From sequence record ON286972: a stretch of DNA of 64,000 nucleotides; one strand, written 5' to 3'. Position numbers and translations under genes: made by a program. The DNA comes from Escherichia phage A4. Each line of letters starts with the position of its first letter. Positions within the stretch are counted from its first letter, which is position 1. Shown piece after piece: positions 1-64,000 of the stretch. The notes beneath the pieces were generated by a model. The model did no database searches. It saw only the letters and a program-made list of their open reading frames with translations, and had not been told where the DNA came from.

Positions 1-1
1 G

Positions 2-100
2 TCACTTGTTGTAGATTTCCGTTCAGTAACTTATGACCATATCAAACTAATCAATGAAATGGTTGATATCGTCGCTAAGTTCGAAGAAGAAACCGCATAA
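2..100 (+). CDS. hypothetical protein, 3' fragment (gene starts upstream of window)
   Basis: Frame open from window edge to TAA at 98-100 (...MVDIVAKFEEETA*). Confidence 0.35.
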   Translation, partial: SLVVDFRSVTYDHIKLINEMVDIVAKFEEETA

Positions 101-113
101 TATAAAAAGAAAT

Positions 114-142
114 AAGGCTCTCAATCGGGAGCCTTATATTCA
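114..142 (+). terminator. putative intrinsic terminator
   Basis: AAGGCTC / GAGCCTT 7-bp stem with 8-nt loop, weak T-rich tail. Confidence 0.35.
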
Positions 143-177
143 TTTGTTAAATAAGACAAAGTAAAGGAGTACTTAAT

Positions 178-729
178 ATGATCGAACAAATTCAAAAATT
201 CACGAACCAAATTGTAAATTTCCTAGCAGATAAAGAAGGATTCAGCACTGAAGTTACACATCACGGTGTTAACCTTAACGTTACTGCACCAAGCGGTGAT
301 GTAACGTCATATGACATGTATGAGTTGTTGCTTTATACAATGGCAGTACGCAAAATAGGTTCTGATATAGAGCTAAACATCAATACTGATGACAAAGGGA
401 ACAATATTTTTGCTATTAATACTGATGCTAAACTTGATGTAATTGCAGAAATTCAAAAAATTAACGAGTCATTTATTAATTTCCAACATGATACGATACA
501 ATCCGTTTTTATTGGTCATCAAACATCTGAAAGTGTTTGCCCTTTTTGTGTAATGACTCTCTATAAGAATGGTAATTGGATGCGTCATGATTTGGCTAAA
601 GCTGAAGTTCTTTATGCCATTACACATGGTATGAAACTTGAACTAGATGACAGTGCTTTTGTCTTTAAGAAACTAAGAAAATTAACACTAGATGTTCAGA
701 CGAAATTAAAAGAGCTTAATGATAAATAA
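178..729 (+). CDS. hypothetical protein (183 aa)
   Basis: ORF-track ORF; AAAGGAG RBS 7-13 nt upstream of ATG. Confidence 0.6.
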   Translation: MIEQIQKFTNQIVNFLADKEGFSTEVTHHGVNLNVTAPSGDVTSYDMYELLLYTMAVRKIGSDIELNINTDDKGNNIFAINTDAKLDVIAEIQKINESFINFQHDTIQSVFIGHQTSESVCPFCVMTLYKNGNWMRHDLAKAEVLYAITHGMKLELDDSAFVFKKLRKLTLDVQTKLKELNDK

Positions 730-840
730 TTATGCCAGTAATGGCTAACATATTATTATGTTATTTTTCCTCCCTTCTATAATAAAATTAATTTATTATA
801 TTTTCCATTTCTTATTGTACATTTTATATCTTTTCGTACT

Positions 841-863
841 GCCCCTCCCAGGGGCATTTTTTA
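841..863 (+). terminator. intrinsic terminator
   Basis: GCCCCT-CCC-AGGGGC hairpin followed by TTTTTT. Confidence 0.55.
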
Positions 864-877
864 TATTAGGATAAAGT

Positions 878-1273
878 ATGTTAGGTAGTAGAATAGGCAG
901 CATCGTCACAATTAAACTTTCTTATTATCTAAATGATTTTTCAAAGATCGATTTATCAAAATATCAGCAATCATCATTCTATTATGAATCATCTGAGCAT
1001 GAATTTTCTATCAGCAAAGAAACTGTAAAACTAAAGTATCAGGGGTTTGCAGAAAAGAATGAATTCGTGTATGATTATGGTATGGACAAAATTGTATTCA
1101 CTGAATATACTAAGGGTACAAGACCTACATGGAAAGCGGATTATCATAGAAAATCATTCATCAATATACATAAGTATCTTGACGAAGAGCATTACTTTCA
1201 ACAGTTGCTTTTGGAGGATTTACCATTCACTATTGATGATCTAAAAACATTATTTAAGTACTATGCGATATAG
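878..1273 (+). CDS. FQ-motif paralog family protein
   Basis: ORF track; C-terminal DEEHYFQQLL motif; RBS AGGAT upstream. Confidence 0.55.
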   Translation: MLGSRIGSIVTIKLSYYLNDFSKIDLSKYQQSSFYYESSEHEFSISKETVKLKYQGFAEKNEFVYDYGMDKIVFTEYTKGTRPTWKADYHRKSFINIHKYLDEEHYFQQLLLEDLPFTIDDLKTLFKYYAI

Positions 1274-1290
1274 TACTAAAGGAGATACAT

Positions 1291-1725
1291 ATGAATATAT
1301 CATTCAAAAAAGTACTAAAATATTTCCAAAATAATAAACTTAAAGATATGAAAGTACGTGTCAATTTCTTTGCTAAAAGTGTGTGGTTTTGTACAGAGGA
1401 TGAAATTAAGGTTAATGTAAGATTAACTGATTCATATGAAATAATTCGCCTGTACACAACCATTGATGGCGTGGATACCAAAATATCATACATTTCAACG
1501 AGTGGTACGTTGATCATGAGTACGCGAGAAAATGAAACTGACACATTCAATGAAATTAAGATAGAAAACGTCCATGAAATCACATCTGAAGAGATACTAT
1601 TTCAACGTTCACTTGTTGACAATGTACTAGATTTAACATATGATAATATCATACTAATTCACAAACTACATGATGAGGCAAAAGCGTTTGCTCTAACCAA
1701 ATTCGGAGAATTGGATGATAAGTGA
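1291..1725 (+). CDS. FQ-motif paralog family protein
   Basis: ORF track; AAGGAG RBS; C-terminal SEEILFQRSL. Confidence 0.6.
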   Translation: MNISFKKVLKYFQNNKLKDMKVRVNFFAKSVWFCTEDEIKVNVRLTDSYEIIRLYTTIDGVDTKISYISTSGTLIMSTRENETDTFNEIKIENVHEITSEEILFQRSLVDNVLDLTYDNIILIHKLHDEAKAFALTKFGELDDK

Positions 1726-2140
1726 CCTGTTGAATATTGATATCACTAAACTAAAAATTACCGATTGTGGTATGTGTGTCAATGATAAACGTAAGATTGA
1801 TTATGCTATACTTACTGATGGCAATAAATCTCTTTGGTATGATAAATCTGTAGGAATTCAATTTAGACATAGTTCTAGTATTGAAAAGTATTCAGAGACA
1901 TTAGATTACATAAGTAATGGTAGTATTATCTATGTAAAATATTCAGAATCTGGAAAAATTACAAATACCATTACATTCAATGAAAAGAAGTACTCTGAAG
2001 AAGAATTCTTTATGGTTAGTACTTTGTATGATTTTGGGTGTATCAGGTACTGTGATTATGTTAAAACATTGGACATTTCCAATAAGATCTATTCAATACT
2101 TGAGCAATATGAAAAGGAGATTGTAGATGACAGTAAGTAA
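1715..2140 (+). CDS. hypothetical protein, degenerate FQ-family member
   Basis: ORF track; SEEEFFMVSTL near C-terminus; 11-nt overlap with upstream gene. Confidence 0.5.
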   Translation: MISDLLNIDITKLKITDCGMCVNDKRKIDYAILTDGNKSLWYDKSVGIQFRHSSSIEKYSETLDYISNGSIIYVKYSESGKITNTITFNEKKYSEEEFFMVSTLYDFGCIRYCDYVKTLDISNKIYSILEQYEKEIVDDSK

Positions 2141-2537
2141 ATGTTACATTATCATTCGTGAAGACTTAGATATGCCAGTTGGGAAGCTTGCTGCTCAGGC
2201 GGGTCATGCGGTTGATTCTATCTGGTCCACGATTACAGTTGCTGGTACATCAATTCGTGGTTGTAATGCTGTTGGTGAGAACCCAAGAGATGAAGATGAA
2301 AAGATCCTGAACGATTTCAGTACTTGGGTACAGGACGGTCGCCGCAAGATTATCTTAAAGGCTAAATCTGAAGAACAGATGCTTAATCTATTCGATAAAG
2401 TGAAAGCTGAAGGATTCACTGCAACTAAGATTCATGATTATGGATTCAACCATTTTGATGGTCTAACATTAACTGGATTCGTTGTGTTCCCGTGCACTGA
2501 CGAAGTTAAAGCATTGAAAAGGGTAAGATTATGGTAG
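2127..2537 (+). CDS. peptidyl-tRNA hydrolase, PTH2-like
   Basis: N-terminal CYIIIREDLDMPVGKLAAQAGHA recalls the PTH2 signature (vvRtDLkMgkGKiaAQcaHA); about 136 aa. Confidence 0.55.
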   Translation: MTVSKCYIIIREDLDMPVGKLAAQAGHAVDSIWSTITVAGTSIRGCNAVGENPRDEDEKILNDFSTWVQDGRRKIILKAKSEEQMLNLFDKVKAEGFTATKIHDYGFNHFDGLTLTGFVVFPCTDEVKALKRVRLW

Positions 2538-2911
2538 ATGAATTGGATAGAAAAATTGATGCTTTGTATAAATCAATTGAAACCAATGAGGTTACTGTAT
2601 ATTATGGGAGACAGAGTGTACAACAATCAAATTCATGTTTACGTTTAACCATAACCTTAGATTCAAGAGATAATCCATATACTTGTGTTTTCAAAGAAAG
2701 AAACACCATTGAATGGATTGGTTGGTATATAGATGACCGTCTTTCATACCTTTATGATTTTGAAAATTATGATAGTTCAGAAGTTTACTTGAATTCATCT
2801 GAAGAAGAATTATTTCAACTATCATTAATTGAAAAACATGTAATGTCATATGACAATTTACAAAAAATCAAGTCAATAATGAATTATGCTCTATCTAAGG
2901 TAAAGCAATGA
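2531..2911 (+). CDS. FQ-motif paralog family protein
   Basis: ORF track; SEEELFQLSL motif. Confidence 0.55.
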   Translation: MVDELDRKIDALYKSIETNEVTVYYGRQSVQQSNSCLRLTITLDSRDNPYTCVFKERNTIEWIGWYIDDRLSYLYDFENYDSSEVYLNSSEEELFQLSLIEKHVMSYDNLQKIKSIMNYALSKVKQ

Positions 2912-3348
2912 ACATTAAATTAGTTAAAAAATATATCAGTACTTTTAATAAAATTAAATTTATCAACGATGGTTTGACTGATCCTGAAGAACAAATTAAA
3001 AATACCACATACGTAGGTCAGAATTGCTTTAAGATTATTATTGAAAATAATGTATTATCATTATCAGTTAATAATCTGGTATATGGTGATCAGATGTATA
3101 TCGTGCACAATGTTAATAACAATAACTTAGAAATTATGCTTCGTGATGATAATATTATCAAAATATATCAGGTACAAAATGTAAGTGAATGCACTACTGA
3201 AGAGGGGTATTTCCAGGAATCACTGGTTCAAACATTTAATATTGATTTTAAGGATTTGAAATATCTCATGAACACACTAACAAAAATGCGTTCAGCTATC
3301 TTTAACATCTTTTTTATTGATGAACAGCGACAAATGGATGTAAAATGA
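2908..3348 (+). CDS. FQ-motif paralog family protein
   Basis: ORF track; TEEGYFQESL motif; ATGA start-stop overlap. Confidence 0.55.
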   Translation: MNIKLVKKYISTFNKIKFINDGLTDPEEQIKNTTYVGQNCFKIIIENNVLSLSVNNLVYGDQMYIVHNVNNNNLEIMLRDDNIIKIYQVQNVSECTTEEGYFQESLVQTFNIDFKDLKYLMNTLTKMRSAIFNIFFIDEQRQMDVK

Positions 3349-3767
3349 ACCCAAGAGATTGTTTTGATTTGTTAAAGGGAATGCCTATAGATTCACTAGT
3401 ACCTGATAATAGGTTTGAGCACAATCTTGATTTTCATGGTGAAAATTACAATGTATATATAAGCTACAGTGATGATGAGAGTGAAGAACTAACATTTGTG
3501 TTCATTTATAATGTTTTTGAAGGTGATAAGTTGTTGGATGTTGAAATTGCATCATATACTGTCACAAATCAATACGTTATCGAAGATGAACTTCGCAACA
3601 AATTTGATATAACACTGTACAGTACTGAAGAAGAGTTGTTTCAGTTAAGTACTATCAGTGATGTGTGCACAACTGTCGAAGAGTTAGCAGACGTTAAGAA
3701 AATTATTGACACTGTGTACAACAAGATATACAATACATTCCATATCGAGAAACAATTGAAAGGGTAA
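3345..3767 (+). CDS. FQ-motif paralog family protein
   Basis: ORF track; TEEELFQLST motif. Confidence 0.55.
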   Translation: MNPRDCFDLLKGMPIDSLVPDNRFEHNLDFHGENYNVYISYSDDESEELTFVFIYNVFEGDKLLDVEIASYTVTNQYVIEDELRNKFDITLYSTEEELFQLSTISDVCTTVEELADVKKIIDTVYNKIYNTFHIEKQLKG

Positions 3768-3771
3768 CACA

Positions 3772-4032
3772 GTGACTACAGTAGTTCGTAAACGCCACAT
3801 GATGAACATGGATGAATTCCGTACATTTGACAAATATCGCACTATGTTTCGTATGCTGACACAGGGGCGACCAATTGTCATTGTAACAGAAAATTACATG
3901 TCACCGGAAATCATGTTTGGTAATTATGAAAAGGTTTTCATGTTGTATGTGAAGCGTGGATTATTAACTATCAAGACCTTAGCAGAAGCAACTGATGAAG
4001 ACATGGATGGTGATAACACATTCACTATGTGA
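3772..4032 (+). CDS. hypothetical protein (GTG start)
   Basis: ORF track; start codon is GTG. Confidence 0.4.
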   Translation: MTTVVRKRHMMNMDEFRTFDKYRTMFRMLTQGRPIVIVTENYMSPEIMFGNYEKVFMLYVKRGLLTIKTLAEATDEDMDGDNTFTM

Positions 4033-4108
4033 GGAACTATGAGCGAAAAACCAAAAGAACCATTAGACCGTGATGATGATTACTACGACGAACGTTATGG
4101 TGATAAAG

Positions 4109-4360
4109 ATGAGTGAACATAGTGCAGTACTAAAAAAGATTTTAAATGATATGGGTAGTGAATTTGAAGTTTCAGACGAAGAATATGAATTTTGGAAAAA
4201 GGATTTTGAACAACTGTCCGAGAGTGATAAAGTGTTCAATATGATTGGTGTGGTCAGTCAGTACATATTAGGCGGTGGTCGTGCTAGTGCTTCAATCCTT
4301 GCATCGGCAATCATCTGTACTGCCCGATGGTGTCAAGAAAAAAGTATTGACGATTTCTAA
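4109..4360 (+). CDS. hypothetical protein (83 aa)
   Basis: Same frame as track ORF 4070..4360; first ATG at 4109 (MSEHSAVL...), overlapping the stop of a 25-aa upstream micro-ORF at 4039..4116. Confidence 0.45.
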   Translation: MSEHSAVLKKILNDMGSEFEVSDEEYEFWKKDFEQLSESDKVFNMIGVVSQYILGGGRASASILASAIICTARWCQEKSIDDF

Positions 4361-4418
4361 ATTAGGAGATATAATGTTTGTATCAGAGAGAAAGAATGTA
4401 TAAGGAATTATATTTTGC

Positions 4419-4447
4419 TTGACAATGGAGCAATAATATTATACAAT
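4419..4447 (+). promoter_or_regulatory. sigma70-type promoter
   Basis: TTGACA-N17-TACAAT. Confidence 0.5.
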
Positions 4448-4646
4448 TAATCAATCTTATACAACGAGGAAACTCCAATTGAAATATGTAATGATCCTTA
4501 TCCCAGTGGGGTCATTCCATGAAATTCTACCTACTGATGTACTGGATGGTCTTAAAAAGAGAAATCCACATAAGTTTTAAATAGTATTAAAAAGGACAAT
4601 ACTGGGCGAATATTCGTCCAGTATTTTATTTTATAAAGGATTATAG

Positions 4647-6545
4647 ATGGAACCGATACGTGTACTATCACTATTCAATGGGATGAGTGTTGGGTATATG
4701 GCCTTGCAAAGTGCAGGAATACCAGTTGAAAAGTACTACTCATCTGAAATTGATAAATTTGCTATAGCTGAATCCCAGGCTAACTTTCCTGATATCATCC
4801 AATTGGGTGATGTAACTAGATGGAAAGAATGGGATATCGAATGGGACAAGATAGATCTTCTGATGGGTGGTTTTCCTTGCTTCCCAGCAGGAACCATGAT
4901 CATGACAAATGAAGGTCATAAAGATATAAAAGATATAAAAATTGGTGATATGGTTCTTACACACACTGGACAATACCAAAAAGTATTGAGTATTGGTAGC
5001 AAGATTGCACCAACAAGAATCATCACAGGTCAGGGACATATACCAATTGAATGCACTGATAATCATCCATTTTATGCGAGAAAAATGAGCAAGAAGTGGG
5101 ATAATGAAAAACGACAATATGTTCGTGAATATACAGAACCTACATGGATCGATGCACATGAACTCACAGAAGAACATGCTATATGTAATGTTCGTTGTAA
5201 TGTGAATTTTCAACATAACAAGAGTGAAAGCTTTTGGTATTTCATGGGTAGATTTATGGGTGATGGATGGACTTACAAAGTAAAACGACAAAATAGAAAA
5301 AATAGTTATCAATATCGTGTTTTTATTTGCTGTGCTCATGATGAATTTGATGAATTGGTTTCATGTTTTGATGGTATGAATATGAAATATAATTTTGTTA
5401 AAGAAAGAACATCTTATAAATTCTATATTTGTTCAAAAGAACTAGTTGAATTTTGTGAACAAATGGGTAAGGGTGCTTCAAATAAACAAGTACACCCCAC
5501 ACTTTTCACTGAAAGTATCGCTAATCAGAAAGCATTCATTGATGGTTATTTTGACGCAGATGGTCACCATGACAAGAAAGATGATTGTTTAAAATTTACA
5601 TCAACATCAAAGAATGTTATTCTTGGTATACAACAACTAATTATGAATGTGTATGGTCGTCATTCTAACATAACATACTTTAAACCGTCTGAAACAAAAG
5701 TTATAGAAGAACGTGTTGTTAATCAGAAGCCGTATTACGTATTAACATACAAAAAAGAAAAGCACCGAAAAGATGAAGCATTCTATGATGATGGGTCATA
5801 TTCATGGGTAAAAGGTGTTAAATCGAACACCACAACCGGAGAATGGAAAACCGTTTACAATATTGAAGTTGCAGTAGATAACACATATACGGCGAACAAT
5901 ATTGTAGTTCATAACTGCCAAGCGTGGTCAGTTGCTGGGAAACAAGGCGGTGTGAATGATCCTCGTGGTATGTTATTCCATACAATGGTTGATATTTACC
6001 AGCACATAAAAAGTCTCAATCCTAACTTGAAAGTTCTTTTTGAGAATGTTAAGATGAAGGAAGATTTCAAGGATTATATCAATGGCGTGTTGGAAATGAC
6101 ACCAATTTTGATAAATTCACAAAATTATACAGCACATTATCGCCAACGTTACTACTGGTATAGCTCGGATAAGTTGTTTATTCCAAAACCTCTTATTTTA
6201 GCACCAAAATTACAAGATATACTAACTGGTAATTGGTATACTGATCGTGATAAATCATATTGCATTGACGCAAACTACTTCAAGGGTGGAGATCCGAATC
6301 AGTACTTCAATAAGTCAAGAAGACAAATCGTTTTCAAAGACCCTGATATCAACAGGAACTTCCTGATTGAGAAGGGTAAACGAAATGTGGACTATCGTCA
6401 TTTAACAGTACAAGAGTGTTGCATGTTGCAAGGAATTGATGTAAACTACTTCAAAGTTAGTAGTTCAACACAAGCGTACAAAATGCTTGGTAATGGCTGG
6501 ACAGCACCTGTTATAGAACATTTACTACGTGATATATTCTTTTAA
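4647..6545 (+). CDS. DNA (cytosine-5) methyltransferase, intein-containing precursor
   Basis: Motif I LSLFNGMSVGY, GGFP|C...intein...HN|CQAWS (motif IV PCQ restored after splicing), ENV motif VI, QRYYW, GNGWT. Confidence 0.85.
   Translation: MEPIRVLSLFNGMSVGYMALQSAGIPVEKYYSSEIDKFAIAESQANFPDIIQLGDVTRWKEWDIEWDKIDLLMGGFPCFPAGTMIMTNEGHKDIKDIKIGDMVLTHTGQYQKVLSIGSKIAPTRIITGQGHIPIECTDNHPFYARKMSKKWDNEKRQYVREYTEPTWIDAHELTEEHAICNVRCNVNFQHNKSESFWYFMGRFMGDGWTYKVKRQNRKNSYQYRVFICCAHDEFDELVSCFDGMNMKYNFVKERTSYKFYICSKELVEFCEQMGKGASNKQVHPTLFTESIANQKAFIDGYFDADGHHDKKDDCLKFTSTSKNVILGIQQLIMNVYGRHSNITYFKPSETKVIEERVVNQKPYYVLTYKKEKHRKDEAFYDDGSYSWVKGVKSNTTTGEWKTVYNIEVAVDNTYTANNIVVHNCQAWSVAGKQGGVNDPRGMLFHTMVDIYQHIKSLNPNLKVLFENVKMKEDFKDYINGVLEMTPILINSQNYTAHYRQRYYWYSSDKLFIPKPLILAPKLQDILTGNWYTDRDKSYCIDANYFKGGDPNQYFNKSRRQIVFKDPDINRNFLIEKGKRNVDYRHLTVQECCMLQGIDVNYFKVSSSTQAYKMLGNGWTAPVIEHLLRDIFF
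4878..5915 (+). mobile_element. intein with LAGLIDADG homing-endonuclease domain (346 aa)
   Basis: Begins CFPAGTMIMT (Cys at 4878), two LAGLIDADG-like blocks (FMGRFMGDGW, FIDGYFDADGH), ends IVVHN at 5915 followed by Cys. Confidence 0.8.
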
Positions 6546-6560
6546 CCATCAGAGGCACAA

Positions 6561-7933
<1,373 letters not shown>

Positions 7934-7949
<16 letters not shown>

Positions 7950-8389
7950 CAGTACTGCACCAATTAAAGAAAGTTAAACATCCGGTAGTTTATAATGATT
8001 GGCTACGCCAGAAGGAGATGGGGGACTTTTACTACCCAAAGTCTAAAGTACTGGCAACGTCAAAAACTATATACCTGAAATATAACGATGAAGATTGTTT
8101 GTGTATTCAAATGGGATTCCATCCTAAAGTTGGATTGTTTACATCAAATCAAACATTTTATAAATTTAGAATTCAAAAAGATACATTTAGTATTCACATT
8201 GAAAAGCATGACGTAGAAGATACAATATATCGTGTGGAAAGTGAGCCTTTGAATCTTGTTGGGATTCCGTACAATAATTTAGAAGAAATGTACTTTCAGC
8301 AGTTGACAATACAAGAAGACTTTGGTATGATAGGACTTCAAGAGTTAGAGATGATTAAACAAATTCGTGATATCTACTTTAAGGAGTAA
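7934..8389 (+). CDS. FQ-motif paralog family protein
   Basis: ORF track; LEEMYFQQLT motif. Confidence 0.55.
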
Positions 8390-8391
8390 TT

Positions 8392-8535
8392 ATGCCAGTG
8401 CGTAACAGTACATCACGCTTTACACTTCAACAGAAAGCAGATCTTCTGAATATGGCTAATAAAGATTCTAATTTTTACTATCTAGTACTTGGTGGTTCAG
8501 TTGAAAAGATTGATCTACGCGAGTGTATGAAATAA
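8392..8535 (+). CDS. small hypothetical protein (47 aa)
   Basis: Not in track (under 60 aa); AAGGAG RBS 6 nt upstream of ATG 8392. Confidence 0.35.
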   Translation: MPVRNSTSRFTLQQKADLLNMANKDSNFYYLVLGGSVEKIDLRECMK

Positions 8536-8547
8536 TAAGGGGACAAA

Positions 8548-8718
8548 ATGAGTCTGAGTGAATCCTGGAAACAGTTCAAAGAAGAGATTGGTTATCGTGG
8601 TGTATCGAGTGAACCAATCAATCGTACTGAAAGCATTAAGGCCAGTACTAACGGTACTACCTATGACCGATATGACCCACGTTACGGGTTACATGAAGAA
8701 GTCAAAAAAGAAGATTGA
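8548..8718 (+). CDS. small hypothetical protein (56 aa)
   Basis: ATG 8548 after AGGGGA RBS; competes with track ORF 8558..8758 in another frame. Confidence 0.35.
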   Translation: MSLSESWKQFKEEIGYRGVSSEPINRTESIKASTNGTTYDRYDPRYGLHEEVKKED

Positions 8719-8781
8719 CAATATATCGAGAGTGTGTGATAATACTCTCGTCTTTTAATTAAACAAAAAGGTAAAATAAAA

Positions 8782-9348
8782 ATGGCTGGATGTGAAAAGA
8801 TTTGTGAATACAGTGATGAATATGTTGGACATGAAATGTATCACCATAAACGCAATCATATTCAAGTACTATCTAAGCACAGAAAACATTTCCGTGGTAA
8901 AGAGGCAACTCTTTTTGTTTTTGAAAATGGTTTGAAAGAAGTTTGGAAATCAGGTGGTCAATCCGACGCATCATTGGAATGTGTGAATCCCAATCCAACA
9001 GAAGAGAATTGGGATAATTATGAATACTTCCGCATGTTTAAACGTACACCGTGGGGTAAATCCGAATGCTATGCTGTGTTTTTTGAAAACCTCGATGAAT
9101 ACAAAGCTGCACTGAAACAGTTCCAGCAACGACTGGTAATGGAATATGCATATTACCTGTACGTACCAGATGTACCAGGTAAAGTCGGTGGTATGTATCT
9201 TAACTTCTCAACTGATCTGAGTGCAGTTAAGCGTCGTTTGCGTCGTCTGGTAGGAACACGCAATCTTAAAATCAAATACATGAAAGGTGATTTCTGCGAT
9301 TTCTATAATGAACAGAAATTGATTAGAATCGGTTCAGAGGACATGTAA
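8782..9348 (+). CDS. hypothetical protein (188 aa)
   Basis: ORF track; AAAGG RBS-like upstream. Confidence 0.55.
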   Translation: MAGCEKICEYSDEYVGHEMYHHKRNHIQVLSKHRKHFRGKEATLFVFENGLKEVWKSGGQSDASLECVNPNPTEENWDNYEYFRMFKRTPWGKSECYAVFFENLDEYKAALKQFQQRLVMEYAYYLYVPDVPGKVGGMYLNFSTDLSAVKRRLRRLVGTRNLKIKYMKGDFCDFYNEQKLIRIGSEDM

Positions 9349-9602
9349 TGGAACATCTTAAAACTATATGGGAACAAGTGAAAATCATCGTTGAAGGTGT
9401 TGTATTCGCTCTTATGACCTTAATCACAATTGTAGTTGCTTTGATTCCATCCATCATTTATCAATATAATGGTGGAACTAACACTGATATTGACTTAGCA
9501 TTGCGTATATTAGGTTTTGTGATTTGGTTACTATTTGTTGTTTGGGTGATGAACCGCAAAAGTCCATATGAGCAAGATGAGAAATCGGATAATGAGTATT
9601 GA
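9348..9602 (+). CDS. small membrane protein
   Basis: ORF track; two hydrophobic helices (VVFALMTLITIVVALIPSII, ILGFVIWLLFVVWVM). Confidence 0.5.
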   Translation: MEHLKTIWEQVKIIVEGVVFALMTLITIVVALIPSIIYQYNGGTNTDIDLALRILGFVIWLLFVVWVMNRKSPYEQDEKSDNEY

Positions 9603-10386
9603 AAAGATATTAAAAGATAACTTAACAAAGTACTTGATGAATTGCGACCGTGATGTACGCCGTAAATTTAACGGGTACTTAAAACGTTATCCTTACATCA
9701 TGTTTTGTCCTATTAAAATTAATAACGAGGAAGAACACGATTGTCTTCACATTGGATTCACAAATCGTGTACTGAAAAAAAGTGAATTGTCTGAATCGGA
9801 CGTATGGATTGAAACAGATGCACATGAGACTAATGTTTTCTATCTGTATACTCCATATGCAGAGATTGTACATAACATATGTGATGCTGTATTCATTAGT
9901 ACTGATGAGTTTCCAAAACTTTATATAAAGCCAGCACCACTTAAAGTTGCTATCAATGCACCATCTGTCGGGGAGGATGTATTTGGTACAATACAGTACT
10001 GTGTAGAAGAACATTTGGATCGTGAGATTTCAATTGAAATGGCAGACATGCTTGCTGATGCTGTATCTGAATGTACGGCCCTTGAAAGTTACCTTATATA
10101 TGATAAATCGTATTATAATTTGAATAACATTGTTGAAGGTGAAATCACAGTATGTATCAAATACAACAGTGAAGTTATTGGGTTTGTTCATTGTAAAGGG
10201 CATGATTTGTACCGTAAAAACATATCAGTGGTTGATCTACAGAAATGGAATCAGGTGATGGATTTAATCATTGACAACAGCGGTGTAAATGATATACTCG
10301 TTAAACAATATAGAGTAATCAACCCTAAAGATGACTGTGATTTGTACTTCCCAGTACAAGGTGTAACTGACGAGGATAAGCGATGA
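9568..10386 (+). CDS. hypothetical protein (start uncertain, possibly ATG 9592)
   Basis: ORF track; overlaps upstream gene, alternative in-frame ATGs at 9577 and 9592. Confidence 0.5.
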   Translation: MSKMRNRIMSIEKILKDNLTKYLMNCDRDVRRKFNGYLKRYPYIMFCPIKINNEEEHDCLHIGFTNRVLKKSELSESDVWIETDAHETNVFYLYTPYAEIVHNICDAVFISTDEFPKLYIKPAPLKVAINAPSVGEDVFGTIQYCVEEHLDREISIEMADMLADAVSECTALESYLIYDKSYYNLNNIVEGEITVCIKYNSEVIGFVHCKGHDLYRKNISVVDLQKWNQVMDLIIDNSGVNDILVKQYRVINPKDDCDLYFPVQGVTDEDKR

Positions 10387-10646
10387 AAATTTTAGAATAC
10401 GTATATGGCAGTGAACATCAAAGCACTCTTTATGTTGGTAATGAATTCAGTCCAGACCCTCTGGATATGTTACAACGCATTCAAGGGTTGAAGAAAGATA
10501 TCAGTACTAAGGAACCGTTTGTTAAGCGTGTTGACGTTCAATCACGCAATCCAGAAGAATATATTACCACAGATGCTGATATTAAAAAACTTCTTGCAAA
10601 GAATGGTTATGTTGAGTATAATCCTCACATCGTCAATCTTCAATAA
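10383..10646 (+). CDS. hypothetical protein (87 aa)
   Basis: ORF track; ATGA overlap with upstream gene. Confidence 0.5.
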   Translation: MKILEYVYGSEHQSTLYVGNEFSPDPLDMLQRIQGLKKDISTKEPFVKRVDVQSRNPEEYITTDADIKKLLAKNGYVEYNPHIVNLQ

Positions 10647-10656
10647 GGGAAAGCGA

Positions 10657-10932
10657 ATGACCGAATCAACAGAAGTACTGAAAGAACGCCTATCTAAACT
10701 CCGTGAAGAACGCCGCATTGTTCGTCTGGATTGGGATATTCTTAACCGCAAGGATGAACAATCCTATGCCAACTGGAGTTCAGATAAAGTTCGTAACGAA
10801 CGTTCTAAAGAAGATGCTAAACAATTTTCAGCACTGTCCAAGCGTCTATCATGTCTGAATAGTGAGATTACTGGAATTCAAAAAGAAATCACTGAGCGTT
10901 TACTATCTGAACTGAGATCAATGTATGAATAA
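10657..10932 (+). CDS. hypothetical coiled-coil protein (91 aa)
   Basis: Track ORF 10519..10932 trimmed to ATG 10657 with AAGGGA RBS; charged heptad-like sequence. Confidence 0.5.
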   Translation: MTESTEVLKERLSKLREERRIVRLDWDILNRKDEQSYANWSSDKVRNERSKEDAKQFSALSKRLSCLNSEITGIQKEITERLLSELRSMYE

Positions 10933-11221
10933 ACATGAAGTTCTAGTTTTTGATAATAAGTTCTATGTACCAACATGTGGAAGTACTGAATCATATTATC
11001 TAATTAATAATATCATGTCAGCAACCCAAACGTGTTGCCGTCAACGTCCAGGTGAGTACGAGTTCAGCCAGACTATCGGGTATTACCGTTATACTGAGTT
11101 GGAAAGTTTCACAATTGATTCTAAAAAAGTTATTGACGTTCTTATCAGTAACGGTTACAATGAACAAGAATCAAATAACACTGATTTACCTGTAGTTGAG
11201 ATTGTTCTAAAAAATTCTTAA
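10925..11221 (+). CDS. hypothetical protein (98 aa)
   Basis: ORF track. Confidence 0.5.
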   Translation: MNKHEVLVFDNKFYVPTCGSTESYYLINNIMSATQTCCRQRPGEYEFSQTIGYYRYTELESFTIDSKKVIDVLISNGYNEQESNNTDLPVVEIVLKNS

Positions 11222-11340
11222 GAAGTTGTGGAACAATTTCGAATCCAATGATATAATGTTTTCATCGGCAGATGTTAAAATGCAAATCACTTCCTCAATG
11301 ATTGAGGGTTCTATAAAAAAGAAATAAAAGGGTATTAACA

Positions 11341-11550
11341 ATGGCACAAGAAATTAAAGCACAAGTACTAGACGTAACTGATTTTGACCGCACTGTAAAC
11401 TACATTCAGTTCCAAATTCACCAAGCGGAAGAAGCACTTGCTCAATTCCACGGTACTGGTGCTAAGCCAATCATGTTCGCTCATCTCATCACTTGGAAGA
11501 AAAATCTCCAAGAAGAACTACACGAACTGCGTAAAGCAAATCGTAAGTAA
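11341..11550 (+). CDS. hypothetical protein (69 aa)
   Basis: ORF track; AAAGGG RBS. Confidence 0.5.
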   Translation: MAQEIKAQVLDVTDFDRTVNYIQFQIHQAEEALAQFHGTGAKPIMFAHLITWKKNLQEELHELRKANRK

Positions 11551-11561
11551 TTAGGGTTTAT

Positions 11562-11589
11562 GCCCTGTCCATATGGATGGGGCTTTTTA
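11562..11589 (+). terminator. intrinsic terminator
   Basis: GCCCTGTCCATATGGATGGGGC hairpin then TTTTT. Confidence 0.5.
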
Positions 11590-11615
11590 ATCAAAAGTAT
11601 AGAGGAAAAAAGAAA

Positions 11616-12155
11616 ATGGGTGTAGAATATTATTTTTTATTTGGATGCCTTAGTGTTCTGGTGTTGATAACAGTAGGATTAATTATTAATACATGCATAA
11701 GTGGTTCTAAATATTTTCGTTCTTTCCAGTTTCTTATGTCAGCTATGTCATATAATAAAGAAGCTGATACAGCCATTAATCTATTACTAGATAAGACTGA
11801 AGCTGGAATACTTATTGCGAAATTATCACCATCTGATGACACGATTATGTTTGTCAATCCAAACGATGAAGAAACAACACTTGTAGCAAATCAATATCGC
11901 ACTAGTCATGCAGATCCACGTTATGTTAAAGTTCTTAATTCAGAAGGTGAAATCTGGATTGGTTCTAAATACTATGCTTATGGATACATCCATCGTTACT
12001 ACGGTCAACGAAAGGAAGAATTTTATAAGAAACGTCCAAGTTTAAATACATTTAAACGTATTCTAAAACTTGAACACGAGTTAAAGAAACCAAGTTCAGA
12101 AAACGCAGCACCAAATCATGTGCATAAGCGTGATAGTGATATCGTGGAGTTATAA
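11616..12155 (+). CDS. membrane-anchored hypothetical protein (179 aa)
   Basis: Track ORF 11577..12155 trimmed to ATG 11616 after AGAGGA RBS; N-terminal TM helix. Confidence 0.5.
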   Translation: MGVEYYFLFGCLSVLVLITVGLIINTCISGSKYFRSFQFLMSAMSYNKEADTAINLLLDKTEAGILIAKLSPSDDTIMFVNPNDEETTLVANQYRTSHADPRYVKVLNSEGEIWIGSKYYAYGYIHRYYGQRKEEFYKKRPSLNTFKRILKLEHELKKPSSENAAPNHVHKRDSDIVEL

Positions 12156-12451
12156 TGTCACCAGATGAAGCAAGTAAAGTCCTCGTTGAAGTTCAAAATC
12201 GACTTCTACACGTAATGGACGCAGTAAAAGATTTACCACAAGGATATCAGTATAAGGTTCGCGAAATGCTTTCTTGTGCTGAAACCGTAGTCTCGATGTA
12301 TTGTGATGTTCAACACGGAATTATCCCTGAAGTTCTGAAGAAAGATGTAACAGAAGAACGAGAAATCCCTGAAGAAGTTCAGGTAACACAAGTTGTTAAA
12401 CAAAAAACAATCCTTGATATTAGTGATATCAATCTAGACTTAGGAGATTAA
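12155..12451 (+). CDS. hypothetical protein (98 aa)
   Basis: ORF track. Confidence 0.5.
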   Translation: MSPDEASKVLVEVQNRLLHVMDAVKDLPQGYQYKVREMLSCAETVVSMYCDVQHGIIPEVLKKDVTEEREIPEEVQVTQVVKQKTILDISDINLDLGD

Positions 12452-12453
12452 AA

Positions 12454-12597
12454 ATGAGTTCACAGAAAGTTGATTTGGTTTTAAAACTCCAAGAGATTCA
12501 AGCACTTGCAAAAAATCTCGATGAAAAAAGTACTAAAATGGTAGACGACCTCTGTGCATCTATTTTAGTAGTGTTTGCTGAAGCAGAAAAGAAATAA
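12454..12597 (+). CDS. small hypothetical protein (47 aa)
   Basis: Not in track; TAGGAG RBS upstream of ATG 12454. Confidence 0.35.
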   Translation: MSSQKVDLVLKLQEIQALAKNLDEKSTKMVDDLCASILVVFAEAEKK

Positions 12598-12606
12598 AAT
12601 ATATTA

Positions 12607-12636
12607 CCCAGTACTTAGATACTGGGTATTTTTTTA
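12607..12636 (+). terminator. intrinsic terminator
   Basis: CCCAGTA-CTTAGA-TACTGGG hairpin then TATTTTTTT. Confidence 0.55.
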
Positions 12637-12646
12637 AGGAAAATTC

Positions 12647-13039
12647 ATGACTGATACTGACTTACAAAAACTCATTGATTACATCTATGAAATGGTTCAA
12701 GATAAAAACAATATAAATTACATAGCTTCCGGCTCAAAACCAATTGGAAATGTAATGACATATTCTTTGTCTTTGTGGTTACATCAGTACTATAAGGTTG
12801 ATTGTGTGTATTATCGCCCAGATATCAATGCATTTTATTTTGTGAACCCAGCAGTATTGTTTGACCGAACAAAGAAGCTTCCAGATGATGAATCATTTAT
12901 ACCTAGTCCATTCTATGTATCCGAATCAGACGAAGACGAGTTCCAAAAAAATACTTCTTTAGAGCGTGATGCGGGATGTATCCCTTATAAACTCAAAGAT
13001 AAAATTGATTTCATTGTAGAAGTTATGAAAACATGTTGA
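12647..13039 (+). CDS. hypothetical protein, degenerate FQ-family member
   Basis: ORF track; SESDEDEFQKNT near C-terminus. Confidence 0.5.
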   Translation: MTDTDLQKLIDYIYEMVQDKNNINYIASGSKPIGNVMTYSLSLWLHQYYKVDCVYYRPDINAFYFVNPAVLFDRTKKLPDDESFIPSPFYVSESDEDEFQKNTSLERDAGCIPYKLKDKIDFIVEVMKTC

Positions 13040-13065
13040 TAAGTACAGTGAAACTCTGATATAAT
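13036..13065 (+). promoter_or_regulatory. sigma70-type promoter
   Basis: TTGATA-N18-TATAAT. Confidence 0.4.
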
Positions 13066-13089
13066 ACTATGACTTACTAAGGAGAACAT

Positions 13090-13659
13090 ATGAACTTTAT
13101 TAAATTCAACACATATGAGTCAGAAGCATACTTTAATACAAATAATAAATTTAATATTATTCTTAAAGACGGAACGGTTGTTATCGGAGTATCATTGCTT
13201 TCATTTGATGGCGAAAAACTCAAAACTGTTTATAAATTCACCAATCTTGATGGTGATTACTGGGATACGTCAGATGTATCTAAAATTTGCACACATTATG
13301 TATTTGAATCTATTGAAGTTGGTGATGGCTGGGCATTGACCTGTAATGGTAATAAAGTATTTTCTGGTAACATATTTGGAGTAATTTCCAGTAAAGAAAT
13401 CGTAGACCATCATCTTCATGTTCTCAATAATAACGCCAACACTTATACACCTGATAATATCAAAATTCACGATATTGTAACATACACTGATTATAATGGT
13501 TTCAGACATAAAGCAATCGTAACTGAAGTTAAAAAACCAAAAAATTATTTCGACCACGGTTTAATTGAAGTATATATGGTAGGTGGCGAAAAACAATACT
13601 TTGATCATTTCACTTATACTGGTTGGGATAGATTCCTAACCGTTATTGAGGAATACTAA
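13090..13659 (+). CDS. hypothetical protein (189 aa)
   Basis: ORF track; AAGGAG RBS. Confidence 0.55.
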   Translation: MNFIKFNTYESEAYFNTNNKFNIILKDGTVVIGVSLLSFDGEKLKTVYKFTNLDGDYWDTSDVSKICTHYVFESIEVGDGWALTCNGNKVFSGNIFGVISSKEIVDHHLHVLNNNANTYTPDNIKIHDIVTYTDYNGFRHKAIVTEVKKPKNYFDHGLIEVYMVGGEKQYFDHFTYTGWDRFLTVIEEY

Positions 13660-13660
13660 C

Positions 13661-14137
13661 ATGCCGATTCGTGGTGTGCCAGAACCATTAAGTGAAGTTC
13701 TTAAGAATGTCAATGTTGGAACACGAGAAGTTAATCAGCGACGTGGTAATATATATTACTTTAAAACTACAGGAATGAGTTCTATACAGGTTGTTATTGG
13801 CACATCTATTACGGTCACGCGTGTTCTTGATGGTAGTACTGACTTCGTTGGATACAATGTACTTACTAATAAAGTAACACATACATATAAATGGAGTGGT
13901 TATAAAACCATCACATATGAGTTTGACTTAGCTAGAACTGAAGAAGAACGATTTATGTTGAGTACTATTAATCCAGCAAACTATCCTGACCTTGATGCAT
14001 TTTTGCTAATTTTAAAATTGTATAATGAAGCAAATGAGAAAGCTAAAGAGTATGATAGAATCATGTATGAACGTAGAAAAGAACGTTCTCAAAAAAGTTA
14101 TGATCTGTATGAAAGTTACATTCATAGATCCAAATGA
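13661..14137 (+). CDS. hypothetical protein, degenerate FQ-family member
   Basis: Track ORF 13646..14137 (TTG) trimmed to ATG 13661 after GAGGAA; TEEERFMLST. Confidence 0.5.
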   Translation: MPIRGVPEPLSEVLKNVNVGTREVNQRRGNIYYFKTTGMSSIQVVIGTSITVTRVLDGSTDFVGYNVLTNKVTHTYKWSGYKTITYEFDLARTEEERFMLSTINPANYPDLDAFLLILKLYNEANEKAKEYDRIMYERRKERSQKSYDLYESYIHRSK

Positions 14138-14175
14138 AATAAATAGTTACCTATAGATTAATCTAAGGAGTAACT

Positions 14176-14526
14176 ATGTTTAAAAGTAATCTTAAAGTAG
14201 AATTAATTAATAACGAAGGTCAACGTTGGAAAGTTCTAGAAGATCTAGAATACGAGTATAACGGTATTAAAATTGTTGTTCCCGCAGGTTTCAAAACTGA
14301 TTTTGCAAGCGTCCCACGTATTCGTGGTATATTTGAACTAGTCGGTAATATGGGTCACGCCGCAGCAACAATACATGACTACTTGTATAGTACTGGTATG
14401 CTATCCCGTAAAGATAGTGATAAGGTGCTACTACAGGCTCTACGTGCTACTGAAGTTGGTAAGCCACGTAGTATGATTATGTATGCTGGTGTTCGTGTAT
14501 TCGGTTGGTTGTTTTACAAAAAATAA
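14176..14526 (+). CDS. hypothetical protein (116 aa)
   Basis: ORF track; AAGGAG RBS. Confidence 0.55.
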   Translation: MFKSNLKVELINNEGQRWKVLEDLEYEYNGIKIVVPAGFKTDFASVPRIRGIFELVGNMGHAAATIHDYLYSTGMLSRKDSDKVLLQALRATEVGKPRSMIMYAGVRVFGWLFYKK

Positions 14527-14536
14527 AACTATTTAT

Positions 14537-14565
14537 GAGTACTGCTTGCAGTACTCATATTTTTA
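14537..14565 (+). terminator. intrinsic terminator
   Basis: GAGTACTG-CTTG-CAGTACTC perfect 8-bp hairpin then ATATTTTT. Confidence 0.5.
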
Positions 14566-14578
14566 CTCCGAGGTACAT

Positions 14579-14794
14579 ATGAAAGTTATTATTAATCCAG
14601 CATCAAACTTTTTTGGTGAGGTTTTCGGTGCAGACAGTATTGTGCATAATTTTCCACGAATTGAAATCGACGGAATTGAAGTCCAACGATATGGCAACCT
14701 GTACTATGTAATAGATGAAAATGGTTCTATTGTACACGACAGTGCATTCTTTACTGAAGAAGAGATGAAACACTTGATAGTACTGGACAAATAA
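14579..14794 (+). CDS. hypothetical protein (71 aa)
   Basis: Track ORF 14483..14794 trimmed to ATG 14579 (MKVIINP...). Confidence 0.45.
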   Translation: MKVIINPASNFFGEVFGADSIVHNFPRIEIDGIEVQRYGNLYYVIDENGSIVHDSAFFTEEEMKHLIVLDK

Positions 14795-14795
14795 A

Positions 14796-14981
14796 ATGAC
14801 ACTAGATGAATGGCATAAAAGAAACGATAAACTGTATGAAAATGATATTTTCTTCTTCGCATTCGGTGGTCTTGGAAGTATTTTACGTGATAGTGATGAT
14901 TATTACAATTCGATCATTAGCTATTATGATTGCTATGGGACTATGTACGCTATAGCACGAACAACGGGATGTTACACATGA
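14796..14981 (+). CDS. MTxxEW mini-protein family member
   Basis: ORF track; N-terminus MTLDEWHKRN related to four downstream paralogs. Confidence 0.45.
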   Translation: MTLDEWHKRNDKLYENDIFFFAFGGLGSILRDSDDYYNSIISYYDCYGTMYAIARTTGCYT

Positions 14982-15160
14982 CACATCAAGAATGGTTAGA
15001 TGAATTAAAATTCAAACATGATCATTTTGGCTTTGGTGTACGCCAGGGTCATTATGATATTTTAAAAGATAAGAACAAGTTCAAATCATTTGTCTTGGAT
15101 GAGGATAGTAATCGCTGGTTCATCTATGAGCTTGCGGTTAGAGGTAAAAAAATTGACTAG
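14978..15160 (+). CDS. MTHxEWL mini-protein family member (60 aa)
   Basis: Track ORF 14930..15160 trimmed to ATGACACATCAAGAATGG start; ATGA overlap. Confidence 0.5.
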   Translation: MTHQEWLDELKFKHDHFGFGVRQGHYDILKDKNKFKSFVLDEDSNRWFIYELAVRGKKID

Positions 15161-15205
15161 TACTGATATATATGCTATTCTTTTGTTTTAAACAGGAGTT
15201 CAATA

Positions 15206-15705
15206 ATGCTCATTACGCATGTACCGGAAAGTATTACTGAAATTTTAAATAAAATTAATGTTAATGAGTTTGAACGAACAGTTCGAAAACAGGGTACTTA
15301 TCACTATAAGCACAAAGATGGTGATCATCAAATAAGCTTAGATCAGAATTATCAAACTCTAACAATTAAAATGGTTACTCGTTGGAATTTTGTTCGTAAA
15401 GACACTATTATCTGTGATTTTGGTAAAAGTCTACTTAGAAAATGTTTCTCTGAAACAAATGGTATCTATCCAAACCCGAATAGAATTTTTACATATCGAT
15501 ACATCACAGATGAAGATGCACATTTCCAAGAGAGCTTGGTATGCGATAATAAGTACTTTCCCGCATTTTCTGATAATTTGAAATTAAAAGAACTATATGA
15601 CTATTTCTTGAATGACAATATCCTGTGGGATGAAGAATTAAAAAAACGACAGATAGAACGTGAAAAGAAAAAAGTATGGACTGGCTCACATTGGATGCAA
15701 CGTAA

Positions 15706-15709
<4 letters not shown>
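15206..15709 (+). CDS. FQ-motif paralog family protein
   Basis: ORF track; DEDAHFQESL. Confidence 0.55.
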
Positions 15710-16199
<490 letters not shown>

Positions 16200-16216
16200 T
16201 AATTAAAGGTTAAACC

Positions 16217-16595
<379 letters not shown>

Positions 16596-16596
16596 C

Positions 16597-17611
<1,015 letters not shown>

Positions 17612-17614
17612 TTC

Positions 17615-17770
<156 letters not shown>

Positions 17771-17798
17771 CAAAACGAAATGATAATAGGAAATTAAA

Positions 17799-17984
17799 AT
17801 GCAACTTTTAATTCTTTCAATATTGTATATTATTATAATGGTTCCTATATCAATACGTTTAATTATACTTGAACGATTTTTATCGAAACATGGAAATAGA
17901 TCTATGATATTTGTACCAATCGGGCTTATATTGTTTGGTATATTTGCATTTATAATGGGAATTAACGCTACATTCATTTCATAG
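17799..17984 (+). CDS. small membrane protein (61 aa)
   Basis: ORF track; two hydrophobic helices. Confidence 0.45.
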   Translation: MQLLILSILYIIIMVPISIRLIILERFLSKHGNRSMIFVPIGLILFGIFAFIMGINATFIS

Positions 17985-17993
17985 GAAACAAAT

Positions 17994-18475
<482 letters not shown>

Positions 18476-18482
18476 AAGAACG

Positions 18483-18515
<33 letters not shown>

Positions 18516-18516
18516 C

Positions 18517-18572
<56 letters not shown>

Positions 18573-18573
18573 T

Positions 18574-18780
<207 letters not shown>

Positions 18781-18874
18781 GGTTCAAGAAGAAAACTGGG
18801 GTTTTTAACCTAACGAGGTCAATATGAAAGTAAGTAAAGAAACAGCTAAACAGATTGAAGAACTCTGCACTGCT

Positions 18875-18913
<39 letters not shown>

Positions 18914-18914
18914 A

Positions 18915-18966
<52 letters not shown>

Positions 18967-18967
18967 A

Positions 18968-19098
<131 letters not shown>

Positions 19099-19099
19099 T

Positions 19100-19534
<435 letters not shown>

Positions 19535-19542
<8 letters not shown>

Positions 19543-19906
19543 TCTAATAGTACGTATAATGCAAGATGTTCGAAAGAACCTTTATACAGGCAATTTTGAC
19601 GATTCGAACATTAAACTATTATGTTATGATGGTTTTACCTTGGTACATCCATCTGAATCAAATAATATATACATATCATATACTTCCAAAAATCAATTAT
19701 ATCAATTATATCAATTTGATATATATAGCACAATGGCTAAAATAACTTTGGACGTATCCAAGCAGCCTATCCTTATCGCTGTACCAGAATGCAATTACAC
19801 TGAAGAATCACTGTTTCAGTACTCAATGATAAATGACATTGGCGACTTGACATTAGAAGAGATTAACGCTATACTAGATGTATCACGTTTGATTAATGCC
19901 TACTAA
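19535..19906 (+). CDS. FQ-motif paralog family protein
   Basis: ORF track; TEESLFQYSM. Confidence 0.55.
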
Positions 19907-19919
19907 TTTGGAGATTAAT

Positions 19920-20111
19920 ATGTTCTGGAATTTGTTATGTCTTTTTGGTCGTACCTTTGTTCTTGCAATTATCCATACACCAGGTATTCGTAATTTTGTT
20001 TCTTATGAATTTAAGAAAAATTATCACAACAATACTGAAGTTCGTGCCACTAAAATGTGCAAAGACTTCAATGTAACAGTACCACCATTTAAGAAGTACG
20101 AGGATGAATAA
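19920..20111 (+). CDS. small membrane protein (63 aa)
   Basis: Track ORF 19896..20111 trimmed to ATG 19920 after GGAG RBS. Confidence 0.45.
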   Translation: MFWNLLCLFGRTFVLAIIHTPGIRNFVSYEFKKNYHNNTEVRATKMCKDFNVTVPPFKKYEDE

Positions 20112-20389
20112 TGGAATTCATTGTAGCTCCTGAAGAACTCAAGACCTTTAAGTTCAAAGATAATTATACGTATTCAAATCATTCCTTGAATTCAATTCAT
20201 GTAATTGCAATGGTTGCATCTGAATATAAAGATAACCCGTGTATTGATTTTAAAACCACTGATGGTGAATATACATGGGTGATCCCACGAGATAAATATA
20301 GTTATCAAGGGGCAGTAGAAATTCGTGACTCGATTCTAAAACAAATCGAAGATGGACATACTCATCCTAAACTAAACATTCAGTACTGA
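20111..20389 (+). CDS. hypothetical protein (92 aa)
   Basis: ORF track; ATGA overlap. Confidence 0.5.
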   Translation: MEFIVAPEELKTFKFKDNYTYSNHSLNSIHVIAMVASEYKDNPCIDFKTTDGEYTWVIPRDKYSYQGAVEIRDSILKQIEDGHTHPKLNIQY

Positions 20390-20639
20390 AAATGTTATAC
20401 CGATAGCTTCTGGAGCAGTACTGAATCCTCCTTTTTCTTTCAGAAGCTATCACATATTTTGTCGTAAAATGGTACTGTGAGTGGTTTGTCTTTCCATTCT
20501 CTCCAGGTCCAGTACCTATCATTGTAGTTCTGGAGAGATATAACATGTATAATGTTTTTTACCTCCTGTTTATCATTATATATGTCACTAAACGAGTAAT
20601 AACTACCCTCCCTCTAGGTTATTACTTTTGATTTTGGTA

Positions 20640-20668
20640 TTGACTTTCAATGCCGCAAATGTTATACT
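20640..20668 (+). promoter_or_regulatory. sigma70-type promoter
   Basis: TTGACT-N17-TATACT. Confidence 0.5.
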
Positions 20669-20671
20669 TAA

Positions 20672-20700
20672 GGCTGATTCAAATTGAATCGGCCTTTTTT
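20672..20700 (+). terminator. intrinsic terminator-like hairpin between promoter and gene
   Basis: GGCTGATTCAA-AAT-TTGAATCGGCC 10-bp stem then TTTTTTCTTTTT. Confidence 0.45.
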
Positions 20701-20718
20701 CTTTTTAAGGAGAACACC

Positions 20719-21114
20719 ATGAATTTGGTTGTAGAAGACGATATCTTTTCCGATGCTATTGAGTATATGTACAATCTTGTTAGACTTAATGAATTTGTAC
20801 AACGTCATACATTGACACATAAGGATGGGATTATTACTGTTGGTGCATACATTAATGGATACTTAACCGAGTTTTACAATTGTGATAACATTTTTATAAC
20901 CATTGATAACATCACTACGACTAATGACATATCCATTGATTTATTCAAAGATCATATTGAAATTGATATAGACAAGATGATTGCCATCGATATCGATCCT
21001 GTAATGTATGAGTTACAAGAAGAAATGTATGAGCAATTATGCTTTGTGTATGATTTGAGTAAAATTTCATTCTTTGACTTACGCAGAATCTGTTACGTAG
21101 TAGGTAAGTTATGA
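20719..21114 (+). CDS. hypothetical acidic protein (131 aa)
   Basis: Track ORF 20650..21114 trimmed to ATG 20719 after AAGGAG RBS. Confidence 0.5.
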   Translation: MNLVVEDDIFSDAIEYMYNLVRLNEFVQRHTLTHKDGIITVGAYINGYLTEFYNCDNIFITIDNITTTNDISIDLFKDHIEIDIDKMIAIDIDPVMYELQEEMYEQLCFVYDLSKISFFDLRRICYVVGKL

Positions 21115-21584
21115 CAAATATACGTGATGTATTAATGCAGTACGGTATCAGTGCTGAAATGCTTTCAGATGAAATTATTAAAAACTCTAAGATAGAATTT
21201 ATGTTTAATAGACACCGTTATCCAGGTGTTTATATTAATCGATCCTGTTCATTAATTTACTTTGAATACATGGATGAATATGTTATCATTGAAGAAATCA
21301 AACTCAATGGATGGCACTGTACAATTGAGTTAACGAAACCAAGAACCAAGAACAAAATAGTGATTAGTATTAATATCTATTACGATATTAGTACTGAAGA
21401 TGGAGCCTCACACTTTGTTCGAGTTTTGTCATCTGATGATAATTTAAAGTTAGATTATAAATCAGAAGAAGAATACTTTCAGGAAAGTTTAATCAATGAT
21501 TTAGTTTTTGATTATAACTTTTATAAAGAACTATCAAAAAACTTCGTTGAATGTATCAAACTATATGAGGAAGAGGACGAATGA
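21111..21584 (+). CDS. FQ-motif paralog family protein
   Basis: ORF track; SEEEYFQESL. Confidence 0.55.
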   Translation: MTNIRDVLMQYGISAEMLSDEIIKNSKIEFMFNRHRYPGVYINRSCSLIYFEYMDEYVIIEEIKLNGWHCTIELTKPRTKNKIVISINIYYDISTEDGASHFVRVLSSDDNLKLDYKSEEEYFQESLINDLVFDYNFYKELSKNFVECIKLYEEEDE

Positions 21585-22000
21585 AAAATTATAAGTTAAG
21601 TACAGAATACAATGAAATGATCATCAATGCACTTGATAATCATGGTGAGTTTCGTTATCCAGGTGAAGGATTGAACGTTTACTTCGGAGATGAAAACTGG
21701 TGCTATCTGAATAATGGTGTTCTGACTATCCATATTCAGGATATTAAAAGTGATGTATCATTTGGAATTCACCTAGTTCCCGGTACATTGGTTAATGACG
21801 CACGTATCAATGTTATTGTCAATGAGAACGAATTCTTTCATGATGATTTTGAAGATGTTAAAATGGCAGCTAGTAAGTTGTATACTACTGAAGAAGAGTA
21901 CTTTCAGGATAGCACTGTGAAAGATATGCGAATCCCTTATGAGTTGATGGTTTCAGTACAGAAATTTATTGAGGATTTCAGATGCGATTTGATCAAGTAG
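21581..22000 (+). CDS. FQ-motif paralog family protein
   Basis: ORF track; TEEEYFQDST. Confidence 0.55.
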   Translation: MKNYKLSTEYNEMIINALDNHGEFRYPGEGLNVYFGDENWCYLNNGVLTIHIQDIKSDVSFGIHLVPGTLVNDARINVIVNENEFFHDDFEDVKMAASKLYTTEEEYFQDSTVKDMRIPYELMVSVQKFIEDFRCDLIK

Positions 22001-22449
22001 TTAATCGTGAGTACTTGGGTCGTATGGTGGGTGCTGCAATTGACATGATGGTAAAAAAGATGTGCCGTTATCATCCATCACAATGGAATGCTTCATATAG
22101 CATTGAGATATATGCATATAAACTTCATGGGGCTGCAACTTCATTTGAGAAAATTCACTCATTGAGGCTTCACATGTACAGGGGAACCGAACGTACATAC
22201 ACTGTAATTGTGAATTCCGGTGGTGTTACATTACATTTAACACCATTTAATGCTGTTAATTTGGATTTAAGTTCAGTTATTGAGAGCACAGAAATCTGTC
22301 ACATTGAAGTTGGTGCTAATTATCATCCATTAACCGAAGAACAGTACTTCCAGATTCAAACTCTACATGATATCCATGACTTGACATATGAAGAAATTCG
22401 TGATTTAATAAGATTAAGTGCAATGATTCCAAATAAGGGTACAGTGTGA
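21982..22449 (+). CDS. FQ-motif paralog family protein
   Basis: ORF track; TEEQYFQIQT. Confidence 0.55.
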   Translation: MRFDQVVNREYLGRMVGAAIDMMVKKMCRYHPSQWNASYSIEIYAYKLHGAATSFEKIHSLRLHMYRGTERTYTVIVNSGGVTLHLTPFNAVNLDLSSVIESTEICHIEVGANYHPLTEEQYFQIQTLHDIHDLTYEEIRDLIRLSAMIPNKGTV

Positions 22450-22552
22450 ACGACCACATAACTGTCTGATTTGAATGGGTTGACATTTAACCAATGTAAA
22501 AGAATTGTTTCTATATGTAATCGAATTACATATGAGTACACGGAGATATAAA

Positions 22553-22999
22553 ATGGCATTTGGTAACATTGAAGAAGTACAACTAGTATTTGAAAACTGT
22601 GAAGTTCAAAACTTCAAGTTCACTGACATTCTGTACATGTATGTTGGTGATGAATCGCAACGTGCATATCGTTATGCTAATGGTTTGTCAATTGAATCAG
22701 TACTGAAGAAGTTTGCTATTGTCTTTAAGAAAGACACGGAGGCTGATTTTTACAACGGAACTTCATTGGTAGATCGCCTGTCAGAGCGTGATGTTACTCA
22801 TGTTGTGTTCTTCGGTGCAAATGACAAAATGGCATCATATGTCATTGACTGGGGTGAATATGATTCATGTAATATGCAGTACTCAATCAATCAGAGGTTG
22901 CAATTTACACCTGATGGACATATCATCTTCACAAGCAGTACAGAAGATATGATTAAGATTGATGCAGAAGAGATTGATTCTTTTGCGAGGTACATGTAA
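22553..22999 (+). CDS. hypothetical protein (148 aa)
   Basis: Track ORF 22505..22999 trimmed to ATG 22553 after GGAG RBS. Confidence 0.5.
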   Translation: MAFGNIEEVQLVFENCEVQNFKFTDILYMYVGDESQRAYRYANGLSIESVLKKFAIVFKKDTEADFYNGTSLVDRLSERDVTHVVFFGANDKMASYVIDWGEYDSCNMQYSINQRLQFTPDGHIIFTSSTEDMIKIDAEEIDSFARYM

Positions 23000-23463
23000 T
23001 GCGTCCAGTACTGAAAGATATTAAATCCAGGAAATATTTTCCTGGGTTTATGGAGTACATCATTGGGTTAGCTGAATCCAAGACTGGACAGAAAGTTGAT
23101 ATCCAACTCGGTGATGTACTGATTTGTGCAAGATCTTATCGTAATAATTTCATGGACATTTTTGAAAGATCCAATTCGATTCTTGCCTCTCTTGATTTAG
23201 AGGGCTATTTAAATGCTAAATTCGTATTGGATATATACAGTCATGGGTTTTCAATAAGACCTTATAATTCACATTACAATGATGATCCCAAAAACTTCTT
23301 TGTGCATGTAGAAAATGTTGACCAATTCACTGACCTTAGTGATGAAAGTTACTTTCAGATGCAGGTGGCATATGACCTACAGGACTTGACACGTCAAGAA
23401 ATCAATGCTATCCTCTATGTATGTTCTAAATTGAAAGAAAATGAGGTAAGCGGTCGTGTCTAA
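22999..23463 (+). CDS. FQ-motif paralog family protein
   Basis: ORF track; DESYFQMQVA. Confidence 0.55.
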   Translation: MRPVLKDIKSRKYFPGFMEYIIGLAESKTGQKVDIQLGDVLICARSYRNNFMDIFERSNSILASLDLEGYLNAKFVLDIYSHGFSIRPYNSHYNDDPKNFFVHVENVDQFTDLSDESYFQMQVAYDLQDLTRQEINAILYVCSKLKENEVSGRV

Positions 23464-23884
23464 TACAGCAAAGATTAAAGTTCATTTTCGTGACACATGG
23501 AAAGACGTAGATACTGGTAACGTACTAAATGTAGAATACAGTACAGAAACAGTTCATGCCGATGATATGGGAACGGCTAAAGCTCAAGCACAGAAACTGA
23601 AAGAAACCGAAGGTGTTGCCATTTTTGAAGGTGTTGAGCATACTCGTGAATGTATCAATGTAGATGTGATTACTGAAAATGTCACAGTACTATCAAAGGA
23701 ACAGATGTTTGATTTCATTTTAAATCACACTGTATCTATTACACCAGACAACACACTTTGGACCAAAACTGATGGCACAAAGGTACGTAATAAGTACAAA
23801 GTTATAATTGATGGTATTAACTATCAGGGTTATGACCTGGTAGATGCAATAAATGAACATACTAGTAAGAGTAGAGGTTATTGA
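23456..23884 (+). CDS. hypothetical protein (GTG start)
   Basis: ORF track. Confidence 0.5.
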   Translation: MSNTAKIKVHFRDTWKDVDTGNVLNVEYSTETVHADDMGTAKAQAQKLKETEGVAIFEGVEHTRECINVDVITENVTVLSKEQMFDFILNHTVSITPDNTLWTKTDGTKVRNKYKVIIDGINYQGYDLVDAINEHTSKSRGY

Positions 23885-23887
23885 AAA

Positions 23888-24211
23888 ATGTATGCTATAA
23901 TTATCACTGTAATTTGTTGTGCTACTATAATCATCTGCCGTTGTATTGAAAAGAATGCACACATTCGTGGTATGGAAATTGAAAAAGACCTATATACTGA
24001 AAACATAGCAGAAAAGAAACCACAATCTCCATATAAACTTCAGAGAGATATGCATAATGAGTCAAAAACATGGGGTTATTGCATTACTCAAAACGGTAGT
24101 CGTCTAACATCAAGTTCTGGACATTATCAAATCATCCATAACATTGATGAAGCAAAAGAACTTGTTTGGGAACTAGAGGATCTTGGTGGCTATGAAAGAA
24201 CGAAATTTTGA
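23888..24211 (+). CDS. hypothetical protein with N-terminal TM or signal segment
   Basis: ORF track; hydrophobic N-terminus MYAIIITVICCATIIICRC. Confidence 0.45.
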   Translation: MYAIIITVICCATIIICRCIEKNAHIRGMEIEKDLYTENIAEKKPQSPYKLQRDMHNESKTWGYCITQNGSRLTSSSGHYQIIHNIDEAKELVWELEDLGGYERTKF

Positions 24212-24395
24212 AATTTACAAAACAATTCAGGAATTAAACGTAAAGCATGATATAATGCTAGATGTAGACAATAAGATTGCTTACATGAAAAAAGAAACTG
24301 TTTCAATGCTTCAGAGATTTTCACAAAAAGCATTTTTAATGAAGTTCTGTGCAGATGAGCATCTCACGGGACGAAAACTCTATAACGAGGCATAA
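24183..24395 (+). CDS. hypothetical protein (70 aa)
   Basis: ORF track; overlaps upstream gene by 29 nt. Confidence 0.35.
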   Translation: MVAMKERNFEIYKTIQELNVKHDIMLDVDNKIAYMKKETVSMLQRFSQKAFLMKFCADEHLTGRKLYNEA

Positions 24396-24396
24396 T

Positions 24397-24738
24397 ATGG
24401 ATTTAAGCTCAACAATTAATTTTTTGAGTGATAATTACGAAAAGGTCATATCAAGGGGTGGTATTATTATCCACCCTGTAACAAATGAAATGTTCATGGT
24501 TCGCTTTGATGCAAATTCATATGACCAAGTACTTGTAATATCACAATTTATCGATTATAATGAAGTTGTTCAATTTTGCTGTACTGAATTCGGAATCTAT
24601 CTTAAAGATGCGGAAACTAATGAGATTGGTCATTACTTATATCAAACTCTGATGGTTACTCTAGATTTTGGACTTACTTTCGAAAATCTGGTACAATGTC
24701 ACTATATGTTTAAAAACTTTCCCGCGTCTGGGAATTAA
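24397..24738 (+). CDS. hypothetical protein (113 aa)
   Basis: Track ORF 24349..24738 trimmed to ATG 24397 after GAGG RBS. Confidence 0.45.
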   Translation: MDLSSTINFLSDNYEKVISRGGIIIHPVTNEMFMVRFDANSYDQVLVISQFIDYNEVVQFCCTEFGIYLKDAETNEIGHYLYQTLMVTLDFGLTFENLVQCHYMFKNFPASGN

Positions 24739-24748
24739 TGGAGTTCAA

Positions 24749-25591
24749 ATGTCAAACATTATCGTATTCAAAACTGTATCATTCAATAAAGATCTTTATT
24801 CTCATTCTTATGTGTCTTCCAATAATCTCATCATTGAGTTGACAAATGGGGCAACGTTGGCGGTAGAATTCGATTCTAGTATTGAATCTAACGCTGCACT
24901 AAAAGAACTAGCAATGGTATTAAATGGTGAACCAGTAAACAAATCCAAACCAACTGATGGGTTGGATATGTTGGTCAATAAGATCCTAAATGGCAAATCT
25001 TCTGAAATTGTTGAACTTCTTAAAAATTGTACTGATAAAATCACTGAAACTGTTAGTACTGCAAAATCTAAGGCTGAAGATAAGCTTTATGAAGAAGCAT
25101 TTAAAGTCGTGGGGGCCGCAGCAGAATCTAAGTTAAATGGTATGATTAATAATCTTGACCAAGTGCTGTCTCATATGTTCACAAAAGAATATGAAACTGA
25201 AGAACCTGAATCCCAAGAACAACCTTCCAAAAAAGAAGATGTAAAATCTAAAGTGAAATCCGCATTTACTGGTGCTAAAAAGAAATTTGGTCTATCTGAA
25301 GATATCTTTGGATATTCTGATACCACAGCACAAACCGATGATGATTCACAGTCAGATGATATTCTGATTGGTGATATGCTTGATCGCCAGTTGCGTGCTG
25401 AAATTTCAGCATTCGTTGACAGTGTTGTTAGTTCTGAACGTGCACAAGATATGTTCGAAAGTATCAGTAAGAATTTTGGTGAAGAAGAATCGAAAGCTGC
25501 TATTGATGGATTTAAAAATCTAATTTATTCCGTTGCAGTGCAGCACCAAGATAAAACATTAGAATATGTGATTCGCAATTACTTTATGTAA
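24749..25591 (+). CDS. hypothetical acidic protein (280 aa)
   Basis: Track ORF 24668..25591 trimmed to ATG 24749 after GGAG RBS. Confidence 0.5.
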   Translation: MSNIIVFKTVSFNKDLYSHSYVSSNNLIIELTNGATLAVEFDSSIESNAALKELAMVLNGEPVNKSKPTDGLDMLVNKILNGKSSEIVELLKNCTDKITETVSTAKSKAEDKLYEEAFKVVGAAAESKLNGMINNLDQVLSHMFTKEYETEEPESQEQPSKKEDVKSKVKSAFTGAKKKFGLSEDIFGYSDTTAQTDDDSQSDDILIGDMLDRQLRAEISAFVDSVVSSERAQDMFESISKNFGEEESKAAIDGFKNLIYSVAVQHQDKTLEYVIRNYFM

Positions 25592-25602
25592 TGAGAACGA
25601 AA

Positions 25603-25628
25603 AAGCCTCCATATGGAGGCTTTTTTTA
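25603..25628. terminator. bidirectional intrinsic terminator between convergent genes
   Basis: Palindrome AAGCCTCCATATGGAGGCTT flanked by A-run and T-run. Confidence 0.6.
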
Positions 25629-26783
25629 TTGTTTGTCATAACCAATCACTACAATCTTAGCATCAAATGCTTCGACAGAAGTAATTGTAACATTCTCATC
25701 ATCATCAAGCTGAATTTCACATTGAACTGCATCATTGTTAATATCATATACTTGAACAAAAACAAATTCTTTCAAGTGTCCAGTACTGGATATATTAATT
25801 TCATACATTTCACCATTGCGTGTCCATTCAGAAGAAGAGACATTTTGTACATATGGAGATGTTTGTAATGTACTACCCAATATACTTAGTTTTATAGGTG
25901 TATTATCATATATTGTTACTGTAATATCACCAGTGGAGCTAACATTAATGCCAGCAGATACCAAATTATTATGATTATCATATACCTGAATAGCTAAGTT
26001 ATTACCACGCCCATGTACATCACCAGGGATTCTTGCACTATACACATCACCAGGCCCAGTACTGAATGTAGTTACTGATACAGTAGTGGTAAAGCCGTCA
26101 TCATCACCAACATCTAATATATTAAAATTAACGCTTTTTGTATTATAAAAATCAGACGTAAGAGTTATAGTTGCAGTTCCGGTTGACATAATTTCCGGTA
26201 CTGTTATAATGAATTCATCATTGACTATTGTACTCGTTGAATACTCGGACCCATCTGAAAATTTTACAGTAATTGTCATTCCTGTTGTGTTGATGGTTTG
26301 TCCAGCATTGAACAGTTTACCCGATATTTCAGTATCCCCAACATGAACCGGATTAACTAAAATATTATCTATATCACGATCAATAATTGAACAAGTTGGT
26401 GTGTACATATCAAAAGTAACATCGGAGTTTCCAAATATCGTTTTGTGTAATTGGAATTTAGTTACAAACCCTGTTGGATCTGTAGGTTTCAATTGATTAG
26501 TGTATCCACGAACAAAGAAAGTATTCTTTGCAATAACATCCAATAATTCATCATCGGATTTTTTATAGTTAAGTAAATTTCCTACCTTATCATAAGAAGT
26601 AATTTGTACGCGTCTATATATTTTGTTTGTTACAGGATCTATAATATCAAATAGTTTATAACTACGCTGTCTGTAAATTCTTATATTTTTTAATTTGGTT
26701 CCATCGATTAGTAAAGCACCATCCACGATATAACCACATTCACCGAACTTGTATTCTCCGGCATCAGCTATGGTTCTAGACAT
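25626..26783 (-). CDS. hypothetical beta-rich protein (385 aa), possibly Ig-like or virion-associated
   Basis: ORF track; only long minus-strand gene in the central region; Thr/Ser/Val-rich repeated beta-strand-like segments; GAGGGG RBS. Confidence 0.55.
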   Translation of the reverse strand: MSRTIADAGEYKFGECGYIVDGALLIDGTKLKNIRIYRQRSYKLFDIIDPVTNKIYRRVQITSYDKVGNLLNYKKSDDELLDVIAKNTFFVRGYTNQLKPTDPTGFVTKFQLHKTIFGNSDVTFDMYTPTCSIIDRDIDNILVNPVHVGDTEISGKLFNAGQTINTTGMTITVKFSDGSEYSTSTIVNDEFIITVPEIMSTGTATITLTSDFYNTKSVNFNILDVGDDDGFTTTVSVTTFSTGPGDVYSARIPGDVHGRGNNLAIQVYDNHNNLVSAGINVSSTGDITVTIYDNTPIKLSILGSTLQTSPYVQNVSSSEWTRNGEMYEINISSTGHLKEFVFVQVYDINNDAVQCEIQLDDDENVTITSVEAFDAKIVVIGYDKQ

Positions 26784-26848
26784 AAAACAAACCCCTCATT
26801 GTTGAAATGCTTATAAAATATTTATGATAAGGAGGGTGAAAATCGGCC

Positions 26849-26876
26849 TTGACAGACCTGTATTTTTGAGTATAAT
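26849..26876 (+). promoter_or_regulatory. sigma70-type promoter
   Basis: TTGACA-N16-TATAAT. Confidence 0.55.
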
Positions 26877-26904
26877 GTACATTAATAGTGAAAAGGAGTA
26901 TTTT

Positions 26905-27489
26905 ATGAATGTATTAGAAAATCGTTTAATTGTTAAAAATGGCAAGATGACTGTGAAACTATACTCTGATGAAGCAGATTCTTTCATGGCTAAAGCAATC
27001 GAAAAGTCTGAGCGATATCAAGTTCTTGCACCTGAAAACAAATCACCTTATGGGTTTAATCACGCTCATAGTCATTTTGTTGGAATGGTTTGTGAACACG
27101 CATCGTTTGTATTGTTCTCTGAAATTGAAGCCAGTACTGGTATTAAGTTAAACATTGATCCAGCATTCCAATGTGATGGACGTGATGGTGAATGTGACAT
27201 TAAAGTAAATGGGTTGCGTATAGAAGTAAAAGGTATTAAGTATAAATCATGGAAAGACTTTGGTCCATGTGTCAGTACTCGACAATTGAAAAACATTCAG
27301 AAAAAAGCTGATGTTATTCTGTGGGTCTTGTATAATGAGAAAAAACAAGAATTTACGTTTGAGGGATTCAATTACGTAAAAGACATTAGTTCGATTCCAG
27401 TAGTATTAACAGGTGTACCAGGTCGTCCATTAATTGAGAATCACCCAGTTATTAGTATTCTTAAGCCACTACAGGAGCTACCACTATGA
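26905..27489 (+). CDS. hypothetical protein, possible PD-(D/E)xK nuclease fold
   Basis: Track ORF 26824..27489 trimmed to ATG 26905 after AAGGAG; DGRDGECDIKV...IEVKG resembles a D...(D/E)xK core. Confidence 0.5.
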   Translation: MNVLENRLIVKNGKMTVKLYSDEADSFMAKAIEKSERYQVLAPENKSPYGFNHAHSHFVGMVCEHASFVLFSEIEASTGIKLNIDPAFQCDGRDGECDIKVNGLRIEVKGIKYKSWKDFGPCVSTRQLKNIQKKADVILWVLYNEKKQEFTFEGFNYVKDISSIPVVLTGVPGRPLIENHPVISILKPLQELPL

Positions 27490-27725
27490 TTAAATGTAAT
27501 ATTGAAGTAAATGAATACACTACTAATCAATATAACGGTGAGAAAGAGTTTTCATTTAGTACAGTACAACATGTATTGAATTTCCCAGTACTTCCATCTA
27601 TTGGTTCAGTACTGACAATCACAAATACGTATGATACCCAGTACGAGATCCTTGATATTGAGTACAGAGCAAATCTTAGTTCCAGTGCAGATGTTGAAAT
27701 CTATATCATCGTAGAAGAGGTATAA
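27486..27725 (+). CDS. hypothetical protein (79 aa)
   Basis: ORF track; ATGA overlap. Confidence 0.45.
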   Translation: MIKCNIEVNEYTTNQYNGEKEFSFSTVQHVLNFPVLPSIGSVLTITNTYDTQYEILDIEYRANLSSSADVEIYIIVEEV

Positions 27726-28051
27726 TGATGTTCAAGAACTTCATTGCTATAGTAGCAGTACTATTCTTAACTACGTGCTTCATCAATCCAGTTTATGCTG
27801 ATAAAGTGCGATGGAAGGATGTTAAATCACCATCCTATTGTGCTGGTTATGCTAAGGTAAAGGATGAACAACACAATAAGCAGTACTATAAGGATATGTT
27901 TTCATTTTACAATTCTATGATTTCAGAAACTGACTTGATGGCAAAGAGAGTTGATCGTGAAGATTTCCTTCAAGGCTATGACATGAATGATGATGAAAAA
28001 ACATTAGAATGCGTAGAAGTTTTTAATTACATACGAGGGTTTGATGAATGA
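27725..28051 (+). CDS. secreted hypothetical protein (signal peptide)
   Basis: ORF track; N-terminus MMFKNFIAIVAVLFLTTCFINPVYA. Confidence 0.5.
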   Translation: MMFKNFIAIVAVLFLTTCFINPVYADKVRWKDVKSPSYCAGYAKVKDEQHNKQYYKDMFSFYNSMISETDLMAKRVDREDFLQGYDMNDDEKTLECVEVFNYIRGFDE

Positions 28052-28512
28052 CAGCACTGATATGTATTAGTCTATTTGTTATTGTATATCAATTGATTTT
28101 TTCTATCATTGATGATGTTGAACATATTGCATATAGTAAATCTATATCTAAGTTTGAGGGCAATCTTGCTTTTTTTAAATCATTATTTTGGACATATTTG
28201 TTACCAAAAGAATTTTTAGTTGTGTCTTCATATTATTCATCATATAATCTAAACTATAGTATTAGTGATTTAGCAAACATTGAACTGGTTTGTCGAAATG
28301 CTATCAACAATGTTAATGGATACAAAGTTGTGATGAAAAATCCAGGGGTGATCCATTTTATAGAACCAGGTAACAGCAGTTCTGAACTAAAACTTAGTGA
28401 TATGTATCTTTCATATAACTCAATGGAAAGATTCGTTTTACCACCGTACTATATTCGTTTGATCCTAAAAGCACTACAAAATAAAACTACAGATGTTCTT
28501 GACAGGCTATAG
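28048..28512 (+). CDS. membrane-anchored hypothetical protein
   Basis: ORF track; N-terminal TM helix. Confidence 0.5.
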   Translation: MTALICISLFVIVYQLIFSIIDDVEHIAYSKSISKFEGNLAFFKSLFWTYLLPKEFLVVSSYYSSYNLNYSISDLANIELVCRNAINNVNGYKVVMKNPGVIHFIEPGNSSSELKLSDMYLSYNSMERFVLPPYYIRLILKALQNKTTDVLDRL

Positions 28513-28576
28513 GTGAAGTGATAAGATAGTACCAATGAAACACAACACTAATTTATAATCTAATGAGGAACCAACC

Positions 28577-29035
28577 ATGACAGTATTAGCTACCCAATTT
28601 AAACGAAATACAGAGCAACGTGAAGGTTACTTGAGTATCAGTGAAGTGGTTGAAGGAAACTTCAAACAGTACATTTTCAATGCTTCTATTAAATTAAAAG
28701 CGACAAAATCTGATAAAGATCGTGGCTTTACTAAGTGGGTGGCTTACTGGGAAGATTCACCTGTTGCAATTGAAATGACAGTAATGACAACAGTACTGGA
28801 AACTGGATACATTAAAGCGACCATTGTAGATAAACAAGTACGAACCATTGATGAGATTGGTCCTTACCCAGCACGAAATTCTAAAGTATTTGGTAACTTG
28901 ATTGATGGTAAGTTTATGTTGGATAAAGATGCACAAGTTTATGTGATGGATAAGGTAGAAAAAGCGGCAGCTAAAAAAGAAGTTGTAAATCAAAGTCAAA
29001 TTGACTTAATCAAACAAGCATGGGGTTTAAAATGA
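28577..29035 (+). CDS. hypothetical protein (152 aa)
   Basis: ORF track; GAGGAA RBS. Confidence 0.5.
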   Translation: MTVLATQFKRNTEQREGYLSISEVVEGNFKQYIFNASIKLKATKSDKDRGFTKWVAYWEDSPVAIEMTVMTTVLETGYIKATIVDKQVRTIDEIGPYPARNSKVFGNLIDGKFMLDKDAQVYVMDKVEKAAAKKEVVNQSQIDLIKQAWGLK

Positions 29036-29475
29036 TTTCTATCAAATCCGTAAAATACATTTATCTTCTTGGTATTTTGTCTTGGTTTGCATTACCAGTA
29101 CTGGACTTCTTTCAAGTCACAGATGATAACAAGTACCAAACAGTAGTTTCAGTGTTTTCACTTTTATTTTTTCTTGGTGTCTTTTTTTCTAGTGCTTTTA
29201 TGATCTTTAGTGATGAAGACGATGCAAGACGTTTCTATGCAGTAGTTTTTGAATTTAAACACTATGGGTGGTATCTAACACTCCCGTTCATTCCATGTAT
29301 CATTTATGCTTTCAACTATGAATACTATTCATATATGGGCATGGCAATGATTTTGTTTATTATCCTTGAACGTATGCGAACGGTTCAAAACAAGTTTGCA
29401 CAGGAGTACGAAGACATGCAAACTGCGGAAGAGATACGTAGGAAGTCAATTCCAACAACAAAGGTAGATTTATAA
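29020..29475 (+). CDS. integral membrane protein (start may be ATG 29032)
   Basis: ORF track; several hydrophobic helices. Confidence 0.5.
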   Translation: MGFKMISIKSVKYIYLLGILSWFALPVLDFFQVTDDNKYQTVVSVFSLLFFLGVFFSSAFMIFSDEDDARRFYAVVFEFKHYGWYLTLPFIPCIIYAFNYEYYSYMGMAMILFIILERMRTVQNKFAQEYEDMQTAEEIRRKSIPTTKVDL

Positions 29476-29900
29476 TGAGAACATACTATAAACTATTACT
29501 CGCTCCCTTTTCATTTGGTATTTTATGTCTAATCGACGTATTATGCACAAAGTATTCGATTAGTACAGTACTTAATCCAGCTTGGTTTACTATTGCTATT
29601 GTTGGATACTGCCTGTGTGCGGGTATGGCTGCTCTTATTACGTTACTAACAATTGCAATGGATAATGACGAGAAAGATAAAAACAGCTTTGCGAATGACT
29701 TTGGGTGGAAAACGATCAGTTCAGTAACTATTGTACCATTTGCATTACTGACAGTTTATTTCATTCAAATGGGTGAGATCATTCCTGGTGTTGCATCATC
29801 AATACTTTTGTTAATGACAATAGTTGTTCGTTCACGACAAAATTCAATAATCCAAGAGTTTCTTGAACGAGAGGCAAGGGAAGGAACAAAAACATCTTGA
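29475..29900 (+). CDS. integral membrane protein
   Basis: ORF track; several hydrophobic helices. Confidence 0.5.
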   Translation: MRTYYKLLLAPFSFGILCLIDVLCTKYSISTVLNPAWFTIAIVGYCLCAGMAALITLLTIAMDNDEKDKNSFANDFGWKTISSVTIVPFALLTVYFIQMGEIIPGVASSILLLMTIVVRSRQNSIIQEFLEREAREGTKTS

Positions 29901-29926
29901 CATAAAATGTGTTAAGGGATATAATT
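29898..29926 (+). promoter_or_regulatory. sigma70-type promoter
   Basis: TTGACA-N17-TATAAT; -35 overlaps the TGA stop of the upstream gene. Confidence 0.55.
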
Positions 29927-29954
29927 ATTTTATCAAAACAAAGGAGGGACACAT

Positions 29955-30206
29955 ATGAATCTCGAGGTGGTGAAATCATTAACTGAAGCTTTACAGAAAA
30001 ATGAAGTCCAATGTCAAGAACTACGTGACACTATTAAGGTTGAATACGCACGACTCCAAGGTATGCTTCAAGAATCAGAATGGGTAGTTACTAAAAGCAT
30101 CGAAGGTATCTACAAAGATATCGAATCAATGTTCAATAAGAAAAGTAAGATTGAATCAGATTCTTTTAACAAACGTAAAGAACTAAATGCAGTTTTAGGT
30201 ATCTAA
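29955..30206 (+). CDS. hypothetical protein (83 aa)
   Basis: ORF track; AAGGAGG RBS. Confidence 0.5.
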   Translation: MNLEVVKSLTEALQKNEVQCQELRDTIKVEYARLQGMLQESEWVVTKSIEGIYKDIESMFNKKSKIESDSFNKRKELNAVLGI

Positions 30207-30210
30207 GTAC

Positions 30211-30239
30211 TTGACAGTACTGAAATATAGGAGTACAAT
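30211..30239 (+). promoter_or_regulatory. sigma70-type promoter
   Basis: TTGACA-N17-TACAAT. Confidence 0.5.
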
Positions 30240-30279
30240 GTACTCCTACTTTAATTGAAAACCAAAAAGGAAAAACACA

Positions 30280-30555
30280 ATGAACTCTATTCTAGTAGCA
30301 GTAAACCTGGTTGCTTCTCCGTCTTTTGATTTTAAAAAAGTTATTTCTAATAATCTTAAAAACATTTGCCCTGATACTGAACTTACTTTTTGTGTATTCG
30401 ATTCTGAAAAAGTTACTAAAGTAGATCTTAATTATCTCATGAACGATGTTAAGAGTGTTCAAGGTAAAACTAATTTAGATGTAGTACGTTCTGTTGCTGA
30501 CGACTACGATGATGCTCTGATCATTTCTGAATCTTTTGAAGAGGGTGTACTGTGA
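30280..30555 (+). CDS. hypothetical protein (91 aa)
   Basis: ORF track; AAAGGAAA RBS-like. Confidence 0.5.
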   Translation: MNSILVAVNLVASPSFDFKKVISNNLKNICPDTELTFCVFDSEKVTKVDLNYLMNDVKSVQGKTNLDVVRSVADDYDDALIISESFEEGVL

Positions 30556-31019
30556 ATAAATTAGTTCAATGGGTAGAAAAAACTAAGGTCTATCCACCGT
30601 CTGAATTGTTTTTCCAAGCAGACTCTAAGCAAGCCAAGGCAGAAAAACGCGTTGTAGCCATTTGTGAAGACCTTTATAAACTTGAAGTACATACTCTTAG
30701 TGATATGCATACTGCGTTCACAGTGCTTGCCAACGCAGCTAAACGCGATATTCATAACATGAAGATGAAGTACATTGAAGAACTATGCGGTGTGCTTGCA
30801 TTCCATGTTGAATATTCGGTTAATGCATTAGATGCTATGCATAAGAAAGATCCCATCCTCCAAGCTTATTACAAAGGATGGTCAGTAAAAGCTAAAGAGC
30901 TAAAGGATGAAATCAAAGCATTACTTATTGAATCATTCCCTGATATTGATAAGGCAATGTTACTTTCGGAGATGCAGTACTATTATGATTCTGAAAAAGA
31001 TAAGGTACTTTCTAAGTAA
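30552..31019 (+). CDS. hypothetical protein (155 aa)
   Basis: ORF track; GTG start, ATGA-type overlap. Confidence 0.5.
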   Translation: MNKLVQWVEKTKVYPPSELFFQADSKQAKAEKRVVAICEDLYKLEVHTLSDMHTAFTVLANAAKRDIHNMKMKYIEELCGVLAFHVEYSVNALDAMHKKDPILQAYYKGWSVKAKELKDEIKALLIESFPDIDKAMLLSEMQYYYDSEKDKVLSK

Positions 31020-31416
31020 ACTAATTCTAAGTAAGCCCAAAGTACAAATACAAGCTCAAGAGGCTTTTGATATATACGAGGCATTGAATAATTGTAATTA
31101 TGATTTACTCAATAAGCATTGTAGATCCAAAGTAGCTGTTGATTTGATATGTGAACAAATGGCAGTTAGTAACTTTTCAAAAAATTACAACATTCACTAT
31201 TTTGGATTTGATGGTTCACCTACAAAATTTGATTATAATTATGCTTATGCAGAATTGGTTAAGAGTAAGGAAAACATCAAAATAACTGAATTCATTGCCT
31301 TGTATTTTTTCACAAAACTTGGTATAGTAACTGGATGTAAAGATCCCTTCCCATTTGATAAGGTATTGAAAGGAAGAGAACTTGATATATATTCCGCATT
31401 CTTAGATAAGGTGTAG
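30985..31416 (+). CDS. hypothetical protein (start uncertain)
   Basis: Track ORF 30907..31416; first plausible in-frame ATG 30985 still overlaps upstream gene by 35 nt. Confidence 0.35.
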   Translation: MILKKIRYFLSKLILSKPKVQIQAQEAFDIYEALNNCNYDLLNKHCRSKVAVDLICEQMAVSNFSKNYNIHYFGFDGSPTKFDYNYAYAELVKSKENIKITEFIALYFFTKLGIVTGCKDPFPFDKVLKGRELDIYSAFLDKV

Positions 31417-31417
31417 A

Positions 31418-31915
31418 ATGACTACAGTATATGTTGACAAGCGTGTTGGATTATTGCTCACTGATTCACGAGTAACAACCACTACTGAGAGGTACTTTCT
31501 CGGATTATTCCCGTTAAAACCAAAAAAACAATATGGTGTAGTTACTCAAAAATCATTATACATTCATGATCGTCTGTTTAGTGCCGCAGGTTCAGTGAAT
31601 GAAATCAATAAAGTCTTGATGTATTTGATATATGGTGATATAGTACTGCCCAGTAGAAAAGAGAACTGCCATTGTGTCTTGTTGTCCAAAGATTATTGTA
31701 TTCACTTAGGAACAAAGAACGGGAAGTTTTTTAAGTACCTTGAGTTCATGCATGAGGAATATGTGTTCTTCATGGGGAGTGGTGGAGAGTACATGGTTGA
31801 TGCTGCTGTGCATGAGAACCAAGACACACTACTTCAAAAAATATTCAGTACTTTCAAAGAGGTAAAAAACCACGATGAATATACTGACGACAATATTAAT
31901 GTATACCAATTTTGA
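31418..31915 (+). CDS. hypothetical protein (165 aa)
   Basis: ORF track. Confidence 0.5.
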   Translation: MTTVYVDKRVGLLLTDSRVTTTTERYFLGLFPLKPKKQYGVVTQKSLYIHDRLFSAAGSVNEINKVLMYLIYGDIVLPSRKENCHCVLLSKDYCIHLGTKNGKFFKYLEFMHEEYVFFMGSGGEYMVDAAVHENQDTLLQKIFSTFKEVKNHDEYTDDNINVYQF

Positions 31916-31936
31916 TTTTTTCATTAGGAGAAGTAA

Positions 31937-32899
31937 GTGAAGAAACTAGACTTAAACGCAATTTCCGAAGAAGTACTGGATGAATGTTTTGCGAATGAAG
32001 AAGTCAATCCATTGGAAGCAATTGAACCATCAGAAGTTATTGAAGATGATATTCCACATAAAGTTCGTAGTAAAAGTAACATTAGTCTCAAGCGTCCAGT
32101 AGGTGTGACTAATGAATCCATCATCGAAGAGATTCGTGCTGGAATTAATGTAAAAAAGAACACTGACCTATTACTTCGTTATAACTATGGTATGATCGTT
32201 GATGTTGCTTCAAAGTGTACATGTTATATTCCGTTTGAAGATAAAATTGCATATGGTGTAGAAGGTTTTATGCGAGCACTTAAAACCTTTGATCTTAGTA
32301 AGAATGTCAAATTCATTACATATGCAACAACGTCCGTTTATATGACTATGTATAATGAAAGTTCAGATGCAAATTACATGGTGTACTTACCACGTTATAT
32401 GAGCGTTCATAACATCCAAGTACGTCGATTTAATGAATCATATCAACGTGAACACGGTAAGCGACCTACACCAGAATTAATCTCTGAGAGTACTGGTATC
32501 GAGCTTCAGCACGTTAAGAACTGTTTGTTATACCAGAATGCATATACGACTCTTGATGCACAACTGGGTTCAGATTCAGACGGAACCCTTGGGGATATTC
32601 TGAGTTCATCTGCTCGTGATTATAACCTTAATGTTGATAGCATTTGTAATCCATTACGTTATGCAATCACAGAAATCATTGACGAATTGAGTACTAAAGA
32701 ACGAGAAATTATCATGCGTGTTCATGGTCTTGGGGATTACAAAGCAGAAACCCTTCGTGAAATTTCTGATAATGGATATGTTGATGATAAAGGAAACATT
32801 GTTAAGTCCCGTTCATCTGTGCACCGAAAATATAGTGAAGCTATTCAAAAGCTTAAAAAAATAGTACTTGAAAAAGGGTACGAATACGAAGATTTCTAA
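31937..32899 (+). CDS. phage-encoded sigma70-family RNA polymerase sigma factor
   Basis: GTG start after AGGAG; region-2-like LLLRYNYGMIVDVA...FMRALKTFD...KFITYATTSVYM and region-4-like LSTKEREIIMRVHGL...TLREIS...SRSSVHRKYSEAIQKLKK. Confidence 0.75.
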   Translation: MKKLDLNAISEEVLDECFANEEVNPLEAIEPSEVIEDDIPHKVRSKSNISLKRPVGVTNESIIEEIRAGINVKKNTDLLLRYNYGMIVDVASKCTCYIPFEDKIAYGVEGFMRALKTFDLSKNVKFITYATTSVYMTMYNESSDANYMVYLPRYMSVHNIQVRRFNESYQREHGKRPTPELISESTGIELQHVKNCLLYQNAYTTLDAQLGSDSDGTLGDILSSSARDYNLNVDSICNPLRYAITEIIDELSTKEREIIMRVHGLGDYKAETLREISDNGYVDDKGNIVKSRSSVHRKYSEAIQKLKKIVLEKGYEYEDF

Positions 32900-32906
32900 A
32901 GAAAAA

Positions 32907-32934
32907 GGGTTGACTTAGGTCAGCCCTTTTTTTA
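32907..32934 (+). terminator. intrinsic terminator (GGGTTGAC-TTAG-GTCAGCCC hairpin)
   Basis: Same hairpin family as the downstream terminator/promoter cassettes, followed by TTTTTTT, no good -10. Confidence 0.6.
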
Positions 32935-33457
32935 TGGGACAAAATGGATGTTCATGATACAATGATATTGTACAATTCTGTTGGCATGGATGACATGAAC
33001 CTGATCCACTCGAAAATGTAGAGGGCAGTTGAGCAGTCCAGCAGTGCGAAGTGCAGAAGAAACCCGTCAGATGTGGGCATATTATGAACCCCTCACGGCA
33101 ATGCGGCACTATAAAGAACCACGTTAGGATGGCTGGTGGTTCCTCGATAGACATATAAGGATAACACCTTACGAATTATCTAAGGGAGAGTTATCAAATT
33201 TTGTACAGGAAAGTTGCGTCCAAAATTTGAGTACTCACATTAAGTATTTGATTGCATAGATACTTAATGAAGATACACTATGTTTAAAAGTGTAGACCGT
33301 CATATGAAACTGAAGTAGAGAGAAACAGGATGACCCGCTTTCGTACTCATTAAGAGTAATCTTCAATGCAATAGCTCTGATACCATCAGCGTCAAATTCC
33401 CCTCCCAGCGGGGGGAAGAAAAATCCCTTCCTCAAATCCCGTCAATATTAAAAGTCC

Positions 33458-33486
33458 TTGACAGTTATTAATCATTCGCGTAGAAT
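33458..33486 (+). promoter_or_regulatory. sigma70-type promoter
   Basis: TTGACA-N17-TAGAAT. Confidence 0.5.
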
Positions 33487-33550
33487 ACGTAGTATTAGAA
33501 GCGAACAGACATCTCGAAGAGATGGATGACTAACTATTAAGGAACATTCA

Positions 33551-33760
33551 ATGAATACTACAATCTTTTTAATTGTTGCTCTTTCAATGCAATCCGGTGT
33601 ACAAATTACCCCTATGAATTCATTAAACCAATGTTTTTCTGTACGTGATAGTACATACGAACAAGTAAACAAAAATTCTTGGATGACAGTTAGTGAAGAA
33701 CAAATGTGGTGTTACAAAAGTGATATTAAAGCGAAATTTATTGTAGGACAAACTCAATGA
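33551..33760 (+). CDS. small secreted or membrane protein (69 aa)
   Basis: ORF track; hydrophobic N-terminus; AAGGAA RBS. Confidence 0.45.
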   Translation: MNTTIFLIVALSMQSGVQITPMNSLNQCFSVRDSTYEQVNKNSWMTVSEEQMWCYKSDIKAKFIVGQTQ

Positions 33761-33951
33761 TTTATCGAGTGAGGTTTGAAGTTTGTAAAATTGTTTTCAA
33801 TAGCAAAGGTGAAGCCTCACTAGATGAAACTATGCACATATATAATCTCCAATTTAGGGCAAAAACAGAAGCTGATGCATTAGTAAACATGTTTAATTTC
33901 AACCATAGGTGCGGGTATCATTTAGTAAGAGTTATAGAGGTTAAAAAGTAA
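33757..33951 (+). CDS. hypothetical protein (64 aa)
   Basis: ORF track; ATGA overlap. Confidence 0.45.
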   Translation: MIYRVRFEVCKIVFNSKGEASLDETMHIYNLQFRAKTEADALVNMFNFNHRCGYHLVRVIEVKK

Positions 33952-33981
33952 TCACCGAATGCAGTGAAGAGGAAATCTAAA

Positions 33982-34245
33982 ATGAGTACTATCAATGCAT
34001 TCAAGCACTTAGACAAAGGTATCAAACACTTTGATGTTGAATGTTTAAATTCAGGTATGAATCGTTTAGTACAAATTTACATGAAATCGTTTATAGGTAT
34101 TGACAGTGCACGACTACCAGTATATAATTACTTTATTGAAAGCGTAGAAGGTGAATCACTTCGTGATTATGGTGAAAGATTTAATAAGAAAGTTTTCACT
34201 GCAATAGCAAATGAGATTCATTACTATAAACCCTATGTAATTTAA
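33982..34245 (+). CDS. hypothetical protein (87 aa)
   Basis: Track ORF 33964..34245 trimmed to ATG 33982 after AGAGGAAA. Confidence 0.45.
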   Translation: MSTINAFKHLDKGIKHFDVECLNSGMNRLVQIYMKSFIGIDSARLPVYNYFIESVEGESLRDYGERFNKKVFTAIANEIHYYKPYVI

Positions 34246-34259
34246 TTAGAGGAACTATC

Positions 34260-34427
34260 ATGCAAATCATTATCTTAATCGTTGGTATCGGTTTGGGCAT
34301 CTATGGACATTCATGGGTAACTGAGAAGTTTCCTGACACCCGTCCAGATTACTGTACAACTAAAACAGAAAGTACTGAAAGTATTGGAACTAAGATCGAT
34401 AAAGTAATCGAGGTGATTAAACAATGA
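34260..34427 (+). CDS. small membrane protein (55 aa)
   Basis: Not in track; AGAGGAA RBS; hydrophobic MQIIILIVGIGLGIYG; followed by two 26-27 aa hydrophobic micro-ORFs at 34424..34504 and 34727..34810. Confidence 0.35.
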   Translation: MQIIILIVGIGLGIYGHSWVTEKFPDTRPDYCTTKTESTESIGTKIDKVIEVIKQ

Positions 34428-34515
34428 TGAAACTTAATATATTTCTGGTTGTATTCACTGTCGTTGTTATCGGTATTGGTGCACTGGCATATATCCAACC
34501 TTAAAGGAAAAATAA

Positions 34516-34716
34516 ATGTTTAAATCGAATACAAATGTTGGTAAGCAGGTTCAATTACTTGAAGACGTATCCACTATGAGTGGAACCTTCACTAAAGGTC
34601 ACATCATGACTATTATTGCCGAAACATCCCGTGGCTGGGACTTGGAAGATGCTGATGGTAATCGCATCCTTGAGGCTGGCTTCTATGGTCATCGTGAATA
34701 TAAAATTATCGATTAA
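34516..34716 (+). CDS. hypothetical protein (66 aa)
   Basis: ORF track; AAAGGAAA RBS. Confidence 0.45.
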   Translation: MFKSNTNVGKQVQLLEDVSTMSGTFTKGHIMTIIAETSRGWDLEDADGNRILEAGFYGHREYKIID

Positions 34717-34812
34717 GGATATAACATGATGTTAGAGGCTATCGTTGGTATTATTAGTTTAGTCGTCTGTGTAGGTTGGTTTGGGTATCTGATGATTTTT
34801 GGCGATTAATAC

Positions 34813-34840
34813 TTGACATAAGATATCAGTACTGTATAAT
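34813..34840 (+). promoter_or_regulatory. sigma70-type promoter
   Basis: TTGACA-N16-TATAAT with cagtactg spacer. Confidence 0.55.
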
Positions 34841-34884
34841 GTTTATATCAACGACACCCACTTTAACAAATAATAGGAAATATT

Positions 34885-35163
34885 ATGTCTTTTACCAAAG
34901 AAGAACGTGACCTTATTAAAAAAGCAATCTGGTTTTATGCTAATGAAGGGGAGTGCGATGAAGAAAAAGCACGTGAACTGTGTAATATCCTTGAGCAGAA
35001 ACAAGAACTGAAAGTTTATCGTATCCGTGTTTTGGATGACGGGGATCGTATTGTCCTAGCTGAAACAAAAGAAGAAGCAGAACAAATCTTCACTGATAAA
35101 AACGAAAATCCACATTGGATGGAAGAAGTCTGTGAAGTAAAAAAAGGTACTTATATCGATTGA
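34885..35163 (+). CDS. hypothetical acidic protein (92 aa)
   Basis: ORF track; TGA stop sits inside the next -35 (TTGACT). Confidence 0.5.
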   Translation: MSFTKEERDLIKKAIWFYANEGECDEEKARELCNILEQKQELKVYRIRVLDDGDRIVLAETKEEAEQIFTDKNENPHWMEEVCEVKKGTYID

Positions 35164-35188
35164 CTGTACTGAATAATAGCAGTATAAT
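35160..35188 (+). promoter_or_regulatory. sigma70-type promoter followed by long leader hairpin
   Basis: TTGACT-N17-TATAAT, then 13-bp stem GGGAATGCAGTGA...GTCACTGCGTTCCC at 35200-35250. Confidence 0.5.
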
Positions 35189-35281
35189 GTTTATATCAAA
35201 GGGAATGCAGTGAAAGGAAAGACAGCATAATCGTACTCGTCACTGCGTTCCCGCCCTTTTAAATTAAATGAGGAATTAACT

Positions 35282-35590
35282 ATGTTTCAAACTAACACTC
35301 AAGGTTTTGTAATCATCGATTTGAATCAAAACAGCGGTTATTGGATGAAACCTACTGACGCATGTATGCAGTTTGATTTCTTAGGTTACAGAATTAGTGT
35401 AAGTACTGGTGCTTCTGTACTGCGTGGTGGTTGTATCGTTGAACATCTGGTAACTGATCCAGAAGGTCGTGAGTATGAAATCGCAGGTTCAGTACAAGAT
35501 GCCATTATGTTTGTATGTCAGCGTGAAATGAATGGTTCGAATTCAAATGCACTGACTCATGCTCTTTCTCAAGAAGTGGAGGTTCGTTAA
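35282..35590 (+). CDS. hypothetical protein (102 aa)
   Basis: ORF track; GAGGAA RBS. Confidence 0.5.
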   Translation: MFQTNTQGFVIIDLNQNSGYWMKPTDACMQFDFLGYRISVSTGASVLRGGCIVEHLVTDPEGREYEIAGSVQDAIMFVCQREMNGSNSNALTHALSQEVEVR

Positions 35591-35835
35591 TGAAATATAT
35601 TGTAGCAGTACTAATTGCTTTCCTACTCACTGCATGTGATGCTTCAACAAAAGAACGAACTGGTGAGTTTGTTTTACCAACTGAACTCAAAGAAGCAGGG
35701 TGTAAGATTTATCGTATGCAACAGGAAGGTGCAGGTGCAACTTTGTACACTGTTTACTGTCCTAATGCAAACACTACTACGTCTTATATGAGTGGTAAAG
35801 TTCGCGTGGATACATCTGTGGTTCATGGAGAATAA
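35590..35835 (+). CDS. small lipoprotein (lipobox LLTAC)
   Basis: ORF track; N-terminus MKYIVAVLIAFLLTAC. Confidence 0.5.
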   Translation: MKYIVAVLIAFLLTACDASTKERTGEFVLPTELKEAGCKIYRMQQEGAGATLYTVYCPNANTTTSYMSGKVRVDTSVVHGE

Positions 35836-35837
35836 CA

Positions 35838-36206
35838 ATGAGTCTTGATACTACTCGTTCGGCAAATATCTTGGAACGTTTGAATGATGAAGAATATCTT
35901 GCTAATGCAAAATATCAGCTTGAAAAACTCATTCGAAATGTAAAATATGTTGATATCACTACACAGCTTCCACTAGATGAATATCACAAGTTAAACGAAG
36001 ATATTGTATATCACCCAAATGAAATTTGGATTGAGTGGGAATCATGGACTCATTCGGTTCTCCGTATCGAAGGATATTGTGTGAAATATGAAAGTTCACC
36101 AGGTGATTTTACAAAAAAACTGTCGATATTGTGCACTGACACACATGAAATAGTTGAGGTGAATTTGAATCATATGAAGGGTTGCCGTTGGGGAGATGTT
36201 AAATGA
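35838..36206 (+). CDS. hypothetical protein (122 aa)
   Basis: ORF track. Confidence 0.5.
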   Translation: MSLDTTRSANILERLNDEEYLANAKYQLEKLIRNVKYVDITTQLPLDEYHKLNEDIVYHPNEIWIEWESWTHSVLRIEGYCVKYESSPGDFTKKLSILCTDTHEIVEVNLNHMKGCRWGDVK

Positions 36207-36478
36207 TTAAAAAACTCTTGACGGTGTTTGTTGTATTCTGTACAATGTTTCTTACAGCATGTAATGATGACGGCAGGTTCAGTGCAAAAGACTTAGTTCG
36301 TCAGGATTGTACATTCACAGGTAAGTCTTTTATTAACGAATATGAAATATGTACACAAGCAGGACGTATTTGTGGGGGTTGGGAAAAACGTCAGGAGCGT
36401 CTGTATGTATATGATTGTCCAGGACACCTCAACAAAGTACTAAGCACACACAAACTTGTTTATGATAAGGTTGAATAA
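36203..36478 (+). CDS. small lipoprotein (lipobox FLTAC)
   Basis: ORF track; N-terminus MIKKLLTVFVVFCTMFLTAC. Confidence 0.5.
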   Translation: MIKKLLTVFVVFCTMFLTACNDDGRFSAKDLVRQDCTFTGKSFINEYEICTQAGRICGGWEKRQERLYVYDCPGHLNKVLSTHKLVYDKVE

Positions 36479-36687
36479 TGACTACCAATGAAATGATGCA
36501 GGTTATTTGGAATAAAGGTTGTGATATTAAAATCACTAGTACTGATGTTCGTGTATTCAAAACTGAATACATGGAATACTTGGACCTTGATACTTATAAT
36601 AATATTGTATCAATTGAACACAAAGGTGCAGTACTGGAAACAATTGACGTTGTTCTCAAGAAAGCAACGGATTTATTGGGAGCATAA
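36478..36687 (+). CDS. hypothetical protein (69 aa)
   Basis: ORF track. Confidence 0.45.
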   Translation: MTTNEMMQVIWNKGCDIKITSTDVRVFKTEYMEYLDLDTYNNIVSIEHKGAVLETIDVVLKKATDLLGA

Positions 36688-36688
36688 G

Positions 36689-36835
36689 GTGAACAATAAA
36701 GAATGGGAAGAGTACCGCAAGAAGTGCCGAGAGTTTGATAAAGAACTCACTGGTACTGTGAACGCAGTAATGTGGGTATCTGCAATAATTGCAGTACTGG
36801 GACTGTTTGCAGTTATCATTAATAAGTTTTTTTGA
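36689..36835 (+). CDS. small C-terminally membrane-anchored protein (48 aa)
   Basis: Track ORF 36521..36835 overlaps upstream gene; trimmed to GTG 36689 after GGAG. Confidence 0.35.
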   Translation: MNNKEWEEYRKKCREFDKELTGTVNAVMWVSAIIAVLGLFAVIINKFF

Positions 36836-36844
36836 GGAATACAC

Positions 36845-37045
36845 ATGTTTACTTTATATCTAGCTGTAGTACTAACAAATGGTGAAATCACACGTACATT
36901 CGGTGATGGTGTATATAAAACACCTGAGCAGTGTTATTCTGCGACACACTGGCCTCGTGATGCTGGTGACGAAACTCGTACCGAATACAAATGTATGAAG
37001 GTCAAAGGTGACTTTGTTAACCTTAAGGTCATTGAGGTGAAGTAG
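36845..37045 (+). CDS. hypothetical protein (66 aa)
   Basis: ORF track; GAGGAA RBS. Confidence 0.45.
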   Translation: MFTLYLAVVLTNGEITRTFGDGVYKTPEQCYSATHWPRDAGDETRTEYKCMKVKGDFVNLKVIEVK

Positions 37046-37551
37046 TGAATCTTAGTACTGATAAGTTTGTAAAGTTCATAGAGTTTATCAATTTCAATGA
37101 GAGCTACAATGGTACGTACAATACTATGAATATTGTATCTGATAAAGTATTTGATAGTACAATGTTCTATTTGTATGATACAAACGGTGATAAGCTGTGT
37201 GATGTTACATTCGGTATTGGTGATCTTTTTGAATCTGCGGTTTATCTATCTAAACCAACGGTGCGTGATACATATGAAATTCACTTTCATAATAGACCGA
37301 ATCACAAAAACATTGTAGAATATGATATACCATCATCACACGAACTGTTCATTGTAGATTACAGTACTGAAGAGGGTGTATTTCAAAGTTCATTGCTATA
37401 CAACTTTGAACTACACGATCCTGATATTCCTAAAGTACTGGCAATTTCGAATAAGGTATGTGAATTGCCATATAACATATACATGTCAGTTCCTGGTAAA
37501 AGAGTAGGTAATTTCTGTAAAGCCTTTGACATACAAGCGGATGATAAATGA
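37045..37551 (+). CDS. FQ-motif paralog family protein
   Basis: ORF track (GTG start); TEEGVFQSSL. Confidence 0.55.
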   Translation: MNLSTDKFVKFIEFINFNESYNGTYNTMNIVSDKVFDSTMFYLYDTNGDKLCDVTFGIGDLFESAVYLSKPTVRDTYEIHFHNRPNHKNIVEYDIPSSHELFIVDYSTEEGVFQSSLLYNFELHDPDIPKVLAISNKVCELPYNIYMSVPGKRVGNFCKAFDIQADDK

Positions 37552-37772
37552 ACAGATACGTGATTGAATACGTGGGTATATCTGAATTTGATAACATTCG
37601 TGGCTATGAAAAGGTCATGAGTGAACGCACGATATATGTTAGGGGTCGCGATGAAGCCCATGTTCTCTCTTTACTGTTAAATGACCTGACAAAGTTCAAT
37701 ACAACAAAGACACAACGTTATATTGAAACAATTAAATCTATTAAACTTTTAGACGAGGATGATGAAGAATGA
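37548..37772 (+). CDS. hypothetical protein (74 aa)
   Basis: ORF track; ATGA overlap. Confidence 0.45.
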   Translation: MNRYVIEYVGISEFDNIRGYEKVMSERTIYVRGRDEAHVLSLLLNDLTKFNTTKTQRYIETIKSIKLLDEDDEE

Positions 37773-37981
37773 ATTTATATCTAGTAGAAGGTACAGTGCA
37801 GGTTTTCCGTTTTGATGGTGATCGTGGTATGCGTTTCTCACATGTTGAAGAATTTAAATTTGTCGTACATGCAGAAGGTGAGTACGAAGCTGAGATTAAA
37901 GTATCTGAATCCTTTGATAAGAAAGAAACCGTAGATGTACAGTATCAGCAACTACAATTTAAAGTGTGGCCTACGCTTTAA
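37769..37981 (+). CDS. hypothetical protein (70 aa)
   Basis: ORF track; ATGA overlap. Confidence 0.45.
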   Translation: MNLYLVEGTVQVFRFDGDRGMRFSHVEEFKFVVHAEGEYEAEIKVSESFDKKETVDVQYQQLQFKVWPTL

Positions 37982-37985
37982 AAAC

Positions 37986-38014
37986 TTGACACGCATGTAA
38001 AAAGCGAGTATTAT
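37986..38014 (+). promoter_or_regulatory. sigma70-type promoter
   Basis: TTGACA-N17-TATTAT. Confidence 0.5.
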
Positions 38015-38045
38015 ATCTGTATTATGAATTAACTGAGGAATACGT

Positions 38046-38711
38046 ATGCTCGCCAATTTAAGTTACATTATTAGTGATGATATGGTACAAAGTCGTGGGA
38101 TGTATCTTGAGAAAGTTCCATACGATAGCGATGGTATCAAAGGAACTTTATACGAAAGTCGTTTTGACAGAAAGCATCCATTCTGGGAAAAGGCTAATCT
38201 AACGGAAGAAGATAGTAATCGTTTATTTTGTGCTGTGCAGACACCTACACCTGGTATATTAGCGGGTTATGGTATAGATAAAGTCATTAACTTTATGACA
38301 GACTATGAAGTTATTGAACGTCTTCAATATATTAATACGAACAATGGTGAGTTCTATAATTCTGATGATTTTCTTGCTATGTGTAGTGCTTCATATGAGA
38401 GTGAATTATTGCCAAGTGGTAGACCATTCCCATTGTCAACACATTGTAATTCCCCTTACGGTGTAGCTGACAACTTACAGCAGATCCTTAAGAAACATAA
38501 GAATGTTCTTACATCTGAAATGGAAGTTGTTATTGGATTTCATCCAGTGTACAAGGAAGATCAACCTGAACATGGTGGGTGGCGTTGGCATAAGCACGGC
38601 ACATACATTGGTACTCATAAGAAAAAGCATGAGTACTTGTATGATGAAGAAGGTATTGATGTTGTTTATTGTTACGAACTAATCCCAGTAAAGAAAAAGG
38701 AAACACTATAA
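38046..38711 (+). CDS. hypothetical protein (221 aa)
   Basis: ORF track; GAGGAA RBS. Confidence 0.55.
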   Translation: MLANLSYIISDDMVQSRGMYLEKVPYDSDGIKGTLYESRFDRKHPFWEKANLTEEDSNRLFCAVQTPTPGILAGYGIDKVINFMTDYEVIERLQYINTNNGEFYNSDDFLAMCSASYESELLPSGRPFPLSTHCNSPYGVADNLQQILKKHKNVLTSEMEVVIGFHPVYKEDQPEHGGWRWHKHGTYIGTHKKKHEYLYDEEGIDVVYCYELIPVKKKETL

Positions 38712-38953
38712 TGTTAATTTTATACGTTGTACTGATTTTATTAGTTAACTTTTCTCCAACTATTTTAACTTTAGTATGGGGTAAATTTTATGATGCTGTA
38801 AAAGTATTTCTCTTGAATACTGCATGGGTATTGGTAAGTCTGACTCTTTATTGGTCTACTGATTGGATGATGATTGTGAGTCATATACTACTATATATTT
38901 CATTCCTAATGTTGTTCCAAGAAAAAGAAGTACTTGACAAACTTGAAGGTTAG
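38711..38953 (+). CDS. small integral membrane protein (80 aa)
   Basis: Track ORF 38669..38953 trimmed to ATG 38711 overlapping upstream stop. Confidence 0.45.
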   Translation: MLILYVVLILLVNFSPTILTLVWGKFYDAVKVFLLNTAWVLVSLTLYWSTDWMMIVSHILLYISFLMLFQEKEVLDKLEG

Positions 38954-38962
38954 ACCTATAAT
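38934..38962 (+). promoter_or_regulatory. sigma70-type promoter
   Basis: TTGACA-N17-TATAAT inside the 3' end of the upstream gene. Confidence 0.5.
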
Positions 38963-38985
38963 ATCCTTCTACTAAGGGGGATATT

Positions 38986-39246
38986 ATGGCAGTAGGTTTT
39001 GGTTCACCTGATAACCACCAAGAAACAATACAAGCAACAATTGATAATGCTATTGACTTTGCTCGCTCAAATCTGTATAGTGGTGAGTCTGAAGAGTACT
39101 GCATCGACTGTGACTGTGAGATACCAGAGAAGCGGAGGTTAGTACTGAAGGGTGTAAAACGATGTGTTCAGTGTCAATCAAAGGTTGACAAGGTATATCA
39201 AGAGCGTTATAATAGACGTGGAAGTAAAGACAGCCAACTCCGTTAA
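38986..39246 (+). CDS. TraR/DksA-family C4 zinc-finger protein
   Basis: CIDCDCEIPEKRRLVLKGVKRCVQCQ...YQER matches the TraR signature (CEACGNPIPEARRKIFPGVTLCVECQAYQER). Confidence 0.8.
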   Translation: MAVGFGSPDNHQETIQATIDNAIDFARSNLYSGESEEYCIDCDCEIPEKRRLVLKGVKRCVQCQSKVDKVYQERYNRRGSKDSQLR

Positions 39247-39266
39247 ATTAATATGAGGAACTACTA

Positions 39267-39599
39267 ATGTTATCATTTATTCTTTCTATCCCTTGTTTTG
39301 TTCTTCTTTTTGTATTACTTTTTGAAGCATTCCAGAAAGATGAAGAAGTTAAAAATGACCTACGTAAACTATTCAATCTGGATAGTCCAGTAGTTAGGAT
39401 CTTTTATGTTTTAGTATGTGTGTATGCGGTTGTGTGGCTATTGGGCTTTTTATTACCACTATCTACTGTACTTGCATGGATTTCCGTTGTTGAAAATTTA
39501 GTAGCTATTGTATGGTTTATTCAATGTTTGTTTAGTGGTTTGGTTTCTGATTGGATTTTCTTACTTAAAATGAAGTTTAAATCAAAATCTGATAAGTAA
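39267..39599 (+). CDS. integral membrane protein (110 aa)
   Basis: ORF track; hydrophobic helices. Confidence 0.5.
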   Translation: MLSFILSIPCFVLLFVLLFEAFQKDEEVKNDLRKLFNLDSPVVRIFYVLVCVYAVVWLLGFLLPLSTVLAWISVVENLVAIVWFIQCLFSGLVSDWIFLLKMKFKSKSDK

Positions 39600-39690
39600 T
39601 AACCAAGTACTCATATAAAATACAGAATAGTATTAAATACTTGTGTACTAGTTAAGTACGCAAGTATTTTTTTATTATTTTGAGGTTAAT

Positions 39691-40056
39691 ATGGGAAAGC
39701 TTACAATTATAATAGCCATGATAATGGCACTTAATGTTATGCCAGTTGAAGCTAACGAGGACGTTGCGTGGTTCGATTGCATAGGAAATGATGGACAGTG
39801 GCATACGTTTTCCAGTGATCCATATAATGGTACTGATATACTAATAGATGGTGAAAATTATCGTTTTGTTAGTGAAAGTAAAATTGGCAACAAAAAGGTA
39901 TCGACATTTAGAACTGATTCTGGTATAATTGCTAATGTCATAATGATAGTTGATCCTGAAAATAATACAGGGGATATATATGTAGTGGTTTACCGTGATC
40001 ATTCCAATAAAAGAAGTCTGGATCTTGATAAACTTCATTTACATTGTCAAATATAA
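39691..40056 (+). CDS. secreted hypothetical protein (signal peptide)
   Basis: ORF track; MGKLTIIIAMIMALNVMPVEA; paralog of 40442..40795. Confidence 0.5.
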   Translation: MGKLTIIIAMIMALNVMPVEANEDVAWFDCIGNDGQWHTFSSDPYNGTDILIDGENYRFVSESKIGNKKVSTFRTDSGIIANVIMIVDPENNTGDIYVVVYRDHSNKRSLDLDKLHLHCQI

Positions 40057-40070
40057 TTTAAGGTAAATCT

Positions 40071-40445
40071 ATGTTCAATAGTATCATTGGGTTCTCATTA
40101 GTACTTCCACAAATCATTTTTGGTATTTGTTTTGTAACTTTTATGATGGGGTCAATCTATGGTATATGGTATTACATTTTAAAACAATCAGATGGAATCA
40201 TTTTAAAAATAACAATGCATTTTGATGTGGATTCACCAGCATGGAATTCATCTATTATTACCAATACATTGTATTTTATGATGATCATTTTGGAACAATT
40301 GGGATTTGTATCTAATAGTAATGTTTCTATGACCGCAGGTATGGCAAGTATTTGTTGTTTGTGGTATATTGTTTATAAGATTGATGTGTTGTATAATATG
40401 TATCGTGAAATGGTATTGAACAGAGATATGCAGAGGAAAAAATGA
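40071..40445 (+). CDS. integral membrane protein (124 aa)
   Basis: ORF track. Confidence 0.5.
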   Translation: MFNSIIGFSLVLPQIIFGICFVTFMMGSIYGIWYYILKQSDGIILKITMHFDVDSPAWNSSIITNTLYFMMIILEQLGFVSNSNVSMTAGMASICCLWYIVYKIDVLYNMYREMVLNRDMQRKK

Positions 40446-40795
40446 TGAAAGTTATATTATTTTTTATGTGTATTATTATGTGTGGTGTCTCTTATGCTGC
40501 ACCCTTAGCCGGATTGCTTTGTAAAGAGAATTCTGAACAACACATATTCCAAGGGGATTCAGATGACCTTGATATCATTTACATCGATGGTACTGAATAT
40601 ACATACGTTAAAGACCATACTGTTGGTGATATCAGTTTCACTGAATATGCAAAAACAGGTGACACTGATTATAGAGCCTACCTTCAAGTGAATATGATAG
40701 AGGGTGAAGACGGAACACAAGAAGTCAAACTCGTACTTAAACGTATTGGAGATAAGGAGGCTGATTTTGGAGGTGAGTGTACATATGATGATTGA
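40442..40795 (+). CDS. secreted hypothetical protein, paralog of 39691..40056
   Basis: ORF track; signal peptide; shared DG.EY...G pattern. Confidence 0.5.
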   Translation: MMKVILFFMCIIMCGVSYAAPLAGLLCKENSEQHIFQGDSDDLDIIYIDGTEYTYVKDHTVGDISFTEYAKTGDTDYRAYLQVNMIEGEDGTQEVKLVLKRIGDKEADFGGECTYDD

Positions 40796-40803
40796 TTAAA
40801 AAA

Positions 40804-40836
40804 GGTTGACTAACGTCAGCCTTTTTTGTTATACTG
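40804..40836 (+). promoter_or_regulatory. terminator/promoter cassette (hairpin containing -35, T-tract, -10)
   Basis: GGTTGAC-TAAC-GTCAGCC hairpin, TTTTTT, TATACT; TTGACT -35 lies inside the stem. Confidence 0.55.
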
Positions 40837-40844
40837 ATCCCAAT

Positions 40845-40970
40845 ATGCTTGCATTTCTTCAAGTTGATGTATATGAAGAAAGTAATGGCGAACAGTATGT
40901 TAAACTTGTGATGATGCGTAAGGCAGCAAAACAGGCAACATTCGGTGGCTTGTGTAAATATGAGGACTAA
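40845..40970 (+). pseudogene. truncated copy of the C-terminus of the 40442..40795 gene family (41 aa)
   Basis: LQVDVYEESNGEQYVKLVMMRKAAKQATFGGLCKYED versus LQVNMIEGEDGTQEVKLVLKRIGDKEADFGGECTYDD. Confidence 0.4.
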
Positions 40971-40974
40971 ACAT

Positions 40975-41166
40975 ATGTTGATTTATCAATGTGATAACAT
41001 TCGTGTTATACAGCATCCCTACTTACAAATCTTTGATGTGCAGCAGTATATGGAAGGTGATGACCCAAGAACCTATGGTCGTAAGTATGATTACTTCACT
41101 GTAAAGCAGTGTCGTAACATCAAAGAAGTACGACAATTAGTTCAAGAACTTCAAAATAAAGGTTGA
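40975..41166 (+). CDS. hypothetical protein (63 aa)
   Basis: Track ORF 40945..41166 trimmed to ATG 40975 after GAGGA. Confidence 0.45.
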   Translation: MLIYQCDNIRVIQHPYLQIFDVQQYMEGDDPRTYGRKYDYFTVKQCRNIKEVRQLVQELQNKG

Positions 41167-41193
41167 CTTCGGTCAGCCTTTTTTGTTATAATC
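41161..41193 (+). promoter_or_regulatory. terminator/promoter cassette
   Basis: GGTTGAC-TTCG-GTCAGCC hairpin, TTTTTT, TATAAT; the TGA stop of the upstream gene is inside the hairpin. Confidence 0.6.
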
Positions 41194-41221
41194 ATTTCAT
41201 CTACTACTGGGGATTTTAATT

Positions 41222-41662
41222 ATGTATGTATATCGTTTTGAACTTAAATTCAGTTATATTGAACCTAACTTAGATCCTGCAAAAACAGTAGGACCGTTCG
41301 CACGGTACTCTTCGCGATACAGTACTAAAAATGGATTTGAACGTTTGTGTATGACTACACCTTCGCAATTCCAACCTGAGCCAACTGAAGATGGGATATA
41401 TTCAATCAAACGTGGCTGGGTATTTGGTTGTCAGAGTTTGAATGATTTGTTTAAGTTCTTTACTATGGACTTGGGTAAATTACATCGTGCAGGGTTCGCT
41501 GTATCAGTATATGAAGTTCCTGATAACCATGTAGACATTGGACATAACCAAGTGCAGTACTATTGTGGTAGTGCAAAACTACTTCGTATTATGTCAGTAA
41601 AGGAAGCTAAAGAAGAATTTCGTGCTACAAGATTTAATAAGGAAGAGATGGCATATGAATAA
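41222..41662 (+). CDS. hypothetical protein (146 aa)
   Basis: ORF track. Confidence 0.55.
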   Translation: MYVYRFELKFSYIEPNLDPAKTVGPFARYSSRYSTKNGFERLCMTTPSQFQPEPTEDGIYSIKRGWVFGCQSLNDLFKFFTMDLGKLHRAGFAVSVYEVPDNHVDIGHNQVQYYCGSAKLLRIMSVKEAKEEFRATRFNKEEMAYE

Positions 41663-42011
41663 AACATCAACACGATTTGCAAAGTACTTGAGTTATGAAA
41701 TACCACAAGATCCGTATTTCGACCAACGTGACGATGAAGATTACATAAAGTTAACTCGTGAACTACGAAATAAGTTCCAACAGATTTTAAGTTCATACAC
41801 TAATACACATCCACATTTAAAGTACTTCATTAAGGCAGATATAGATTCAGATGATTCTGAACTATCATTCCTTGAATACACAGTTGAGTGTGTTGGGTAT
41901 GTACCTGATAATAGTGTAATTAATCACAACAAAATAAAGTTCGACTTGTACGTTATTTGTGTTATAATGAACTTAATTGCACAAATGAACAACTATTCAA
42001 TAGGGGATTAA
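41655..42011 (+). CDS. hypothetical protein (118 aa)
   Basis: Track ORF 41622..42011 trimmed to ATG 41655. Confidence 0.5.
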   Translation: MNKTSTRFAKYLSYEIPQDPYFDQRDDEDYIKLTRELRNKFQQILSSYTNTHPHLKYFIKADIDSDDSELSFLEYTVECVGYVPDNSVINHNKIKFDLYVICVIMNLIAQMNNYSIGD

Positions 42012-42275
42012 ATGAAACTGAAATTGAACTATCATGGTTTTCGTCTGCGTGATGATGTGGAGTTCCTTCGTCGCACACCAGGTGCTGAATTGTTTTTAAC
42101 TGAAATGGGTGTCCCATTTAAAGTCGAGCACATTGGTGACAATGACTGCCTGGTATATGATAATCAACCAGATATCAACGTTCCGTGGTATTCTGAACAT
42201 ATGTACATTGATATGGCGGCTCGCTACAACTGTACGTTTGAAATTACATCTAAAGGTATTGCTATTCAATTCTAA
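42012..42275 (+). CDS. hypothetical protein (87 aa)
   Basis: ORF track. Confidence 0.5.
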   Translation: MKLKLNYHGFRLRDDVEFLRRTPGAELFLTEMGVPFKVEHIGDNDCLVYDNQPDINVPWYSEHMYIDMAARYNCTFEITSKGIAIQF

Positions 42276-42296
42276 TAGTCTGATGGACACGAGTAA

Positions 42297-42521
42297 ATGA
42301 AATACATGCTGGTGGCATTAATGTTTGTGAGCACTATAGTACAGGCCAGAATCAAGTACTTTGTGAAGTGTACAAACGTTAGCGGTGGCTACACAGAGAC
42401 ATATCAGGGTAAGTCGGTTAAGATGGCAATACACAATGATAGAGGAACAGTGATTTTCCTTGTGAATGATATAATCATTTTGTACAAACCAGATGTACCA
42501 TGTGAAGTAAAAAGATATTAA
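42297..42521 (+). CDS. small secreted protein (signal peptide)
   Basis: ORF track; MKYMLVALMFVSTIVQA. Confidence 0.45.
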   Translation: MKYMLVALMFVSTIVQARIKYFVKCTNVSGGYTETYQGKSVKMAIHNDRGTVIFLVNDIIILYKPDVPCEVKRY

Positions 42522-42527
42522 ACTACG

Positions 42528-42559
42528 GGGTTGACATAAGTCAGCCCTTTTGTATAATG
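42528..42559 (+). promoter_or_regulatory. terminator/promoter cassette
   Basis: GGGTTGAC-ATAA-GTCAGCCC, TTTT, TATAAT; -10 ends only 8 nt before ATG 42567. Confidence 0.55.
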
Positions 42560-42566
42560 GTGACTT

Positions 42567-43145
42567 ATGAACCGTAAAGGTAAGTTTAAAGTATCAAAGA
42601 AGAATAAAAGTGGAAGGTTCAATGATATATGCTTAGGTTTTATCAAAGCACACAATAAACTTTCTGCCCTGAGTAGAAAGATAGTATCTAACAAGATTGA
42701 TATTAGATATATAAGTACTAACAATAGTACAGGGAAAGATGCACATCCAACTGAAAATATTATTTCAGTATCCTTCGTATACGATGGTCTGGACATTACG
42801 ATAGATGATTACAGACGATACGGTACTGGGTTTATACGTATCTATTGCAGAGATGCATCTGATAAGCCGGAACGTATTCGTATTATCGGTACATTGAGTG
42901 CTGGTATATTTGAGTGGGAGATTGTTCAACTTAAAACTATCGATGAGTACACCACAAGTTCTAATATTATTGAGTTGAATTGCAATGTGAAAGACCTCCC
43001 AAACTTGAGCGAAGAAGAATATTTTCAAGAAAGCTTGCTAACGCCAAATTTGGATGATATAATTAAACAATATAAGACGATGGTGTACTTCTTCAAATGT
43101 ATCAAACCTAAGACTTGTTTGATGAATATTGTCCGTGATCTATAA
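42567..43145 (+). CDS. FQ-motif paralog family protein
   Basis: ORF track; SEEEYFQESL. Confidence 0.55.
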   Translation: MNRKGKFKVSKKNKSGRFNDICLGFIKAHNKLSALSRKIVSNKIDIRYISTNNSTGKDAHPTENIISVSFVYDGLDITIDDYRRYGTGFIRIYCRDASDKPERIRIIGTLSAGIFEWEIVQLKTIDEYTTSSNIIELNCNVKDLPNLSEEEYFQESLLTPNLDDIIKQYKTMVYFFKCIKPKTCLMNIVRDL

Positions 43146-43156
43146 CAGGAAAAAAT

Positions 43157-43588
43157 ATGTGGGTTAACGTTAATAGTACTGAACTTAATGAAATTGATAT
43201 CTTTGCATTTGTTAATCTGGAAACTGATACCTTTGTTCGTGGACGTTTGTTCATGAGTTCTGCCTGTGTTCGCAGTATTGCAGTTATGGATGAACTCGGT
43301 CAGGTAATTGAGTGCCTACCATTACCTGCATGGGCATATAGCAGTACTGAAGAAGATGTAATGCAAAAGATCTTTGAAGGGATCAATAAGCTACCAGGTG
43401 CAGATGTGAAGAATAAGATATTCAACATTGAGAATAAGAACTACAGTGCAGATGTATTGCGTCCTTTAGTGGATTCAGTACTACAAGCTGCATTAGCTAA
43501 ACCTAAGTGCATTATTTTAAAGTACATTCCAGAACTTTCCCTAACTAAAGAGGATATGAAAGGATTTATATTCTCATCGGAGTTGTGA
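43157..43588 (+). CDS. hypothetical protein (143 aa)
   Basis: ORF track. Confidence 0.5.
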   Translation: MWVNVNSTELNEIDIFAFVNLETDTFVRGRLFMSSACVRSIAVMDELGQVIECLPLPAWAYSSTEEDVMQKIFEGINKLPGADVKNKIFNIENKNYSADVLRPLVDSVLQAALAKPKCIILKYIPELSLTKEDMKGFIFSSEL

Positions 43589-43812
43589 TGAAAAGGTATA
43601 AAATTGAATACCTACTTAAAGTAAGAGAGAAAAGTATTAGTAGTGAGAAATACACCAGTGAGATATTCGTCAGAGATGAGTATTACATTGGTGAAAATGA
43701 AGTTGAAGTACTGTTACAATGCATAGAAAATGAATTTCAAGATATGACACGTTATATGTCATTTGAGATATCGTGTGCAAAAGTTACATTCTTGAACAAT
43801 ACTTCATATTAA
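43585..43812 (+). CDS. hypothetical protein (75 aa)
   Basis: ORF track; ATGA overlap. Confidence 0.45.
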   Translation: MMKRYKIEYLLKVREKSISSEKYTSEIFVRDEYYIGENEVEVLLQCIENEFQDMTRYMSFEISCAKVTFLNNTSY

Positions 43813-43816
43813 AAAA

Positions 43817-43856
43817 GGGTTGACTTTTGTTGACCCTTTTTGCTATTCTATAAATA
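43817..43856 (+). promoter_or_regulatory. terminator hairpin with degenerate promoter region (TATAAATA box)
   Basis: GGGTTGAC-TTTT-GTTGACCC hairpin, T-tract, then CTATTCTATAAATATAG. Confidence 0.45.
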
Positions 43857-43902
43857 TAGACATAGAGAATATATAACATGAAATCTATGGAGAGAAATCA
43901 AA

Positions 43903-45441
43903 ATGCCAGGTAAATTCACTGACAAAAACGGCGGCAATATGGCTGGACACTCTGATAAATGGAGTGATGAGAATCGTCGCAAAAATAGTTTCCAAGCGGG
44001 GCAAGGTTCCCGTGGCTCTCGCAACCAAGGAACGGGAGAAGCTGGGAAAGCAAACACAGTTGCATCACAGGGTCTTGATACTTCAAACATGTCCCAGCAT
44101 GAAAAATTGAAGTACTTCAATAGTCTTGGTCTTTTAAATCCGCAGCAGAAGCAACAACTTGCTGCACTGGATAAAGCACAAGAACAACCTAAAGCAGCAC
44201 CAGAAGCACCTGCACAGCCTAAAGCGGCTAATCCGGTAAAAGAACTAAGTGATAAACTTGGGAAGATCTTTGCTAACAAACCACAACTAATTCAAGGTAT
44301 CGTAAAAGCACTTCAAGCGGTTCCTAAAGAACAACTCAAGGATAAAGCACAAGCTGTTCTTGATAGTATGAAAGGGAATACCAGTACTGAACCAACTGAA
44401 GTATTCAGTACTATCATGCGTGCACTTGAAGGTAAGCCACAGGCTGATGATGATATTGAGTTTGATGAACCTGCACAAGAAGTAGCAAATCTTGACTCAA
44501 TCGTTTCTACATTTGGAAAAATTGGTGCAGAAGATAAGACTAATGCACAACAAGTTAAGAATGTACAAGCTAAGTTACAAAATCGTCTTGAAGGTAAAGA
44601 TGAAAAGATTAAACTTGCAGCAGATGCGTTGAAGAAAGCATTAGAATCATATAAACCTGGTGAGAAATCTCGCTTCATTACTGCAATGAATGCAGTATTC
44701 GGTGCAATGAAGAAGTATGAAGCTGAACACGGTGAGAAAGTAACTCCTGATGGATATCTCCTTCGCAAAGATGAAGAAGGTGCTGTTGACCAGAAGGACG
44801 CTGAACCAGACTATGGTAATTTACCAGATACAGTTGATATGGATGGTTACATTCATCGTCCTGATATGCAAGAATTTGGTTCAGACAAAGAAGGTTTTGA
44901 ACATGCTATGGCTGTGTACAAAGCATTAGTCGATAATCCACAATATGCAAATAGTTTTGTAGATGAGTTTGATAGTGCATGGAACAACTACCAAGACAAA
45001 GGATATGATTTCCCAGCAGAAGCAGCATTCTTTGAACTAGGTAAACTTCTTGCTAAAAATGGTATTAATGTTGGTTCTAATGGTGAAGCAAACACTTCAG
45101 AAATGGACGCTGAATTGGCTAAAGATCGTGAAATGACTGATAAGTCAATTCATGAACTACAAAAGCTAATGATGTGGATTGCTGAAATTGGCAAGAAAGC
45201 TGGTGCAGATCCTAAGAGCATTAACAGCAATATTAGTTGGATTAAACATAAGGTTGATAACAATGCCCGTAAATTACAAAAGGCATGGACCGACCTAGTG
45301 AATGGTGCAGACGATGTTGATATCGATTCACCAGAAGCATACGAGTACGCATTGAACACACTTGATAACTCTTTCAAGGATTACGAAAATGGTAACGTAA
45401 CTGATTGGGAAAAGGATATCATGCATAAGTACGGTAAATGA
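43903..45441 (+). CDS. hypothetical Lys/Ala/Glu/Gln-rich protein (512 aa)
   Basis: ORF track; GGAGAG RBS; codon usage richer in GC than neighbours; low-complexity N-terminus. Confidence 0.6.
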   Translation: MPGKFTDKNGGNMAGHSDKWSDENRRKNSFQAGQGSRGSRNQGTGEAGKANTVASQGLDTSNMSQHEKLKYFNSLGLLNPQQKQQLAALDKAQEQPKAAPEAPAQPKAANPVKELSDKLGKIFANKPQLIQGIVKALQAVPKEQLKDKAQAVLDSMKGNTSTEPTEVFSTIMRALEGKPQADDDIEFDEPAQEVANLDSIVSTFGKIGAEDKTNAQQVKNVQAKLQNRLEGKDEKIKLAADALKKALESYKPGEKSRFITAMNAVFGAMKKYEAEHGEKVTPDGYLLRKDEEGAVDQKDAEPDYGNLPDTVDMDGYIHRPDMQEFGSDKEGFEHAMAVYKALVDNPQYANSFVDEFDSAWNNYQDKGYDFPAEAAFFELGKLLAKNGINVGSNGEANTSEMDAELAKDREMTDKSIHELQKLMMWIAEIGKKAGADPKSINSNISWIKHKVDNNARKLQKAWTDLVNGADDVDIDSPEAYEYALNTLDNSFKDYENGNVTDWEKDIMHKYGK

Positions 45442-45450
45442 TAAAAAAAG

Positions 45451-45484
45451 AGGTTGACTTCGGTCAGCCTTTTTTGCTATAATA
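45451..45484 (+). promoter_or_regulatory. terminator/promoter cassette
   Basis: AGGTTGAC-TTCG-GTCAGCCT, TTTTT, TATAAT. Confidence 0.6.
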
Positions 45485-45511
45485 CTCTCATAACCTAAAA
45501 GGAGAAACTCT

Positions 45512-45787
45512 ATGAACACATACGAACGTTTAGTTGGCTCAATGCGTTATGAAGAAATTTTAAGTGATATTGAAGAACTGAAAGACTCTAAAAGTTACAT
45601 CCACTTAGATGAACTTATCGTGAAGTATGGGGAGGTTGGTGCAAAAGAATTAATTTGCTTTATGGTTCATGTTCGAAATTTAAATTACTTTGATCTTTCA
45701 TCGAAGAACGGTGAACCGAATCTTTATTATCTATATTATTTGAAACATAAAGATGCATGTAATAAATTATTCTTAGAACTTTTATAA
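45512..45787 (+). CDS. hypothetical protein (91 aa)
   Basis: ORF track; AAGGAG RBS. Confidence 0.5.
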   Translation: MNTYERLVGSMRYEEILSDIEELKDSKSYIHLDELIVKYGEVGAKELICFMVHVRNLNYFDLSSKNGEPNLYYLYYLKHKDACNKLFLELL

Positions 45788-45800
45788 CTGGAGATATCTA

Positions 45801-46061
45801 ATGCAAAACCCTGAATTGAAAATGTTTACACAAATCCGTCTTGCTCGTGTTGAACATGACACTAACTATGTACTGAACGATGGTCCTCCACAACGCGTTG
45901 AAGTTGGTTATATTGACGTTGATAATTCACAATCTCTTCTGATTACCATTGGTTCTAACTCTTACAGTGTTGCTACACTGGAGAGTGTATTGTCCCTGGC
46001 ACAATCCGCAAGGATTGCCCGTAACGCTCTTATGAACTGTGATGAACCTGATAATGAATGA
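45801..46061 (+). CDS. hypothetical protein (86 aa)
   Basis: ORF track; GGAG RBS. Confidence 0.5.
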   Translation: MQNPELKMFTQIRLARVEHDTNYVLNDGPPQRVEVGYIDVDNSQSLLITIGSNSYSVATLESVLSLAQSARIARNALMNCDEPDNE

Positions 46062-46392
46062 TTATATGTATGAATTAAACCTGGTATCGTTTATCGTATC
46101 AGGACTAGGATGGATGTACTATATGCTTGGGTATATTTTATTATTCTTCCGATACAATACATTCTACAAACGCTATTGGGATGATGCACCAATTCACTTC
46201 TTCGCATTTGTATTCTTAACTATGGCAGTGGGTGAAGTACTGCTAACTGGTATCCAAAGTACTGGTGGAATGATGTGCACACTAACAACATTCTTTGTTG
46301 TTTTTGGGACTGTAGTTTGGTTTTTCGCGTGGGGACTCTTCTCTTTGATTATGAAACTTGAGAAACTCCGAGACAAATTACCAGAGCGTTGA
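46039..46392 (+). CDS. integral membrane protein
   Basis: ORF track; several hydrophobic helices; start uncertain. Confidence 0.45.
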   Translation: MMNLIMNDYMYELNLVSFIVSGLGWMYYMLGYILLFFRYNTFYKRYWDDAPIHFFAFVFLTMAVGEVLLTGIQSTGGMMCTLTTFFVVFGTVVWFFAWGLFSLIMKLEKLRDKLPER

Positions 46393-46402
46393 TGAAAAGT
46401 AT

Positions 46403-46430
46403 TTGACAAACTCAACTAGTACTGTATAAT
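46403..46430 (+). promoter_or_regulatory. sigma70-type promoter
   Basis: TTGACA-N16-TATAAT with tagtactg spacer. Confidence 0.55.
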
Positions 46431-46477
46431 GTTTATCAAGGGGATGAACTTCTCATCCCTACAATCGAGGAACTACC

Positions 46478-47029
46478 ATGATTACTTTTAAGAAAACTGC
46501 CAACCACATCCATGAAATTTACATTAACGGTCACAAAGCTGGCCTTCTTCGTTTACTCGCCCATCATCCTGATGTTACCGTATCTGATAATGAACCTAAA
46601 GATTGGCGTGTATTTTTCTTTGGAAAGTACAGTGATTTTCAAGTATCAAACCTGAAGAACATTCGTTCAGTATGCACGTTAACTGAAATTAAAGAAAAGT
46701 TAACCAAAGCATTGAAAACTAATCCAGATGGTGTTCTTCCACCTGATAACTTTGTAGAGAAAGGATATGCCTTAGCTCATTTCAAAGATGGTACTATTCA
46801 ATCTATCAGTACTGAATATGAATACCAATGGACTGAGTACTTCACTTATGGCTCCCGTAATACTTTGATGGCTTCACGTAGTAAATTGGAAGAAGTACTG
46901 ACTCGTATGAATGAACGCGAGCGTCAGTACTATGAACCAGAAATGTGGAGTTCAACTTACATTGACCGTATTGACTATGTTATGATGACTCCAATCTTTG
47001 ACACTGCTTACTATGATTCTTTGAAATAA
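46478..47029 (+). CDS. hypothetical protein (183 aa)
   Basis: ORF track; GAGGAA RBS. Confidence 0.55.
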   Translation: MITFKKTANHIHEIYINGHKAGLLRLLAHHPDVTVSDNEPKDWRVFFFGKYSDFQVSNLKNIRSVCTLTEIKEKLTKALKTNPDGVLPPDNFVEKGYALAHFKDGTIQSISTEYEYQWTEYFTYGSRNTLMASRSKLEEVLTRMNERERQYYEPEMWSSTYIDRIDYVMMTPIFDTAYYDSLK

Positions 47030-47040
47030 GGATAACTTAT

Positions 47041-47217
47041 ATGAAACTACGTACTCGCAATCGACTGATGGATGCCCTATATCATGAACAGTGTTCATTA
47101 AATGAAGTAAAGCGTCAGTTAATGTACACATATCAGTTACCCGCTCGTGTTGCAAAACAACGTGCTAACGAATTGCTGAAAGAAGCAATCGAGTACTGGG
47201 AATCTGATTCGTACTAA
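47041..47217 (+). CDS. small hypothetical protein (58 aa)
   Basis: Not in track; AAGGAT RBS; clean ATG to TAA frame. Confidence 0.4.
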   Translation: MKLRTRNRLMDALYHEQCSLNEVKRQLMYTYQLPARVAKQRANELLKEAIEYWESDSY

Positions 47218-47256
47218 TATTACGTGATATGTCACGTTAATTAAGTGAGGCGATAA

Positions 47257-47508
47257 ATGAAAATATTATTAGTTCTAATACTACTAATTGTTTTACCATT
47301 TACTTTAGTATCCCCTGAACTTGCATGGAATGTGTTTGTGTACTTAGTATGTACTATTGTAGTAAATGGTATCTTGTTCTTAGTTCTATTCATAAATGGA
47401 ATAGGACACGGTGGAGGATGGACCAGTACTGCTGATATTGTACATAAAACCACTATGTCTTTATTTGTAGTGTGGAATTTATTCTGGACTTGGTTTGTGT
47501 TCTTCTAA
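47257..47508 (+). CDS. small integral membrane protein (83 aa)
   Basis: ORF track; GAGG RBS. Confidence 0.45.
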   Translation: MKILLVLILLIVLPFTLVSPELAWNVFVYLVCTIVVNGILFLVLFINGIGHGGGWTSTADIVHKTTMSLFVVWNLFWTWFVFF

Positions 47509-47517
47509 TTAAAAAAT

Positions 47518-47889
47518 ATGAATATAGATTTGAAAGGTGCAACACGAACTGTCATACTCATTGGGGAATATGCTATCAAGATTCCAACCTTCAAAAGCTG
47601 GAAGTTATTCCTAACTGGAATGATAGCTAACCTCAATGAACGCTCATGGATGCAGTACTCCAAGCGTAGTGACAGTGGGATATGTCCTACTCTGTGGTCA
47701 TCGCGAACTGGCTTAATAACAGTACAGAAACGTTGTAAGCCAGTACAACATAGGGGTTTGTTTTGGGTGGAGTTGAGTGCATTAGCATTGAATTCAGAGT
47801 TGAGTACTGACTTCTTCTATTCAGATGCGAAGCCAGAAAACTTTGGATATTTGAATGGTAAGTTAGTTAAGCTTGATTATGGAGATTAA
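47518..47889 (+). CDS. minimal protein-kinase-like protein (123 aa)
   Basis: YAIKIP (beta3 Lys), DAKPENFGY (D-x-K-P-E-N catalytic loop), KLDYGD (DFG-like); truncated after DFG. Confidence 0.45.
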   Translation: MNIDLKGATRTVILIGEYAIKIPTFKSWKLFLTGMIANLNERSWMQYSKRSDSGICPTLWSSRTGLITVQKRCKPVQHRGLFWVELSALALNSELSTDFFYSDAKPENFGYLNGKLVKLDYGD

Positions 47890-47916
47890 TATGTACGCAT
47901 TGTATAATAAAGAAAA

Positions 47917-47950
47917 GGATTGACTTCAGTCAGCCCTTTTTTCTATAATC
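47917..47950 (+). promoter_or_regulatory. terminator/promoter cassette
   Basis: GGATTGAC-TTCA-GTCAGCCC, TTTTTT, TATAAT, then conserved CATTTCATC. Confidence 0.55.
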
Positions 47951-47977
47951 ATTTCATCGAAACGAGAGGATGAATAC

Positions 47978-48415
47978 ATGACACGCATTAACTTAGTACA
48001 TGTTAAAGAACTTGCTGACCAACATCTGATGGCTGAATATCGTGAACTTCCACGTGTGTTTGGTGCTGTACAAAAACATGTTCAAGCACGTAAGCGTGTA
48101 CGTGATTTCAAAATTAACAGTACTTATCTGTTAGGTTCAGGTCATGTAACATTCTTCTACGACAAGTTACTATACTTACAGAAGCGTCATATTGATATTG
48201 TTAACGAATGTTTGCGTCGTGGTATGAAGATTCAAAACACTGAAGTAAACGACATTAGCGGCTTCCCTGCTGAGTTTTGTAATGACTACGTACCATCGGA
48301 GTCCGAGATTAAAACATCACGCGAGCGTTTGATTGAGAAGCTTCAGATGAAGCCTAAGTGGTATAAGTTTACTGATGTTGAGCTACCTATATATTATGTT
48401 GATATGATACAATGA
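47978..48415 (+). CDS. denV: pyrimidine-dimer DNA glycosylase / endonuclease V
   Basis: Near full-length similarity to T4 endonuclease V as recalled: [30 protein letters not shown]...KRVRDFKI......[11 protein letters not shown]. Confidence 0.9.
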
Positions 48416-48639
48416 ATGATGAAGAATTCAAAAAATATGCGATTGCGAAGCTTGATTCATACAAGTCACGCGAAACGTATAAATTTAATCCTGATAAAAC
48501 AAAAGCATCTATAAGATGGATGATTAATTCACCCAAATATACATTTGACGAAAAATATTCATGGATAGTGCAATGTAGTGATTATGAGGATTTGGTATAT
48601 AATATTAAACTGTGTTGGTATGAATACAACAATAAATGA
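48412..48639 (+). CDS. hypothetical protein (75 aa)
   Basis: ORF track; ATGA overlap. Confidence 0.45.
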
Positions 48640-48645
48640 TATAAG

Positions 48646-48679
48646 GGGTTGACTTCGGTCAGCCCTTTTTGCTATAATC
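48646..48679 (+). promoter_or_regulatory. terminator/promoter cassette
   Basis: GGGTTGAC-TTCG-GTCAGCCC, TTTTT, TATAAT, CATTTCATC. Confidence 0.6.
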
Positions 48680-48704
48680 ATTTCATCAAATTAAGAGGTG
48701 ATAC

Positions 48705-48944
48705 ATGAAACTATCTTTTATACGTTTAGCAGAATTCTTCGGTACTGATATAATTACTTTACAACAAATTGCAGACAATACTTCATTAAGTACACAAGAA
48801 GTACTTGACTTAGATGTGATAGAGTGTGATAATACTTCTATCGATTATAAAGAAGGTCTTGTCGAAAAAGATAAGATTCAGGCTAAGATTAATGGTGCTG
48901 GACGGGTTCAGTACTGGAAAGGAGTTTTAAGTCATGCCAGCTAA
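48705..48944 (+). CDS. hypothetical protein (79 aa)
   Basis: ORF track; AGAGGTGA RBS. Confidence 0.45.
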   Translation: MKLSFIRLAEFFGTDIITLQQIADNTSLSTQEVLDLDVIECDNTSIDYKEGLVEKDKIQAKINGAGRVQYWKGVLSHAS

Positions 48945-50631
48945 ATTAACCCCTAAACAAGCAAAAGAAAAATTCAACAAAAAAGTATTAGAACATAACG
49001 TTCCAATTGAAGCTGATTATAGTAAGTATGAAAATGCCAAATTAAAAAACATCCAAGTAGTTTGCAATGATGTATTAAAACACAAATCAGGCATATCACA
49101 AATATATCTTATGGATCACGCAAACCTCACACACCCATCCAAAAAATTTGGTTGTCCTGAATGTGAAGACTGGTATAATGGTCATGCTAAAAGTTTAGAT
49201 ATTTTAATTGTTAGGGAAAGAATTAATTCTTGGATTAGTACTTATGGCGGGATTATTGATACGGTTAGTGGTGAAGTTGAAGTTTATAAAAATAATTCAT
49301 CCAAAATACCATATATTTGTAAAAATGGAACTAAAAAAACGCTTACTATTTCTTCACTTGGCGATGAAATCGGTTGTAATTGTTCTAAATGTAAAGCTGA
49401 ATTAATATCAGAAATCGAAGATAACAATGAATATACATCCATGACTACTGTTGATGATTGTGTTACAATTTCCCATTTTAAATTTGGGGATGATGTTGCA
49501 TTCTCGTGGATTTCACCATTGGAAATGAAAAAACATGGTTACTGTCTTGCCGAAAAAATGAAAGAAAAAGCATTGTCGGTTGGTAAAAATATTATTGGAT
49601 ATGCAATATCATCTCTTAGTGAATGGAAAAATGAAAAAACTCCTGTAATAACCGAACACGAAGGAGTATTATATCGTATTTCCAAAGCATCATATTTGAT
49701 CAATAATAATATAGTACATAGACCACATTATACAAAAAATAATTTTTTATATTATTTTTACAAATGTTCACCTAACAATCAACTTATTACACCAATCCTA
49801 ATACCTGATGATATTGGTACAAAAAAGAAAATTAAAGTATGTTATAAATCATGTGGGTGTGAATATGATATATCTGTGGACGTTATAATGAACAGAAATT
49901 TAAAAACTTGTGGAAACTGTAAAAATATAGATACTAATAAATTTATAGAACAGTGCTTGGAGTTCACTTCAAGTGGAGATTATATCTATGATAGAGTAAA
50001 CTATATAAATCAAAGTACACCTGTAACTATAGTTCATAAAATTTACGGCGAATTCAAAAGTACACCACAAAATCACTTAATACATTTAAAAAACGGTTTG
50101 AAATATGATACAGCTAACTTTAAAATAAAAAATTTAACTCAATTTAAAATTAAAGCAAATGAAGTTCATAATAACTTATATAATTATGATAAAGTTGATT
50201 ATGTAAATTCTTCAACGAAAGTATTAATAACTCATCCAGTATATGGAGACTTTTGGCAAACTCCAGCAAGTCACCTTGGTGGGTGTGGTCATCCACTTGC
50301 GGCTGGTCATTCTCAGCAATATGCATATATTCATAATATTTTGGATGGTGTTTTATCTGTAGCATTGAAATATGGGATTGAAAAGCAGAAAGGTAAGAGG
50401 GTGATGCAGCAAAATAAAAAATCCATGTTTCAAGTTCAATCTCTGTATACTTATTTTTTTCCATCTGTATACGAATGTAAGCAAGCTGAAAAAGAATGTA
50501 AGAAACTATTTGGTAAAGGTGTTTTAACTAAACAAGAAATGCCAGACGGGTATACTGAAACAACTACACCAAACAACATAGATAAAATTATTGCCATCTA
50601 TGAAAAATGGGGTGGGGTGAAACAAAACTAA
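48934..50631 (+). CDS. Cys-rich protein with three internal repeats (565 aa)
   Basis: ORF track; CPECEDW, CNCSKC, CGCEYD, CGNCKN pairs; repeat Y.YD.V.Y.N.ST.V.I.H..YG.F..TP..HL three times. Confidence 0.6.
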   Translation: MPAKLTPKQAKEKFNKKVLEHNVPIEADYSKYENAKLKNIQVVCNDVLKHKSGISQIYLMDHANLTHPSKKFGCPECEDWYNGHAKSLDILIVRERINSWISTYGGIIDTVSGEVEVYKNNSSKIPYICKNGTKKTLTISSLGDEIGCNCSKCKAELISEIEDNNEYTSMTTVDDCVTISHFKFGDDVAFSWISPLEMKKHGYCLAEKMKEKALSVGKNIIGYAISSLSEWKNEKTPVITEHEGVLYRISKASYLINNNIVHRPHYTKNNFLYYFYKCSPNNQLITPILIPDDIGTKKKIKVCYKSCGCEYDISVDVIMNRNLKTCGNCKNIDTNKFIEQCLEFTSSGDYIYDRVNYINQSTPVTIVHKIYGEFKSTPQNHLIHLKNGLKYDTANFKIKNLTQFKIKANEVHNNLYNYDKVDYVNSSTKVLITHPVYGDFWQTPASHLGGCGHPLAAGHSQQYAYIHNILDGVLSVALKYGIEKQKGKRVMQQNKKSMFQVQSLYTYFFPSVYECKQAEKECKKLFGKGVLTKQEMPDGYTETTTPNNIDKIIAIYEKWGGVKQN

Positions 50632-50637
50632 ACAAAA

Positions 50638-50671
50638 GGGTTGACTTCGGTCAGCCCTTTTTGCTATAATT
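50638..50671 (+). promoter_or_regulatory. terminator/promoter cassette
   Basis: GGGTTGAC-TTCG-GTCAGCCC, TTTTT, TATAAT, TATTTCATC. Confidence 0.6.
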
Positions 50672-50698
50672 ATTTCATCAACTGATGAGGACAACGAA

Positions 50699-51469
50699 AT
50701 GACCAGAGAAGCACGCAGCATTCAAATTCAGAAAAACTTCAACTCCATGATGGTTGCTCTTGAGTGTTTGCTCGATGATAGCAGTACTGTAAAAAGTATG
50801 GTTGTCAGCGGTGCTCCTGGTGTTGGTAAGACTTACACCCTCTCTAAACGCCTCCAGAAAGCACATGACGCGGCAGAATGGAACGTAGCTACCATCAGTG
50901 GTAAAATGACCACTCTGGCTCTGTACGAAGTTCTGTACAAGAATCGTCATAGCACCAACGTGTTAGTACTGGATGATATGGACAGCATCTTTGATTCAGA
51001 AGACGGTATGAACCTGCTCAAAGCAGTACTGGATAGTGGCAAGCGTACTGTTTCTTATATGACTAGCTCGAAGTATCTGAGCAGCAACGGTATCCCTAAC
51101 AGCTTTGATTTTAATGGTCGCATCGTATTCATTACTAACAAAGATTTAGCACTGAATGCTAAAGCTAAAACTAAAATGTCTGCTCACTATGCTGCTCTTA
51201 TGTCTCGCTCTGTATACGTTGACTTACAGATCCAGACCAAAAGCGATATCATGATTCACATTGAGAACGTGATGAACCAGACCAACATTCTGGAATCTAA
51301 GGGTATTAACAGTAATGGTAGTAAAGCAATCCTGAACTGGATGTTGAAGCACGAAGATTCACTTCGTTCACCTTCACTGCGTATGCCACTGTTGATTTCG
51401 GCAGTATATAACAACAACCCATACGATTGGGAAGAGCAATGTGAAAACTTGTTCCTGGAGAAAAATTAA
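50699..51469 (+). CDS. P-loop ATPase (AAA-like)
   Basis: Walker A GAPGVGKT, Walker B VLVLDDMD; GC-richer codon usage than neighbours. Confidence 0.7.
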   Translation: MTREARSIQIQKNFNSMMVALECLLDDSSTVKSMVVSGAPGVGKTYTLSKRLQKAHDAAEWNVATISGKMTTLALYEVLYKNRHSTNVLVLDDMDSIFDSEDGMNLLKAVLDSGKRTVSYMTSSKYLSSNGIPNSFDFNGRIVFITNKDLALNAKAKTKMSAHYAALMSRSVYVDLQIQTKSDIMIHIENVMNQTNILESKGINSNGSKAILNWMLKHEDSLRSPSLRMPLLISAVYNNNPYDWEEQCENLFLEKN

Positions 51470-51688
51470 TTGATAACACATAACATCGATAAGGTCATGT
51501 TATTATATGCATGTATTAACATGATTGTCGTTTTAGTTAAAGTTTATGGATGGTTTCATACACTTGATATTGATACTGAAAAGGAGTATAATCCTCAAGA
51601 AGCATCTCTTGGATTAAAAATTATTGTTTTAATTAGCGTAGTATCCGTATACATGGTATTACTATCAACTATGATTAAGTTCACTTAA
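51470..51688 (+). CDS. small integral membrane protein (72 aa)
   Basis: ORF track; two TM helices. Confidence 0.5.
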   Translation: MITHNIDKVMLLYACINMIVVLVKVYGWFHTLDIDTEKEYNPQEASLGLKIIVLISVVSVYMVLLSTMIKFT

Positions 51689-51698
51689 CGAGGAACAT

Positions 51699-52031
51699 AT
51701 GATTAATTTATTTTCAACTGAGGTTATGATTAAAATTACATTAGTATACATATGTCTATTCGTATACTACCACGCTCTCATCGGAATCTTGTGGTTCTTT
51801 AAGAAAGGTCGTATTCTTGAGAAATTGTACCCAGACTATATGATATTGTATACAATTGTCCAGGGTGTAGGAATAGTACTGGGAATTCTAGTGCACTTGA
51901 TATATTTGTTTGAACCACACCTTCCGTGTATTACACAATACATTGTATTCGGAACTACTATTATGTGGCTTGTAATGATGGGTGTGTATGGTCTGTATTT
52001 GTACAGGAAACGTATAGTGGGAGATTTCTAA
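51699..52031 (+). CDS. small integral membrane protein (110 aa)
   Basis: ORF track; multiple TM helices. Confidence 0.5.
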   Translation: MINLFSTEVMIKITLVYICLFVYYHALIGILWFFKKGRILEKLYPDYMILYTIVQGVGIVLGILVHLIYLFEPHLPCITQYIVFGTTIMWLVMMGVYGLYLYRKRIVGDF

Positions 52032-52384
52032 TGCAAGAGGTTATTAAATGGTTGACAACCAGTGATATTGCTAGTACACTGAACTATGTACTCATTATCT
52101 TATATCCGTTTTTGATGGTTCTAAACTTCATTGGATGGTATTTCAAACGTCCAATTTACTACAAGATTAATAATTCAGAGTACTATGAAAGTGTTGTAAT
52201 TGCAACCTCAATCACGTATACTATGGGTGCGGTTCTTACAGTCATAGGATTAGGTCAAGGTGATAATCTTAACTTTATGCTATGTACCTTTGTTATGATA
52301 TGTATTCCAACACTAATTGTAATTCTATCGAATATTGTGTGGAAAAAAATGTTATTTGCACGCAACAAAATACCGGAGGCATAA
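52031..52384 (+). CDS. small integral membrane protein (117 aa)
   Basis: Track ORF 51926..52384 trimmed to ATG 52031 after GGGAG; contains WYFKRPIYYKI. Confidence 0.5.
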   Translation: MQEVIKWLTTSDIASTLNYVLIILYPFLMVLNFIGWYFKRPIYYKINNSEYYESVVIATSITYTMGAVLTVIGLGQGDNLNFMLCTFVMICIPTLIVILSNIVWKKMLFARNKIPEA

Positions 52385-52719
52385 TGGAGTACTTTATCAG
52401 TTTACTACCGTGGTACTTGAAAGTAAGTACAATTTACTACATCATTTCCGCTGGGTTTTATTTCTTGATGTGGTTCTTTAAACGTCCAATCAGTGAATTC
52501 ATCGATAATCATATGATGAGTTTTAAACTTCACTGCTGGTTTTGGTCATCGTCAGTGATGCCATTCATCCATTACGGAATTATCAGTACTGGTAAACGTT
52601 CTAATGGTGAAATCATTTCCTTGGGTTTTTACTGGATATCGACTATTGTTTACATTGGTGTGCTTTTGTATCCATTTGTAGTTAAACTACGAAACTCTAT
52701 CCCAGATCACAGGAAATAA
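52384..52719 (+). CDS. small integral membrane protein (111 aa), paralog of preceding gene
   Basis: Track ORF 52282..52719 trimmed to ATG 52384 after GGAGG; contains WFFKRPISEFI. Confidence 0.5.
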   Translation: MEYFISLLPWYLKVSTIYYIISAGFYFLMWFFKRPISEFIDNHMMSFKLHCWFWSSSVMPFIHYGIISTGKRSNGEIISLGFYWISTIVYIGVLLYPFVVKLRNSIPDHRK

Positions 52720-52720
52720 T

Positions 52721-53041
52721 ATGAAGATTCAATTTATTCTTTTCACAGTAAGTGCATTCTACTTTTGGGTTTGCTGGATTGGTTTTCTCTTTGCACTAAA
52801 ACCATTTGACTTCTATGCAAAGCAGTGTAAAAATGCTGCTGTTGGTAATGTAGCTTTTACATTGCTTAGTACATTATGGGTAGTACTGATTATATTCAAT
52901 CCACCTGATAATGATTTGGAAATGTCATTGTGTACATTATTTGCAGGACTGTGTGTATTCGCAGCATTCTGTAGTTATATTGGAAAGTTATGTTCTTTGG
53001 TATCAAATTTCCATCGTAAACAAAAAGATAAGAGGGTATAA
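52721..53041 (+). CDS. small integral membrane protein (106 aa)
   Basis: ORF track. Confidence 0.5.
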   Translation: MKIQFILFTVSAFYFWVCWIGFLFALKPFDFYAKQCKNAAVGNVAFTLLSTLWVVLIIFNPPDNDLEMSLCTLFAGLCVFAAFCSYIGKLCSLVSNFHRKQKDKRV

Positions 53042-53424
53042 TGTACACAACAATATATGTTATTCTTAATATCCTAAGTGCATGTCTAACAATAGGTGCA
53101 TTAATATACATTGGAAAGTTCTTTTGTGTAAAGTTCGTCGAAGATGTGTATGAGGATATTGAATCCGACTACGAATCTAAGTGCTTCTTCCATGTTGGAT
53201 ATATCATTTGCTTAGTAACCACTATCTTCACATGGATTGTATACGTATTCGGGATTGGAATCACTTCAATTGGTGAACCAGTACTGTGCATTATTGGATT
53301 AGTGTTTTCTTCAATATTCGGGTTATTGTTCATGATTATTCTTATGTATAATTTAATCTGTACTGCTATTGTTCCTTTCTTTTATGAAATTCACAATAAC
53401 ATTAAACGTAAGAAACGAGGTTAA
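53041..53424 (+). CDS. small integral membrane protein (127 aa)
   Basis: ORF track. Confidence 0.5.
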   Translation: MYTTIYVILNILSACLTIGALIYIGKFFCVKFVEDVYEDIESDYESKCFFHVGYIICLVTTIFTWIVYVFGIGITSIGEPVLCIIGLVFSSIFGLLFMIILMYNLICTAIVPFFYEIHNNIKRKKRG

Positions 53425-53426
53425 TT

Positions 53427-53780
53427 ATGTTTTCTCCTGCTGGACAAGTTATATTCATGGTATGTACACTGGTATTCTTTATGTTGTCTGTACTATTTGT
53501 GATGAAATTCTTTCACATGAAACCATTCAGTACTTGGTATGATAATATTGTGTACTATATTGGTAATGCTATAACACTCTTTTCAGTTGCATACTATTTC
53601 GGTTATTTTGCAATGCTATTTGGGTTATTACTTGAAGCTCGTGCATTGCTTGTAGCTGGTATGGTGGCAGATTTAATGTGTCTAACACTAGCTTGTATTG
53701 GATTTACTGTATGTATGTCGTTAACCATTTTTGACAAATTATGTAAACTACACAAACGTTTAGGTGAGAGGATGAAATAA
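53427..53780 (+). CDS. small integral membrane protein (117 aa)
   Basis: ORF track. Confidence 0.5.
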   Translation: MFSPAGQVIFMVCTLVFFMLSVLFVMKFFHMKPFSTWYDNIVYYIGNAITLFSVAYYFGYFAMLFGLLLEARALLVAGMVADLMCLTLACIGFTVCMSLTIFDKLCKLHKRLGERMK

Positions 53781-54163
53781 TGACTTACCGTGATTACTTT
53801 TGTATTTTTGAAATTGCAGTATTCGCTTTAGGTTCAGTCTGGTTACTTCTATACTACTTCTGTATTAATCCAGTATTCAATTGGGTTCGTCGTGCTGAAC
53901 AAAGTAGTGCTGGACAAATAGCAGTTGTTATGGGTATGACATATTATATGTTCGCCGTGGCTTCTGTTGTTATTGAAGTAATATTTGGTGGCATGAATGG
54001 TGATGATGGGGCAACGTTCTATGGATTCGTAACATTCTTTAGTGTGCTGATTCCGTGTGGTGCTCTTATTATTACTGCGTTCTATTGGCTATATCGTGGT
54101 GTTAAGAAGCTGGAATCAATTCACGTAGATATGCGTTCAAAACGAATGGGGATTGACAAATAA
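53780..54163 (+). CDS. small integral membrane protein (127 aa)
   Basis: ORF track. Confidence 0.5.
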   Translation: MTYRDYFCIFEIAVFALGSVWLLLYYFCINPVFNWVRRAEQSSAGQIAVVMGMTYYMFAVASVVIEVIFGGMNGDDGATFYGFVTFFSVLIPCGALIITAFYWLYRGVKKLESIHVDMRSKRMGIDK

Positions 54164-54714
54164 TGAAACGAAGTTCTAATGTCATTCGCGAACGATTTCG
54201 TAAAGTAAAAACTATTAAGTACGGGACTATTGCTCTTGTACTTAGTAGTACTTTTATTATGACAGGATGTGAACGCTCTGAAGATATTTCTGTATATCAG
54301 AATGTGGACCAATGTAAAAGAAGTGGTAGCAATCCGGTACAGTGTGAAGATGATTATAAAAAAGCACTAACTGAATCGGAAAAGGTAGCACCAAAATATA
54401 GTTCACAAAGTGATTGCTCTAGTGATTTTGGTAATCAGTGTCAACAGCATAGCTCTGGATTCTTTTGGATGCCAATTATGAGTGGATTCCATAGTAGTGG
54501 TAATGGGTTTGCTAGTCAACCACTATACAACTCTAAAGGGAACTACTATGATGCTGGTGGTAACTCCTACGGTAGCAGTACTGCAAAAGGTACAACACGT
54601 ACTGTATCAAGTTCCGCATTAGCTCCAAAACCTCCTACAACGACCACAATCACCCGCAATGGGTTTGGGTCTTCAGTAGCCAGAAGTGCCGCTCACACGA
54701 GTTCTGGTGGATAA
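54163..54714 (+). CDS. lipoprotein (lipobox IMTGC), Ser/Gly/Thr-rich C-terminus
   Basis: N-terminus MKRSSNVIRERFRKVKTIKYGTIALVLSSTFIMTGC; ATGA overlap with upstream gene. Confidence 0.6.
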   Translation: MKRSSNVIRERFRKVKTIKYGTIALVLSSTFIMTGCERSEDISVYQNVDQCKRSGSNPVQCEDDYKKALTESEKVAPKYSSQSDCSSDFGNQCQQHSSGFFWMPIMSGFHSSGNGFASQPLYNSKGNYYDAGGNSYGSSTAKGTTRTVSSSALAPKPPTTTTITRNGFGSSVARSAAHTSSGG

Positions 54715-54715
54715 T

Positions 54716-54745
54716 AAAAAAGCCCACATTAAGTGGGCTTTTTGT
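54716..54745. terminator. bidirectional intrinsic terminator between convergent gene blocks
   Basis: AGCCCAC-ATTAA-GTGGGCT hairpin flanked by AAAAA and TTTTGTT. Confidence 0.6.
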
Positions 54746-56769
54746 TATTTGTGTTTTATGTGTAAAGTGTCTAATATTGTATTGAACAATGATTTAGCAG
54801 AAATCATGATTACTTGATCAAAATCTTTAGTATAAGAAATATTAGCAGTACTGGAAGAATCTTTCACCTCATCCGGTAATGCATCAAACTCTTCTTTTTC
54901 CATAATCTTTTCAAGTTCTTCACGAGAAATGGCTTTTACGTTTTCAATAGTCCTTAGTTGTATATTATAATCTTTATAATACGAAACTAAGTTCGTTGCG
55001 TATGAACCATCTTTAGATGCTGTTCCAGTAAAATCATAACATCCTGTATCAGTACTAACCCAATCGATTTTCCCTGAACTACCACTATATACACCTTTGT
55101 TGAACTTAATGTTAACAACATCACCAATAGTTTTCAATATACCACCTTTACATTCATTAAATGCGTTTAATTGATAACTTGTAGTCATATAGAATTTCGG
55201 TTCTAATGTAACAGTATCACCTACAGTTGCTTTCATATCAGAAACACTTAAGAACAATTCATTAAATCCTTTTGAATAAGTCTTGGTAATTGTTGTTCCA
55301 TCCCTGTTAGTTACTGTGTATTCTAAGTCCAATTCACAAATACTATTCAATGATAAGTAAGGGATATCAAATTTATCAGTACTAGCATCATAAGGACATC
55401 TTGAGGATGGTAGTATACCAGTAGGGTTTGGTACGTATTGAACTTTTGTTAACTCATACCCGCTTGCATTCGCTGGTGTAACTGTAATAGACGGTGTAGA
55501 TATTCCTTTCATTCCACAGAAGTATATGTTATCTGGAAAATCATTTATTACGAAGTCAGTGACAGGAATATCATAAGTATCTTTATCAGTCCAATTAAGA
55601 ACAACATTAGAACTGGTTGGATCAACAATATGTTCACTAGAACCACAGAAATATACTGATTTGGTATTAGTAATCATTAGTAATGTTTTGGATGATGAGT
55701 TCAATTCAAGAACATCTTTCACTTCAAGACCAGATGGTAATGTCAATGGTAACTTCGTAAATGATGTTAAATCTTGTTCATCTTTAACACCACTAGTCCC
55801 CGCCGGAAACTTACCTGAACCATAGAAAACACCTTTATTCGTCATGAAATACATGAACGGGGTTGATGTTCCTTTGTCAAATAGTTGAATGTCATCACAT
55901 GTTAAACCATCAGGTAAATCCACTTTAGATGGAGTTCTATAAACACCAGGCTTAATACCACCTTCACCATTACTTACATCACCTAGTACATATAAATCTT
56001 TACCTAGTTTCAAGAACATTGATTTATTTTTAGCACACAAGAATGTATCATATGATTTATCATCAATTGGTAGCTTGGTATATTCGGTGTATGTAGGCAT
56101 TGAATCATCAATCCACGAACTATCACCACTAATGTAAATGTGATTGTTTCTGTCAATATAATATGAATACACATCAGTACTGTTCATATATAAAGCATTT
56201 AGTGCATTTGTTTTCACTAAGTGATTGAACTTAAGAACTTGTTTTCCATCGTACTTATGGGAGTTGACACCAATATCACCATTTAGGCTACTACCAATTG
56301 AATATATATGACCACGTGGTAATAGAACTTGAACACCACTTTTGGTTAAATTATATTTGGAGTGCAAGAGATCGTTATATACAACTCTAACTTTCTTAAA
56401 GATATCAGTACATTCAATCCACGATTTAGATGGTGTACCATCCATTCCTATTATTGCCGGATCACCATAATAATAAGCTTTATTTTCATATGATATTTTA
56501 AAAGATGATTTACCATCTTTTGTATTAGCACTGAAGTACACATCTTTACTATCTTTAATTGGATAAGTACTATTCTCTACAAAAGTATTATATGAGATAT
56601 CGTTGTTAGCACTATTAAGAACAAAAGAAGTAGATGTACTATTGGACTTATAGACTGCTACGGAAGATGTATCACTGAAATCAATTTTAGTGAACGTATC
56701 TTTGTATGTTTCGTTTAATAATCCTACATAAAAAACATCAGTGCCATCCATCAGTAACGAATATAGCAT
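54745..56769 (-). CDS. RCC1-like repeat protein, possibly the C-terminal part of a frameshifted gene continuing from 56738..57682
   Basis: ORF track; no RBS before its ATG; frame opens 29 nt upstream of the stop of the preceding minus-strand ORF. Confidence 0.55.
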   Translation of the reverse strand: MLYSLLMDGTDVFYVGLLNETYKDTFTKIDFSDTSSVAVYKSNSTSTSFVLNSANNDISYNTFVENSTYPIKDSKDVYFSANTKDGKSSFKISYENKAYYYGDPAIIGMDGTPSKSWIECTDIFKKVRVVYNDLLHSKYNLTKSGVQVLLPRGHIYSIGSSLNGDIGVNSHKYDGKQVLKFNHLVKTNALNALYMNSTDVYSYYIDRNNHIYISGDSSWIDDSMPTYTEYTKLPIDDKSYDTFLCAKNKSMFLKLGKDLYVLGDVSNGEGGIKPGVYRTPSKVDLPDGLTCDDIQLFDKGTSTPFMYFMTNKGVFYGSGKFPAGTSGVKDEQDLTSFTKLPLTLPSGLEVKDVLELNSSSKTLLMITNTKSVYFCGSSEHIVDPTSSNVVLNWTDKDTYDIPVTDFVINDFPDNIYFCGMKGISTPSITVTPANASGYELTKVQYVPNPTGILPSSRCPYDASTDKFDIPYLSLNSICELDLEYTVTNRDGTTITKTYSKGFNELFLSVSDMKATVGDTVTLEPKFYMTTSYQLNAFNECKGGILKTIGDVVNIKFNKGVYSGSSGKIDWVSTDTGCYDFTGTASKDGSYATNLVSYYKDYNIQLRTIENVKAISREELEKIMEKEEFDALPDEVKDSSSTANISYTKDFDQVIMISAKSLFNTILDTLHIKHK

Positions 56770-57682
56770 TTCTATTATTACATAAAGAAGTAATATTTTT
56801 TACTACTTTATTTGAATTATAGTTTGGTAACTTCTTTAATCCACGAACAAAATTATCACAAATAATACCAGTACCATAGAAGTTATAATCTTTATCACAG
56901 TATATAAATGCTGTATCATATGGTGAAGTACTTAAATTCTTATAGAATGGGAATGGAGTGAATGTGAATTGTAGAACCTTACGCAATTCCCCTACTGTCT
57001 CTGTTGGGAATTGTCTGTTTTTATTATTACCAATAAAAACAACTCTATCTGTTAGGAATGTGTACATAATTCCATATGGTTTTACGTACAAATCATTATA
57101 TCCCAATGATAATTTAGTTGGTGATGTTAGTGGTCCTGAGTTTATTTTGGTTTGATTAATTGAAAACTCATTAGAATTATAACCAGCCCCATATGTATTA
57201 CCATTAGTACTTAAATAATATACAGTAGCTTCCCCTGCTCCAAGAAAAGTCTTTACATCAGTTGCTAACGTTTTTTGGAAAGTTGGATAAAATTTATTAT
57301 ATGTTCCCGTTCCCATCATCAGTTCACCATTGCGGTTATGACCACGAGCATATAGAATACCTTTGTCTGTATCTAAGAAGAACATACCATTATATGTTTT
57401 GTAAATCTTACCTTTTGTAATATCGAAATTGGAAAAATCATCACTAATATCAATGAATATTGTCTCAAGATTATCTTCAAGGGAGTTTAGAGATTTACCA
57501 CAATACCATACTGAGTTATCTTTTTTAACAGCAACACAACCACACGGACTGGCATCAAAATATGTTACATCGGAAAGAACCAGAGATAAGTTCTTTGTAC
57601 TGCAATAGTTATCCATTGCATATAAATCGGAATCTTTAAGTATATATACGGAATTCCCAACCGCTTTAATCGAATTTATCAT
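56738..57682 (-). CDS. RCC1-like repeat protein (N-terminal part or separate gene)
   Basis: Track ORF 56738..57772 trimmed to ATG 57682 (MINSIK...) after GAGGA RBS; G.N..GELMMGTG-type repeats. Confidence 0.55.
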   Translation of the reverse strand: MINSIKAVGNSVYILKDSDLYAMDNYCSTKNLSLVLSDVTYFDASPCGCVAVKKDNSVWYCGKSLNSLEDNLETIFIDISDDFSNFDITKGKIYKTYNGMFFLDTDKGILYARGHNRNGELMMGTGTYNKFYPTFQKTLATDVKTFLGAGEATVYYLSTNGNTYGAGYNSNEFSINQTKINSGPLTSPTKLSLGYNDLYVKPYGIMYTFLTDRVVFIGNNKNRQFPTETVGELRKVLQFTFTPFPFYKNLSTSPYDTAFIYCDKDYNFYGTGIICDNFVRGLKKLPNYNSNKVVKNITSLCNNRNAIFVTDGWH

Positions 57683-57901
57683 GTTTATATCCTCATAAAT
57701 TGATACCAATTCTAATGTATTTACCCACTTAAAGTACAAAAAATGATCAATTAAATGGGGAATCTTTAACAAATGAATTCATGATGTACTTGATGAATTG
57801 CCCATACCAACGGATTCCTCAGTCCCAGCATACCACATGGTATTATCGAACTTTTTATCATTGTAGTATCATAACCACACCAAACATCATCAACATTAGT
57901 A

Positions 57902-59254
57902 TTACAACAATTGTATTTCTGTGAGTGTTTGATATGTTGTACCGTTGTACACACCTCTCCAATATACCCTACCTTCAGTACTAACCACTAATAATCCATA
58001 TGTTGTAAACCCAAGAGTACCACCAACATACATAGCATCTTTAATTCGAATACCAATGTCTTCATATGTAAATGAAGCGACTGCTCCCGCTTGCCACGAA
58101 GGACTAGCGTAGTAATCACTATAAACACCATGTGCTTTATATATTGATGTTGTTCCTGGTTCAAAAATTACAGTTCCACAGTAGTTCATTCGTATTTTAG
58201 TACTGGATGAAGTCGGTACATTTATACCTATGCCATCTTTTATCCCTGTAGTTAGGACGTTAAAACCACCCGCCACACGGTTGACGTCATTCTCACCGAT
58301 TAAAAACATACCAACGTTGTAGCCCATATAATATACACTGCTACTGCCATTCCAGAAAGAAAAACCACCACCATTACCACAGCGATATAGTTGTGAATTT
58401 GAGCAGTACATCATACCTTCGTTTGTCGCATCAAATTCATCTGCTGTTCCTATTGTAGCTACAGTAGTCCACGTTTTAATCACTTGGTTTGTACTAGCTG
58501 GTGTTTGTATACCATATCGTATATTATATCCCTTACCAACGATTGTACCATCTTCTAATTTAGCATAAAGTACAGGTCTATTACCAACAAAATACATATT
58601 ATTGTGTGACATGTCTATTGTGCATCTTAATGAAACTACTTTTTGTGTCAATTGATTATCTTTAGTAAAAGAAGTAAAGTAGTAATCCGATGTTGAGTTG
58701 TTTATTAAACCTTGTATTGACAATCCCATATACCAGATTTCACCATTGCTGTTTAATGCTGCCAAAATACAACTATATTTTGAAGTGTATGCTGGTGATG
58801 TTGTTGAAGTTGCTGGTCCTTTATCATATCCACCACAGAATACCATCTCCACAACTTCACCTACGTTCGAAAAATAAGAAGATACATTGATAAAACCATT
58901 TGTTATAAAAGGTGCTGTATTCATACTTGAATGTGTGAATATCCCATTTGCATATACACCACAAAAATGATATGAACCATCATTATCTTGGACTATTATT
59001 CCATTTGATAGTAACCAAAAATTGTTTACATTTTTTCTTACTAATTCAACTCCTGCACCATTGGTTGGTGTTATACCAAAAGAAACATATTTTGTTTGAC
59101 CAATACCATATAAATTTCCATTAGTTGCTAGTATTGCACCAAACCAGTTCCCACCACCATTCCTATCATGACCCATACCAATGGAGTCAAATTTCTTCAC
59201 AGTAGGGACTTCAACTTTATTCCCATACTCTAGCATTCTAACAAAAGGTAACAT
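57902..59254 (-). CDS. RCC1-like beta-propeller repeat protein (putative receptor-binding or tail-fibre-like), paralog E
   Basis: Track ORF 57902..59320 trimmed to ATG 59254 (MLPFVRMLEYGN) after AGGAGG; track N-extension reads through the terminator hairpin. Confidence 0.65.
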   Translation of the reverse strand: MLPFVRMLEYGNKVEVPTVKKFDSIGMGHDRNGGGNWFGAILATNGNLYGIGQTKYVSFGITPTNGAGVELVRKNVNNFWLLSNGIIVQDNDGSYHFCGVYANGIFTHSSMNTAPFITNGFINVSSYFSNVGEVVEMVFCGGYDKGPATSTTSPAYTSKYSCILAALNSNGEIWYMGLSIQGLINNSTSDYYFTSFTKDNQLTQKVVSLRCTIDMSHNNMYFVGNRPVLYAKLEDGTIVGKGYNIRYGIQTPASTNQVIKTWTTVATIGTADEFDATNEGMMYCSNSQLYRCGNGGGFSFWNGSSSVYYMGYNVGMFLIGENDVNRVAGGFNVLTTGIKDGIGINVPTSSSTKIRMNYCGTVIFEPGTTSIYKAHGVYSDYYASPSWQAGAVASFTYEDIGIRIKDAMYVGGTLGFTTYGLLVVSTEGRVYWRGVYNGTTYQTLTEIQLL

Positions 59255-59318
59255 ATATCCTCCTTTATTCATTATATTATATTTAATCAAAAAAGAAAAG
59301 CCAGTACAGAGTACTGGC
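59255..59318 (-). promoter_or_regulatory. repeated intergenic cassette: terminator hairpin, TATAAT box, AGGAGG RBS
   Basis: Minus-strand read: GCCAGTACTCTGTACTGGC, T-tract, GATTAAATATAATATAATGAATAAAGGAGG, ATG; near-identical at four sites. Confidence 0.5.
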
Positions 59319-59329
59319 ATTTAAAATAA

Positions 59330-60505
59330 TCAAAATGTAGGAAGTTTGAATTCTCTCATAACAGATGAACTGCTTGCAGATACATTATCTGGTGATTTCC
59401 CTGCGTAGTATAATTTATTATCAATGAACATATACAATGTTGCATCATTTCCTGCTACAAGTGATTCACTTTTCTTAAATTTAACACCACTAGGTAAAAT
59501 TGCTTCAACAAATGAACCTGATTCTCTTGTAGTATTATTTGCCAATTGACCATTGTTATTATAACCAGTACTATAAATTTTACCTGAACTATAATATACG
59601 AGTCCACGAGTACTAGTGTTTTCTATTCGAATGAATTCACTATCATCTGGGACTGTAGTTGATAGAACTGGGTTTAACTTATAAGCAGATGATACATTAT
59701 TATTACCCAATTGACCATAACCTTGAAAGCCTAGTGTATACATAGGACATGATTCTGGTGTGCCTTTTGTTATAATACCAATATAATTCACACTACAAAA
59801 AATGTCTATTGCTTCTGTAATAGGTGTACCCTTATATTGAACCCAAGGGAATACATACGATTGTTGCTTACCATTTCCCAAAGTACCGGAAGTTGTTGTC
59901 CCAGTACGCCACATTGTATCATCAAGTTTAATAATCCAGTTAGCTGTCGTTATCGATGAACAGAATTTTTTAACATTATCCACTAAAAATGTAAATTGAT
60001 TATAATATGATGCAGTGTTTATACCAAACTTAGCACCAGTATTATCACCTAACAAATATAAACTATTATCTGTACCTAAAATCAAAGCATAATCATAACC
60101 CACGTATATATCTTTAATTCTTGAAATTCCAAATTGTGTAAAATAGCTTGTACATTCTGTGAATGTTGTTATATTATTGGTTGTATTATTACCTAGCCAT
60201 TTATCTAAACCACTATAAAAGAATCTATCATCATTTGTGCGTATTAGACAAAAAGCGTTCATTGTACTGCACCAAAAATCTTTAACATTGCTATATATTT
60301 TTGTCCATTCAGTTACTGCATTAGTATGACCTAAACCAAAAATTCCACCATTCTGAAGACCAATAGCCCATATTGAACCATTTTTATCAAGCATCATTGT
60401 ACATGTATGTGAATAACCACCCGATGGTGTAACTAATTTAACAAAATTGGGAATATATGGTAAAACTTTATTTCCATAATCCAACATTCTAACAAAAGGT
60501 AACAT
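59330..60505 (-). CDS. RCC1-like beta-propeller repeat protein, paralog D
   Basis: Trimmed to ATG 60505 (MLPFVRMLDYGN); repeats such as GIFGLGHTNAVTEW, GYGQLGNNNVSSAY. Confidence 0.65.
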   Translation of the reverse strand: MLPFVRMLDYGNKVLPYIPNFVKLVTPSGGYSHTCTMMLDKNGSIWAIGLQNGGIFGLGHTNAVTEWTKIYSNVKDFWCSTMNAFCLIRTNDDRFFYSGLDKWLGNNTTNNITTFTECTSYFTQFGISRIKDIYVGYDYALILGTDNSLYLLGDNTGAKFGINTASYYNQFTFLVDNVKKFCSSITTANWIIKLDDTMWRTGTTTSGTLGNGKQQSYVFPWVQYKGTPITEAIDIFCSVNYIGIITKGTPESCPMYTLGFQGYGQLGNNNVSSAYKLNPVLSTTVPDDSEFIRIENTSTRGLVYYSSGKIYSTGYNNNGQLANNTTRESGSFVEAILPSGVKFKKSESLVAGNDATLYMFIDNKLYYAGKSPDNVSASSSSVMREFKLPTF

Positions 60506-60569
60506 AATTCCTCCTTTATTCATTATACTATATTTAATCAAAAAAGAAATGCCAGCATCAAGTACTGGC
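60506..60569 (-). promoter_or_regulatory. repeated intergenic cassette (terminator, TATAAT, RBS)
   Basis: Hairpin GCCAGTACTTGATGCTGGC, T-tract, TATAGTATAATGAATAAAGGAGG. Confidence 0.5.
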
Positions 60570-60576
60570 ATTATTG

Positions 60577-61767
60577 TTATAGTTGTCTTGGTGTATCAAG
60601 TACATATCTATTTGTACTAGGACCACCATCATCATACGTTCCGGTTGAATATATATTTTTCATATCAGCAGTTAGAAAAGTACGATACGAACCGCGATAT
60701 ATTTTTATTTTATCATACATAGAATATGATATTTCTGCTGGCATTGGACATATAGTAAATCTACCAATAGTAACATTAGAACCAACACCCAACGAACCAG
60801 CATAACTACTCGCATTTAAACCAGTTGCATATACACCAGTACTCGTAACTAGTATACTAGATTGTGTTGGGTATCCTGTATGAATTGAATACAAAGTTCC
60901 AGTTGGTAATGTCGTACTATTGCTCCCTAATACAGCAAGTGCCGAACTGGTTGTGGTATTGTTACCCCATGCACCATTACTCGCTAAACCACCAACTAGA
61001 AACTGACGTGCACCAGTACTTGGATTCTCAACCAAAGCACTGACTGCACCACTTGAGCATCCAGTGTATTGTAACGTTTTTGTGTATGTTGTACTTGGTT
61101 TATATAAAGTATATTCATTAAATGGTGTCCATGTGGTACTGGTACTTATACCTGACGTACCACCACCAATATATAAATTATTTTGTGTATCAAAAAACAT
61201 TACACAGTTATTTGTTGACTGTATTTGTGCAATATCAACATTAGGCGTGACAGCTTTTACAAATGATCCATCTGTTATTTGTTGAGTACTACCAGTACCA
61301 TCAGCGAATTGTCTAGCCCCACTCCAACCAGTACTCCATATTGTATTATTATCCATTAATACCGTAAACCACGTAGTACCTCCATACATCTGTTTAATTG
61401 AAGTACTTGAACTTTGCGTGTACAAATTTTCAATATATTGGTTATAACTTAAAAACGTAGTAGTACTAGTTGGTAAACCAATATGATCACCATATCCACA
61501 ATAAAAATAATTTGAGTCATTATCTTGTACTAACAAAGTTCCTTGTGACACCCAGAAATCTTTAACATTTTCTCTAATTAAGGTCCATGACTTTACTGCA
61601 TTACTATTTCCTATACCAAACTTCCCAAAACTATTATTTCCACGTGCGTATAGTTGACCATCCGTATAAAGAACGACAACATCTAAATCAGTTGGTGTTA
61701 TTTTCTTAATTTGAATAGGGACTGGTGTTATATTCCCATAATCAAACATTCTAACAAAAGGTAACAT
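60577..61767 (-). CDS. RCC1-like beta-propeller repeat protein, paralog C
   Basis: ORF track; starts MLPFVRMFDYGN; GKFGIGNSNAVKSW repeats. Confidence 0.65.
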   Translation of the reverse strand: MLPFVRMFDYGNITPVPIQIKKITPTDLDVVVLYTDGQLYARGNNSFGKFGIGNSNAVKSWTLIRENVKDFWVSQGTLLVQDNDSNYFYCGYGDHIGLPTSTTTFLSYNQYIENLYTQSSSTSIKQMYGGTTWFTVLMDNNTIWSTGWSGARQFADGTGSTQQITDGSFVKAVTPNVDIAQIQSTNNCVMFFDTQNNLYIGGGTSGISTSTTWTPFNEYTLYKPSTTYTKTLQYTGCSSGAVSALVENPSTGARQFLVGGLASNGAWGNNTTTSSALAVLGSNSTTLPTGTLYSIHTGYPTQSSILVTSTGVYATGLNASSYAGSLGVGSNVTIGRFTICPMPAEISYSMYDKIKIYRGSYRTFLTADMKNIYSTGTYDDGGPSTNRYVLDTPRQL

Positions 61768-61832
61768 ATTTCCCTCCTTTATTCATTATACTATATTTAA
61801 TCAAAAAAGAAAAGCCAGTATCAAGTACTGGC
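61768..61832 (-). promoter_or_regulatory. repeated intergenic cassette (terminator, TATAAT, RBS)
   Basis: Hairpin GCCAGTACTTGATACTGGC, T-tract, TATAGTATAATGAATAAAGGAGGG. Confidence 0.5.
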
Positions 61833-61838
61833 CTATAT

Positions 61839-63008
61839 TTAAACTGGTGAATCTAATACAAATTCTAAACTACTAATGCCACCATATGTGACATTTGTCC
61901 CTGTGCTATATACAAAATTACCATCAGTTATATAAGTTCGGTTATACCCACCTGCCATCTGCGACTTACTATAATCAAACCCATCAGGAACGATTGCTTT
62001 GGTATATACTAATGCATTATTAGATGTACCAATACCTAACATACCAGCTCCTGAAGATTTATTGTAGCCGCAACAATATATACCATCTGTTGTAGCAATA
62101 ACTTGGTTATAATATGAAGTAATGTTAGCAATGCTTACTACATCACCGGGTGGCATTAGTGAAGCAGTTTGAACCTCAAATGCTCTATAATCACTGAGAG
62201 AACCATTTATCCCATCTGCTTGTGCACCAAATATTCTCGAACCGCCATTTGCGATGATGGTTTTACCAGTGGGATCAGTACCAATTGCCATTGCCATTGA
62301 AGTACTATTCTCCATATAGTACTTGATATTAATTGTATTTCTTAAGCTGGTAGGAGCACCATAATATATAGTATATAACTTACCTCCTGAACTTGTAACT
62401 GCATTTACTCTTCCTGTATAAAATAGCCATCCTTGGTTTGTAACATAACCGTGCATTAAATTACTTGCAAACAATTTAACAGGTAATTGATCTGCTGCGG
62501 TCGGAACAGTACTTTTGACGAATTTTCTAGCAACATTGTTAGTTGTTGTCCCATCACCCAACTGACCATCACCCCCTGCTCCAGTACTCCATATTGTTTG
62601 GTCTGTTAGTAATACACTTGTAGTCTGATAACTAACTGCTATATCTAATATTGGTAATGTTAACGTATCGAATGTTGGCATAGCAGAAGTCCATATTGAT
62701 ACTGCTGCCCCTGGCATACCAACAGTTGTTGAACTTCCACTGTACCATATTTCATCATTGCTTTTCTTAATAACTATCGACGTGGCTCCCATCCAAAAAT
62801 CTTGAACATCAGAAGTGCTAAAAGTCCATGTAGTAACAATATTTTTGTGACCTAAACCCAAAAGACCATTTGTATTCTCACCACGCACATATAAATCACC
62901 ACTGTTTGTTAAAACAGCAACATTATAGTTGTTAGCTAGTATTTTTTTAATATTTGGTTTAGCAGGTGCAATATTCCCATACTCTAACATTCTTACAAAA
63001 GGTAACAT
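61839..63008 (-). CDS. RCC1-like beta-propeller repeat protein, paralog B
   Basis: Track ORF 61839..63170 trimmed to ATG 63008 (MLPFVRMLEYGN); GLLGLGHKNIVTTW, GQLGDGTTTNN repeats. Confidence 0.65.
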   Translation of the reverse strand: MLPFVRMLEYGNIAPAKPNIKKILANNYNVAVLTNSGDLYVRGENTNGLLGLGHKNIVTTWTFSTSDVQDFWMGATSIVIKKSNDEIWYSGSSTTVGMPGAAVSIWTSAMPTFDTLTLPILDIAVSYQTTSVLLTDQTIWSTGAGGDGQLGDGTTTNNVARKFVKSTVPTAADQLPVKLFASNLMHGYVTNQGWLFYTGRVNAVTSSGGKLYTIYYGAPTSLRNTINIKYYMENSTSMAMAIGTDPTGKTIIANGGSRIFGAQADGINGSLSDYRAFEVQTASLMPPGDVVSIANITSYYNQVIATTDGIYCCGYNKSSGAGMLGIGTSNNALVYTKAIVPDGFDYSKSQMAGGYNRTYITDGNFVYSTGTNVTYGGISSLEFVLDSPV

Positions 63009-63072
63009 AATTCCTCCTTTATTCATTATATTATATTTAATCCAAATAAGAAAGCCAGTATCAAGTACTGGC
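63009..63072 (-). promoter_or_regulatory. repeated intergenic cassette (terminator, TATAAT, RBS)
   Basis: Hairpin GCCAGTACTTGATACTGGC, T-tract, TATAATATAATGAATAAAGGAGG. Confidence 0.5.
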
Positions 63073-63078
63073 ATTGTG

Positions 63079-64000
63079 TTATTTCGGTAAATCAATTTTA
63101 GTAAAGACTGCAACATCCTCGCTTGCACCGGGAATGGCGTAATACGTTCCAGTACTATATACATCTCCATTTTTGGTTAATATTGAAGTCAAACCATCAC
63201 TAAAAAGAACATCCCTAATCTCACTAACTTCAACGGGTAATTGTAAATTTGTAGCACTATATATAGCACCAGTTTGAGAATTGTTTAATCCCAAACCACG
63301 GTTCGCCCCAACACCCTTCTGATATGTACTGGTAATTACCATTTGTGTAGCAGTATTTAATGCAGGTGAATTCGTCATAAACAACGGAGAACTATTAGGC
63401 AAAGTACTTACAGGAACTGCACGGAATGTAGTCGTACCTGAACTAAGAAAGTTTGGAGTTTGACCACATACGAAATATGATGTACCATTATAGTAATTAA
63501 ATGCATTACCACCAATCGCTGCATCGATTACACCAGAACTACGTAATCCCCAAGTGTTAATTTGTGTTTGGTCCCCTGTACCATGCTGCCCACTGCTATT
63601 CCATCCAGAACTATATAGCTTATTATCTAATGTAATATACATACTATCATTTGCATTAGTCATTACTTTACGCACGTTAGTAGCACATTGAGTTAATGTG
63701 TAAATCGATGATGAGCCAATACCTAAAGAACCACGATATCCATTATCTCCTGCACCATAGAGTACTGAACTAGTGCTAAGTACAAATATTAAACCATTTG
63801 TACATACAATATTAGCAATTTCACTCACTGGTATAGCATTGGTAAACCAATTAGTCCTTTCAACTAATATAGTACTGTAAGAAGTAGTTGTAGAAGATGA
63901 GAACCAGTACGTTTCACCCGATGTCCATATCGTATTATCATTTTTAATAATAACAAGTGTACGACCACCCACGAAAAAATTAGAAACATCTGAACTTACT
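63079..64000 (-). CDS. RCC1-like repeat protein, paralog A, 5'-truncated by window edge
   Basis: Frame stays open upstream of the track start (GTG 63972) to the window end; GYRGSLGIGSSS, GQHGTGDQTQINTW repeats. Confidence 0.55.
   Translation of the reverse strand, partial: VSSDVSNFFVGGRTLVIIKNDNTIWTSGETYWFSSSTTTSYSTILVERTNWFTNAIPVSEIANIVCTNGLIFVLSTSSVLYGAGDNGYRGSLGIGSSSIYTLTQCATNVRKVMTNANDSMYITLDNKLYSSGWNSSGQHGTGDQTQINTWGLRSSGVIDAAIGGNAFNYYNGTSYFVCGQTPNFLSSGTTTFRAVPVSTLPNSSPLFMTNSPALNTATQMVITSTYQKGVGANRGLGLNNSQTGAIYSATNLQLPVEVSEIRDVLFSDGLTSILTKNGDVYSTGTYYAIPGASEDVAVFTKIDLPK

What the first reader, a model, noticed from the sequence alone, without database searches (positions are those of the whole stretch)
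54745..64000. Convergent tandem array of at least seven RCC1-like repeat proteins with an identical N-terminal 12-mer
The 3' 9 kb on the minus strand encodes successive 315-674 aa proteins full of G-x-L/F-G-x-G-type repeats typical of RCC1-like beta-propeller blades (GLLGLGHKNIVTTW, GKFGIGNSNAVKSW, GQLGDGTTTNN). Four of them (starts 63008, 61767, 60505, 59254) begin with the same MLPFVRM[LF][ED]YGN peptide and then diverge. A conserved N-terminal anchor with divergent distal domains is the usual architecture of multiplexed receptor-binding or tail-fibre proteins, but RCC1-type propellers are not the usual fold for them.
Basis: partly seen in the sequence, partly recalled or inferred. Interest (0 to 1): 0.8.

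Follow-up and report, generated by a model that had tools for sequence, protein, structure and literature searches.

The report
Tagged RCC1-propeller virion protein array
The end of this jumbo coliphage window holds an already-described tandem array of RCC1-like beta-propeller genes whose relatives are found in virus particles, and their shared N-terminal peptide proves to be a portable tag used across this phage group, most likely to dock varied binding domains onto the virion.

Summary
The window comes from an Asteriusvirus-like (PBECO4/121Q/phAPEC6 group) jumbo coliphage. On the minus strand, four complete RCC1-like genes start at 63008, 61767, 60505 and 59254 with MLPFVRM[LF][ED]YGN. A fifth gene runs off the window end. 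The 344-aa and 674-aa ORFs are two halves of one 977-aa gene, broken here by a 4-nt duplication.

An AlphaFold model of one paralog is a seven-bladed RCC1/UVR8-type propeller, with the tag outside the fold.

The array is not new. It is annotated as "regulator of chromosome condensation" in relatives and has been discussed in papers from 2017 and 2020. Tagged or RCC1-like proteins were detected by virion mass spectrometry in phAPEC6, JP4, GAP32, CBB and W70.

What I add:
- The tag (M-[LI]-P-F-x-R-[MI]-h-x-Y-G-N) is selected at the protein level.
- It occurs in about 100 genes of RaK2-like jumbo phages.
- It is fused to at least four unrelated folds: RCC1, Kelch, ConA-like lectin and a Gly-rich domain.
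- It is retained in mature CBB virion proteins.

Best reading (about 0.5): a docking peptide that displays interchangeable binding heads on the virion. Main rival: a T4-style capsid-targeting signal for internal proteins. The function has not been tested.

The parts
63079..64000 (-). 3' part (at least 297 aa) of an RCC1-like gene truncated by the window end. It is the most conserved cassette, 96-97% identical in phAPEC6, G17, PBECO4 and 121Q.
63054..63072 (-). Terminator-like hairpin GCCAGTACTTGATACTGGC plus T-run; 5' end of the conserved inter-cassette repeat.
63013..63042 (-). Promoter-like A/T box plus Shine-Dalgarno (GATTAAATATAATATAATGAATAAAGGAGG).
61839..63008 (-). Tagged RCC1-like gene, 389 aa (tag codons 62973-63008). 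Predicted seven-bladed propeller. 93% identical to G17_00073.
61812..61834 (-). Terminator-like hairpin of the next cassette junction.
61773..61802 (-). Promoter-like box plus Shine-Dalgarno.
60577..61767 (-). Tagged RCC1-like gene, 396 aa (tag 61732-61767). 85-93% identical in four Asteriusviruses.
60548..60572 (-). Terminator-like hairpin.
60510..60539 (-). Promoter-like box plus Shine-Dalgarno.
59330..60505 (-). Tagged RCC1-like gene, 391 aa (tag 60470-60505). 94.6% identical to its PBECO4 counterpart (tagged ORF at L003 15263; PBECO4's annotation starts that gene six codons later). At most 27% identical to anything in phAPEC6, G17 or 121Q.
59300..59318 (-). Terminator-like hairpin.
59259..59288 (-). 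Promoter-like box plus Shine-Dalgarno.
57902..59254 (-). Tagged, very divergent RCC1-like gene, 450 aa (tag 59219-59254). No Pfam hit; phrog_4219 E 2e-16.
57773..57900 (-). Remnant (MWYAGTEESVGMGNSSSTS*) of a 307-aa RCC1-like gene that is present in relative L027 and deleted in the window.
54745..57682 (-). Untagged 977-aa gene with RCC1-like matches in both halves (starts MINSIK). In the window it is split into ORFs of 314/344 aa and 674 aa by a 4-nt duplication near 56743-56750.
54717..54743 (.). Bidirectional terminator-like hairpin between the array and the convergent lipoprotein gene.

Best explanation
The array is a set of interchangeable virion-protein cassettes.

Anatomy of each cassette:
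- its own terminator hairpin;
- an A/T-rich promoter-like box with a TAAATA core, as in T4-type late promoters;
- a Shine-Dalgarno sequence;
- an ORF with three parts: a 12-aa N-terminal tag (M-L-P-F-x-R-M-h-x-Y-G-N), a short Pro-containing linker, and a monomeric seven-bladed RCC1-like propeller.

Proposed mechanism:
- The tag is a docking peptide. It attaches each head domain to a common acceptor site on the assembled particle.
- The divergent propellers then serve as accessory binding heads for host-surface ligands. In related phages the heads are Kelch propellers, ConA-like lectins or Gly-rich domains.
- The repertoire turns over by duplication, divergence, deletion and recombination at the conserved junctions.

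Shown here or in published data:
- the fold (predicted model);
- tag conservation with synonymous codon variation;
- tag portability across four folds;
- virion presence of relatives (published MS);
- tag retention in mature virion protein (published MS peptides);
- cassette presence/absence mosaic.

Inferred only:
- the docking role of the tag;
- external location;
- ligand binding and effect on host range;
- late timing of expression.
For: Fold:
- The AF2 model is a closed RCC1/UVR8-type propeller. Residues 1-12 lie outside it as a low-confidence helix.

The tag is conserved far above the rest of the protein:
- In 35 paralogs the commonest residue is shared by 73% of sequences over residues 1-20, against 25-42% elsewhere.
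- Window paralogs are only 24-33% identical outside the tag.

Selection acts on the protein, not the DNA:
- In 56 tagged genes from Asteriusvirus, GAP32, Salmonella phage Munch, Yersinia phage Yen9-04 and Xanthomonas phage XaC1, M1, P3 and Y10 are invariant.
- Codons still vary: Y10 is TAC 29 / TAT 27, and G11 uses four codons.
- Operonic genes that lack the hairpin/promoter cassette still carry the tag.

The tag is portable:
- Of 26 short tagged proteins, 10 are Laminin_G_3 (ConA-like lectin), 6 are Kelch, and 1 is Gly_rich_2; two further identical ~245-aa proteins (phAPEC6 and G17) have the same glycine-rich sequence but no Pfam hit.
- An IMG/VR scan with the degenerate tag pattern finds it only on phage contigs of 348-378 kb, plus one of 109 kb.

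Virion association:
- phAPEC6 gp003, 005, 006, 007, 009, 010, 549 and 551.
- JP4_577, 581 and 582.
- GAP32 gp001.
- CBB_536, 537, 548, 549, 551, 552 and 553, all tagged.

The tag is retained in the virion:
- CBB virion peptides LLQYGNK (residues 7-13 of CBB_553) and YANVIVEYATK (residues 10-20 of CBB_548).

Precedents:
- The first 29 aa of KP32 gp38 are an experimentally required docking peptide for virion incorporation (PMC13352976).
- RaK2 tailspikes share that peptide class.
- RCC1-like propellers occur behind a T7-tail-fibre N-terminal domain in phages PollyC and Littlefix.

Composition:
- pI is 5.7-8.0, so these are not basic DNA binders.

Cassette mosaic:
- Individual cassettes are present or absent independently among relatives.
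Against: - No experiment places any of these proteins on the outside of a particle or shows binding to any ligand.
- The acceptor site is unidentified.
- The genes lie far from the tail and baseplate module, among small early-type genes.
- A 12-15-aa tag is much shorter than usual RBP anchor domains.
- The heads are predicted to be monomeric, whereas known RBPs are mostly trimers.
- MS signal in the Asteriusviruses is weak: 1-5 peptides in phAPEC6 and about 1 in JP4.
- phAPEC6 has an inner body of unknown composition, and its authors tentatively linked it to these proteins.
- The promoter class is only a resemblance. The motif is not found elsewhere in the window.
Confidence: 0.5

Rival explanations
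1. Internal head proteins. The tag is a capsid-targeting signal analogous to the T4 internal-protein CTS. It would load diverse proteins into the prohead, to be ejected with the DNA as anti-defence or host-takeover effectors, or as inner-body components.
For: - From my own knowledge, not tested here: T4 IPI, IPII and IPIII share a 10-aa N-terminal CTS and are otherwise unrelated, and their loci are hyperplastic.
- The tag here has the same position and length and sits on at least four unrelated folds.
- These phages have T4-like gp20, gp21 and gp23 head genes.
- The locus is variable and lies away from the tail genes.
- phAPEC6 has an inner body of unknown composition.
- Kelch and RCC1 are classic protein-binding folds.
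Against: - Tag residues are present in peptides from mature CBB virions, whereas the T4 CTS is removed by gp21.
- The tag has no conserved Glu or [LI]-x-E site. Position 9 is K, N, D, T, R or Q.
- pI is 5.7-8.0, not basic.
- ConA-like lectin and Gly-rich domains and RCC1 propellers occur in tail-fibre contexts.
- phAPEC6 sequence coverage (3-17%) is below that of the 12-copy portal (21%), which argues against a bulk inner-body role.
Confidence: 0.2
2. Surface decoration without a receptor function. The tagged proteins would be cement, decoration or appendage ("hair") subunits that stabilise the large particle or change its diffusion and adherence non-specifically.
For: - phAPEC6 and CBB carry unassigned hairs and decoration densities on capsid and tail.
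- Four of the six CBB structural proteins that GAP32 lacks are tagged: CBB_536, 537, 551 and 552.
Against: - Fast divergence and presence/absence turnover of cassettes is atypical for cement proteins.
- GAP32, not reported as hairy, also has a tagged protein detected in the virion (gp001) and another annotated as virion structural (gp002).
- Hairs about 119 nm long are hard to build from globular proteins of 24-43 kDa.
Confidence: 0.15
3. DNA or chromosome condensation proteins, as the database annotation says.
For: Only the domain name, plus the speculation in the phAPEC6 and W70 papers.
Against: - pI is near neutral.
- The same tag and locus carry lectin, Kelch and Gly-rich proteins.
- From my own knowledge: RCC1-like domains are generic interaction scaffolds, and most members, such as UVR8 and RPGR, do not bind chromatin.
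- MS abundance is low.
Confidence: 0.05
4. The shared 12-mer is a by-product of DNA-level homogenisation of a regulatory cassette (terminator, promoter, RBS) that spills into the first codons, not a functional peptide.
For: The repeat is 109 nt, covers about 66 non-coding bases and is 86-89% identical in three of the four copies (65% in the 61727-61835 copy as aligned without gaps).
Against: - The peptide is kept in operonic genes that have unrelated upstream DNA.
- It is kept across several genera of RaK2-like phages with synonymous codon differences.
Confidence: 0.03

Closest known systems
RCC1-like ('regulator of chromosome condensation' / 'DNA condensation protein') gene arrays of RaK2-like jumbo phages: PBECO4 gp286-296, 121Q 234-248, phAPEC6 gp001-010/549/551 (PHROG 4219)
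   Same: - Same family: all window ORFs hit phrog_4219.
- Same genome position and orientation next to a DUF1190 lipoprotein gene and an array of small membrane-protein genes.
- 85-97% identity for several cassettes.
- Same N-terminal tag.
   Different: - This phage has its own cassette set: a 450-aa paralog seen in few relatives, and a 977-aa untagged gene with RCC1-like matches in both halves that is absent from 50,697 phage records.
- That gene carries a frameshift, and a neighbouring gene has been deleted.
Branched receptor-binding-protein systems that use a 'conserved peptide' docking on a T4gp10-like branching domain (Klebsiella phage KP32 gp37/gp38; RaK2 gp526-530)
   Same: - A short N-terminal peptide is shared by otherwise unrelated virion proteins encoded in tandem.
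- In KP32, deleting the peptide abolishes incorporation, and the peptide can carry a foreign head domain.
- RaK2, a member of the same jumbo-phage group, uses that peptide on an array of tailspikes near one end of its linear genome record.
   Different: - The peptide is unrelated: MLPFxRMxxYGN versus MLDNFNQPKGS.
- It is shorter, about 12-15 aa versus 29 aa.
- The heads are small, presumably monomeric propellers or lectins, not trimeric beta-helix depolymerases.
- No branching-domain partner has been identified and no genetics exist.
T4 internal proteins IPI/IPII/IPIII with the capsid targeting sequence (from my own knowledge)
   Same: An N-terminal peptide of about 10 aa is shared by unrelated proteins in hyperplastic loci of a T4-related myovirus, and the proteins are present in virions.
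   Different: - Here the tag is retained in mature virion protein.
- It lacks a conserved Glu cleavage site.
- The proteins are large, non-basic binding folds.
Eukaryotic RCC1-like domain proteins (RCC1, UVR8, RPGR, HERC2)
   Same: Seven-bladed propeller fold with TM 0.6-0.77; RCC1 repeat signatures.
   Different: - Only 13-17% identity.
- No evidence for GEF activity or chromatin binding.
- The context is a bacteriophage virion.
Tail fibres with an RCC1-like distal domain in Pseudomonas podophages PollyC and Littlefix (predicted structures in BFVD)
   Same: An RCC1-like propeller is used as the non-anchor part of a protein that carries a T7-tail-fibre N-terminal domain.
   Different: The anchor there is a full T7 gp17-type domain within the same long protein (867-1365 aa), not a 12-aa tag. 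The evidence is annotation plus prediction only.

Membership tests
RCC1 repeat / RCC1-like domain (Pfam PF00415, PF13540, PF25390) | Repeat matches above the Pfam gathering score | tested here: met
   The 389-aa ORF scores RCC1_2 30.7 (cut-off 22) and RCC1 26.6 (cut-off 21.7). The 391-aa ORF scores RCC1 41.4 and RCC1_2 28.4. The seventh ORF scores RCC1_2 29.3. Not met for the 396-aa ORF (18.9, below 22), the 450-aa ORF (no hit) or the 344- and 674-aa ORFs (only sub-threshold PF25390).
RCC1 repeat / RCC1-like domain | Seven-bladed beta-propeller fold | tested here: met
   AF2 model of the 389-aa paralog: pLDDT 83.5, pTM 0.85. Foldseek hits to UVR8 4dnu (TM 0.77), RPGR, HERC2 and RCC1 with E 1e-16 to 1e-21. 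Modelled for one paralog only.
RCC1 repeat / RCC1-like domain | Guanine-nucleotide-exchange or chromatin-binding activity | not testable with these tools
   No biochemical data. pI of 5.7-8.0 gives no support for DNA binding.
PHROG 4219 (phage 'regulator of chromosome condensation') | Significant profile match | tested here: met
   All seven ORFs match, E 1.2e-14 to 4.4e-114.
Conserved-peptide / branching-domain RBP systems (KP32 type) | Short N-terminal peptide shared by otherwise unrelated virion proteins | tested here: met
   for the tag and the folds; for virion MS.
Conserved-peptide / branching-domain RBP systems (KP32 type) | Peptide homologous to the KP32gp38/RaK2 peptide (M..N[FL].QPKGS) | tested here: not met
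   The tag is MLPFxRMxxYGN, with no resemblance to the KP32/RaK2 peptide.
Conserved-peptide / branching-domain RBP systems (KP32 type) | Partner protein with a T4gp10-like branching domain, and peptide needed for incorporation | not tested
   No partner was searched for or identified. This needs genetics or structural work.
T4-type capsid targeting sequence / internal proteins | N-terminal peptide of about 10 aa shared by unrelated packaged proteins | tested here: met
T4-type capsid targeting sequence / internal proteins | Removal of the peptide by the prohead protease at a conserved [LI]-x-E site | tested here: not met
   No conserved Glu in or after the tag. Tag-derived peptides LLQYGNK and YANVIVEYATK are found in CBB virions.
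T4-type capsid targeting sequence / internal proteins | Location inside the capsid | not testable with these tools
   No localisation data exist.
T4-type promoter/stem-loop shuffling cassettes (PeSL) | Conserved stem-loop plus promoter unit flanking variable genes | tested here: inconclusive
   A hairpin plus A/T box flanks four cassettes. There is no sigma-70-type -35/-10 arrangement, and many tagged genes in relatives lack the unit.

The most novel reading that the evidence does not exclude
The MLPFxRMxxYGN peptide is a general 'virion address label' of RaK2-like jumbo phages. It would let any small globular binding domain (RCC1 or Kelch propeller, ConA-like lectin, Gly-rich domain) be plugged as a monomer onto a common acceptor on the particle. 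That would be a plug-and-display host-recognition or adhesion system distinct from trimeric fibre and spike RBPs. It may also underlie the unexplained 'hairy' or decorated surfaces of these phages.
Probability: 0.3. Interest if true: 0.75.

Novelty: new member of a known kind. Interest (0 to 1): 0.45.

Why it matters
RCC1-like "DNA condensation" proteins have been found in virions of four phage genera, yet they still carry an annotation taken from a eukaryotic domain name and have no assigned role.

A 12-aa tag that is shared with lectin, Kelch and Gly-rich proteins, and retained in the particle, turns this into a testable hypothesis:
- delete or transplant the tag and check incorporation by MS;
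- locate the heads by cryo-EM;
- test recombinant heads for glycan or protein binding.

If the tag is a docking peptide, it would explain how these 350-kb phages diversify surface-binding repertoires. It would also give an engineering handle comparable to the KP32 conserved peptide.

If it is instead a capsid-targeting signal, it would define an ejected effector repertoire for a phage group with no known one.

Tried and rejected
- AF2 of the intact 977-aa gene with a 3-sequence alignment failed (pLDDT 31.8). Its tandem-RCC1 and C-terminal-domain architecture therefore rests on PHROG and Pfam hits only.
- tblastn of the 674-aa ORF against 50,697 phage records found nothing.
- A PDB sequence search gave only eukaryotic RCC1-family chains and no phage structure.
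- I looked for the promoter-like core elsewhere in the window to assign a temporal class. It occurs only at the four cassettes, and sigma-70-like sites are not enriched, so timing is unresolved.
- I considered that "hairs equal RCC1 proteins". The hairy phage CBB has no RCC1 homologue but does have other tagged proteins, so the simple form is rejected and the tagged-protein form stays open.
- I considered phage-specific co-evolution of tag position 9 (E/D in this window). I rejected it because PBECO4 and G17 each carry several different residues at position 9 (K, N, R in both; also Q and D in PBECO4) within one genome.
- The phAPEC6 supplements are not held, so N-terminal peptide coverage could not be checked there.
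- Literature hits for 'RCC1' in the prasinovirus and RcGTA papers were strain or locus names and are irrelevant.
- A text search for 'MLPF' plus 'phage' found no description of the tag.

Full report
**Source and context**

Megablast of 54000-64000 hits 36 phage records, all Escherichia or Salmonella jumbo phages of 310-384 kb (PBECO4, 121Q, phAPEC6, G17 and others). No record covers more than 40% of the query. The flanking 40000-54700 is likewise only 87-91% identical over 30-47%. The window is therefore from a divergent Asteriusvirus-like phage. GC skew flips at about 54 kb, where plus-strand genes meet the minus-strand array. A bidirectional terminator-like hairpin lies at 54717-54743.

**Check of the observation**

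- All seven ORFs match phrog_4219, "regulator of chromosome condensation".
- Pfam RCC1 or RCC1_2 repeats pass the curated cut-offs in three ORFs. Weaker RCC1-like-domain hits occur in six.
- PDB sequence hits are RPGR, UVR8, HERC and RCC1-repeat proteins.
- An AlphaFold2 model of the 389-aa paralog, built on 35 paralogs and orthologs (alignment A3), has pLDDT 83.5 and pTM 0.85.
- The model superposes on UVR8 (TM 0.77), RPGR, HERC2 and RCC1.
- In the model, the C-terminal strand (380-385) most likely pairs with the first blade to close the ring (read from the strand order, not inspected). Residues 4-11 form a low-confidence helix outside the propeller.

Three corrections follow.

1. The 344-aa and 674-aa ORFs are one gene.
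 - A 99%-identical protein of 977 aa (P0023) exists in a metagenome contig.
 - Its sequence reads ...NAIFVTDGTDVFYVG... straight across the junction.
 - The window has ACTGATGGATGGCAC where the relative has ACTGATGGCAC. That is a 4-nt duplication causing a frameshift.
 - The gene starts MINSIK at 57682, has no tag, and has no match in 50,697 phage records.
2. The window lacks a 307-aa RCC1-like gene that the relative has between the 450-aa and 977-aa genes. Only a 19-codon remnant is left.
3. The last ORF is open to the window end, so the array continues beyond 64000. Relatives have 10-12 such genes or more.

**The repeat at DNA level**

The four tagged genes are each preceded by the same 109-nt unit. 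It consists of:
- a hairpin GCCAGTACTTGATACTGGC plus a T-run, scored as terminator-like;
- the box GATTAAATATA(A/G)TATAATGAATAAAGGAGG;
- the ATG and about 14 codons.

Each element occurs four times in the window and nowhere else, against 0-0.03 expected by chance. The TAAATA core resembles the ATAAATA motif that the CBB authors predicted before structural genes, and the T4 late promoter. That is a resemblance only.

**Is the peptide or the DNA conserved?**

In phAPEC6, G17 and PBECO4 nearly every gene of the array begins MLPF[AGVSP]R[MI]..Y[GA]N. This includes genes with unrelated upstream DNA.

The same tag, with lineage-specific variants, heads the RCC1-like genes of:
- Cronobacter phage GAP32;
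- Salmonella phage Munch (15 tagged genes);
- Yersinia phage fHe-Yen9-04;
- Xanthomonas phage XaC1.

Over 56 genes, M1, P3 and Y10 are invariant, and F4, R6, G11 and N12 nearly so. Codons still vary: TAC 29 versus TAT 27 at Y10, four Gly codons, and three codons each for Pro3 and Arg6. Selection therefore acts on the peptide. Conservation in the first 20 residues is 0.73, against 0.25-0.42 in the rest.

**Portability of the tag**

A degenerate DNA pattern for the tag, scanned over IMG/VR, hit 15 loci, all on phage contigs of 348-378 kb plus one of 109 kb. In all I collected 104 tagged ORFs.

Of 26 tagged proteins shorter than 330 aa:
- 10 are ConA-like lectin (Laminin_G_3);
- 6 are Kelch propellers;
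- 1 is Gly_rich_2, and two further identical ~245-aa proteins (phAPEC6 7325-8056, G17_00077) have the same glycine-rich sequence with no Pfam hit;
- 1 is a short RCC1-like protein.

The tag is thus a module fused to at least four unrelated folds. The locus is syntenic across genera: small membrane-protein paralogs, then a DUF1190 lipoprotein, then the convergent tagged array.

**Published evidence on location**

- phAPEC6 encodes "eleven" RCC1-like proteins. Eight were found in virions by ESI-MS/MS with 1-5 peptides and 3-17% coverage. The authors speculated on DNA ordering or the inner body.
- JP4 virions contain at least three tagged RCC1-like proteins.
- GAP32 gp001 was MS-detected. The CBB paper also lists the multicopy genes in 121Q and PBECO4.
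- In CBB, which has no RCC1 homologue, the syntenic genes CBB_548-554 plus CBB_536/537 all carry the tag. Seven of these nine were detected in CsCl-purified virions with 9.5-50.7% coverage.
- The CBB peptide list contains LLQYGNK (tag residues 7-13 of CBB_553) and YANVIVEYATK (residues 10-20 of CBB_548). The tag is therefore present in the mature particle.
- Three tandem phrog_4219 proteins of the unrelated 137-kb phage W70 are also virion components. They share a different N-terminal peptide, MLEM[ML]NL.

**Interpretation**

The evidence supports a family of virion proteins built as tag plus linker plus variable binding head, with fast cassette turnover.
- The seventh gene and the 396-aa gene are present in all four compared Asteriusviruses.
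- The 389-aa gene is present only in G17 and phAPEC6.
- The 391-aa gene is present only in PBECO4.
- The 450-aa gene is in none of the four.
- The 977-aa gene is in no phage record.

I favour a docking-peptide mechanism with external display, for four reasons.
1. The tag is retained in the virion.
2. Lectin-type, Kelch and RCC1 heads are binding modules. ConA-like lectins are noted on fibres and other virion components of jumbo phages.
3. RCC1-like propellers follow a T7-tail-fibre N-terminal domain in phages PollyC and Littlefix.
4. A short N-terminal docking peptide is experimentally established in KP32 gp38 and recurs on RaK2 tailspikes.

The main rival is a T4-like capsid-targeting signal. 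It fits the tag's length and position and the diversity of cargo. It is weakened by tag retention, the lack of a conserved Glu, the non-basic pI and the low MS coverage relative to the portal. The "DNA condensation" label has no support beyond the domain name. The DNA-homogenisation explanation is contradicted.

**Novelty**

The array, its RCC1 nature and its virion association are already in GenBank annotations, PHROGs and papers from 2017-2026. This window adds new cassettes and a pseudogenised member. The generality, portability and virion retention of the tag were not found in the searchable literature. They are the part worth following up.

Noticed in passing
window 56738-56770: A 4-nt tandem duplication (ACTGATGGATGGCAC versus ACTGATGGCAC in a 99%-identical relative) splits a 977-aa gene into the 344-aa and 674-aa ORFs. 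It is either a real pseudogenisation or an assembly error.
   Followed up: yes
window 57773-57900: Remnant (MWYAGTEESVGMGNSSSTS then a stop) of a 307-aa RCC1-like gene. The gene is intact in relative L027 (2939-3862) and resembles PBECO4 gp296, so this is a deletion scar inside the array.
   Followed up: partly
window 51699-54714 (+ strand): About seven tandem small multi-pass membrane-protein paralogs (106-152 aa), followed by a 183-aa lipoprotein with a DUF1190/YgiB-like domain (lipobox ...MTGC). This block lies convergent to the tagged array in CBB, Yersinia phage Yen9-04 and the Asteriusviruses, which suggests a functional link of unknown kind.
   Followed up: partly
window 16019-19088: Cluster of six tRNA genes: Ser-tga, Gly-tcc, Ser-gct, Met-cat, Asn-gtt and Thr-tgt.
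   Followed up: no
window 25626-26783 (- strand): The only ORF of at least 250 aa on the minus strand in the first 52 kb. It encodes 385 aa with a repetitive, beta-rich sequence, possibly Ig-like repeats. It is not RCC1-like and not tagged.
   Followed up: no
L001 (phAPEC6 MK817115) 2434, 3614, 6063, 7325: Complete tagged ORFs of 369, 398, 396 and 244 aa lie in stretches that the GenBank record leaves unannotated or annotates with a wrong, upstream-extended start. PBECO4 likewise has several starts mis-called around the tag.
   Followed up: partly
L010 (phage W70 OP778610) 17543-21041: The three virion-associated RCC1-like proteins of this 137-kb Vequintavirinae phage share their own N-terminal peptide, MLEM[ML]NL[GS]. 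The 'short shared N-terminus plus RCC1 propeller' layout therefore recurs with a different tag in an unrelated myovirus lineage.
   Followed up: partly
L008 (RaK2 JQ513383) 14455-25955 and L028 (KP32) 3041-3130: RaK2 tailspikes gp526, 527, 529 and 530 start with M..N[LF].QPKGS[VT]S, the same peptide class as the experimentally validated docking peptide of KP32 gp38 (MLDNFNQPKGST...). RaK2 gp531-534 share a second N-terminal class (MSLSNLS.SN...).
   Followed up: partly
L015 (CBB contig) 4804-5535: A tagged 244-aa protein (no domain assigned individually) lies outside the 330-378 kb region of CBB that holds the main tagged array, so tagged genes are not confined to one locus.
   Followed up: no

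What the first reader, a model, noticed from the sequence alone, without database searches (positions are those of the whole stretch)
54745..57682. Frame discontinuity between two adjacent propeller ORFs: programmed frameshift, pseudogene or sequencing indel
ORF 56738..57682 ends ...NAIFVTDGWH* while ORF 54745..56769 is open from 56799 in the +1 frame and reads ...MLYSLLMDGTDVFYVG across the same nucleotides. It has no RBS before its ATG, and a TTTTTT run follows the stop. The two halves together would make a protein of about 990 aa.
Basis: seen in the sequence. Interest (0 to 1): 0.55.

Follow-up and report, generated by a model that had tools for sequence, protein, structure and literature searches.

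The report
Four-base duplication splits a phage gene
The two adjacent "propeller" ORFs are one conserved 977-aa phage gene, split in this strain (Escherichia phage A4) by a 4-base tandem duplication; it is an ordinary frameshift mutation, not a programmed recoding signal.

Summary
On the minus strand, ORF 57682..56738 (314 aa) ends ...NAIFVTDGWH*. ORF 56769..54745 (674 aa) overlaps it by 32 nt in the +1 frame and has no Shine-Dalgarno.

The cause is a 4-nt tandem duplication, GATG to GATGGATG, at window 56745..56752. It is the only indel against three syntenic orthologous loci (99%, 81% and 70.5% nt identity). Deleting one copy restores a single 977-codon ORF.

At least eleven distinct orthologs read straight through (...NAIFVTDGTDVFYVG...). 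These include a 35%-identical 1332-aa relative in the same gene neighbourhood. Both halves evolve under purifying selection as one gene (dN/dS 0.07-0.27).

The window is Escherichia phage A4, an Asteriusvirus jumbo phage, which annotates the halves as A4_237 and A4_236.

Programmed frameshifting is rejected. The discontinuity is not conserved, no tRNA re-pairing is possible, there is no stimulatory structure, and the T6 run is ordinary coding sequence.

A sequencing artefact is unlikely but not excluded. The duplication is not in a homopolymer, and two other public assemblies carry the identical allele.

Most likely this is a recent, strain-specific inactivating or truncating mutation of an accessory RCC1-like double-propeller gene. 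Interest is low.

The parts
56745..56752 (-). The lesion: tandem duplication GATG|GATG (minus strand; CATCCATC on the plus strand). Orthologs have a single GATG here, within ACT GAT GGC ACT = T-D-G-T.
   Evidence: it is the only indel between the window gene and L002, L003 and L004; blastn places a 4-nt 'GATG' insertion at about 56752; deleting one copy gives a 977-codon ORF with no internal stop.
56738..57682 (-). 5' fragment (A4_237, 314 aa). It holds native residues 1-312 of the 977-aa protein, then W-H, then TGA. It covers about 6.5 of the 7 ~50-aa RCC1-like repeats of the first propeller. It has a genuine start with a GAGGA Shine-Dalgarno.
   Evidence: SD -6.1 kcal/mol. (exact match to USL83904.1, Escherichia phage A4). 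(PF25390 RCC1-like domain, E = 7.9e-7). (repeat hairpins).
54745..56769 (-). 3' fragment (674 aa from ATG 56769; annotated as A4_236, 668 aa, from ATG 56751). It corresponds to residues 313-977 of the intact protein: the rest of blade 7, a second RCC1-like propeller, a beta-rich C-terminal domain and a short helical tail. It has no ribosome-binding site of its own.
   Evidence: USL83903.1. (SD +0.9 and +1.2). (phrog_4219 'regulator of chromosome condensation', E = 1.4e-30, residues 385-698 of P0001)..
56730..56735 (-). It is ordinary coding sequence (GTT TTT TAT = V-F-Y in the native frame). It is neither a terminator nor a slippery site.
   Evidence: the run is present in intact L002 but reads GTATATTAT in L003 and GTTTATTAT in L004; no terminator-like hairpin here.
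54717..54743 (.). Bidirectional terminator-like hairpin (AAAAAGCCCACATTAAGTGGGCTTTTT). It is the true 3' end of the gene and lies between it and the convergent DUF1190 gene at 54163..54714(+).
   Evidence: Weak Rfam leader/terminator-type hits at the same place.
57683..57901 (-). 219-nt upstream intergenic region carrying the SD of the 977-aa gene. It follows the 450-aa RCC1-like paralog at 57902..59254.

Best explanation
The window comes from Escherichia phage A4, an Asteriusvirus jumbo phage of about 355 kb. At the end of its tandem array of RCC1-like genes sits a conserved accessory gene for a 977-aa protein. That protein has two RCC1-like beta-propellers, a beta-rich C-terminal domain and a short helical tail.

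In A4 a slipped-strand-type tandem duplication of 4 nt (GATG to GATGGATG) arose in the codons for the invariant Asp311-Gly312 turn of a blade hairpin. The +4 insertion shifts the frame, and translation from the real start stops after 314 residues (...VTDGWH*).

The remaining 665 codons stay open in the +1 frame. They have no Shine-Dalgarno, so at most they are made at low level by reinitiation at AUG 56769 or 56751.

Shown: the duplication, the intact orthologs, the synteny, the purifying selection and the lack of recoding signals.

Inferred: that the lesion is a true mutation in the phage stock rather than a read error; that it is recent; and that it inactivates or cripples a dispensable gene.
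For: - **Intact homologs.** The homolog search with the 674-aa half returned only proteins of 977, 977 and 969 aa that cover 99% of it. Their sequences read ...NAIFVTDGTDV[F/Y]YVG... across the junction.
- **More intact orthologs.** Seven further distinct 977-aa proteins are intact. So is a 35%-identical 1332-aa relative aligned over residues 1-934, which sits in the same convergent arrangement with the DUF1190 gene.
- **Single indel.** DNA alignment to L002, L003 and L004 (98.98%, 80.9% and 70.5% identity) shows one indel, the GATG duplication. Removing it restores a 977-codon ORF.
- **Selection.** dN/dS is 0.07-0.27 in both halves.
- **Identity of the window.** Both fragments match A4_237 and A4_236 exactly.
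- **Reproduced allele.** Logan contig SRR18825480_2584 and ENA ERZ14213602 NODE_310 (coverage 37) are 100% identical to the window over 8.6 and 11.9 kb, including the duplication.
- **Clean assembly.** There is no other frame-breaking coding indel in about 13 kb of high-identity alignment to L002.
- **Position of the break.** It lies in the seventh of seven ~50-aa blade hairpins, predicted as strands 306-310 and 315-320 (low confidence).
- **Dispensability.** tblastn of both halves finds nothing in 50,697 phage records, although many Asteriusviruses match the flanks.
- **Recurrence.** Split RCC1-like paralogs also occur in phage slurp01.
Against: - No reads were inspected.
- The three concordant assemblies may derive from one read set, so they show that the duplication is in the reads, not that independent isolates share it.
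- The repaired A4 sequence shows no clear decay. There are 8 amino-acid differences from P0001 and only 3 private substitutions, against 0-1 in close relatives. dN/dS against L002 is 0.07-0.18. This fits a very recent mutation, but it equally fits an artefact or a still-functional split gene.
- Expression of either fragment was not tested.
Confidence: 0.8

Rival explanations
1. Sequencing or assembly artefact: the real A4 genome has a single GATG and an intact 977-aa gene.
For: A single 4-nt change is the only defect in a gene that otherwise looks fully constrained. No reads could be examined. The concordant Logan and ENA contigs may come from the same sequencing run as the GenBank record.
Against: The change is a tetranucleotide tandem duplication, not a homopolymer length error. 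Three assemblies made with different assemblers agree base for base, one at about 37x coverage. The window shows no other frame-breaking coding indel against its 98-99% identical relative.
Confidence: 0.1
2. The mutation is real but the gene still works as a split gene. The 314-aa N-fragment is made normally. Ribosomes terminating at UGA 56740..56738 reinitiate at the nearby AUG 56751 or 56769 (11 and 29 nt upstream). That would give a 668/674-aa C-fragment that acts alone or reassembles with the N-fragment.
For: Two in-frame AUGs lie within 30 nt upstream of the stop, a geometry that permits termination-reinitiation coupling in bacteria (general knowledge). The downstream part contains a complete second propeller and the C-terminal domain. 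There are no further disabling mutations.
Against: Neither AUG has a Shine-Dalgarno (+0.9 and +1.2 kcal/mol). The cut falls inside a blade hairpin at the invariant D311-G312, not at a domain boundary. No ortholog is organised as two genes.
Confidence: 0.07
3. Programmed +1 ribosomal frameshift (prfB-like), or a reversible tetranucleotide switch, that regulates the amount of full-length protein.
For: A +1 shift exactly at CAC-UGA would give ...VTDGWH-DVFYVG..., which is nearly the native ...VTDG-T-DVFYVG... (read). A two-copy tandem repeat can revert by slippage (general knowledge, e.g. the lacI CTGG hotspot).
Against: The discontinuity is absent from all 11 or more orthologs. tRNA-His cannot re-pair from CAC to ACU, and there is no SD-like element at prfB spacing (sequence). 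The region has no stable RNA structure (z = +0.60, 140 of 200 shuffles fold as well) and no Rfam hit near the junction. Only 1 versus 2 repeat copies are seen, not a repeat tract.
Confidence: 0.03

Closest known systems
Strain-specific frameshift-split genes (pseudogenes) created by short tandem duplications through slipped-strand mispairing. The classic example is the +/-4 CTGG hotspot of E. coli lacI (from my own knowledge).
   Same: The insertion is one extra copy of a 4-nt unit next to its template, with 1-nt flanking microhomology (G-ATGG-ATGG). It shifts the frame, creates a premature stop a few codons later and leaves the downstream ORF open. Relatives carry the intact gene.
   Different: Only a 1-to-2 copy change was seen, with no repeat tract, so there is no evidence that this site is a hotspot. 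The functional consequence was not tested.
RCC1-like domain (RLD) seven-bladed beta-propellers (RCC1, HERC1/HERC2 RLDs, RPGR, UVR8) and the multi-copy 'regulator of chromosome condensation' genes of Asteriusvirus jumbo phages. phAPEC6 encodes eleven, of unknown function (PMC7247149).
   Same: The repeats are about 50 aa long with hairpins of the type xxFxxDGxxYxxG. There are Pfam PF25390 and PHROG 4219 hits. The top Foldseek hits are HERC1/2 RLDs, UVR8 and RPGR, with E about 1e-9. The gene lies at the end of the phage's tandem RCC1-like array.
   Different: The match is far below Pfam's gathering score (54.5 against 150 bits). There are two propellers plus an extra C-terminal domain in one 977-aa chain, whereas the array paralogs are about 380-450 aa with a single propeller. 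The chain lacks the MLPF[GAV]RM N-terminus of those paralogs. tblastn finds no match in 50,697 phage records.
Programmed +1 frameshifting of prfB (RF2) and programmed -1 frameshifting of phage tail chaperones (lambda G/GT) (from my own knowledge).
   Same: Two overlapping ORFs would together encode one longer protein, and an in-frame UGA lies at the shift point.
   Different: No slippery codon, no SD-like stimulator and no downstream structure are present, and the arrangement is not conserved. Orthologs are simply in frame.

Membership tests
Frameshift-split gene (recent pseudogene) | Orthologs encode one uninterrupted protein collinear with both fragments | tested here: met
   P0001-P0003, P0007-P0013 (969-977 aa) and P0014 (1332 aa, 35% identity) all read through the junction. 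Synteny with the DUF1190 gene is kept.
Frameshift-split gene (recent pseudogene) | A single indel whose length is not a multiple of 3 accounts for the break, and its removal restores the ORF | tested here: met
   The 4-nt GATG duplication at 56745..56752 is the only indel against L002 and L003.
Frameshift-split gene (recent pseudogene) | The lesion is present in the biological genome (read support) and full-length product is lost | not testable with these tools
   Support is indirect only: three concordant assemblies. No reads or proteomics were available.
Programmed ribosomal frameshift site | The frame discontinuity is conserved among orthologs | tested here: not met
   It is absent from every ortholog found, at identities from 99% down to 35%.
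Programmed ribosomal frameshift site | A slippery sequence allows tRNA re-pairing in the new frame | tested here: not met
   The P-site codon before the stop is CAC. Its +1 codon is ACU and its -2 codon is GGC, and neither can pair with tRNA-His. The T6 run lies downstream of the stop in the 0 frame.
Programmed ribosomal frameshift site | A stimulatory element is present (an upstream SD-like sequence, or a downstream hairpin or pseudoknot) | tested here: not met
   RNA fold of 56790..56660 gives MFE -17.8 against a shuffle mean of -19.9, z = +0.60. No Rfam match lies near the junction. No SD-like duplex is found.
Simple-sequence-repeat phase-variable (contingency) locus | A tract of several tandem units shows copy-number polymorphism among strains | tested here: not met
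   All intact orthologs with DNA in hand (L002, L003, L004) have one copy, and A4 has two. The protein-only orthologs are in frame.
RCC1-like domain beta-propeller | Sequence match to the family profile at the curated threshold | tested here: not met
   PF25390 scores 54.5 bits (E = 1.5e-14) on P0001 against a gathering score of 150. The two fragments score 29-30 bits each. PHROG 4219 gives E = 1.4e-30.
RCC1-like domain beta-propeller | Seven repeats of about 50 aa fold as a seven-bladed propeller | tested here: inconclusive
   Seven hairpin motifs at spacings of 36-53 aa lie in residues 11-325, with more in residues 351-725. The AF2 model has mean pLDDT 56.6, and residues 193-389 score below 50. 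Foldseek top hits are HERC1/2 RLD, UVR8 and RPGR, with TM about 0.45-0.5 normalised to the target.

The most novel reading that the evidence does not exclude
The GATG/GATGGATG site may be a reversible on/off switch, or a low-level +1 recoding site at CAC-UGA that yields ...GWHD... in place of ...GTD.... Either would let the jumbo phage keep its terminal double-propeller RCC1-like gene mostly silent while still producing a little full-length protein or reverting readily. That would be a phage analogue of a bacterial contingency locus in a hypervariable accessory array.
Probability: 0.03. Interest if true: 0.4.

Novelty: new member of a known kind. Interest (0 to 1): 0.1.

Why it matters
The main value is for annotation. 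A4_236 and A4_237 should be annotated as one disrupted gene (a pseudogene, or a frameshifted ortholog of a 977-aa protein), not as two hypothetical proteins.

The finding also defines a previously unnamed 977-aa double RCC1-like propeller protein. This protein closes the RCC1-like gene array in a subset of Asteriusvirus phages.

Together with the split paralogs in phage slurp01, it shows that this array turns over quickly by frameshift decay. That fits these genes being dispensable, fast-evolving accessory genes whose function is still unknown.

It does not reveal a new recoding mechanism.

Tried and rejected
- **megablast and tblastn of both halves against 50,697 phage records.** These found no ortholog. 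The gene is missing from that collection, and A4 itself is not in it.
- **megablast against complete E. coli genomes.** No match.
- **Exact-pattern scans matching either allele in IMG/VR and in JGI metagenome contigs.** Nothing was found, so allele frequencies in nature could not be estimated.
- **Literature search for phage A4.** Nothing was found. The only relevant paper was on phAPEC6 (PMC7247149). It reports eleven RCC1-like genes, gives no function, and speculates about DNA organisation.
- **AlphaFold2 on an 11-sequence alignment.** The model was weak (pLDDT 56.6), with the junction region below 50. The claim about where the break falls structurally therefore rests mainly on the sequence repeat pattern.
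- **The T6 run as a terminator or slippery site.** Rejected.
- **Two genuine overlapping genes.** Rejected, because all orthologs are fused and the break lies inside a blade hairpin at invariant residues.
- **Excess of private substitutions as a test of relaxed selection.** The count is 3 in A4 against 0-1 in close relatives, which is too few to interpret.
Full report
**1. The observation**

All coordinates in this section are on the minus strand.

- ORF 57682..56738 encodes 314 aa, MINSIKAVG...NAIFVTDGWH, followed by TGA at 56740..56738.
- ORF 56769..54745 encodes 674 aa beginning MLYSLLMDGTDVFYVG. The two overlap by 32 nt.
- A T6 run occupies 56735..56730.
- The upstream ORF has a good Shine-Dalgarno (GAGGA; anti-SD duplex -6.1 kcal/mol).
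- The two candidate starts of the downstream ORF have none (ATG 56769, +0.9; ATG 56751, +1.2). Thirteen neighbouring gene starts average about -5 kcal/mol.

The description is accurate.

**2. Source of the window**

Flanking DNA matches Asteriusvirus jumbo coliphages (slurp01, 121Q, PBECO4-like) at 85-92% identity.

Exact-sequence look-up identifies the fragments as USL83904.1 (A4_237, 314 aa) and USL83903.1 (A4_236, 668 aa, from ATG 56751). Both belong to Escherichia phage A4, on a contig of 355,528 bp.

The locus is the last gene of a tandem array of RCC1-like genes on the minus strand. It is convergent with a DUF1190 gene at 54163..54714(+). A bidirectional terminator-like hairpin at 54717..54743 separates the two.

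**3. The cause of the frame break**

A homolog search with the 674-aa half returned only three clusters, of 977, 977 and 969 aa. Each covers 99% of the query and extends about 300 residues further N-terminally. Their sequences begin MINSIKAVGNSVYILKD..., like the upstream ORF, and read ...NAIFVTDGTDV[F/Y]YVGLLNETYK... straight across the junction.

I fetched the three loci (L002, L003, L004). All are syntenic with the window, with the same DUF1190 gene and the same small-gene series downstream.

A DNA alignment of the gene gives 98.98%, 80.9% and 70.5% identity. Against L002 and L003 there is exactly one indel: the window reads ACT GATG GATG GCACT where the orthologs read ACT GATG GCACT (confirmed by blastn).

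The lesion is therefore a 4-nt tandem duplication at 56745..56752. Deleting one copy gives a single ORF of 977 codons with no internal stop.

Seven further distinct 977-aa orthologs are all in frame (P0007-P0013). Three of them come from 352-359 kb contigs deposited as E. coli.

An exhaustive HMMER search found a 35%-identical 1332-aa relative (P0014) aligned over residues 1-934. It too is convergent with a DUF1190 gene. The fused architecture is therefore ancestral, and the split is private to A4.

**4. Constraint on the gene**

Nei-Gojobori dN/dS between orthologs is 0.09-0.27 in the N-terminal part and 0.07-0.18 in the C-terminal part. Both halves evolve under purifying selection as parts of one gene.

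Repaired A4 against L002 has 30 substitutions. The values are dN/dS 0.18 and 0.07, and dS about 0.03-0.04.

A4 has three private amino-acid changes (F175I, N235K, I527M), against 0-1 in its closest relatives. This is too few to show relaxed constraint. If the frameshift is real, it is recent.

**5. Where the break falls in the protein**

Both fragments and the intact protein give sub-threshold hits to the Pfam RCC1-like domain PF25390. The intact protein also gives a solid hit to PHROG 4219, 'regulator of chromosome condensation' (E = 1.4e-30, residues 385-698). A profile of the family weakly hits RPGR and RCC1 chains in the PDB.

Residues 11-325 contain seven blade-type hairpins (xxhhxxDGxxhYxxG) at spacings of 36-53 residues. 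The seventh is NAIFVTDG|TDVFYVG, and more follow in residues 351-725.

D311 and G312, at the duplication, are invariant in the 11-sequence alignment.

An AlphaFold2 model is weak overall (mean pLDDT 56.6), and residues 193-389 score below 50. It does predict strands 306-310 and 315-320 flanking the site. It also predicts a better-defined second propeller and a beta-rich domain at about 730-900. Foldseek's best hits are the HERC1/HERC2 RLDs, UVR8, RPGR and RCC1.

The cut therefore lies inside a blade hairpin and not at a domain boundary. By inference, the 314-aa product lacks the strands that close the first propeller.

**6. Rejecting programmed frameshifting**

- The discontinuity is absent from every ortholog.
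- The needed shift is +1 (or -2). The last sense codon is CAC, and tRNA-His cannot re-pair on ACU or GGC.
- There is no SD-like element at prfB-type spacing.
- The 131-nt mRNA segment around the site folds no better than shuffles (z = +0.60).
- Rfam has nothing near the junction.
- The T6 run lies after the stop in the 0 frame and encodes V-F-Y in the native frame. It is not conserved (GTATATTAT in L003, GTTTATTAT in L004). No hairpin precedes it.

One curiosity: a +1 slip exactly at CAC-U-GAU would give ...GWHD... in place of the native ...GTD.... Rare spontaneous frameshifting at the stop could therefore make a trace of near-native protein. Nothing suggests that this is programmed.

**7. Artefact or real mutation?**

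I could not see reads, so the evidence is indirect.

- The change is a tetranucleotide duplication, which is not the usual homopolymer error.
- Logan's own assembly of SRR18825480 (contig of 8,647 bp) and an ENA SPAdes assembly (ERZ14213602 NODE_310, coverage 37, 11,853 bp) are 100% identical to the window, including the duplication.
- In about 13 kb aligned to L002 at 97% identity or more, the other indels are intergenic or sum to multiples of three.

These assemblies may share a read set. They show that the duplication is in the reads, not that independent isolates share it.

I rate a real mutation at about 0.8-0.9 and an artefact at about 0.1.

**8. Consequence**

The most likely outcome is loss or crippling of a dispensable accessory protein.

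Dispensability is supported by tblastn. Neither half finds anything in 50,697 phage genomes, although dozens of Asteriusviruses match the flanks.

The RCC1-like array is also visibly prone to such decay. Phage slurp01 has two split paralogs: 59 + 343 aa with a 32-nt overlap, and 74 + 298 aa.

A minority possibility is that the C-terminal 668/674 aa is still made by termination-reinitiation at the AUGs 11 and 29 nt upstream of the stop.

The function of these phage RCC1-like proteins is unknown. phAPEC6 has eleven of them, and its authors only speculate about DNA organisation (PMC7247149).

**9. Verdict**

This is a correct observation with an ordinary explanation: a strain-specific 4-nt tandem-duplication frameshift in a conserved 977-aa gene. 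Its value is in correcting the annotation and as a small data point on the turnover of RCC1-like arrays in jumbo phages. Interest is about 0.1.

Noticed in passing
L001 (Escherichia phage slurp01, LT603033.1) 24976..26155(-) and 20143..21307(-): Two other RCC1-like paralogs in a related phage are also split by frame breaks. One is a 59-aa N-fragment (MLPFGRMMNYGN...) overlapping a 343-aa remainder by 32 nt. The other is a 74/78-aa N-fragment followed by a 298-aa remainder. Frameshift decay seems recurrent in these arrays.
   Followed up: partly
window 59255..59329, 60548..60576, 61768..61838, 62972..63082 (minus strand): Each RCC1-like paralog is separated from the next by a repeated cassette of about 70-110 nt, 90-94% identical between copies. 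The cassette has a terminator-like hairpin GCCAGTAC...GTACTGGC plus a T-run, then an AT-rich stretch, then a strong SD (AAAGGAGG). The long ORFs that begin 'MPVL.TGFSFLIKY.IMNKGG' just read through this cassette. The real starts are the MLPFVRML... ATGs (for example 59254, SD -11.6 kcal/mol).
   Followed up: partly
L002 2939..3862 (Logan SRR30543657 contig), against window 57780: A4's closest relative carries an extra segment of about 810 bp between the 450-aa paralog and the 977-aa gene. It holds a 307-aa gene with a faint RCC1-like signal. A4, L003 and L004 lack it, so the array also varies by gain and loss of whole genes.
   Followed up: no
window 52721..54714 (+): Four back-to-back small hydrophobic proteins of 106, 127, 117 and 127 aa have abutting or overlapping start and stop codons and look like paralogous multi-pass membrane proteins. 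They are followed by a 183-aa DUF1190 protein with a lipoprotein-like N-terminus (...LSSTFIMTGC). The block is conserved in all relatives fetched.
   Followed up: no
P0007, P0008, P0009, P0013: Intact orthologs sit on 352-359 kb contigs deposited in NCBI as Escherichia coli (e.g. EOR9074039.1, HCQ0858733.1, MED6699253.1). These are probably whole Asteriusvirus genomes co-assembled with, or carried by, bacterial isolates and labelled as bacterial.
   Followed up: no
window 54717..54743: A perfect 11-bp-stem hairpin is flanked by A5 and T5 (AAAAAGCCCACATTAAGTGGGCTTTTT). It lies between the convergent DUF1190 gene and the 977-aa gene and is probably a bidirectional intrinsic terminator. Several Rfam leader and sRNA models hit it weakly (E = 0.05-0.9), probably because of the terminator alone.
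   Followed up: partly

What the first reader, a model, noticed from the sequence alone, without database searches (positions are those of the whole stretch)
59255..63072. Near-identical 100-bp cassettes (terminator hairpin, TATAAT box, AGGAGG, conserved first 12 codons) between the propeller genes
Each paralog boundary (59255-59318, 60506-60569, 61768-61832, 63009-63072) carries almost the same sequence on the minus strand: GCCAGTACT..TACTGGC hairpin, T-tract, GATTAAATATAGTATAATGAATAAAGGAGG, then ATGTTACCTTTTGTTAGAATG. These direct repeats, spaced about 1.2 kb apart, give each gene its own terminator, promoter-like -10 (no good -35; possibly read by the phage sigma factor) and RBS. They are also ideal substrates for homologous recombination that would delete, duplicate or shuffle distal domains. 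The six-frame track misreads them as N-terminal extensions (MPVLDTGF...).
Basis: seen in the sequence. Interest (0 to 1): 0.65.

Follow-up and report, generated by a model that had tools for sequence, protein, structure and literature searches.

The report
Shuffling cassettes between phage propeller genes
A ~110-base repeat (terminator hairpin, promoter-like box, ribosome site, first 12 codons) separates very different propeller-protein genes in a giant E. coli phage, and comparison with relatives shows it is the seam where these genes are swapped, gained and lost.

Summary
Four ~109-nt direct repeats lie on the minus strand at 59213-59321, 60464-60572, 61727-61835 and 62967-63075. They are ~90% identical, while the RCC1-like beta-propeller genes they separate share no more than 31% amino-acid identity.

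The window is a divergent Asteriusvirus-like jumbo coliphage. The cassette occurs in 4-17 copies in 42 phage records, and in the genomes examined always inside this one gene array.

Across eight genomes the array holds 5-17 genes of at least 38 types, in different orders and with different neighbours. Similarity to orthologues starts and stops inside the cassette. Adjacent window genes have different nearest relatives. N-terminal codon haplotypes and synonymous sites show concerted evolution.

The hairpin plus T-tract is a good in-silico intrinsic terminator, with sense-strand G.U wobbles. TAAATA-N3-TATAAT is kept in a second cassette family, at the first gene of each array and in distant genera, but it has no -35 box. 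Promoter activity is inferred, not shown.

The closest known system is the PeSL cassette of T4-type phages. This is a new variant: no sigma-70 -35 box, a paralogous gene family, and extension into the coding sequence.

The parts
59289..59318 (-). Cassette 1 (between genes B and A): terminator-like hairpin GCCAGTAC-TCT-GTACTGGC (59300-59318) plus T-tract TTTTCTTTTTT (59289-59299)
   Evidence: RNA fold -12.4 kcal/mol, z -5.7.
59271..59285 (-). Cassette 1: promoter-like core TAAATA-TAA-TATAAT
   Evidence: No -35 box.
59259..59264 (-). Cassette 1: Shine-Dalgarno AGGAGG
59219..59254 (-). Cassette 1: start codon and conserved codons 1-12 (MLPFVRMLEYGN) of gene A
60540..60569 (-). Cassette 2 (between genes C and B): hairpin GCCAGTA-CTTGA-TGCTGGC (60551-60569; extended stem 60548-60572) plus T-tract (60540-60550)
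   Evidence: RNA fold -12.9 kcal/mol, contains a U.G wobble.
60522..60536 (-). Cassette 2: TAAATA-TAG-TATAAT
60510..60515 (-). Cassette 2: AGGAGG
60470..60505 (-). Cassette 2: codons 1-12 (MLPFVRMLDYGN) of gene B
61803..61832 (-). Cassette 3 (between genes D and C): hairpin (61814-61832) plus T-tract (61803-61813)
   Evidence: RNA fold -11.5 kcal/mol.
61785..61799 (-). Cassette 3: TAAATA-TAG-TATAAT
61773..61778 (-). Cassette 3: AGGAGG
61732..61767 (-). Cassette 3: codons 1-12 (MLPFVRMFDYGN) of gene C
   Evidence: This promoter and N-terminal segment is 98% identical to EC.P1/fEgEco12, while the gene body is PBECO4-like.
63044..63072 (-). Cassette 4 (between genes E and D): hairpin (63054-63072) plus T-tract TTTCTTATTT (63044-63053)
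   Evidence: RNA fold -10.0 kcal/mol.
63025..63039 (-). Cassette 4: TAAATA-TAA-TATAAT
63013..63018 (-). Cassette 4: AGGAGG
62973..63008 (-). Cassette 4: codons 1-12 (MLPFVRMLEYGN) of gene D
57902..59254 (-). Gene A, 450 aa, array type 'E'. RCC1-like (phrog_4219), no Pfam hit
   Evidence: Best matches EC.P1 94.3% and Turkey3 94.2%.
59330..60505 (-). Gene B, 391 aa, type 'G'. RCC1-repeat beta-propeller
   Evidence: Best match PBECO4 95.5%.
60577..61767 (-). Gene C, 396 aa, type 'A'. RCC1-like 7-bladed propeller
   Evidence: Model pLDDT 85.8. Foldseek top hits UVR8, RPGR, HERC2, RCC1. Best match PBECO4 95.5%; G17 only 87.5%.
61839..63008 (-). Gene D, 389 aa, type 'I'. RCC1-repeat propeller
   Evidence: Best match G17 96.3%; absent from PBECO4.
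63079..64000 (-). Gene E, type 'C', 3' part only (runs off the window end)
57683..57901 (-). Decayed RCC1-like gene fragment. The cassette expected after gene A is missing here
54745..57682 (-). Distal array genes F (56738-57682, 314 aa) and G (54745-56769, 674 aa). phrog_4219 members without the cassette or the MLPF N-terminus
   Evidence: No nucleotide counterpart in the phage collection.

Best explanation
Each repeat is a composite regulatory-plus-coding cassette that punctuates an array of RCC1-like beta-propeller genes in an Asteriusvirus-like jumbo phage.

Read 5' to 3' on the coding strand, it ends the upstream transcript (7-10-bp hairpin plus U-tract). It probably restarts transcription at TAAATA-N3-TATAAT, a box with no -35 hexamer and so probably dependent on a phage factor. 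It then supplies a strong Shine-Dalgarno site and encodes the invariant N-terminal dodecapeptide M-L-P-F-x-R-M-x-x-Y-G-N. This makes most genes self-contained expression modules.

Because the same ~110 nt flanks every module, the phage's T4-type homologous recombination machinery uses the cassettes as crossover and gene-conversion sites. Within a genome and between co-infecting relatives this deletes, inserts, transposes and swaps whole propeller genes, and it homogenises the cassettes themselves.

Shown here:
- the repeat and its anatomy;
- its restriction to this array;
- the reassorted arrays;
- the breakpoints;
- concerted evolution.

Inferred: terminator and promoter activity, which RNA polymerase holoenzyme is used, and the recombination mechanism and its present-day rate.
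For: **Repeat versus gene bodies**
- Cassettes are about 89-91% identical in every pairing class.
- Paralog bodies share 15-31% amino-acid identity or give no BLASTP hit.

**Distribution**
- 42 phage records carry the cassette, with 4-17 copies each.
- In the complete 352-kb EC22.5-2 genome all 16 copies lie in the one array.

**Shuffling**
- Array orders are: window C-I-A-G-E; ph0011 D-I-A-E-N; PBECO4 U-C-b-B-A-P-M-G-c-d; UE-S1 B-D-F-C-M-H-A-G-N; G17 e-U-C-I-B-f-A-H-g-h-i-j; EC.P1, fEgEco12 and Turkey3 are longer.
- There are order conflicts: C before or after B, M and H before or after A, R before D or after F.
- ph0011 has a single cassette between A and E where the window has A-cassette-G-cassette-E.

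**Breakpoints**
- When the upstream neighbour differs, identity to the orthologue rises from 35-60% at -80..-41 to about 92% at -40..-1.
- Identity collapses just past the downstream cassette when the next gene differs.

**Mosaic ancestry**
- Type I is closest to G17 (96.3%) and absent from PBECO4.
- The adjacent type A is closest to PBECO4 (95.5%), with G17 at 87.5%.
- Type E is closest to EC.P1 and Turkey3.
- The backbone is only 85-88% identical over 34% of the first 25 kb.

**Concerted evolution**
- Synonymous codons are fixed far beyond codon bias: CCT in 79/81 copies against 0.30 usage in the bodies; GGG in 57/76 against 0.11.
- Pro-3 is CCA or CCG in 13/13 copies in PHA46 and Munch.
- Unrelated paralogs share one N-terminal haplotype per lineage, while orthologues differ between lineages. 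Mutual information with genome is 1.76 against a null of 1.39, P<0.0005.

**Terminator**
- All four copies are flagged as terminator-like.
- dG is -10 to -12.9 kcal/mol, z -3.5 to -5.7.
- 90% of cells pair. One-sided stem changes are mostly sense-strand G.U (13) rather than unpaired (3).

**Promoter**
- TAAATA-N3-TATAAT is kept at the first gene of every array, where the hairpin is absent.
- It is also kept in the divergent cassette family b and in PHA46 and Munch, while the spacers diverge.
- It is lost exactly at tight 8-15-nt junctions.

**Expression**
- Six phAPEC6 array proteins, including the last two genes of the array, are in the virion proteome (PMC7247149 Table 1; mapped).
Against: - There are no transcript, 5'-end or reporter data for any Asteriusvirus.
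- The promoter-like box has no -35 hexamer and no TGn extension.
- The strict motif is not clearly enriched outside the array: 7 hits in 352 kb, against roughly 3-5 expected by chance. So it is not a recognisable genome-wide promoter class.
- The hairpins are modest, and the U-tract is interrupted by a C.
- No gene type is present twice in any genome. That means there is no trace of recent unequal crossing-over, and shuffling may be rare.
- The genome-specific signal over the whole cassette is small: 0.903 against 0.888.
- Some breakpoints lie inside gene bodies. The window type-A gene switches its closest relative around +40 to +240.
- The higher identity of array genes compared with the backbone could partly reflect stronger purifying selection.
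Confidence: 0.72

Rival explanations
1. One operon with punctuation. The array is transcribed from the promoter of its first gene. The hairpins are attenuators or 3'-end and processing stabilisers of a polycistronic mRNA. TAAATA..TATAAT is not an active promoter. The cassette is conserved mainly as a translation-initiation region.
For: - Tight 8-15-nt junctions without hairpin or box exist in relatives, so co-transcription clearly occurs.
- There is no -35 box.
- The hairpins are only -10 to -13 kcal/mol, with a C in the U-tract.
- The motif is not enriched elsewhere in the genome.
Against: - The same box is retained at the first gene of each array, which must have a promoter.
- It is the part that survives in the divergent family b and in other genera, while the neighbouring spacers change.
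- It disappears together with the hairpin at tight junctions, as expected if a terminator has to be followed by a restart.
- Products of the most distal phAPEC6 genes are detected after many hairpins.
- The leader plus codons show no significant or shared RNA structure: z +0.6 to -0.9.
Confidence: 0.17
2. Selection only. The cassette is identical everywhere because every nucleotide is functionally constrained. Recombination at the cassettes plays no special part, and arrays differ through unrelated illegitimate events.
For: Cassette identity is nearly the same within and between genomes. This is what uniform purifying selection would give.
Against: - Synonymous and spacer positions are homogeneous within a lineage but differ between lineages: CCT against CCA/CCG, TTA against ATA, and linked haplotypes GTT-TTTGATTAT, GCA-GTTAAGTAC and GCA-ATGAATTAT.
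- Orthologues carry different haplotypes that they share with non-orthologous neighbours.
- Every gene-order difference has exactly one intact cassette at the novel junction.
- Homology boundaries fall inside the cassette.
Confidence: 0.05
3. DNA-level palindrome. GCCAGTAC..GTACTGGC is a binding site for a dimeric regulator, nuclease or recombinase, or a cruciform, rather than an RNA terminator.
For: - The stem is a near-perfect palindrome.
- Loops occur in both orientations, which is neutral for a symmetric site.
- The core CAGTACTG also occurs in the spacer of an unrelated promoter family in the window.
Against: - One-sided stem substitutions are biased to sense-strand G.U pairs, 13 against 3. 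These would be A.C mismatches in the other strand and mismatches in duplex half-sites.
- Loop length varies from 3 to 8 nt, which changes half-site spacing.
- The T-tract is conserved on one side only.
- No integrase or recombinase is annotated in the flanks of seven arrays.
Confidence: 0.04
4. Recent tandem duplication. The repeats are simply the still-similar edges of recently duplicated genes.
For: The copies are tandem, regularly spaced at ~1.25 kb, and the genes are paralogous.
Against: - Gene bodies share at most 31% amino-acid identity or are undetectable by BLASTP.
- The same divergent gene types are 85-96% conserved across phages.
- So the duplications are ancient and the cassette similarity is maintained secondarily.
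Confidence: 0.02

Closest known systems
PeSL (promoter-early stem-loop) mobile regulatory cassettes of T4-type phages (Arbiol et al. 2010, PMC2839356; Comeau et al. 2014, PMC4122927)
   Same: - A repeated intergenic composite of about 100 bp: stop codon, stem-loop terminator, promoter, Shine-Dalgarno and start codon.
- Many copies per genome, concentrated in a hyperplastic region.
- Gene insertions, deletions and replacements between related phages have the cassette at the junction.
- The proposed mechanism is homologous recombination between cassettes, so each gene carries its own promoter and terminator.
   Different: - No sigma-70 -35 box. PeSLs carry full consensus early promoters. The window has such PeSL-like repeats elsewhere, GGGTTGACTTCGGTCAGCCC-N-TATAAT.
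- The flanked genes belong to one paralogous family of virion-associated propellers, not unrelated ORFans.
- The repeat extends 36 nt into the coding sequence and fixes a shared N-terminal peptide.
- The host phage is a Rak2-like jumbo phage.
- Mini-circles and promoter or terminator activity have not been tested here.
T-even internal-protein (IP) genes with a conserved capsid-targeting sequence (PMC3012670)
   Same: A highly diverse set of virion-packaged proteins that share only a short conserved N-terminal peptide. Here, diverse propellers share 12 N-terminal residues that lie outside the predicted fold. Several of the paralogs are low-abundance virion proteins.
   Different: - No conserved (L/I)-x-E protease site. 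Residue 9 is E, D, K or N.
- Location inside the capsid and ejection into the host are unknown.
- The proteins are about 40-kDa propellers, not small basic proteins.
Intrinsic (Rho-independent) terminators
   Same: A 7-10-bp stem with 4-5 G-C pairs, a 3-5-nt loop, and an immediately following T-rich tract. ARNold-predicted terminators are annotated at the same positions in the G17 record.
   Different: - The U-tract is interrupted (UUUUCUUUUUU).
- The element is fused to a restart module.
- Activity has not been measured.
T4-type late promoter TATAAATA and the predicted Rak2-like late motif ATAAATA (PMC5259590)
   Same: TAAATA equals positions 3-8 of TATAAATA. There is no -35 box. The genes encode virion-associated proteins.
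   Different: - The first two positions do not match (ATTAAATA, GGTAAATA, TGTAAATA).
- A second conserved hexamer, TATAAT, follows 3 nt later.
- No gp55 homologue was examined. The sigma factor in the window is a sigma-70-family protein with regions 2-4.

Membership tests
PeSL composite promoter/terminator cassettes | An intergenic motif of about 100 bp repeated many times in a genome | tested here: met
   4 copies in the window; 4-17 per genome in 42 records; 16 in the complete EC22.5-2 genome.
PeSL composite promoter/terminator cassettes | Contains a stable stem-loop able to terminate or attenuate transcription | tested here: met
   In silico only. Terminator-like scan; dG -10 to -12.9 kcal/mol, z -3.5 to -5.7; 90% of cells paired with a G.U bias. 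Activity is not testable with these tools.
PeSL composite promoter/terminator cassettes | Contains a sigma-70 consensus early promoter (-35 and -10 boxes, AT-rich upstream region) | tested here: not met
   A perfect TATAAT is present, but the best -35 candidates match 3/6 (TTTTCT), or use the hairpin arm CTGGC(A/T) with TATAGT as -10. True sigma-70 PeSL-like repeats exist elsewhere in the window.
PeSL composite promoter/terminator cassettes | Shine-Dalgarno site and start codon of the downstream gene at the 3' end | tested here: met
   AGGAGG, then 4-5 nt, then ATG in all copies.
PeSL composite promoter/terminator cassettes | Marks the junctions of gene insertions, deletions and replacements between related phages | tested here: met
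   Array type strings, junction table, nearest relatives, identity profiles.
PeSL composite promoter/terminator cassettes | Recombination between neighbouring cassettes yields mini-circles or deletions in populations | not testable with these tools
   This needs PCR or long-read data from lysates.
Intrinsic terminator | GC-containing stem, short loop, and a U-tract directly 3' of the stem | tested here: met
   The T-tract is conserved in 47 distinct copies.
Sigma-70 promoter | -35 TTGACA-like hexamer 16-18 nt upstream of the -10 box, or a TGn extended -10 | tested here: not met
   The bases before TATAAT are AGT or AAT, not TGn.
T4-type late promoter | TATAAATA at -10, read by a gp55-type sigma factor | tested here: inconclusive
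   6 of 8 positions match, and TAAATA is conserved in all cassette classes. gp55 dependence and the start site are not testable here.
RCC1-like beta-propeller proteins (the flanked genes) | Seven-bladed propeller built of RCC1 repeats | tested here: met
   Pfam RCC1 and RCC1_2 above their cut-offs for genes B and D; WD40_RLD hits below its cut-off. phrog_4219 for all seven genes. Model pLDDT 85.8. Foldseek to UVR8, RPGR, HERC2 and RCC1 with TM 0.6-0.78.
T4 internal-protein capsid-targeting sequence | Short conserved N-terminal peptide on otherwise unrelated virion proteins | tested here: met
   M1 L2 P3 F4 Y10 N12 are invariant across 35 aligned array proteins that share 15-31% identity with gene C apart from its five orthologues. 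Residues 1-10 have mean pLDDT 56 and lie outside the blades. Virion proteome.
T4 internal-protein capsid-targeting sequence | Cleavage by the prohead protease at a conserved (L/I)-x-E site; location in the capsid interior | tested here: not met
   Residue 9 varies among E, D, K and N. Location in the virion is not testable here.

The most novel reading that the evidence does not exclude
The cassette may be a plug-and-play module that couples expression signals to a 12-residue 'address' peptide directing any downstream propeller into the virion. This would be analogous to the capsid-targeting sequence of T-even internal proteins. On this reading the array is a recombining pan-library of at least 38 virion-delivered beta-propeller effectors or adhesins, concerned with anti-defence or host range. 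Co-infecting jumbo phages would reassort it by homologous exchange at the cassettes.
Probability: 0.25. Interest if true: 0.72.

Novelty: new variant of a known kind. Interest (0 to 1): 0.5.

Why it matters
- It extends the PeSL principle, in which repeated regulatory cassettes act as built-in recombination seams, from small early ORFans of T4-type phages to a family of virion-associated RCC1-like propellers in 350-kb jumbo phages. It also shows the repeat reaching into the coding sequence, so that a common N-terminal peptide travels with the expression signals.
- It explains why the RCC1-like ('DNA condensation') genes are among the most variable parts of Asteriusvirus genomes.
- It accounts for recurrent annotation errors at these junctions.
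- It gives a concrete handle for engineering, because any gene flanked by two cassettes should be exchangeable.
- It offers a way to ask what the propellers do.

Tried and rejected
- **General promoter of the phage.** Rejected for the strict form. The motif gives only the 4 cassette hits in the window and 56 hits in arrays against 3 in about 400 kb of flanks. In a whole genome it gives 13 in the array against 7 elsewhere, which is about chance.
- **Strong genome-wise clustering of whole cassettes.** Not found: 0.903 against 0.888. The concerted signal is confined to linked N-terminal codons and to between-genus synonymous differences.
- **Known RNA family.** Nothing near a gathering score. The best hit is preQ1-II at 29 bits against 47, E 0.09.
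- **Conserved RNA structure in the leader plus codons 1-15.** None. z is +0.6 to -0.9 and the folds differ between copies. A weak SD:CCUUUU pairing appears in two copies only and is not conserved in PHA46 or Munch.
- **Velcro-strand role for the N-terminus.** Not supported. The peptide is modelled as a low-confidence helix outside the blades.
- **Site-specific recombination (integron- or shufflon-like).** No recombinase is annotated in the flanks, and the repeats are direct and about 110 nt long.
- **Prior description in the literature.** Searches found no description of the cassette and no Asteriusvirus transcriptome.

Full report
**1. Observation**

The minus strand of window 57.9-64.0 kb carries a tandem set of genes separated by four copies of one ~109-nt sequence. 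The copies lie at 59213-59321, 60464-60572, 61727-61835 and 62967-63075, spaced 1251, 1263 and 1240 nt.

Aligned, each copy reads as follows:
- stop codon of the upstream gene, then a few nt;
- GCCAGTAC-(3-5 nt)-GTACTGGC;
- TTTTCTTTTTT;
- GATTAAATATA(A/G)TATAATGAATAAAGGAGG;
- 4-5 nt;
- ATG TTA CCT TTT GT(T/A) AGA ATG ... TAT GG(G/A) AAT.

Sub-motifs searched with up to 3 mismatches hit only these four places in 64 kb. TATAATGAATAAAGGAGG gives 4 hits against 0.28 expected, and 0 of 100 shuffles reach 4. The hairpin pattern gives 9 hits against 0.11 expected.

The real starts are the ATGs at 59254, 60505, 61767 and 63008. Mechanical ORF calls begin at the ATG inside the hairpin and add a false extension.

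**2. What the genes are**

- Genes B, C, D and E hit Pfam RCC1 / RCC1-like-domain models.
- Genes A, C, F and G were scanned against PHROGs and all fall in phrog_4219, 'regulator of chromosome condensation'.
- An AlphaFold model of gene C is a confident propeller, with pLDDT 85.8 and pTM 0.85.
- Its best PDB matches are UVR8, RPGR, HERC2 and RCC1, with TM up to 0.78.
- The conserved first ~10 residues are the least confident part (block mean pLDDT 56). They are modelled as a short helix outside the blades.

**3. Where the window comes from**

The region matches Asteriusvirus jumbo coliphages such as PBECO4, 121Q, phAPEC6 and G17. No deposited genome covers it as a whole.

The backbone is divergent. 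Only 34% of window 1-25000 aligns, at 85-88% identity. Window 52000-57950 has almost no nucleotide counterpart.

**4. The cassette elsewhere**

The 109-nt query finds 42 phage records with 4-17 places each. A profile search of seven fetched arrays and one complete 352-kb genome shows that all copies lie inside the homologous RCC1-like array.

The junction table distinguishes four classes:

| Class | Features |
|---|---|
| Full cassettes | 70-79-nt gap |
| Divergent family b | Same layout: CCAGTAC-TGAAATAT-GTACTGG, T-run, GTAAATAC.. TATAAT, GGAG |
| Tight junctions | 8-15-nt gap, keeping only the SD and the conserved codons |
| First gene of each array | No hairpin, but keeps TAAATATGATATAATGAATAAGGAGG |

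All 81 genes with the motif start M-(L/I)-P-F-x-R-... -(Y/F)-(G/A)-N.

Salmonella phages PHA46 and Munch belong to other genera. They have the same architecture, with MIPF.R..Y(G/A)N.

**5. Evidence that the cassettes are recombination seams**

*Gene types and order.* I clustered gene bodies (residues 21 to the end, at least 75% identity). This gives at least 38 types and the following arrays:

| Phage | Array |
|---|---|
| window | C I A G E (+2 unique) |
| ph0011 | D I A E N |
| PBECO4 | U C b B A P M G c d |
| UE-S1 | B D F C M H A G N |
| G17 | e U C I B f A H g h i j |
| EC.P1 | B J D F O C P Q A G E K L |
| fEgEco12 | B J D F R C Q M A H S T a K L |
| Turkey3 | B J V R D F O W X S T H E Y Z K L |

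Gene number varies from 5 to 17 between conserved flanks. Order conflicts rule out deletion alone: C versus B, M and H versus A, R versus D/F.

*Junctions.* Each novel junction carries exactly one cassette. For example, ph0011 has A|E where the window has A|G|E.

*Mosaic ancestry.* Window genes have different closest relatives:

| Window gene type | Closest relative(s) | Other genomes |
|---|---|---|
| C | G17 and PBECO4, 96.1% | |
| I | G17, 96.3% | absent from PBECO4 |
| A | PBECO4, 95.5% | G17 87.5% |
| G | PBECO4, 95.5% | absent from G17 |
| E | EC.P1 94.3%, Turkey3 94.2% | absent from PBECO4 and G17 |

*Identity profiles.* Homology begins inside the cassette when the upstream neighbour differs, and ends just past it when the downstream neighbour differs. 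The window type-A gene joins an EC.P1-like promoter and N-terminus (98%) to a PBECO4-like body, which is 98-100% identical beyond about +240.

**6. Concerted evolution**

- Cassettes are 89-91% identical in every comparison class. Paralog bodies share 15-31%.
- Synonymous codons are fixed far beyond codon usage: TTA 80/80, CCT 79/81 against 0.30, AGA 75/78 against 0.40, AAG 34/37 against 0.30, GGG 57/76 against 0.11.
- In PHA46 and Munch the Pro-3 codon is CCA or CCG in 13/13 copies.
- Linked haplotypes of codons 5 and 8-10 are shared by unrelated paralogs within a lineage and differ between orthologues. Types A, B, D and F carry GTT-TTTGATTAT in EC.P1, fEgEco12 and Turkey3. In UE-S1 and ph0011 most of them carry GGG-GTTAAGTAC. 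In PBECO4 and G17 types A and B carry GCA-ATGAATTAT. Mutual information with genome is 1.76 against a null of 1.39, P<0.0005.
- This pattern is what gene conversion or repeated crossover predicts. It is not what pure purifying selection predicts.

**7. Regulatory reading**

*Terminator.*
- All four copies pass the terminator-like scan.
- They fold at -10 to -12.9 kcal/mol.
- In 47 distinct copies 90% of cells pair. One-sided stem changes are mostly sense-strand G.U (UG 6, GU 3, UG 2, UG 2), against three unpaired cells in the core. One pair shows G-C to A-U double changes.
- This favours an RNA hairpin in the gene's own transcript. ARNold terminators are annotated at the same positions in the G17 record.

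*Promoter.*
- TAAATA-N3-TATAAT is the footprint shared by the main family, family b, the first-gene copies and the distant genera. The -10-to-SD spacer diverges meanwhile.
- There is no -35 box.
- Elsewhere the same window holds at least 8 canonical PeSL-like repeats with TTGACT-18-TATAAT, in which the -35 box sits in a stem-loop. So this phage does write sigma-70 promoters where it wants them.
- The cassette box is therefore probably a different, factor-dependent class. Which factor is unknown. ORF 31937-32899 is a sigma-70-family protein.
- Rak2-like phages are predicted to use a T4-like late motif, ATAAATA (PMC5259590).
- Promoter activity remains an inference.

**8. Expression context**

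In phAPEC6 the array genes are gp001-gp010. Six of them (gp003, 005, 006, 007, 009 and 010) are in the virion proteome, each with 1-4 unique peptides (PMC7247149 Table 1).

The GAP32 homologue is also a virion protein (PMC5259590).

Several paralogs are therefore expressed together, including the most distal genes. That is easier to explain with internal restarts than with read-through of many hairpins.

**9. Comparison with known systems**

The closest system is the PeSL of T4-type phages. PeSLs are ~100-bp composites of a stem-loop terminator, a sigma-70 early promoter, an SD and a start codon. They flank variable genes and mediate modular shuffling (PMC2839356 and PMC4122927).

The present cassette works like a PeSL but fails one defining feature: it has no sigma-70 -35/-10 early promoter. 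It also differs in flanking one paralogous family of virion-associated proteins, and in extending 36 nt into the ORF.

The shared N-terminal peptide on otherwise diverse virion proteins recalls the capsid-targeting sequence of T-even internal proteins (PMC3012670). However, no conserved protease site is present.

I found no paper describing the cassette. Public records annotate only isolated 'terminator' or 'repeat_region' features.

**10. Verdict**

The feature is real and far beyond chance. It is best explained as a PeSL-like terminator-restart-RBS-leader-peptide cassette that doubles as the recombination seam of a hypervariable propeller-gene array.

I rate it a new variant of a known kind, of moderate interest. 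The open points are experimental: transcript ends, the present-day recombination rate, and the role of the dodecapeptide.

Noticed in passing
window + strand: 32902-32946, 40798-40842, 41155-41199, 42525-42551, 43812-43856, 45446-45490, 47912-47956, 48641-48685, 50633-50677: A second, unrelated repeat family with textbook PeSL design: AAAAGGGTTGACTTCGGTCAGCCCTTTTTGCTATAAT. The stem-loop's 5' arm contains a consensus -35 box (TTGACT), TATAAT lies 18 nt downstream, and an SD and start codon follow. It sits upstream of small + strand genes.
   Followed up: partly
window + strand: 16537-16584, 16946-16993, 34797-34844, 46387-46434: A third repeated promoter family, cTTGAC(T/A)-N17-TATAATGTTT, with a conserved spacer. 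The spacer contains CAGTACTG, the same palindromic core as the RCC1-cassette hairpin.
   Followed up: no
Hairpin loops of the cassettes in the window and in L001-L007 (for example window 59308-59310 TCT against G17 H|g AGA): Loops occur in both orientations between copies: TCT/AGA, TTGA/TCAA, TGA/TCA, CTTGAT/ATCAAG. This looks like hairpin-mediated loop inversions by template switching, while the stem is preserved.
   Followed up: partly
window 57683-57901 (minus strand): A decayed RCC1-like gene fragment with frameshifts and stops (..NVDDVWCGYDTTMIK.. / ..DNTMWYAGTEESVGMGNSS..) replaces the cassette expected after gene A. nhmmer finds no cassette remnant.
   Followed up: yes
window 52000-57950: Distal array genes F and G (G overlaps F by 32 nt) and the DUF1190 gene 54163-54714 have essentially no nucleotide match in 50,697 phage records. 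The neighbouring cassette-flanked genes are 94-96% identical to known phages. The window's phage therefore looks like an undeposited, divergent Asteriusvirus relative.
   Followed up: partly
window 54717-54743: A strong bidirectional terminator-like hairpin, AAAAAGCCCAC-ATTAA-GTGGGCTTTTT, lies exactly where the minus-strand array converges with the + strand genes.
   Followed up: no
window 31937-32899 (+): A phage-encoded sigma-70-family sigma factor with regions 2, 3 and a weak region 4 (phrog_351). One of the PeSL-like hairpins follows it immediately, at 32902.
   Followed up: partly
window 14978-15151 and 15706-15879: A 174-nt direct repeat, 72% identical, with copies 728 nt apart. Not examined.
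   Followed up: no
L001 19986-20105 (PBECO4 AGC34973.1); L017 4987-5213 (PHA46 WVO01186 and WVO01185); L004 ~2865 (ph0011): Public annotations place spurious small ORFs or wrong starts over the cassettes. In ph0011 the type-I gene has its conserved start changed to TTG (..aatTTGTTACCTTTTGCGAGGATGG..) behind a degenerate family-b-like cassette.
   Followed up: partly
L001 22529-22615; L003 28052-28137; EC22.5-2 6699-6784: Each array ends with an orphan, truncated cassette: hairpin, box and SD (model positions 2-87) without a functional gene behind it.
   Followed up: no
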